Source: a virus
Lineage: Duplodnaviria; Caudoviricetes
Reading direction: 5' to 3' (one strand)
IMG/VR virus record: IMGVR_UViG_3300043469_000446
Location: 1 to 25,120 of that record
Length of the DNA: 25,120 nt
A program made the position numbers and the translations under genes. Shown one piece after another: positions 1 to 25,120 of this stretch. The notes under the pieces were generated by a model. It worked only from the letters and a program-made list of their open reading frames with translations. It searched no databases and had not been told where the DNA came from. The number at the start of each line of letters is the position of its first letter. Within the stretch, counting starts at the first letter, position 1.

Positions 1-1
1 T

Positions 2-202
2 ACAGGCGAGTTTAATGGAATGATTGCTGGTAATGCGTGGGGTGCTTTCAATGCACTAACTGAACGCCTTGATTGGTATCGTTCTGCTCGTGGTGGTTCT
101 AACGAATCTATCCTTGCAAGCGCAAGTGGTTTTGACCCTGCTATCAACGCAGAAAAGAATCGTTTGCTAAAAGTTGTGCAAAATGTTTTGCAGATTGCAT
201 AA
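2..202 (+). CDS. DUF932 / phage-plasmid LGT-type protein, C-terminal part (5' truncated by window)
   Basis: Frame is open from the window edge. The motif GNAWGAFNALTERLDW is typical of the DUF932 C-terminus. Confidence 0.7.
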   Translation, partial: TGEFNGMIAGNAWGAFNALTERLDWYRSARGGSNESILASASGFDPAINAEKNRLLKVVQNVLQIA

Positions 203-210
203 ATAAAAAA

Positions 211-238
211 GTTCCTGAGCAAGAATAAAAACTGCTCA
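211..238 (+). other. Small H-type pseudoknot/hairpin just upstream of tRNA-Asp
   Basis: GTTC(211-214) pairs with GAAT(223-226), and TGAGCA(216-221) pairs with TGCTCA(233-238). The two stems interlock around an A-rich loop. Confidence 0.45.
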
Positions 239-246
239 CCTTAATT

Positions 247-320
247 GGTCTGTTAGAATAGTTGGTTAGTTCGCCACCCTGTCACGGTGGAGGTCACGGG
301 TTCAAGTCCCGTACAGATCG
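247..320 (+). tRNA. trnD: tRNA-Asp(GTC)
   Basis: Acceptor GGTCTGT/ACAGATC; anticodon arm CCACC-CTGTCAC-GGTGG; T arm ACGGG-TTCAAGT-CCCGT; discriminator G; no encoded CCA. Confidence 0.95.
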
Positions 321-373
321 CAAGAAATTTTCGAAATTGTGATATAAAACACACTTTACGATTACGTAACAAG

Positions 374-402
374 TTGCATTTTTCCACGATTTCGGCTACA
401 AT
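374..402 (+). promoter_or_regulatory. SigA/sigma70-type promoter, leaderless
   Basis: TTGCAT-17-TACAAT with ATG 6 nt downstream (409). Confidence 0.7.
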
Positions 403-408
403 TAGTAT

Positions 409-564
409 ATGACTACCACTACAAAACCATACACCATAGGCGAACTCGTAGATGAAATCTACAATGACAACTACTCACATCTTGAATTCATGGATAACAT
501 GGGTGGAGACTGTGACTGCGTAATACATACCACCATGCAAACTATCTTAGAATACTGGGGATAA
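409..564 (+). CDS. Hypothetical small protein (51 aa)
   Basis: MTTTTKPYTIGELVDEIYNDNYSHLEFMDNMGGDCDCVIH...EYWG*; directly follows a promoter. Confidence 0.7.
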   Translation: MTTTTKPYTIGELVDEIYNDNYSHLEFMDNMGGDCDCVIHTTMQTILEYWG

Positions 565-566
565 CA

Positions 567-719
567 ATGTTAGGTTATACTGAAACAGATATTGCAGTAA
601 TGACAGATGCAATGGAAGACGCTATCAAATCAGGTAGACTCTCTGATGAAATCACAGATGGCCTGGAGAAGGCTATGTCTTTCTTTGATGGCCTATGGTC
701 AGAAGGGTACTTTGACTAA
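567..719 (+). CDS. Hypothetical small acidic protein (50 aa)
   Basis: MLGYTETDIAVM...FFDGLWSEGYFD*; TAATG coupling to the next gene. Confidence 0.7.
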   Translation: MLGYTETDIAVMTDAMEDAIKSGRLSDEITDGLEKAMSFFDGLWSEGYFD

Positions 720-943
720 TGTGGAACTGGACTAAGTATGATTATCTATGTACTGACTGTGATGCATTGATTGAGATAACTACCCTGAAAGATAGGTCTG
801 AATGTTTTCAACCTCTTTGCACCTGTGGATCTGTTAATGTAATTAATATTGGGGTATCAGACGGCAATGCTCCCCTCTTTGAACCTGTGATTGAAGTCAC
901 ACCCCCACAACTTGTAAAAATCAACACCAACCCGTATACTTAG
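719..943 (+). CDS. Zinc-ribbon protein
   Basis: YDYLCTDCD...CTCGS Cys pairs. Confidence 0.7.
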   Translation: MWNWTKYDYLCTDCDALIEITTLKDRSECFQPLCTCGSVNVINIGVSDGNAPLFEPVIEVTPPQLVKINTNPYT

Positions 944-947
944 TATT

Positions 948-1112
948 ATGAACAACATTATATATACCCGATTTGCCACCTTTACTGATTACGACTGCAC
1001 AGTCTGCAAAAATAAACTTAATGTTGATGAAGCAGATAACTTTATGTTATGCCATGGATGTTATTGTGAAGTCTTTGACCCTGCCCTAAGAGAGTCATCC
1101 CAATGGACCTAA
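948..1112 (+). CDS. Small Cys-rich protein (54 aa)
   Basis: CTVC...CHGC; preceded by TTGTAA(912)-17-TATACT(935). Confidence 0.6.
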   Translation: MNNIIYTRFATFTDYDCTVCKNKLNVDEADNFMLCHGCYCEVFDPALRESSQWT

Positions 1113-1264
1113 ACATTTTACGAGAGTACTTAAAAATTCACCTGATTAGCCTTCAACAAGACCTAGAGAAGATTGACTATGTAAATGGACATCATTTCTA
1201 TAAGATTAAAGAAGCAGAGATTGATACCGTACTACATATACTAGGAGTAATGGATGAGCGATAA
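1103..1264 (+). CDS. Hypothetical protein (53 aa)
   Basis: MDLNILREYLKIHLISLQQDL...; overlaps both neighbours in operon fashion. Confidence 0.65.
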   Translation: MDLNILREYLKIHLISLQQDLEKIDYVNGHHFYKIKEAEIDTVLHILGVMDER

Positions 1265-1493
1265 GTATCCTTTCATACCCGAATATTTAGTGAAGTCACT
1301 TGAAGATGTGACTATCCCATTAATTGATGTTATCCACGGCTACCTAAAGGTTGAAATGCTGGAGACAGAAGAAGTCATGGACGGAGACAATGACGATAGA
1401 TTTTTGGAAGGGTACCTACAGGCCTTGACAAATACATATGTCATGACCTATAATTTATCTATAGACCGCAAACACATAGAGGAGAAGCAATGA
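1254..1493 (+). CDS. Hypothetical acidic protein
   Basis: ORF track; GGAG Shine-Dalgarno upstream; ATGA overlap with the next gene. Confidence 0.75.
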   Translation: MSDKYPFIPEYLVKSLEDVTIPLIDVIHGYLKVEMLETEEVMDGDNDDRFLEGYLQALTNTYVMTYNLSIDRKHIEEKQ

Positions 1494-1708
1494 CCCCGCA
1501 AGAAATGTTAGAACAGATGATTGACAAGGCAACCTTTGATTTCCTTGGCATTGCAAAGGAAGAAGAAGATGGCGGCTACTCAGACGCAATGCTATCTATG
1601 GAACGCACATATGCTGATGGCTTTGTAGAAGGTTTGTCAGCAGCCTACCACCTTGTTTATGATAAGGAATATATTTCATCTGTAGCATTGGATGAATCAG
1701 ATGAATAA
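1490..1708 (+). CDS. Hypothetical acidic protein
   Basis: ORF track; GAGGAG SD; YADGFVEGL motif. Confidence 0.75.
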   Translation: MTPQEMLEQMIDKATFDFLGIAKEEEDGGYSDAMLSMERTYADGFVEGLSAAYHLVYDKEYISSVALDESDE

Positions 1709-2147
1709 CGAACGCTTCATTGAATTGACAGAAGAGGAATGGTTTGACACTTATAAACCTATTAAGAATCACATTGAGGTTACCTCTTCATTTGATGGCC
1801 ACATGTTTGAGACCTATGGCCCTGAAGTAGAATTCGTTAAGTCACAGGACACTGATAAGATATGGATGTTTGGTGACGGAGACGACGGTGGCATGTACAT
1901 CTGGAGCGGTTGGGGATTTGTTAACCGCATAGGATATTTTATTACTGAGGTGCCTTGTCCACCTGACACGACCATTCAGATTCAAGTTGGGGTACCTTGG
2001 TATTACTGCGAGAACTGTGATTCAGAGTTAGAGGACCCTGATAATATTATTAGAGATGCATTTCAAGAAGTTGATTTGGAAAAATGCCCTAACTGTGCTA
2101 CCCTTGAAGAAATGAAACTTACAGGACTGGAGACCCAAAATGCCTAA
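1692..2147 (+). CDS. Conserved-looking phage hypothetical protein with C-terminal zinc ribbon
   Basis: FETYGPEVEFV...GWGFVNRIGYFITEVP core followed by CENC...CPNC. Confidence 0.8.
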   Translation: MNQMNNERFIELTEEEWFDTYKPIKNHIEVTSSFDGHMFETYGPEVEFVKSQDTDKIWMFGDGDDGGMYIWSGWGFVNRIGYFITEVPCPPDTTIQIQVGVPWYYCENCDSELEDPDNIIRDAFQEVDLEKCPNCATLEEMKLTGLETQNA

Positions 2148-2286
2148 CTATGAAGTTGAAGTAATCTTTGAACCCACTGGCCACTTTATGAATTTTACAT
2201 ATGAGGCTGAATCAGATAATGAGAAAGACCTCTGCAATGAAGTATTAAACCAATTATCAATTGTATCTTGGAAGGTAGACGAATAA
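2140..2286 (+). CDS. Hypothetical protein (48 aa)
   Basis: MPNYEVEVIFEPTG...SWKVDE*; GGAG SD; TAATG coupling. Confidence 0.7.
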   Translation: MPNYEVEVIFEPTGHFMNFTYEAESDNEKDLCNEVLNQLSIVSWKVDE

Positions 2287-2648
2287 TGGGAGCACGTATT
2301 AATTTTGTATTTAAAGACCGTGAAGACAAGCCTGCAGTAGTGCTATACAGTCACTGGGGTCAGGATGAATGGCAGCGGGACCTAGCAATGGCGTTAGACC
2401 ATGCACGGCCACGTTGGGGCGATGAGTCATACCTAACACGTATGGTTATTAGTTATCTTATGCAAGATAGTATTCTAGAGTCAACAGGTTTTGGCATTTA
2501 TGCTATTAATGATACATCGTCTGACCTAGGTGATCAAACCGTTATTGTTGACATTATTCAGGAAGTAGTTATTGACGGCAACGTTAAGGCTGATTGGGAC
2601 CTATTTGTACAGGCGTATAAGCCTGTCGCTGCGCTAGTGGGGGAGTAG
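2286..2648 (+). CDS. Phage hypothetical protein (LYSHWG motif)
   Basis: MGARINFVF...VLYSHWG...RWGDESYLTRM; start reassigned to the coupled ATG at 2286. Confidence 0.8.
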   Translation: MGARINFVFKDREDKPAVVLYSHWGQDEWQRDLAMALDHARPRWGDESYLTRMVISYLMQDSILESTGFGIYAINDTSSDLGDQTVIVDIIQEVVIDGNVKADWDLFVQAYKPVAALVGE

Positions 2649-2666
2649 GGTCACTCTCGCACTTAC

Positions 2667-2710
2667 GGTGGGGGGCGAACTGTGGTGGGTTGCCCTCCAC
2701 CTTTCTTTTT
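2667..2710 (+). terminator. Intrinsic terminator
   Basis: GGTGGGGGGC...GCCCTCCACC stem followed by TTTCTTTTT. Confidence 0.75.
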
Positions 2711-2718
2711 GGTATAAT
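2690..2718 (+). promoter_or_regulatory. SigA-type promoter overlapping the terminator
   Basis: TTGCCC-17-TATAAT, then SD GAAGGGG and ATG at 2736. Confidence 0.6.
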
Positions 2719-2735
2719 GGATAGAAGGGGACTAA

Positions 2736-2972
2736 ATGACTTTTAGGATTAGTAAGGGTATAACGCCAGAAGAGCGTGTTGCCATGAGAATTAAAACTAT
2801 CATAGAAGACCTGAACTTAGACCTTGACCAGACAGGAATTATGTTGGCAAGGGTATTGCCACACTTGACATACAATAGATTAATTGCTATGATTGAGAGT
2901 GCCCAGTATGAGAAAGAGGGTATCTTAGACCCTAACCTACAGAGAGAGCGGTGGAGAAGTGGACTTTGGTAA
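2736..2972 (+). CDS. Hypothetical protein
   Basis: ORF track; promoter and SD upstream. Confidence 0.75.
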   Translation: MTFRISKGITPEERVAMRIKTIIEDLNLDLDQTGIMLARVLPHLTYNRLIAMIESAQYEKEGILDPNLQRERWRSGLW

Positions 2973-3228
2973 GATTGCTATTATCCTTTCACAGATTAAT
3001 ACAGACGCATTAGAGTTAGAAAATGTAGAGTATCTACCTTCAGAGTTTTGGGTAGACTTTGAGGACGGGCTAGGTCTTGCAGACTTTGTTGCTGGTAGTT
3101 GGGCAGAGCCTACAGACATGGGCAAGTCACAGTTAGAATTGGTTTGGCGTACTCTTTGTGACATTAGAGAGATTGACCCTGAGACAATGTATGACTCACC
3201 TGCTGACTTTTTCAAGGCACAGGTATGA
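2959..3228 (+). CDS. Hypothetical acidic protein, paralog of 3225-3503
   Basis: MDF...IL...DGLGLA pattern shared with the downstream gene; GGAG SD. Confidence 0.7.
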   Translation: MDFGKIAIILSQINTDALELENVEYLPSEFWVDFEDGLGLADFVAGSWAEPTDMGKSQLELVWRTLCDIREIDPETMYDSPADFFKAQV

Positions 3229-3503
3229 CAGACTTTGCAACCCAGTGTGTAATCCTGGGGGAGTTATATGAAGGCTATAAAGAAGAAAAAGATTTCAGGG
3301 CATTCATAGAGTTTAACGATCTTGGTTTACCATTAGCATATCTAACTGCCCAGGGATTAGTTGTAGAGGTTTCAGATGATGGACGCAGATACATTGCTGA
3401 TACATTTGAAATGTTTCTTAAGTCTATTAAACTAACTGAAGATGACATTATTGAAGGCATGACCCTTGATGAGGTTTTAGAAATGGCTGCTGCCGAAGAC
3501 TGA
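3225..3503 (+). CDS. Hypothetical acidic protein
   Basis: FIEFNDLGLPLAY motif; ATGA overlap. Confidence 0.8.
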   Translation: MTDFATQCVILGELYEGYKEEKDFRAFIEFNDLGLPLAYLTAQGLVVEVSDDGRRYIADTFEMFLKSIKLTEDDIIEGMTLDEVLEMAAAED

Positions 3504-3513
3504 GATTTTTCGA

Positions 3514-4036
3514 CAAACCTTTCAACCATCAAACCTTATTACGAATCGAAGATATTTTTCCCAGGATTCTAGACATTACGAACGATCTAAAAATTTTGCA
3601 GGATTCTAGCATATCAAACCTTACATGTCAAACCTTTATATATCAAACCTCTATATCCAAAAGCCAGAATGTATGGTTTGTTATTCCTATAGGGGTATTA
3701 CGAACTCTCTTATTTATCCCCCGCCCTGCAATGATTCATAATACTATCAGACATTCTGCAGCGGGGGATCAGAAGATATACCAAACCCCACAGTATAAAA
3801 GACATTACGAAGGACATATATTTTTCCCTGGATTCTAGAATATTATCAAACCTTTATAGATTTTTATGTAAGGTTTTCTACATTTTTCTCACATTTTCCA
3901 CAGGTTTTATATAGGGTTTTGTTATCAAATTGTTATCAAATATACTTGACAATATAGAGGTTTGGGAGTATAATCCAGGCAAAGGTTTGATATGTAAGGT
4001 TTGGGGATGTGAGGTTTGGCCGCTGTGACATTACGA
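3514..4036. repeat. Non-coding repeat/palindrome-rich element
   Basis: 3x 35-nt ATTACGAA-N18-GGATTCTAG (3538, 3575, 3804); 7x CAAACC and 5x GGTTTG; inverted repeats 3615-3637/3981-4003 and 3644-3656/3952-3964; hairpin 3716-3769. Confidence 0.85.
3946..3974 (+). promoter_or_regulatory. Perfect consensus SigA promoter with no adjacent ORF
   Basis: TTGACA-17-TATAAT. Confidence 0.75.
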
Positions 4037-4123
4037 GCCCCCTCTTATAAATGCTCAATAACCCACTATCCTCCACTTTCCTCCACTCTAAGATAAATCT
4101 AAAAAATATCAGTAACATTTAAT

Positions 4124-4176
4124 TGTGGATAAACCTGTGGATAACTAACATTTTCACGGTATTGACATGTGGATAA
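4124..4176 (-). promoter_or_regulatory. Three perfect DnaA boxes (TTATCCACA on the minus strand)
   Basis: TGTGGATAA at 4124-4132, 4136-4144 and 4168-4176. Confidence 0.7.
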
Positions 4177-4196
4177 CTGTGTGATATCCTTGATGT

Positions 4197-4319
4197 ATGA
4201 CCTGTACAAAGTATGGCTGTGACTATGAACTAGACCTTGATGGTCAGGTAACATGTACTGTTTGTGGGGCTATGGATGATGATAGCCAACCAGTAAACCT
4301 TGAGGAAGACTTTAAATGA
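4197..4319 (+). CDS. Small Cys-rich protein (40 aa)
   Basis: MTCTKYGC...CTVCGAM; TTGACA(4162)-17-TATCCT-6-ATG. Confidence 0.6.
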   Translation: MTCTKYGCDYELDLDGQVTCTVCGAMDDDSQPVNLEEDFK

Positions 4320-4402
4320 AACCTTTTCTAATCATTATGCTAGGCATATTCCTATTCTTAAACTACATGGCCTATCTTCAACAAATCCGTATGTCTGGAT
4401 AA
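4316..4402 (+). CDS. Small membrane peptide (28 aa)
   Basis: MKPFLIIMLGIFLFLNYMAYLQQIRMSG; ATGA overlap; GAGG SD. Confidence 0.5.
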   Translation: MKPFLIIMLGIFLFLNYMAYLQQIRMSG

Positions 4403-4407
4403 ACCAG

Positions 4408-4725
4408 TCAAACCTCTTTAATCGCCTTATTAACCATACGGATCAACATTCTCCTGGTTACTTTACTTGCATCAAATGTCTCCGTATATCCCCCATGAGG
4501 CATTTGCTCTTTAGTTAGATAGTATCCGTATCTATCCCTTAGTGTTCTTAGTACTATAGTTTCTACTTCTTTTGCCTTATACCGTTCAAAAAAATGCCAA
4601 TACTTAATTAAGATCCAACCATGCTGTCTGTGGCTTGCAAACCTTTTACCTGAGATATCTGATATGCCTATCTTAATAGCCCTGTGTGTTGGACTGTATA
4701 ATAAATATAAGACTGCTTGCTCCAT
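4408..4725 (-). CDS. GIY-YIG-like / T5orf172-type nuclease-domain protein
   Basis: LYLLY...IKIGIS...KRFASH...AKEVE...GGYTETF; TATAAT 6 nt upstream of ATG 4725. Confidence 0.75.
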   Translation of the reverse strand: MEQAVLYLLYSPTHRAIKIGISDISGKRFASHRQHGWILIKYWHFFERYKAKEVETIVLRTLRDRYGYYLTKEQMPHGGYTETFDASKVTRRMLIRMVNKAIKEV

Positions 4726-4752
4726 GCATACATTATAGGCTATACTAAGGCT

Positions 4753-4917
4753 ATGCCATCCAAAAAGGAAAAACAGGATTTGCAACAACAATATTTTCAG
4801 AAAGTAAGATTAAATAATAAAGAACTCTGGAGCCTATGTTATATATGTTCTAAACCCAGACATTGCTTTGATACTGTAGAGAATATCCCTATGCCTGTGT
4901 GTAAGGAACACTGTTGA
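4753..4917 (+). CDS. Small Cys-rich protein (54 aa)
   Basis: CYIC...VCKEH; TATACT(4741)-6-ATG. Confidence 0.6.
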   Translation: MPSKKEKQDLQQQYFQKVRLNNKELWSLCYICSKPRHCFDTVENIPMPVCKEHC

Positions 4918-4948
4918 TATACCGTTTCAAATTTGCTATAATAATAAC

Positions 4949-5182
4949 ATGACGTATGTAATTACAGAAGCATGCATGGATGTGATGGATAAGTCCTGTA
5001 TTGAGGAATGTCCAGTAGACTGTATTAAAGTTGGTAAAAATATGCTTTATATTGATCCAAATGATTGCGTTGACTGTGGTGCTTGCGAGCCTGTGTGTCC
5101 CGTTGAAGCCATCTATTACGAAGATGATGTCCCTGCTAACCTTGAGCATTATAAGGATATTAATAAAAACTTCTTTGCTTGA
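4949..5182 (+). CDS. fdxA: 7Fe ([3Fe-4S]+[4Fe-4S]) ferredoxin, actinobacterial FdxA type
   Basis: MTYVITEACMDVMDKSCIEECPVDCI...YIDPNDCVDCGACEPVCPVEAIY; TTGATA-17-TATAAT-6-ATG. Confidence 0.95.
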   Translation: MTYVITEACMDVMDKSCIEECPVDCIKVGKNMLYIDPNDCVDCGACEPVCPVEAIYYEDDVPANLEHYKDINKNFFA

Positions 5183-5213
5183 CATGCCGTTCAAAAATTG
5201 ATAGACTTAGTGT

Positions 5214-5786
5214 ATGGATACAAAGGTTTGTCGTAAATGTCTTATAGAGTCTTCTGTAGACAATTTCTACAAGAACTCTGCAAAGTGCAAGCCCTGTGCC
5301 AAAGAGTATGCTAAGGCTTGGGCAAAGGCTAATCCAGAGAAGTATAAGATTCAATGGCAAAAGAAAAATAAAAGTCGTTGGGTACAACAAAAGCAAGATC
5401 AAGCCTATATGCTTAAAAAGGCTATCTATCGTCAAGAAAATAGTGCAAGGCGTGTGGCTACGGCTAAGGCTTGGAATCAAGCAAACCGTGAAAGATTTAC
5501 CCTTCATGTAGCAAACTCTCATATTAAACGTAGGATAGCCAAAGATGCTAGAACCTATAAAATATTAGATAAAGAATACAAAAGGCTATATAACTCTCCC
5601 TGTGCTTTTTGCGGTGCCACAGAAAAGATTACGATGGATCATATTATTCCCATATCTAGGTCGGGAAACCACTCAATTGGAAATCTACAGCCTCTCTGTA
5701 GGAGATGTAATTCAAGTAAAAAGAGTAGGCTTGTCTCAGAGTATAAATACTATTTGAGCAAGTTGAAGTCTGTTAACCAAGGGTGA
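5214..5786 (+). CDS. HNH endonuclease
   Basis: N-terminal CxxC pairs; CAFCG...MDHIIPISRSGNHSIGNLQPLCRRCNSSK; TTGACA-17-TAGACT-6-ATG. Confidence 0.92.
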   Translation: MDTKVCRKCLIESSVDNFYKNSAKCKPCAKEYAKAWAKANPEKYKIQWQKKNKSRWVQQKQDQAYMLKKAIYRQENSARRVATAKAWNQANRERFTLHVANSHIKRRIAKDARTYKILDKEYKRLYNSPCAFCGATEKITMDHIIPISRSGNHSIGNLQPLCRRCNSSKKSRLVSEYKYYLSKLKSVNQG

Positions 5787-5824
5787 GTCGTTAGACTCAG
5801 GGGAAGGTTTGCTACTCTATTTTG

Positions 5825-5861
5825 CGCCGAACTTGACAAACTATCCGCCGAACTGTATAAT
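5825..5861 (+). promoter_or_regulatory. Consensus promoter with a 9-bp direct repeat
   Basis: TTGACA(5833)-17-TATAAT(5856); CGCCGAACT at 5825 and 5846. Confidence 0.75.
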
Positions 5862-5867
5862 GGAATT

Positions 5868-6011
5868 ATGACAAGCCAAGAAATTTCCGAACTACTAAAC
5901 AAAGAATCCTATCGCATTTGGGACACTACTAAGGTTATTAAAAATCAGGACTATCATGATGGTCTGGTCCGTGGTCTAAAAATGGCTGCTATTTTAGTTG
6001 GTAAACTATGA
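5868..6011 (+). CDS. Hypothetical protein (47 aa)
   Basis: MTSQEISELLNKE...DYHDGLVRGLKMA; leaderless start. Confidence 0.7.
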   Translation: MTSQEISELLNKESYRIWDTTKVIKNQDYHDGLVRGLKMAAILVGKL

Positions 6012-6187
6012 GCCTAGATGATATGTTATTGCGAGAAGAAATTGCAAGGGCTATTGAAGCAATACCTCTTGGTGAAGAAAATGCTCAACTAAATGCAGTT
6101 GGTATGCGTATGCTTGCTGCAAAGGTTGCAAGAGGACAAAGCAACTACATAACAAGCATGTTTGAAAACCAGTTAGATTTTGAGTAA
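6008..6187 (+). CDS. Hypothetical protein (59 aa)
   Basis: MSLDDMLLREEIARAIEAI...NAVGMRMLAAKVARG; ATGA overlap. Confidence 0.7.
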   Translation: MSLDDMLLREEIARAIEAIPLGEENAQLNAVGMRMLAAKVARGQSNYITSMFENQLDFE

Positions 6188-6192
6188 ATAAA

Positions 6193-6402
6193 ATGTGGTC
6201 ATGGATATTAGCAGTTATTGGTGTAACAGGCATCTTCTTTGTTGGTCGTAAAACCATATGGGGATGGTTTGTCTTACTATTTAATGAATGTCTTTGGATA
6301 GCCTATGCTATTCATACAGATCAATATGGTTTTATTTTTAGTGCCCTTGCATATGCAGCAGTCTACATTAAATCTTATCTGCATTGGAAGAGAGAAGAAT
6401 GA
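6193..6402 (+). CDS. Small 3-TM membrane protein, PnuC-like half repeat
   Basis: Hydrophobic; GRKTIWGW...W..Y....QYG...Y..W pattern. Confidence 0.65.
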   Translation: MWSWILAVIGVTGIFFVGRKTIWGWFVLLFNECLWIAYAIHTDQYGFIFSALAYAAVYIKSYLHWKREE

Positions 6403-6515
6403 AACCTCAAGAATGTCTAAAGTGTGAGATGAGCCTTAAAGATCCACTATTTTGGGAACTTCATCAAACCATGACAGATAACAGGATTTGGTGTGCATAT
6501 GCTAAAAAACCTTGA
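6399..6515 (+). CDS. Small Cys-containing protein (38 aa)
   Basis: MKPQECLKCEM...WCAYAKKP*; ATGA overlap. Confidence 0.45.
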   Translation: MKPQECLKCEMSLKDPLFWELHQTMTDNRIWCAYAKKP

Positions 6516-6708
6516 AATACCTGATCCATTTCAAACTTTTATATCAAAGAAATATGCCAACGCTAAGGGCTATGTCCATGACTGGTTTACTGGAGAATGG
6601 TCTTATAAATGTTTAACTTGTAAGGATGATCTTTCTGCTCCATCCCGCAAAATATTGACAAAGATTAGATTATTTCACACACGCAATGAATGTCTTGGTG
6701 GATACTAG
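6499..6708 (+). CDS. Hypothetical protein with CxxC...H...C
   Basis: MLKNLEIPDPF...YKCLTCK...HTRNECLGGY. Confidence 0.7.
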   Translation: MLKNLEIPDPFQTFISKKYANAKGYVHDWFTGEWSYKCLTCKDDLSAPSRKILTKIRLFHTRNECLGGY

Positions 6709-6932
6709 TGACAAGGCAAGAGATGGAAGCAAAGATAGAATCATTAAAGACTCCTAAAGGTGGATGGACTAAGGCTTCCCTTGCATCTCTTGGAGTGAGT
6801 TGGCCTCCTCCTTCTGGATGGAAAGCAAAACTTTTAGATGATACAGAGTGTGAGCACACATGGTATATGCGTGAACTAGGTATACAATGTACTAAGTGTC
6901 TAGTTATATGGGAGAGCGATGAAAGAGCCTAA
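6708..6932 (+). CDS. Hypothetical protein (TPKGGWT...LGVSWPPPSGW motif) with C-terminal zinc knuckle
   Basis: TAGTG-coupled GTG start; recognisable small-protein motif. Confidence 0.7.
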   Translation: MTRQEMEAKIESLKTPKGGWTKASLASLGVSWPPPSGWKAKLLDDTECEHTWYMRELGIQCTKCLVIWESDERA

Positions 6933-7044
6933 GATAACTCAAATGGACTGGCGTAGCCTTGGTTATTGGCCTGTATGGAAAAATGGAAAGAAAGTCTGGG
7001 TACCTAAAGATGATAAATCATTCCACAAAGATACAAAGAACTAA
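6919..7044 (+). CDS. Small hypothetical protein
   Basis: MKEPKITQMDWRSLGYWPVWKNGKKVWVPK; GGAG SD. Confidence 0.5.
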   Translation: MKEPKITQMDWRSLGYWPVWKNGKKVWVPKDDKSFHKDTKN

Positions 7045-7327
7045 GACCCTTCCCCTTAGATGGATAGGTAATATATCTGGTGAGTTTGCAGGTAATCATA
7101 TAGTTAAGTGTGTCAATATGGACGAAGATCAAGAATTAGGATGGCGTTATAAATACCACGCTTTTATGTGGAAATATCTTAACAAGCCTTACGAATGGTG
7201 GGGAACATATTATATGTTAGACATGGCTGCCTGGAAAGAAGAATTAGATCAAACAAGGATAGCCATGGCAGATGAAGGCTGGGATGACTATGATACTTTT
7301 GGTAATGAGAGAATCAAAAAAGTTTGA
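7010..7327 (+). CDS. Hypothetical Trp/Tyr-rich protein
   Basis: ORF track; the start is probably MINHSTK. Confidence 0.65.
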   Translation: MINHSTKIQRTKTLPLRWIGNISGEFAGNHIVKCVNMDEDQELGWRYKYHAFMWKYLNKPYEWWGTYYMLDMAAWKEELDQTRIAMADEGWDDYDTFGNERIKKV

Positions 7328-7472
7328 AGAATTAGAAAAACCTATTAGTCTTACGGTTAAGACTAAGTGTCCAGAAAAATATTTTCTTGTAGATAGAGAA
7401 ACTGGTGATATATTTATTGGCAGCATTATGGGACATTGGGACAGATTTGAATCAGTTACTAAAAATTTCTGA
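7305..7472 (+). CDS. Hypothetical protein
   Basis: TKCPEKYFLVDRETGDIFIG motif. Confidence 0.65.
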   Translation: MRESKKFEELEKPISLTVKTKCPEKYFLVDRETGDIFIGSIMGHWDRFESVTKNF

Positions 7473-7496
7473 TAGAATAGACATGTTAGGATAAGT

Positions 7497-7598
7497 ATGT
7501 TTTGTAACTATTGTGGTAACAGATTAGAGTACGGCGATTGTAATTATTGTAATGATAATAATAATGCCCTTAGAGAATTTGAGGAAGAAGATGATTAA
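7497..7598 (+). CDS. Tiny zinc-finger-like protein (33 aa)
   Basis: MFCNYCG...CNYCN with an acidic tail. Confidence 0.5.
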   Translation: MFCNYCGNRLEYGDCNYCNDNNNALREFEEEDD

Positions 7599-7674
7599 TA
7601 TTTTATTTTTGATCCCTGCATTTATTGTTGGGTATGTAGCATGTTATTTTGTTATGACATATAAAGTTAACTAA
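7591..7674 (+). CDS. Small membrane peptide (27 aa)
   Basis: MINILFLIPAFIVGYVACYFVMTYKVN; GAGG SD. Confidence 0.45.
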   Translation: MINILFLIPAFIVGYVACYFVMTYKVN

Positions 7675-7697
7675 TAAAAAGATGGGTAAAAATAAAA

Positions 7698-8354
7698 TTG
7701 CCTAATAATAACGTAACACTCAGTTGGTGCGATAATGGATTGGTCCATGGTCAGTTTGCTGCATCTATTTCTGATCTAATAATATCAAAAGACATACCAA
7801 TAACGTCAGTAATGCAAACTGCTGGAAGTCAAATATCTTTACTAAGACAGTACACTATTACAAAATGGATGAACGAATATGAAGAAGACTGGATATTAAT
7901 ACTTGATTCAGACATAGTTGCCTATCGAGACAAAATAAAAGTATTATGGGATGTCGTACAGTCAACAGATATTAAAATAATTTCTGGATTATACTTTATT
8001 AATAAACTTGGAATAATTCAACCTGCACTATTTAATAAAGGTACTGAAAATGAGTTTATGACACCAATTTATCCAATTCCAGAAAATAAATTAATTAAAG
8101 TAGACTATGCAGGAATGGGTTGCATATTAATCCATAGAGATATAATAAAACAAATAGTTGATAAGTTAAAAACAAACATATTATTTAGAGAAGACTATAT
8201 AAATAATCAAATGGTTGGTGAAGACACTTATTTCTTTAAAATGGTAAAGGATGCTGGAATACAGTTATATGCACATACTGGTGCACATGTTGATCACATA
8301 AAGACCTATAGGTTAAATATTGGTCACTATAATAATTTAATCAACCAAAGATAG
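7698..8354 (+). CDS. GT-A fold glycosyltransferase (GT2-like)
   Basis: WILILDSD (DxD), ISGLY, AGMGCILIHR, GEDTYF, HTGAHVDHIK. Confidence 0.85.
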   Translation: MPNNNVTLSWCDNGLVHGQFAASISDLIISKDIPITSVMQTAGSQISLLRQYTITKWMNEYEEDWILILDSDIVAYRDKIKVLWDVVQSTDIKIISGLYFINKLGIIQPALFNKGTENEFMTPIYPIPENKLIKVDYAGMGCILIHRDIIKQIVDKLKTNILFREDYINNQMVGEDTYFFKMVKDAGIQLYAHTGAHVDHIKTYRLNIGHYNNLINQR

Positions 8355-8394
8355 TTATTTTGACAAATAAAAAGTTTTATGGTATTATGGTTAT

Positions 8395-9051
8395 ATGATT
8401 GAAACAGTAACCCTAGGTTGGATAGATGACGGAGAAGTTGAAGGAAAGTTTGCAGCATCTGTTGTTCATCTTTTAATGCAAAAAAGTTTACCATTATTAA
8501 ACTTAATACAAATAACAGGTAAAAATAATGCAACAGATAAAAATTCTTTAATTAATAGGTGGATTGAAACCTGCACGGATGAATGGCTATTAATGGTAGA
8601 GCCAAATGCTGTTATTTACCCACAGAGTATAGAAATAATGTGGAAGTCGGCAAAAGAAAAAAACATGAAGGTTATTTCTGGACTATTCTTAGGAATATAT
8701 GAACAAACAATATTGGTTCCAACTGTATATAATCTTAATGATGATGGAACATACTCAATGCCAGATATTGCTAAAAATACTGAAAACAAAGTAGATGCTT
8801 TTGATTTTGGATGTTTCTTAATTCATAGAGATGCAATTTTAAAAATCATGAATACAGAAAAAACCAAAACATTTTTTAAAGATGAATATTTAAATGATAT
8901 TTATATGGGTCATACTTTTTCATTTTTTAGATTACTAAAAAAAATAAATGTTCAGCCATATGTACATTCTGGTGTATTTTTAGATAGAATAAAAAAAATA
9001 ATGATACATTCAGGCCAGCAAGACATTATAAATATTAAAAATATTTTTTAG
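8395..9051 (+). CDS. GT-A glycosyltransferase paralog with degenerate catalytic motifs
   Basis: Collinear with 7698-8354 (both 218 aa), but DxD is EPN and GED is GHT; own promoter TTGACA(8360)-17-TATTAT-6-ATG. Confidence 0.8.
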   Translation: MIETVTLGWIDDGEVEGKFAASVVHLLMQKSLPLLNLIQITGKNNATDKNSLINRWIETCTDEWLLMVEPNAVIYPQSIEIMWKSAKEKNMKVISGLFLGIYEQTILVPTVYNLNDDGTYSMPDIAKNTENKVDAFDFGCFLIHRDAILKIMNTEKTKTFFKDEYLNDIYMGHTFSFFRLLKKINVQPYVHSGVFLDRIKKIMIHSGQQDIINIKNIF

Positions 9052-9059
9052 GAGTAGAC

Positions 9060-9779
9060 ATGTCTCAAATTATAAACTTTAAGGCTAAAGATAAATTTGG
9101 CTTTGATACACAACTAAAGCCACACCCAGCATCTAAGTCAATTCCAGATTGGTATAAAAATGCACCCATTTATGAGCCAGCACCAAACAACCTTGATGGT
9201 AAAAAACTATCAATATTTAATGGAACATTAAACCACTCTTTTAAAAAATGCACACCAATGCTAGAGCCATTAACATTTGGATATATAATTCCATTGTGGG
9301 CTGATGTTCTTGTTAGCCTTAAAGATGGCAGTCCTGAAATATCTTGGATGACTGAAACACAAATATTTAGCCCACATGGAGACACATCAAAAAGAGTTGA
9401 ACATCCACCTGGATATACAAATCTTGTAGTAAAGTATGTGTCAACATGGATGGCACAAACACCTGCTGGATATTCCTGTTTGATCACTAGTCCTTTTGGG
9501 TATAGAAATTTGCCATTTATGCAAATACCATCAATTATTGATACAGATAAGTCCGTTATGGAAGGATCTTTTCCTATGTGGATTAAGGCAGGCTTTGAAG
9601 GAATTGTTGAAAAGGGAACACCCCTAGTTCAAGTCATTCCCTTTAAAAGAAATGACTGGAAGTCTACATTTGATTATTATGAAGATGGAGAACATAGAAC
9701 ATTAATTGAAAAAACTTTTAAGACAACAATGTTAAATCATTACACAAAAAATATTTGGTCTAAAAAAGATTTTAAATAA
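9060..9779 (+). CDS. Phage protein of the KKCxP...GY / TPxGYS / (V/I)DTD family (DUF6065-like, possible dUTPase-like fold), copy 1
   Basis: PASKSIPDWYK, KKCTP, TPAGYSCL, IIDTDK, KGTPLVQVIPFKR. Confidence 0.8.
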   Translation: MSQIINFKAKDKFGFDTQLKPHPASKSIPDWYKNAPIYEPAPNNLDGKKLSIFNGTLNHSFKKCTPMLEPLTFGYIIPLWADVLVSLKDGSPEISWMTETQIFSPHGDTSKRVEHPPGYTNLVVKYVSTWMAQTPAGYSCLITSPFGYRNLPFMQIPSIIDTDKSVMEGSFPMWIKAGFEGIVEKGTPLVQVIPFKRNDWKSTFDYYEDGEHRTLIEKTFKTTMLNHYTKNIWSKKDFK

Positions 9780-10258
9780 TGTTAATAAACTTTCAATCAG
9801 AATCCAAGAAGTCAGGAGATGCTTTTGAAGAACTTGTATACGCAGATTTGGTTAGTAGGGGTTTTGGTCCTATTGATAGAAATTATTGCTTTGAGAATGT
9901 TGGTTGTGAAGTAGACTTTCGTGCACACTCTAAAACAACCCTTGAGTATGTTGAGGCAAAGGGTGGCCTCTCTGGTGAAGGTAAAAGACCAGGAGCACAA
10001 AGAACTGACAATGTTAAAAAAGCAATTGCTAACGGGGCATTAATAAAAACTTCTAATGATTTGTATTATGTTGTTTATTTTTCTGCCAAACCAGAACCAG
10101 GAAGTTATTCTGATAGCATGATTAAGACTGCATTAAAACATAACATTATTAATGAAGTTAGATATATAATTGATGAAACAAATATCATAAAAAATGATTA
10201 TTTTCAGAATGCTTTACATTTAGACATAGATGATGTACAACATATACAGGAGATATAA
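9779..10258 (+). CDS. PD-(D/E)XK restriction-endonuclease-like nuclease
   Basis: GDAFEELV...EVDF...YVEAKGG. Confidence 0.75.
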   Translation: MLINFQSESKKSGDAFEELVYADLVSRGFGPIDRNYCFENVGCEVDFRAHSKTTLEYVEAKGGLSGEGKRPGAQRTDNVKKAIANGALIKTSNDLYYVVYFSAKPEPGSYSDSMIKTALKHNIINEVRYIIDETNIIKNDYFQNALHLDIDDVQHIQEI

Positions 10259-10975
10259 ATGTTTACTAAAAAAAATAAAATTGTTTTTAAGGCTCAAGAT
10301 AAACATGTTATGGAAGTAAGGACTAAGCCAGTTCCTGCTACGCAGTTAGTTCCACAATGGTGGAAAGATTTACCGCCATATTTTGGAAATAATGGAAAAT
10401 TTCAATTAACTGATCAAGGTCCAAACACTACAGTTAAAAAATGCGCCCCATCATTAGATGCAATAACTTCTGGCTATATAGTTACCCTGTGGGCAGATAT
10501 ACAAGTTGAAACAAATAGTTTTGAAATTCCTACAGCAAAGTGGAATACTCAAAAACCAGTGTTTAGTATTTGGACTCAAGAACAAAGTAGTGGTTTTGAA
10601 ATTGATGAAAGTTACAACCCTCTGGTATTTAAATACCTACACGGATGGACAATTAAAACTCCACCTGGATATTCTTGTTTAATTACTCATCCTATAGGAT
10701 ATCAAAATTTACCATTCAAGGCAATTAGCGGTGTTGTTGATACTGATAAATTAAATACTGATATAAATACCCCAATTGTATTCAAAAAAGGATTTAATGG
10801 AGTAATTGAAAAAGGTACCCCAATGTTTCAAGTTATTCCTATAAAAAGAGAAAATTGGGAATCTGAGTTTGAATTACAAGAAGAACAAGAATTGTTTTTT
10901 AATCAAGAAAAAATAGCATCTACATATATTAGTTCATATGCAAGAAATTTAAGAGAAAAGAAAAATTATAAATAA
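10259..10975 (+). CDS. DUF6065-like / dUTPase-like family protein, copy 2
   Basis: VPQWWK, KKCAP, TPPGYSCL, GVVDTDK, KGTPMFQVIPIKR. Confidence 0.8.
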   Translation: MFTKKNKIVFKAQDKHVMEVRTKPVPATQLVPQWWKDLPPYFGNNGKFQLTDQGPNTTVKKCAPSLDAITSGYIVTLWADIQVETNSFEIPTAKWNTQKPVFSIWTQEQSSGFEIDESYNPLVFKYLHGWTIKTPPGYSCLITHPIGYQNLPFKAISGVVDTDKLNTDINTPIVFKKGFNGVIEKGTPMFQVIPIKRENWESEFELQEEQELFFNQEKIASTYISSYARNLREKKNYK

Positions 10976-11031
10976 AAATAATGTTGACATATTTAAACAC
11001 TTCTGAGATACCTAGAAGGTTAAAAGACTAA

Positions 11032-11105
11032 GCACCAGTAGCCAAGTTGGTTAAGGCACCGAACTCATAATTCGGCTATCGTAGGTTCAAGTCCTACCTG
11101 GTGTA
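11032..11105 (+). tRNA. trnM: tRNA-Met(CAT) (elongator Met or lysidine-type Ile2)
   Basis: GCACCAG/CTGGTGT; CCGAA-CTCATAA-TTCGG; GTAGG-TTCAAGT-CCTAC. Confidence 0.9.
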
Positions 11106-11109
11106 CTAA

Positions 11110-11183
11110 ACATCTGTAACTCAGTTGGTTAGAGTACCTGCCTTATATGCAGAGAGCCGAAGGTTCAAGTCCTTCCAGATGTA
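11110..11183 (+). tRNA. trnI: tRNA-Ile(TAT)
   Basis: ACATCTG/CAGATGT; (C)CTGC-CTTATAT-GCAG(A); GAAGG-TTCAAGT-CCTTC. Confidence 0.9.
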
Positions 11184-11187
11184 CTAA

Positions 11188-11259
11188 ATCCCTGTAACTC
11201 AGCGGAAGAGTGACACCCTTCTAAGGTGTAGGCCGTAGGTTCAAATCCTACCAGGGATG
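11188..11259 (+). tRNA. trnR: tRNA-Arg(TCT)
   Basis: ATCCCTG/CAGGGAT; ACACC-CTTCTAA-GGTGT; GTAGG-TTCAAAT-CCTAC. Confidence 0.93.
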
Positions 11260-11288
11260 CTATAATAGATTAAAACAAAGGGGTAGTC

Positions 11289-12245
11289 TTGGCTAATATA
11301 GTTTTTCTTGGTAACTTTGAAGTGTCTTATAGTAGTGAGAATCATCATGCTAGTAGTCTAGAGTCTTTAGGCCATACCGTGACAAAATTGCAAGAGCGTA
11401 AGGCTAAGACACAGACCATCCTAGAAAAAGCATTAGAGTCTGATCTGTTTATTTGGGTGCATACACATGGCTGGGAAACTGGCGGAAACATCTCAATGGA
11501 TGACGTTCTTAATAAACTTAACTCGGCTGGTGTTCCCACTATGACATATCATCTAGACTTATGGTTTGGCCTTGATAGACAAAATGATCTTAAGCATGAT
11601 AGTTTCTATAGAACTATTGGACACTTCTTTACTGTAGATAAACTTATGGCTGATTGGTTTGATCACAATACCGCAGTAAAAGGCCACTTCATGCCTGCAG
11701 GGGTATACGATAAGGAATGCTACATCCACCCAGACTATGACACACAAAACTTTGAGTACGATGTTATTTTTGTTGGCAGCAAGAGATACCACCATGAACA
11801 TAAATATCGTCCAGAATTAATTGACTTCTTAAGAAAGACATACGGAAAGAGATTCTTACATGTAGGTGGAGATGGAGATACTGGAACTATTCGTGGAGAT
11901 GCACTAAACCGTATTTATGCAAAGAGTAAGATTGCAGTTGGAGATAGTCTTAACATAGGATTTGATTATCCTTACTACACTAGTGATAGATTGTTTGAGT
12001 CTACTGGTCGTGGTGGATTTACTATTTACCCAGAAATCAAGGGCTTAGATGAATACTTTATGCCTGACGAAGTTGTATTCTACAAACATGGAAACTTTAA
12101 TAACTTGAAAGATAAGATAGATCAGTATCTTGAAAATTCTTTGGTACGAGAAAGAATCAGAGTCAATGGTCATAACCGTACAAAGAAAGAACATACCTAT
12201 GTTCATAGGTGGACTGCAATACTTGATGAGTTGGGAATAAAATGA
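11289..12245 (+). CDS. GT-B glycosyltransferase, CgeB / Glyco_trans_1_2-like
   Basis: DVIFVGS...YAKSKIAVG...SDRLFESTGRGGF...HTYVHRW; TTG start with GGGG SD. Confidence 0.88.
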   Translation: MANIVFLGNFEVSYSSENHHASSLESLGHTVTKLQERKAKTQTILEKALESDLFIWVHTHGWETGGNISMDDVLNKLNSAGVPTMTYHLDLWFGLDRQNDLKHDSFYRTIGHFFTVDKLMADWFDHNTAVKGHFMPAGVYDKECYIHPDYDTQNFEYDVIFVGSKRYHHEHKYRPELIDFLRKTYGKRFLHVGGDGDTGTIRGDALNRIYAKSKIAVGDSLNIGFDYPYYTSDRLFESTGRGGFTIYPEIKGLDEYFMPDEVVFYKHGNFNNLKDKIDQYLENSLVRERIRVNGHNRTKKEHTYVHRWTAILDELGIK

Positions 12246-13243
12246 ATATATTAATAACAGGTGTTGCTGGACTACTTGGAAGCAATCTGGCAAAAAGTTT
12301 ATCTCATCATAATATAACTGGTGTTGATAGTCTAATCGGTGGATATATAGATAACATTCCTTCAGAAATTAATTGGCTTAATAAAGACTGTAATGATTTA
12401 ACTAAGGAAGATTTTAAAGACATTGAAGTTGTTATCCATGCAGCATGTACTGCTCATGAAGGACTTTCTGTTTTTTCTCCTAAGTTCATTACTGACAACA
12501 CATACGGAAACTCTATGAATGTTTTGAGTTGTGCAATTCAGGCTGGTGTTAAAAAGTTTATATTTACCTCTAGTATGGCAAGATATGGCAACCAAGACAC
12601 GCTTCCTTTTACAGAAAATATGATACCAAAACCAGAAGACCCTTATGGTATTGCAAAAAATGCTTTTGAGTTAACATTAAAAAATCTTTCAAAAACTCAC
12701 GGTATTGAATTTGTTATTTTTGTGCCACACAACGTTGTTGGTATTGGACAAAACTATACGGATCCTTTTAGAAATGTTGCTGGGATTATGATTAACCGCA
12801 TGTTACAAAACAGACAACCAATAATCTATGGTGATGGAAACCAAAAAAGGTGTTTCTCTGACATAAGAGATATTATAGATCCATTTCATAAGGTTATTTT
12901 TTCTGATGTTGCTAACGGAGAAGTAATTAATATTGGTCCTGATGACAACTTTATAACTATTAATCATTTAGCAGAAGAAATTGCATCAATTCTTGATTTT
13001 GATTTAAACCCAATATATTTAGATTCTCGCCCATCTGAAGTTAGGTTAGCGCATTGCTCTGCAGATAAAGCAAGGAAACTACTTAACTATGAAACACGTT
13101 ATGAATTAAAAGAAATCTTATCAAATATGATAGATTGGGTTAAAATAAGAGGAACTGGACCGTTTAATTATAATTTACCAGTTGAAATCCAAAGTCATTT
13201 AACCCCAAAAACTTGGGTCAATCAAGATTTATTTAATAAATAG
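12242..13243 (+). CDS. NAD-dependent nucleotide-sugar epimerase/dehydratase (extended SDR)
   Basis: GVAGLLG, TSS, YGIAK, IYGDGNQKRCFS. Confidence 0.93.
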   Translation: MNILITGVAGLLGSNLAKSLSHHNITGVDSLIGGYIDNIPSEINWLNKDCNDLTKEDFKDIEVVIHAACTAHEGLSVFSPKFITDNTYGNSMNVLSCAIQAGVKKFIFTSSMARYGNQDTLPFTENMIPKPEDPYGIAKNAFELTLKNLSKTHGIEFVIFVPHNVVGIGQNYTDPFRNVAGIMINRMLQNRQPIIYGDGNQKRCFSDIRDIIDPFHKVIFSDVANGEVINIGPDDNFITINHLAEEIASILDFDLNPIYLDSRPSEVRLAHCSADKARKLLNYETRYELKEILSNMIDWVKIRGTGPFNYNLPVEIQSHLTPKTWVNQDLFNK

Positions 13244-13254
13244 GAGAAATAAAA

Positions 13255-13968
13255 ATGACAGAAATGAGAACAGTAATAGTTAATGGTGAGTTTGAAATTA
13301 CTTTGCCAGATCATCGTGCTGCTCGCCCTGAATGGTACGAACCTAAAGGTTGGGAAAAACCAAGACTAAGACACATGTCGGAAAATATTTCTTCTGGAGA
13401 TGTTATGTATTATGTTGGTGCAGAAGAAGGCGAGTTTGCTGCACTATGCCAAATGTGGGGTGCGGAAGTAGTTGTATTTGAACCAAACCCTAAAGTCTGG
13501 TCACACTTTCCATTGCTTTGGAGTGCAAACAATTTAGATCTTCCAATGGTTTGTATTCCTGGATTTGCATCTGATAAGATAAACAATCTTTCAAGAATAT
13601 ATTATAATGAATGGCCACCAGAAGTTAACAACGTAATTGAAGCAGCCCACGGATTTAAAGAACTATACCTTGAAGGAGAATCCTATGGTCAGATTACTAT
13701 AGATTCTTGTGTATATGATCACGGAATTAAGCCACCTACCGCCATTTCATTGGACGTAGAGGGCAGTGAGTGGAGGGTCCTAGGAGGGGCTGAGAAGGTC
13801 CTTAGAGAGCACAAACCAAAGATTTGGCTATCTGGACACCCTGAGTTTATGTTACAGCAATGGAATGAATCTTTATATAATCTTAGACAATGGATTAAGG
13901 GATTAGGTTATACTGAAATAATTTTAGACTATCAGCATGAGGTTCACTTATACTATGAATCAATCTAA
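13255..13968 (+). CDS. FkbM-family methyltransferase
   Basis: YVGAEEG, VVVFEPNP, ITIDS, ISLDVEGSEWRVLGGA. Confidence 0.88.
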   Translation: MTEMRTVIVNGEFEITLPDHRAARPEWYEPKGWEKPRLRHMSENISSGDVMYYVGAEEGEFAALCQMWGAEVVVFEPNPKVWSHFPLLWSANNLDLPMVCIPGFASDKINNLSRIYYNEWPPEVNNVIEAAHGFKELYLEGESYGQITIDSCVYDHGIKPPTAISLDVEGSEWRVLGGAEKVLREHKPKIWLSGHPEFMLQQWNESLYNLRQWIKGLGYTEIILDYQHEVHLYYESI

Positions 13969-14503
13969 AATTTTTTGGGATAACGCTGCTAAAGATCCAG
14001 ATGTAAGGTATAAATATATTGCAGATGAGTGGGCATCTACTGAAACATTTTTAAATCTTATAGAAAATAATAATGATAATTGGAATAATGTTTTAGAAAT
14101 TGGATGTGGGATAGGGAGACTGTTAGTTCCTTTAGCAGACAAGTATGATGAATGTAATTTTTACGGATTAGATATCTCTGATGAAATGATAAACCTTGCA
14201 CCTAAGAGAGATAATATAAAGTATCAAGAAGTTGGAAACAATCTTGACTTAGTATATTCAATGTTGGTCTTTCAACATATTGAGCAACAAGAAAAGACTA
14301 ACTATATAAAACTTGCATACGATAAGTTAAAAGATGAAGGTACTTTGTTTTTTCAGTTTGTTGTTGGAAAAGAAAACTCCCCATACTCTTATCAAACATC
14401 AATGCTTGAAATTGAAAACATATTAAAAGATACTGGGTTTAAGAACCTAATTTTTACAGATCACATGCACCCTCAATGGATGTTTGTTCAGGGTACTAAA
14501 TGA
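13955..14503 (+). CDS. Class I SAM-dependent methyltransferase
   Basis: VLEIGCGIGRL, GLDISDEMI, LVYSMLVFQHI. Confidence 0.9.
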   Translation: MNQSKIFWDNAAKDPDVRYKYIADEWASTETFLNLIENNNDNWNNVLEIGCGIGRLLVPLADKYDECNFYGLDISDEMINLAPKRDNIKYQEVGNNLDLVYSMLVFQHIEQQEKTNYIKLAYDKLKDEGTLFFQFVVGKENSPYSYQTSMLEIENILKDTGFKNLIFTDHMHPQWMFVQGTK

Positions 14504-15348
14504 TTAAGGCATACCTTTATTCTCATGATGGACAAGACTATGCAAATGACAAATGGGATTATGGATTATTAAAAGAAATATTTGATAAACATGAAGTAGA
14601 TCAGGTAAGGGTTACAGAGATTCCCAAGTCAGATAAAGCCTTTGTTGTAATCCCTGGACCACAAACTGCTGGAAATGAGGATAGACTATCTAAGGAATTA
14701 AGTAAAATCTCTAGAGTTGTTTTATTTATTAATGGAGATGAGAATGCTAGGTTTGATGTAGATAAAATTAATCATCCAAATATTGAGATATGGATTCAAT
14801 ACCCTCATAAAAAACATGCAGCATATAATAAAATGCCAATTGGTGTTCCACAGCACTTAAGTGATAATTCTCCAGAATACAAAGAAAAAGAATACGATGT
14901 TTACTTTGGTGGACAGATTACTCACCAAAGAAGGATAGAGTTATCTCATGTTATGCCAACCCTAAAGAATTCTTTATATGGACCAACTGCAGGCTTTTCA
15001 CAAGGAGATAAGCCAAAAGACTACTATGCCAAACTTGCAAGTGCAAAGATTGCACCATGTCCATCTGGTGCAGCAGTAATAGATACATTTAGATTTTTTG
15101 AGTCAATAGAGTTATTAACGTTGCCAGTAGCAGATACAATAAATCCAAAAGGAATACAGACAGATTTTTATAAAAACATGTTTGGAGTTAATGTTCCATT
15201 TAACTATGTATCAAATTGGAATGAACTTAATAGATTAGTTCCAAAACTATTAGATCAGTATCCAAATAATATGCACCAAGTAGTATGTTGGTGGATCAAA
15301 CAAAAAAGAGATCTAGGAATTAAGATTATGAGGCAAATAAATGCATAA
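14500..15348 (+). CDS. Glycosyltransferase, exostosin/GT47-like C-terminal motif
   Basis: YDVYFGG...YYAKLASAKIAPCPSG...DTFRFFESIELLTLPV. Confidence 0.75.
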   Translation: MIKAYLYSHDGQDYANDKWDYGLLKEIFDKHEVDQVRVTEIPKSDKAFVVIPGPQTAGNEDRLSKELSKISRVVLFINGDENARFDVDKINHPNIEIWIQYPHKKHAAYNKMPIGVPQHLSDNSPEYKEKEYDVYFGGQITHQRRIELSHVMPTLKNSLYGPTAGFSQGDKPKDYYAKLASAKIAPCPSGAAVIDTFRFFESIELLTLPVADTINPKGIQTDFYKNMFGVNVPFNYVSNWNELNRLVPKLLDQYPNNMHQVVCWWIKQKRDLGIKIMRQINA

Positions 15349-16102
15349 AAGAGATGTAACTATTATTCTTGCAACATCAATAATTCCAGGGCACCCAAAT
15401 ACAGACATGATAGATGAAACTATTAAATCTATTAGGCATCATTTTCCTAATAATGAAATAATAATGCAGATTGATGGATTAAGATCAGAGCAGATGCATC
15501 GCAAACAAGATTATGATGAATACAAAAATAGAATTTTATGGAAGTGTCTTCACGAATATAAAAATGTTTTGCCAATTATATTTAATAAGCATAGCCATCA
15601 AAGCACAATGTTAAAACAGACTATCAATCTTATAAATACACCTTGCCTTCTTTATGTTGAAGGAGATGCTCCACTTACCCCCGATGTTGAAATTGATTGG
15701 GACAAGTGTTTAGATATGATTGAGTATGGCAAAGCAAATACAATTAGGTTTCATTTTGAGTCATCAATACCTGAACCCCATAATCATTTGATGTTTGGAT
15801 TAGAGAATGGGTTTATGAAAACATCTCAATGGAGCCAAAGGCCACATTTATCAACTGTTAAATACTATAAAGAAGTTATACTTTCAGGTATAGAAGACTT
15901 TGTTTTTATTGAAGATACTACGCATGGAAGAATTCAAGATGATATCTCTCCATATGAAGTATTTTCTGAAGATGGATGGAATAAGCATAAGTTATGGATA
16001 TATCATCCAGAAGGAAGTATAAAAAGATCATATCACTTGGATGGTCGTCAAGGTACAAGAAAGTATACTAGCGATGATCTAACTTGGGGGTATTCTGAGT
16101 GA
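15341..16102 (+). CDS. Putative GT-A fold glycosyltransferase
   Basis: VTIILATS...ETIKSI...LLYVEGD...WSQRPHL...HLDGR; operon context. Confidence 0.65.
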   Translation: MHKRDVTIILATSIIPGHPNTDMIDETIKSIRHHFPNNEIIMQIDGLRSEQMHRKQDYDEYKNRILWKCLHEYKNVLPIIFNKHSHQSTMLKQTINLINTPCLLYVEGDAPLTPDVEIDWDKCLDMIEYGKANTIRFHFESSIPEPHNHLMFGLENGFMKTSQWSQRPHLSTVKYYKEVILSGIEDFVFIEDTTHGRIQDDISPYEVFSEDGWNKHKLWIYHPEGSIKRSYHLDGRQGTRKYTSDDLTWGYSE

Positions 16103-17133
16103 GAGTTGGAATAATTGCAAGATGTGATGATACTGGTCTTGGTAATCAAACTAGGGAATTAGTAAATATGCTAAACCCTGACAAGATTATGCTTATTAAT
16201 TCAAGGTTCTTTAATCAAAATAAACAACATTTTGACTGGTATGATGGATATAATTATACTGCTACACTAAAAGGTTTTCCAACAAGTGCTGAAATATCAA
16301 ATTTTATTACAGGCGTTGACGTAGTAATTAGTTGTGAAACATTCTATAGTCCAAGATTTATTGATATAGCAAGATCTCGTGGAGTTAAAACAATGCTTCA
16401 ATATAACTATGAGTTCTTTGGAAACCTTGTACATACAGAGTGGTCACTTCCAGACGTACTCGTTGCACCTAGCCTATGGAATATGGATAAGATAGTTGAA
16501 CAATTTGGGGATAGGTGTAAGGTTGTTTATTTGCCTCCACCAACAAACCACAAAAACTTTAAGAATGCAAAAGAAAACAATATGTCAAAGAACCATAATC
16601 GCATACTACATATTGGTGGTAAGGCTGCAGTTAAAGATAGAAATGGTACTAACTCTGTAATAGAAATGCTTAACTATTCTGAAGGAAATTACGAAGTTGT
16701 AATTAAAACTCAAACTGATTTAAATATTAAATATAAAAATGAAAGACTAACTATCCAGACTAATACAACAAAAGAACCAGAAGATCTATACTCTGGCTAT
16801 GATGCAATGGTATTGCCTAGAAGGTATGCTGGATTGTGTCTACCTATGAATGAGGCTCTTCTTAGTGGGCTACCTGTTTTCATGCCCCGCATTTCTCCAA
16901 ATAATGCTATCCTCCCTGACAAGTGGACGGTAGAAGCAAATAAGATTGATGAGTTTAAGGCTAAGGCTATTATTGATGTATATGATATTGATGCAAAAAC
17001 CCTTGCAAAAACAATTGATGAATACATGGAAAAGAAAGATAGTTTAATTAAACAAGAAGCATTTGATATTGGATTTGTTAATTTTTCAACAGAGTCATTA
17101 AGAGATAAATACATAAACTTAATTAACTCGTAA
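16099..17133 (+). CDS. GT-B glycosyltransferase (GT4-like)
   Basis: LYSGYDAMVLPRRYAGLCLPMNEALLSGLPV. Confidence 0.88.
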   Translation: MRVGIIARCDDTGLGNQTRELVNMLNPDKIMLINSRFFNQNKQHFDWYDGYNYTATLKGFPTSAEISNFITGVDVVISCETFYSPRFIDIARSRGVKTMLQYNYEFFGNLVHTEWSLPDVLVAPSLWNMDKIVEQFGDRCKVVYLPPPTNHKNFKNAKENNMSKNHNRILHIGGKAAVKDRNGTNSVIEMLNYSEGNYEVVIKTQTDLNIKYKNERLTIQTNTTKEPEDLYSGYDAMVLPRRYAGLCLPMNEALLSGLPVFMPRISPNNAILPDKWTVEANKIDEFKAKAIIDVYDIDAKTLAKTIDEYMEKKDSLIKQEAFDIGFVNFSTESLRDKYINLINS

Positions 17134-17164
17134 AACAAAAAAGCCAGCCTATCTCTAGACTGGC
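17133..17164 (-). terminator. Intrinsic terminator between the convergent blocks
   Basis: Minus strand reads GCCAGTCTAG-AGA-TAGGCTGGC-TTTTTGTTTT. Confidence 0.75.
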
Positions 17165-17181
17165 AATCCTGTAAGTAACTA

Positions 17182-17466
17182 TTACTTCTTTGGCGCTGCT
17201 TTCTTAGCAACAGCCTTTTTTGCAGCCTTCTTTACAGGTGCCTTAGCAGCCTTCAGAGCCGTCTCTACAGCCTTAGCATCTGGCAAGATACCAAAAGCCT
17301 TGTCTGCTGGATTGATTGCTCTAATTGCAACTGGTGCAATTGCTGCTACAAGTGCAGTCCATAGATCCTTTGGATCTGTTACTCCTGCCATATATAGTGC
17401 AAGGCCTGATGCAAGGACTGAGCGTCCGTATGATGCAAGTAGTGCCTTTAGTTGTTCTGTGTTCAT
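17182..17466 (-). CDS. Putative holin-like membrane protein with Lys/Ala-rich tail (94 aa)
   Basis: SYGRSVLA...AIAPVAIRAINPADKAFG resembles actinophage holin-like proteins; AGGAGG SD before ATG 17466. Confidence 0.65.
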   Translation of the reverse strand: MNTEQLKALLASYGRSVLASGLALYMAGVTDPKDLWTALVAAIAPVAIRAINPADKAFGILPDAKAVETALKAAKAPVKKAAKKAVAKKAAPKK

Positions 17467-17474
17467 TTTTCCTC

Positions 17475-17633
17475 CTAGGATAGAACTTTTATTAGTATAG
17501 CATATCCAGCCCATAGCCCTACAATTCCTGCGACTCCCGCAAAAACTGGTGGTGCTGGAACTGGCAATTTGAATGCAGCAAATACTACACCACATCCAAA
17601 ACCTGTTAGCGTTGATAACAATATATCTCTCAT
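17475..17633 (-). CDS. xapX: XapX-domain (DUF1427) small membrane protein (52 aa)
   Basis: GFGCGVVFAAFKLPVPAPPVFAGVAGIVGLWAGY; absent from the ORF track because it is <60 aa. Confidence 0.85.
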   Translation of the reverse strand: MRDILLSTLTGFGCGVVFAAFKLPVPAPPVFAGVAGIVGLWAGYAILIKVLS

Positions 17634-18349
17634 AGATAATCCTTTTTTTCCCAATGTAGTTTTTTATAACCATCTTTAAAGAATCTTCTAACCCCATACT
17701 CTAAAGATTTTTGTTCTTCTTCATTATATTCTTTTTTAAATGAATTCCATTTTTCTCTTTTAATAAATATCATCTGATATATTGGAGTTCCTGCGGGTAT
17801 TATTCCTTGAAATCCCTTTTTAATTAAAAATGGTACTGGTCCAGTAAGTGACCAATTATCTGTATCAATTATTGCATTCATTGTCATAAATGGCAAATCA
17901 AATCTATTTGCTGGATGATAATATAAGGTGCTGTATCCTTTTGGTGTTTTAGGTTCCCAAAAACTATTCCAGTGTTGCTCATTGCTATAGTATCCATCAA
18001 AATTTGGAAGTGAGTTTCTAGATCTAGTTTCTTCCATTCTTGTAGACATTGGCTTAAATGGGCCAGACCAGTTGTATGTGATTATATCTTGTTGGGTTTC
18101 CTCATCAAATCCGTGATTTTTAATTTCTAAATCACACGCTAACTCTTGTGTATAACCTGAAGTTAATGAATCTAAAAATGGAATACATTTCTTTGCTGTT
18201 TCATCCATCTTATTATTATCAAGATCTGATAATGCTGGTGGCATATCTTTAAACCATTGAGGTAAATAGTTTTTGGATGGCTTTGGGTGTGGAACCATAA
18301 TTTCAGTATTTTTATCTTTTGGAATAAAAAAAACATCTTTATCATTCAT
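17630..18349 (-). CDS. DUF6065-like / dUTPase-like family protein, copy 3
   Basis: LPQWFK, KKCIPFLDSLTSGY, TPKGYS, AIIDTDN, AGTPIYQMIFIKR. Confidence 0.8.
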   Translation of the reverse strand: MNDKDVFFIPKDKNTEIMVPHPKPSKNYLPQWFKDMPPALSDLDNNKMDETAKKCIPFLDSLTSGYTQELACDLEIKNHGFDEETQQDIITYNWSGPFKPMSTRMEETRSRNSLPNFDGYYSNEQHWNSFWEPKTPKGYSTLYYHPANRFDLPFMTMNAIIDTDNWSLTGPVPFLIKKGFQGIIPAGTPIYQMIFIKREKWNSFKKEYNEEEQKSLEYGVRRFFKDGYKKLHWEKKDYL

Positions 18350-18794
18350 TAATTTTTTCATTTTCTTCTGGAAGCAGTGTCTTTAATTCTTTATATGCTT
18401 TTGAAATATTCTTCATAGATGGATAGTCTGGCCTTGACATAGACAGAGCATCTCCATATTCGTCAAAGTGTGATATGTCTGCATCAACATCATTAACAAA
18501 ACTAGTTAATCCTTTTTGCACACTTTCAATATATGAAAAAGCCCAGTCTCGTGAATCAGAAAGAAACTTAATAAAATTTTCTTTATGTATTGAATCATCT
18601 GAATCTTCTTTTATTTTTGTAGACTTGGTTATATCAACATATTCTTGAAGCAAAGTTTTTTCAATAAAAAGTTTTGAAAGATCTCTTTTAAGTTTTATAG
18701 ATTGTTTTAAAACTAATATGTATGAGGCTGCAAAGCAAAGAGACAATGTTGCAAAAACAACCAGAAAAATATCTTTCATATCACCACTCCACAT
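18342..18794 (-). CDS. Hypothetical protein with N-terminal transmembrane anchor
   Basis: ENFIKFLSDSRDWAFSYIE motif; TTGACA(18829)-17-TATAAT-6-ATG. Confidence 0.8.
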   Translation of the reverse strand: MWSGDMKDIFLVVFATLSLCFAASYILVLKQSIKLKRDLSKLFIEKTLLQEYVDITKSTKIKEDSDDSIHKENFIKFLSDSRDWAFSYIESVQKGLTSFVNDVDADISHFDEYGDALSMSRPDYPSMKNISKAYKELKTLLPEENEKINE

Positions 18795-18808
18795 GTTTTA
18801 ATTATATC

Positions 18809-19729
18809 CTAATACCGTGGGTTTGTCAAACTATAAAAATCTTTAAAGTTAGTATTAGTAAAGATCTCATATTCTGCAAGGGTTCTAACGTTTCCAGCAC
18901 CAAATATTCCCTCTTCTTCACCACAAAGAATTCTTTTTTGTTTCTTATATGATATCTCTTCTAATTCTTTCCAGGATAAACCTCTTAAGTTTCTGTCTCC
19001 CCAAATTTTATAGTATCCACCACGAGAATAAAAATGATAAACAATATTTTTTGCAGGAGAATAAATATCCCAACCTCTAGTCCAAGCCCTCATAGCAAAA
19101 CAAATCTCTTCACCAAAGAAACTTAAATCTGGATCATATGGAAGTTCATTAACCATTGCTCCATAAGAAAACATAAAGCCACCAAGAACAGTCTCTGATA
19201 TTTCTGGATCTTCTTTTGCCCTATTTATAAACTCAAGTCTTTCTGCTGTCCATTGATTCTTTCTATTTAATGCTACCTTTTGTCTAGTTGGATATGATTT
19301 TATCTTTGGGTGTTTTTTTATTAAATGCATACCGCCATTACTTTCTGGCTCATATGGGGCAGGGAAATATGAAAGAATAACTGAAGAATGACCAGATATA
19401 TTCTTAGCCCTTTCTAGTTGATCAATAGATATAGTGTCCCAGTCTTTTGCAAATCTTGTGTGTGAGTCAATTTGAAGAAAGTATTCTTCATTATTGTATA
19501 GTTCCATGGCTTTTGCTCTTGCATACCCCGCACCTCTGGCCTCTTTAGAGTGCATAGTTACTAATGACAGGTTTGGAACAAAGTCAAAGTTTGGCATCTC
19601 TAATGGTAATCCTTGATAAACAACGCCAAAGTATAAATTTTCTGGATTGCTGGCATTGTTAATAGCACTCTTAATAGTCCACTCAAGTTCTGGATCACGA
19701 AAAGATGCTATAGATATAAAGATTGTCAT
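18809..19729 (-). CDS. GT60-like (Skp1-type) polypeptide GlcNAc transferase
   Basis: IFISIASFRDPE, ARGAGYAR, YFLQIDSHTRF, PYDPDL.FFGEEI, RAWTRGWDIYSP, YHFY.R. Confidence 0.85.
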   Translation of the reverse strand: MTIFISIASFRDPELEWTIKSAINNASNPENLYFGVVYQGLPLEMPNFDFVPNLSLVTMHSKEARGAGYARAKAMELYNNEEYFLQIDSHTRFAKDWDTISIDQLERAKNISGHSSVILSYFPAPYEPESNGGMHLIKKHPKIKSYPTRQKVALNRKNQWTAERLEFINRAKEDPEISETVLGGFMFSYGAMVNELPYDPDLSFFGEEICFAMRAWTRGWDIYSPAKNIVYHFYSRGGYYKIWGDRNLRGLSWKELEEISYKKQKRILCGEEEGIFGAGNVRTLAEYEIFTNTNFKDFYSLTNPRY

Positions 19730-19956
19730 TTAATAGCCTCTCTTGTAACTAACACTATTGCGCCTTCCATCTCTAATGCCTTTTTTGCATTTAAAACATA
19801 TTGTAATGCCTGTATTTTGTCATCATGAACCATTCTTGCAAATACATATTCATCTAGTTTAATTGTTAAAAAATGTTCATTATCAGTTAATTCTATTTTG
19901 AAATCTTTTGGGGGAATTATAGAATGAAAGGCTCTACGCATTTGATCTGTATACAT
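19726..19956 (-). CDS. Hypothetical protein
   Basis: ORF track; ATGA overlap. Confidence 0.8.
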   Translation of the reverse strand: MYTDQMRRAFHSIIPPKDFKIELTDNEHFLTIKLDEYVFARMVHDDKIQALQYVLNAKKALEMEGAIVLVTREAIK

Positions 19957-20664
19957 CTATCTATAGTCTTTCTTTACCCAAAAATTATTTTTATAAGATC
20001 TTTTAATTGTAGATAAAAATTTTTCTAATTTTATATTAGCATTTTGGTCATATGGTTTAACTTCTCTTGCCCAAGACTCTCTTTTAATAGGGATTATTTG
20101 AACTATTGGAGTTCCTTTTTCAATTATTCCAGTAAAATTATCTTTTATAAAAAATGGAAACTGAACATTAAGGTTATATTTGTCAGTATCAACAACTCCA
20201 TTGACAGAAATAAATGGCAAGTCAAACCTATTCATTGGACTTATAAATAACAAGGAATAGTCTTTAGGAGTTTGTAAAACAAAATCATTATGCCATTTAT
20301 AAACATATTTAGAGTATCCTTCAGGAGATGGTAAACCTTCCCATTGGTCAATAGAATGCTCCGTTATAATCTTTCTACTTGTCCTCCACATAATATATGG
20401 AAGGCCATTGTCTTGTTTTATTACCTCAATATCAGCAGTTAAAAAAACCGTGTATCCAATTGTTAAAGCATCAAAAAATGGAGTACATTTTTTATATGTT
20501 GACATTGTTCCTTTTGGATTTTCAGGAAAAAGTTCTGAGTATGCACCAGTCATTGTTGATGGCGACTTTCTGTACCACTCTGGAACAAATTCAGAAGATG
20601 GAACAATGTTAATAAAACTTTCAAAAAGTTTGTTATTTGGTATTATTTTAATATTTTTTTTCAT
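19957..20664 (-). CDS. DUF6065-like / dUTPase-like family protein, copy 4
   Basis: VPEWYR, KKCTPFFDALTIGY, TPKDYS, GVVDTDKY, KGTPIVQIIPIKR. Confidence 0.8.
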   Translation of the reverse strand: MKKNIKIIPNNKLFESFINIVPSSEFVPEWYRKSPSTMTGAYSELFPENPKGTMSTYKKCTPFFDALTIGYTVFLTADIEVIKQDNGLPYIMWRTSRKIITEHSIDQWEGLPSPEGYSKYVYKWHNDFVLQTPKDYSLLFISPMNRFDLPFISVNGVVDTDKYNLNVQFPFFIKDNFTGIIEKGTPIVQIIPIKRESWAREVKPYDQNANIKLEKFLSTIKRSYKNNFWVKKDYR

Positions 20665-20665
20665 T

Positions 20666-20947
20666 TTATTCCATTGTCAATGCTTGCCAGGTATTAGCCC
20701 AGTCTTGTTTAGTTTTATGTTTATTAAACTCTCTAGATATGTTGCCCATTTCAAGAAATACACCACCCCAAACACCATATTCTTTACCAGAAACACCATT
20801 AGCAAAACATATATTTGATACTGGGCATCTCTGGCAGATTGAGTCTACAATTGGACGTACTTCTACATCATCTTCATACTTATCAAAGAATATGTTAGTA
20901 TCAAGCCCAAGACAGGCTGCTTCATCTTTCCACAAATGTTGTTTCAT
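20666..20947 (-). CDS. whiB: WhiB-family Fe-S transcription factor
   Basis: W...AAC...FF...ICQRCPVSNIC...YGVWGG. Confidence 0.92.
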   Translation of the reverse strand: MKQHLWKDEAACLGLDTNIFFDKYEDDVEVRPIVDSICQRCPVSNICFANGVSGKEYGVWGGVFLEMGNISREFNKHKTKQDWANTWQALTME

Positions 20948-21157
20948 TTACTGACCGTATTTGTTTGGAATGTCCCAACCATTACGATTAAGGTTAAAGG
21001 TTTTTTGTAGGTACCACGCATGTTTCACACGAACACCACTTGGTGAAGTTCTGGCAAGGTCTGATCTTTTACGCTCTACAACGTCCCAGCCAATCCATGC
21101 AAGTTCTTTGTTTTTTTGAACAATTTTTTCCATTTGTGCCAACGAATTGATTATCAT
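20948..21157 (-). CDS. Hypothetical protein
   Basis: ORF track; operon context. Confidence 0.75.
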   Translation of the reverse strand: MIINSLAQMEKIVQKNKELAWIGWDVVERKRSDLARTSPSGVRVKHAWYLQKTFNLNRNGWDIPNKYGQ

Positions 21158-21170
21158 TATATTCTTTCTT

Positions 21171-21521
21171 TTAGTAACGGAAGATTCCTACTTCTACATT
21201 TTTTGATTCTGCAAAAGTTGTTAATTTGGATACTGGCTCTTTTGGTTTACTAAGAAATGCAAAATAGTTTACTTGATCCATGTTGTCATGTACCCAACTT
21301 TCTGGAACTTTGTAAAACTTTATTTTACGACCCCTTGCCTTCATTCCTCTTTCTGAAAGGTTTGAAAACTCTGAAACAAAAGAGTTGACCTTTGTTGGTC
21401 CAACAGAATAGATTATAAAATCTTTTTCTTCTTCTTTCATTCCCGATAAAGCAACACTTATAGCACGAAGGAATAGGTTATAGTCATTAAACTCATTGGT
21501 TCCCTGTACTGCCACTATCAT
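21171..21521 (-). CDS. SLOG/YspA-like protein
   Basis: MIVAVQGTNEFNDY N-terminal motif and Rossmann-like pattern. Confidence 0.55.
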   Translation of the reverse strand: MIVAVQGTNEFNDYNLFLRAISVALSGMKEEEKDFIIYSVGPTKVNSFVSEFSNLSERGMKARGRKIKFYKVPESWVHDNMDQVNYFAFLSKPKEPVSKLTTFAESKNVEVGIFRY

Positions 21522-21912
21522 TTATTTTCCCATTCTTTAAGTTATCCAGGATGAATAACATCTTATCTACTTCTCTTTTTGACATCTTGGTTGTGTCTAA
21601 AGGCTTGCCAGTTTCTGGTCTAACCTTTCCATCCACTGTGTCTCCAACATAAAACATGTTATTTGACACCCAATATGCTCTTTGATCTATTATGACAACT
21701 CTAGTTGTTTGTTTCTCTTTCCAAATTTTAGATTGAGACGTAATAACCTTATCATCAAAAATGTCTTTAAAGAAAAAGTCTTTTAATATATTGTGCATAT
21801 CGCTTTGGCGATATAATATTTTACTAAAAGATTTCTTTCTTTTTTTGTTCATTACTATAATTATAGAGGAAAAAACTATCAATGTCAAGCCGATAGTAAG
21901 AATAGCCTGCAT
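21493..21912 (-). CDS. Hypothetical protein with N-terminal transmembrane segment
   Basis: ORF track; AGGAG SD. Confidence 0.8.
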   Translation of the reverse strand: MQAILTIGLTLIVFSSIIIVMNKKRKKSFSKILYRQSDMHNILKDFFFKDIFDDKVITSQSKIWKEKQTTRVVIIDQRAYWVSNNMFYVGDTVDGKVRPETGKPLDTTKMSKREVDKMLFILDNLKNGKINDSGSTGNQ

Positions 21913-21924
21913 TTTTTCTCCTAA

Positions 21925-22077
21925 CTATTTAGTTATTTTTTTTTCTAATACTGTATCTTTAAACAAAACTCTGTTAAGTTTTAACTGTGCCTGCAGTAAA
22001 TTAAGTTCCATGTCTGCTGCTTTTTGCTTATAAAATGTAACCAATTGTTGTACTTCTTCAATTGTTAAATCTTCCAT
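21925..22077 (-). CDS. Small coiled-coil protein (50 aa)
   Basis: MEDLTIEEVQQLVTFYKQKAADMELNLLQAQLKLNR; GGGG SD. Confidence 0.7.
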   Translation of the reverse strand: MEDLTIEEVQQLVTFYKQKAADMELNLLQAQLKLNRVLFKDTVLEKKITK

Positions 22078-22079
22078 AT

Positions 22080-22451
22080 TTACTTCCCCCTGATACTAAA
22101 TGGACTTCCTTGCCAAACTTTTTCTGTCTTGCTTTTTTCACGCTCAACGATGGCACGACTCCATGCAAACCCTGCATCTCCTCCCCATGCTTCCCACATA
22201 ATTCTTCCATTAGAAGGAAACTCTGGACCATCGTAAAAACCCTTACCTTTTTTATCTACTTCATGACGTGAAAAGAAAGAGTACATTCTCTTAACAGTAT
22301 CAAGAGACATAGATGCACCGCTAACAATATCTGTTGCTCTGCCCCAACCTACTGGAGTTCCAGCCCCTGTTGCCTTGCCATCTTCTTTCCACTTCAAAGC
22401 ACGTCTTGCAGCAGCCTTCATGCCTGCATTAGGTGAGTATGTATCTGCCAT
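22080..22451 (-). CDS. Conserved phage protein (GTPVGWGRA...RMYSFFSRH...WGGDAG domain, seen in head-associated proteins)
   Basis: Motif recognition. Confidence 0.75.
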   Translation of the reverse strand: MADTYSPNAGMKAAARRALKWKEDGKATGAGTPVGWGRATDIVSGASMSLDTVKRMYSFFSRHEVDKKGKGFYDGPEFPSNGRIMWEAWGGDAGFAWSRAIVEREKSKTEKVWQGSPFSIRGK

Positions 22452-22585
22452 TACTTAGCCTTCTTTGGATGCTTCACTTCATATGGACCAAGAATAGATT
22501 TAACTGTACCGTTTTTATTCATGCGTACAATCTTTCCGTCCTTAATTTGTGTTGCATTAAATGATTGTGCTTTTTTCTTTGGCAT
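22451..22585 (-). CDS. Small basic protein (44 aa)
   Basis: MPKKKAQSFNATQIKDGKIVRMNKNGTVKS; TAATG coupling on both sides. Confidence 0.65.
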   Translation of the reverse strand: MPKKKAQSFNATQIKDGKIVRMNKNGTVKSILGPYEVKHPKKAK

Positions 22586-23148
22586 TATTTTAAAAATCCA
22601 TTCCAAAAATTATCTGACCCTAATTCTTTTTCAGACTTATATGTTCCACCACGACGCTTATATTCTTGAACAACCCAAGAATTTGCAACTGCAGAAGGAT
22701 ATACATCAAACTTATCTTTTGCTGCTTGAACAACTCTTGCATATAGTTTAGGATTTGAAGGTGTTGATCCACCACGACGTGGTTGAATCATTTCACCATA
22801 GTTAGGCTTTTTTGCTTTTTCCATTTCATCTTCCACTTCTTCTGACTTTCCAATTGATGAATCATACATTGCCATAGCAACCTCTGAATCCATATTGTGA
22901 TTGTTTATGTCTGCAACAGTTGCATCCTTGTACATCATCCCAATACTATAGGCTGTTGGTTCCCACTTGCCATCTTCTTCTTTATAAATTCTAACAGACA
23001 TTGCTGGGTTTTCTGGTGGCATTGACTCAAGGGCATACTCTGATCCAGGGGTACCTAGTGTTCCACCCTCAACCATAATGTGCTCTACAACGCCATGCAC
23101 AACACCCTCAGATGTCATACCCATAACAAAGTCGCCTTCTTTTATCAT
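22585..23148 (-). CDS. Two-domain phage protein (SH3/Tudor-like N-terminus; DUF5872-like C-terminus)
   Basis: IKEGDFV...GVVEHI; PKLYARV...YPSAVANSWVVQEYKRRGGTY; TATAAT-6-ATG. Confidence 0.7.
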   Translation of the reverse strand: MIKEGDFVMGMTSEGVVHGVVEHIMVEGGTLGTPGSEYALESMPPENPAMSVRIYKEEDGKWEPTAYSIGMMYKDATVADINNHNMDSEVAMAMYDSSIGKSEEVEDEMEKAKKPNYGEMIQPRRGGSTPSNPKLYARVVQAAKDKFDVYPSAVANSWVVQEYKRRGGTYKSEKELGSDNFWNGFLK

Positions 23149-23167
23149 ATACCGATTATATCAGACT

Positions 23168-23497
23168 TTAGTTCTTTAGTAGTCTTTTGACTTCTTCTAA
23201 TGCCCAGATTTCTGGCTTAGTAAGTTTAGAAACCTCAACCTTATCAAGACCTTTTTCAGATATAGTAACTATAGGATCTGGCAATAAAAAATCAATGTTT
23301 AGGTATCCCTTTTCCCATAAATTTAAGAGGTCTTTATTTACCACCTTAAGATGGTCCTCATACATACCTGGCATGACTTCTTGAAGTTTTGGGGTTACGG
23401 CATATAAAAATTCTCCAGTTTCAGCATCTAATCCAGCAACCTCTAAAGCACCTTGAAGTATTAGATTATTGATTAGATCATCTTCAGGACTGCTCAT
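23168..23497 (-). CDS. Hypothetical protein, paralog of 23748-23972
   Basis: LILQGALEVAGLD.ETGEFLY.VT.KL.EV.P.MY. Confidence 0.8.
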   Translation of the reverse strand: MSSPEDDLINNLILQGALEVAGLDAETGEFLYAVTPKLQEVMPGMYEDHLKVVNKDLLNLWEKGYLNIDFLLPDPIVTISEKGLDKVEVSKLTKPEIWALEEVKRLLKN

Positions 23498-23747
23498 ACC
23501 TAATCAACTCTTCTAATTGCTGTCTTGTTTGTGCACCAGTTACACGATGAATCTCAGAGTTATCTTTCATTAAAACAAAGGTAGGTACAGATTTAATTCC
23601 AAAGTCTTGAGTCATTTCAATTTCTGAATCAACATCAATGATAAAGAATTTAGCCATGATTTGCTCACGGTTTAACTCTTCAACAATTGGTCTTGTTTTT
23701 TTACAAGGATTACACCAATCAGCAGTAAAATAAAGAATCATTTTCAT
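23484..23747 (-). CDS. trxA: Thioredoxin
   Basis: FTADWCNPCK, IDVD, IKSVPTF. Confidence 0.93.
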   Translation of the reverse strand: MKMILYFTADWCNPCKKTRPIVEELNREQIMAKFFIIDVDSEIEMTQDFGIKSVPTFVLMKDNSEIHRVTGAQTRQQLEELIRYEQS

Positions 23748-23972
23748 TTATCTTGCTCTAATCTTCCATGTCATAGTCTTTGGCCCTTGATTGATCATCT
23801 CAAACATATTATACTCAAACTCATTTTTAAGTTCCATATATAGTTCTGGATGAACTTCTTCTAGTTTATCTGTAATTGAATAAGTCATTTCTCCGTTAGC
23901 ATCAATACCAGACATCTCAATAGCCCCTTGGACTATTAGATGCTCTAATAAAGCCTGACTTTTTGGATTCAT
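23748..23972 (-). CDS. Hypothetical protein, paralog of 23168-23497
   Basis: LIVQGAIEMSGID.NGEMTY.IT.KL.EV.P.LY. Confidence 0.8.
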   Translation of the reverse strand: MNPKSQALLEHLIVQGAIEMSGIDANGEMTYSITDKLEEVHPELYMELKNEFEYNMFEMINQGPKTMTWKIRAR

Positions 23973-24379
23973 TACTTACCTGATTTTAGTCTAGCCTTTT
24001 TAAGTGCTGTAAAGTCCTTAACCTTGGTATCTCCAAGGTATCCCCATGCATAACCATCATTAATCATCATATCGTTAAGAGATACTGTGTCTCCATTAAT
24101 ATATACCCAGCCTAAAATGCGACCATACTTTTCAGATGAGTCCATCTTCTCAGTCTTGATTACAACAGACTTGGCATCCTTCAAACTCTTCTTCAGGTAT
24201 TCCTTAGCCTCTAGACCAAGAGCCTTCTCAGCAAGATCCTTTGTGCGAGACTCAGGGGTATCAATACCAGCCAGTCTTACACGAGATGCAAATAGGATAT
24301 CAAACCCTAAATCAATAAGAACATCAATGGTGTCTCCATCTACAACATTCTCTACTTTTCTTACATAATATTCATACAT
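23972..24379 (-). CDS. Thermonuclease (SNase-like) family nuclease
   Basis: VVDGDTID, RVRLAGIDTPE, KYGRILG. Confidence 0.92.
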   Translation of the reverse strand: MYEYYVRKVENVVDGDTIDVLIDLGFDILFASRVRLAGIDTPESRTKDLAEKALGLEAKEYLKKSLKDAKSVVIKTEKMDSSEKYGRILGWVYINGDTVSLNDMMINDGYAWGYLGDTKVKDFTALKKARLKSGK

Positions 24380-24382
24380 TAT

Positions 24383-24613
24383 TTATACCGCCAATTTTTC
24401 TCGTTCGTCAATTACAGTTAATGCAAAAGACATCATCTTTTTATATCCTTGCGGATCATTCATAATCTTATTATAGTGGTGTCCACAAAACATTAAATCT
24501 CCAGATATTCCAGTTACTTTAACAAGTGCTTCTGATGGACAAGAATCACAACGATCTGTTGCTTTTAATAGCCATTCTTTTTGAACAACTTCTTCTGTCA
24601 TTGTCATGTTCAT
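24383..24613 (-). CDS. Small actinobacterial-type zinc-finger protein (DRCDxC...FCGHH)
   Basis: LKATDRCDSC...LMFCGHH; the true start may be ATG 24607 (6 nt after TATACT). Confidence 0.8.
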   Translation of the reverse strand: MNMTMTEEVVQKEWLLKATDRCDSCPSEALVKVTGISGDLMFCGHHYNKIMNDPQGYKKMMSFALTVIDEREKLAV

Positions 24614-24622
24614 AGTATACCG

Positions 24623-24808
24623 CTACTTTCTGTTATCAGTGGAATAAAATCCACTACCGTTGAATACTGCTGTTACATTAGAGTATACACGTTCCAGTGG
24701 TAGAGTGCAAGTTTCACACTCATACCCTGGATCGGTATCTTTAATAGATCTTTGTTTGATTACAACTTCAGAACATTGTCCTGTACATTTGTATTCATAA
24801 ACTGGCAA
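24623..24808 (-). CDS. FmdB-family zinc-ribbon protein
   Basis: MPVYEYKC...C...CETC...FNGSGFYSTD; TTG start. Confidence 0.85.
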   Translation of the reverse strand: MPVYEYKCTGQCSEVVIKQRSIKDTDPGYECETCTLPLERVYSNVTAVFNGSGFYSTDNRK

Positions 24809-25120
24809 TTACTTAACCTGACTTCCTTTTCCACCACTAGAAGACTTGCCTGTTGCAGACTTCTTAGCAGCATCTGGAGATGTTGCCTTTACTGGAGTTG
24901 CTGCTAGTTTATTTAGTAGTGGTGCATTTTCTTCACCAGAATAAACTGGACGGCCCCAACCAACTACAGCATTAATCAACTTCTTCTTATTGTTCTTTAC
25001 ATAGCCACGAGTCTTCTCAACACACATTCCGCCGTTGCGCTGATCTCCCTTTGCAGTTCCTGAAGTGTTTCCTTCAATAACTTGGATAGTTCCATCTCCA
25101 TTGTTTTTAATGCAAAGACC
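24809..25120 (-). CDS. CHAP-domain peptidoglycan hydrolase (endolysin), C-terminal part, truncated by window
   Basis: Frame is open to the edge: GLCIKNNGDGTIQVIEGNTS...GWGRPVY. Confidence 0.75.
   Translation of the reverse strand, partial: GLCIKNNGDGTIQVIEGNTSGTAKGDQRNGGMCVEKTRGYVKNNKKKLINAVVGWGRPVYSGEENAPLLNKLAATPVKATSPDAAKKSATGKSSSGGKGSQVK

Follow-up and report, generated by a model that had tools for sequence, protein, structure and literature searches.

Introduction

Among phages with described chromosome ends, the closest counterparts of the phage analysed here are the Streptomyces BE phages, in which read starts and a 2-fold step in coverage located the BE1 ends and gave repeats of ~11 kb (PMC5764925). 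The long repeat of phiCbK was visible as a plateau of ~2.2-fold higher coverage, and its boundary sequences are conserved in related phages (PMC3556154), and the available text on SPO1 places an early host-takeover block inside the long terminal repeat (PMC3896407). The entry mechanism of T5 is treated as open or descriptive in the accessible sections of two further accounts (PMC13250531; 10.64898/2026.04.02.716235).

Here we describe an element of a viral DNA stretch of 25,120 nt (IMG/VR record IMGVR_UViG_3300043469_000446, hereafter the window), which a first-pass annotation had tentatively read as a replication origin, a terminal-repeat boundary or a T5-like injection-stop signal.

Results

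A gene-free element packed with oriented repeats

All coordinates that the first-pass annotation listed for CAAACC/GGTTTG were right, and the direct and inverted repeats, the promoter and the DnaA boxes that it named are all present (Table 1). Between 3504 and 4196, CAAACC/GGTTTG occurs 12 times against 0.38 expected, and at least 12 copies were reached in none of 2000 dinucleotide shuffles. The same interval holds five copies of ATTACGA, a word absent from the earlier list, all on a single strand (0.08 expected), and three perfect DnaA boxes (0.01 expected), with no other perfect ones in the 25-kb window. Promoter-like sites are not enriched as a class (13 found versus 9.2 +/- 2.9). The arms of the long inverted repeat are 81% complementary, the centre of the element at about 3850-3950 is AT-rich, and the TCGTAA word nearest the predicted cut begins 21 bp inside it. 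From its sequence, the consensus promoter is predicted to fire toward that cut.

Table 1. Features of the element and its surroundings in the window
Feature	Position	Strand	Description
Last part of the small early-type gene block	1..3503	+	Includes the end of the DUF932 gene and tRNA-Asp; predicted inside the terminal repeat
Non-coding outer ~550 bp of the predicted direct terminal repeat (11.7 kb)	3504..4056	.	Synteny with gene-free BE ends; same TCGTAA array
Converging arrays of the lineage-specific word CAAACC/GGTTTG	3514..4018	.	CAAACC on + at 3514, 3530, 3615, 3629, 3644, 3782, 3847; GGTTTG at 3675, 3959, 3984, 3998, 4013; form long inverted repeat 3615-3650 / 3983-4018
Five TCGTAA words	3538..4036	-	ATTACGA on + at 3538, 3575, 3697, 3804, 4030; all one way
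36-nt direct repeat unit	3538-3573, 3575-3610, 3804-3839	+	TCGTAA, A/T tract and CC.GG word
Consensus host-type promoter	3946..3974	+	TTGACA-17-TATAAT, 12/12 match, no gene behind; toward the predicted cut ~80 bp away
Predicted terminase cut	4056..4057	.	Repeat edge 4056, unique DNA from 4057; cut-site profile
Core directly outside the predicted cut	4057..4120	+	CCACT x3 at 10-bp spacing (4063, 4073, 4083) and TCAGTAA at 4109-4115
Three perfect DnaA boxes	4124-4132, 4136-4144, 4168-4176	-	68-120 bp outside the predicted repeat
Second promoter-like site	4162..4190	+	10/12 match; overlaps the third DnaA box; leads into unique-region genes
HNH endonuclease gene adjoining the element	5214..5786	+	Pfam; widely kept in relatives

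The description of the element as gene-free was borne out. Each of the six frames contains 8-17 stop codons, alignment of the window with 14 relatives revealed numerous frame-breaking indels, and the sole ORF crossing the core (4118-3936, - strand) lacks its ATG start in 57 of 100 relatives and is shorter than 35 aa in 85 of 100; on these grounds a protein-coding reading was ruled out. The same alignment showed a variable number of tandem copies of the 36-nt unit and nearly invariant columns across the core. An Rfam search of the first 8 kb of the window gave no match except tRNA-Asp at 247, and no intrinsic terminator was found in the element.

Conservation in freshwater relatives

The window encodes WhiB, tRNAs and a glycosyltransferase island, and at least half of its words are contained in 21 of the 24 listed sequencing runs, all of which are from lakes or freshwater. 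An actinobacterial host is inferred from WhiB and from kinship. Two relatives (G001 and G002) were recovered as complete circles of 105-106 kb, and a same-strain contig (G006) is 99.4% identical to the window. The terL gene lies outside the window, so terminase comparisons rest on G001, whose terminase gave 136 matches at E<=1e-40, comprising 127 Streptomyces and 9 Rhodococcus phage records and nothing else; its large subunit is 53-55% identical to the best BE TerL proteins (top 54.6%). A thermonuclease search returned only cyanophage-type matches among the matches listed.

The element occupies the same place, with modular indels, in all 18 relatives found to carry the last early gene. The comparison with relatives proposed in the first-pass annotation showed the layout recurring in about 100 related viral contigs. 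These were gathered as set A, with 41 distinct relatives from 52 loci after 11 short or duplicate ones were dropped, and set B, with 62 relatives from the first 80 of 120 loci after removal of 18. The CCACT part served as the search anchor, so its own conservation among the 103 relatives arises by selection. TCGTAA is present in 420 forward and 0 reverse copies across the 103, and lies at about +21 from the predicted cut in 98 of them. TTACTGA is kept in 39/41 and 61/62 relatives of sets A and B, and a promoter is found at +50 to +170 in 34/41 and 51/62 (85/103 in total). At least two DnaA boxes are present in 83/103 relatives, the pair being absent in the remaining 20.

Just beyond the DnaA boxes is a hypervariable gene slot (4180-5180), which in the window is occupied by an endonuclease-like gene on the - strand (4408-4791) together with a ferredoxin gene (4949-5182); the inserts differ in relatives, and some bear further TCGTAA/CAAACC words. 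A tRNA-Ile with anticodon TAT, which is rare in bacteria, is encoded at 11110-11184 and also in G001. The island at 7698-20664 comprises glycosyltransferase, methyltransferase and epimerase genes and four phrog_7084 genes. Contigs in three of four runs join 5871 to 16656, the short side of the joint being 26 nt, and some strains may lack ~10.8 kb of this island.

Correspondence with the left end of BE phages

For comparison, both ends were taken from ten BE, four BK and three Rhodococcus phage records, and each repeat was located by exact identity, which recovered the published lengths for Mildred21 and Paradiddles (PMC5764925). With the terminase set on the + strand, as in the BE orientation, the window runs reversed. 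The element then occupies the position of the BE left end, downstream of early genes that include DUF932 and GP88. These two genes of G001 (Pfam) match BE terminal-repeat genes at 42-52% in the same order, and, as in BE phages, the early genes inside the repeat read toward the gene-free end. BE left ends have no annotated gene for 870-1200 bp in nine of the ten records, the exception being Genie2 with one small ORF. An HNH gene also lies beside the same repeat edge in BE phage Wipeout (gene 252), and an Lsr2 Pfam search gave no match among the 22 G001 repeat proteins scanned.

TCGTAA is the top hexamer common to all ten BE ends, where the first ~750 bp contain 50 copies against 2.1 expected, with one copy reversed. 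Its flank in these ends (CC.GG and an A/T tract) resembles the 36-nt unit of the window, and BE genomes carry tandem units similar to that unit at +590 to +770. The word lies at +22 in two of the ten ends, and DnaA boxes are found 58-95 bp outside the end in eight of the ten phages. CAAACC is outside the top hexamers common to all BE ends, which bear other inverted words. All four BK phages have their TCGTAA cluster and DnaA boxes at a distance of 6.8-8 kb from the right end, apart from either cut, and the three Rhodococcus phages lack the TCGTAA array.

A host-type promoter without a gene fires toward the left end of Wipeout and Paradiddles (L043/L045, about 760-905), followed by a GC-paired segment of ~90 nt that may be a structured RNA; the strict promoter pattern toward the left end was found in 3/10 BE phages, and Rfam searches of five other BE ends gave only two sub-threshold chance matches.

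Two further ideas about TCGTAA were discarded. As a candidate genome-wide promoter word, it occurs elsewhere in G001 and G002 mostly inside genes and with a coding-strand bias. Top-strand copies are scarce between the array and the right end (BE, 3 versus 19.6 expected; BK, 0 versus 6.4), but avoidance of the word was dropped as an explanation since BK phages lack all TCGTAN words on this strand there and the BE top strand is the non-coding strand.

Placement of the two cuts

A left-cut profile was built from 14 BE and BK left ends (columns -14..+4) and ranks 4056/4057 first of ~1,770 window positions. The corresponding site ranks first in 35/41 relatives of set A and 28/62 of set B (63/103 in total). 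The search anchor overlaps five columns of the profile; with these five bases removed, the site is still first in the window, but the relatives in which it ranks first fall to 23/41 and 5/62. In set A the second-best site lies a further 10 bp outward. The region is therefore more certain than the individual base, and the cut may be misplaced by a few bases, or by ~10 bp in some lineages.

The right-cut profile (-8..+28) gave one clear top match each in G001, G002 and the G006 part, with scores of 21.5, 19.2 and 19.3 against next-best scores of 11.3, 8.9 and 7.2, respectively. The two sites are 11,721 bp apart in G006 and 11.2-14.9 kb apart in 16 loci. Both profile widths were chosen post hoc, because wider profiles (-45..+32, -100..+30 and -20..+8) had been tried first and ranked neither site first genome-wide.

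Contig ends were too weak to count as evidence of a cut: 2 of 132 anchored contigs (L191 and L360) stop 2-3 nt past the left cut, among 20 that end within 890 nt on that side, while no contig end coincided with the right cut among 80 listed and no contig start with the left cut among 45.

When followed from unique DNA to the cut, the two ends of BE and BK phages and of the relatives close with similar TGTA(A)TG-like words that are inverted with respect to each other, which hints that one terminase may recognise both cuts. Early promoters near the other repeat end (G001 in window orientation, 30.9-33.5 kb, in L024; L039 5900-8200) have DnaA boxes in the opposite orientation, and also bear GACACGCC words and TGTGA..TCACA-like sites. 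The GACACGCC word is likewise found ahead of early genes in BK phage Faust. At L039 5964-6084 there is an inverted copy of an early-promoter segment of ~120 bp, 80% identical to G001/G002, with a leftward promoter near the right cut.

Contig depth in lake metagenomes

All 24 runs consisted of assembled contigs, not reads, and the depth given here is contig depth. The coverage step that the first-pass annotation had suggested looking for was seen in this contig depth, which falls across or near the element in eight lake runs (four on the window and four on G006), with a plateau in four. The plateau was measured on G006 11001-31000, where in all four runs depth rises 3-5-fold at the bin with the right site and drops after the bin with the left site. 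Based on the 8 longest of 342-485 pieces per run, the median depths inside and outside were 59/20, 47/18, 21/8.5 and 20/8.2, giving ratios of 2.9, 2.6, 2.5 and 2.4. Coverage of about 2-fold over a 10-13 kb early block is thus seen in contig depth, a quantity confounded by strain sharing, as sequence common to several strains increases it too. Further peaks of summed depth occur at tRNA genes and at 16.7-18 kb. Contig depth agrees with the sequence-predicted ends and is not proof alone.

An RNA run (X22) in which the early block is deeper was set aside, as it consists of contigs and may hold DNA. A low-depth joint of L039 2405 to 16989 appears in three of four runs and may come from another organism or a repeat.

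Discussion

A predicted chromosome end

The element very probably forms the border of a terminal repeat, an option of the first-pass annotation that is well supported by homology and synteny with Streptomyces BE ends and by the depth step in lake metagenomes. The full account, in which the element is a chromosome end at the edge of an 11.7-kb direct terminal repeat and also has a role in packaging or end formation, we consider moderately probable. The evidence for an end comprises its non-coding status, motif excess and conservation, the BE homology and synteny, a matching second site 11,721 bp upstream in the same-strain contig G006 and the raised contig depth between the two.

In the proposed mechanism, the terminase would cut between 4056 and 4057, at the edge of the likely 11.7-kb repeat that contains the early genes, so that a linear chromosome has unique DNA flanked by two repeat copies. 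The element would be the extreme end of one copy, without DnaA boxes. In the other copy it would form the inner border; beyond it would come the CCACT triplet and the TCAGTAA core, then the DnaA boxes and a promoter that would lead outward to the variable genes and the HNH gene. Each genome in the replicated concatemer would carry one repeat copy, to be copied and cut at the border during packaging. The arrays would likely act as a protein-binding scaffold that forms the end, with one or more phage proteins attached to the TCGTAA units, which all face one way, and to the CAAACC words, which converge; packaging or end formation appears the likeliest role of the arrays. Transcription from the 3946-3974 promoter through the cut site would probably help, and has a parallel in the transcription-linked packaging of T7 and T3. 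The DnaA boxes are probably accessory, for example in regulating the outward promoter at 4162-4190.

The BK phages bear directly on this role. Their TCGTAA block lies away from both cuts, so the array would not be needed for cutting in these phages; this separation weakens the packaging role, not the location of the end. Since BK phages keep the block at 7-8 kb inward of the right end, the array may serve a separate function.

Alternative readings of the border

We think it unlikely that the same border works as the T5-like injection stop suggested in the first-pass annotation. In that reading the other repeat end would enter first and the ~11.7-kb early block would be expressed, while the one-way TCGTAA array and the DnaA boxes would hold up further entry until released by an early protein. 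In size the early-gene repeat does resemble that of T5, and in one of its two copies the element places non-coding repeats on the inner edge of a terminal repeat of ~10 kb. TCGTAA is strictly one-way, and the DnaA boxes face as in T5, with TTATCCACA at early promoters and TGTGGATAA at the border (positions 6121/6194 and 9510 in T5; 32184-33258 and 42256-42300 in G001). The BK block keeps its distance of 7-8 kb to the right end despite a repeat of 0.7-1.8 kb, which suits a role tied to distance and not to cutting. On the other side, searches of G001/G002 with phmmer (E<=1) and of six BE/BK end regions with tblastn (E<=0.01) gave no homolog of A1, A2, Dmp, gp007 or gp011, and the T5 injection-stop region has no TCGTAA and no CAAACC array. 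The DnaA pair is absent in 20/103 relatives and 2/10 BE phages, and lies outside the repeat here but inside it in T5; paired boxes within the repeat and in conserved inverted repeats, as in T5, were not found, and self-BLAST of G001 and G002 gave no long inverted repeat linking the two DnaA box clusters. The DnaA model for T5 is itself presented as an in-silico hypothesis in the accessible part of its source (10.1101/866236). In the sequences compared, the position of the TCGTAA array is held whichever way the neighbouring genes run, and with or without a cut there. Freshwater, BE and BK actinophages all have the array within 7-13 kb of the same chromosome end. That it serves as an injection-pause signal is a doubtful proposition; if true, it would constitute a second, A1/A2-independent system of two-step DNA entry outside the T5 family.

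A replication origin at the repeat border, where iteron-like 36-nt units, the AT-rich centre, DnaA boxes and promoter would load a phage DnaB-like helicase, seems quite unlikely. Direct repeats, an AT-rich tract and DnaA boxes make up the layout of iteron origins and are all present in the element, which therefore resembles them, although its DnaA boxes are not universal, being dispensable in 20/103 relatives. The number of tandem units varies, BK phages retain the block at a place separate from the cut, and there are origins inside the SPO1 terminal repeat. The cumulative GC skew proposed as a check shows no turn at the element in the two complete relatives; it follows gene direction, and in G001 turns ~15 kb before and 10 kb after the element, leaving the origin option of the first-pass annotation without skew support. 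Fourfold-site GC skew is alike on the two sides (-0.36 versus -0.38, from small counts). Phage skews often follow transcription, which makes this a weak test. Another candidate origin is a very AT-rich gap at G001 26539-26835 (window orientation), near a transcription divergence and a local GC-skew minimum, which is conserved in G002 and G006. It is highly improbable that the element acts mainly at the end of the early operon, in transcription control or as an RNA whose long inverted repeat folds in the transcript. Folding gave z-scores of -3.4 (+ strand, DNA) and -3.2 (- strand, RNA) with 20 shuffles each, and native arm pairs fold slightly better than swapped ones (mean -1.4 kcal/mol; 21/31 negative; permutation p 0.009, in a covariation test that ignores kinship). 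Such a fold follows simply from the inverted word arrays, neither an Rfam match nor an intrinsic terminator accompanies it, and this reading leaves the cut-site homology and the depth step unexplained; the case for a stem-loop is weak. Of the options offered in the first-pass annotation, the repeat boundary is the well-supported one.

Significance

The likely physical ends and an early-gene repeat of ~11-15 kb can now be fixed for a common family of uncultured lake actinophages, with the DUF932 marker encoded in 406 IMG/VR stretches and the right-end motif in an estimated ~390. Long BE repeats and the T5 region were already known; what appears new is a set of predicted end motifs that the lake phages share with BE and BK phages. 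In the literature, covered mostly through freely readable main texts, we found no report on BE/BK phages that describes the TCGTAA array, the flanking DnaA boxes or the cut contexts, and none on freshwater actinophages that describes these motifs or the 11.7-kb repeat. How 10-kb terminal repeats are copied and cut, and whether two-step injection occurs outside the T5 family, are old questions. The TCGTAA units and both cut contexts provide defined targets in culturable phages, and the BK phages are a natural control in which array and cut are separated.

Comparison with known systems

phiCbK and SPO1 are unrelated to the window phage and, on the accessible parts of their descriptions, are compared by repeat layout, not by boundary motifs. 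The T5 injection-stop region (Repeat Region 3; 10.1101/866236, AY543070) has no repeat words in common with the element. Two-step entry, a feature of T5, is not known to occur in actinophages.

BK phages (Stanwilliamsviridae, Loccivirinae: Faust, Gilson, Comrade, Wakanda) share both cut contexts with the window phage, and have a comparable non-coding block in which TCGTAA units occur together with DnaA boxes and inverted words; over 23 nt, the DnaA tandem of the window matches Faust. In contrast, the BK repeat is short (734-1,773 bp) and without TCGTAA, and the early genes point the opposite way from those of the window phage.

The BE phages (Stanwilliamsviridae, Boydwoodruffvirinae) have repeats of 10.4-12.8 kb, compared with 11.7 kb predicted here; the BE repeat is described in the literature, whereas the TCGTAA, DnaA and cut motifs are not (PMC5764925). 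Unlike them, the window phage is uncultured, from freshwater, ~105 kb and of lower G+C, has CAAACC instead of the BE words and a promoter ~80 bp from the predicted cut, and carries its DnaA boxes in tandem, where those of BE phages are inverted. The two groups are alike in the GP88/DUF932 early genes that run toward a gene-free end, in the orientation of TCGTAA, in both cut contexts and in DnaA boxes placed outside the repeat (8/10 BE phages).
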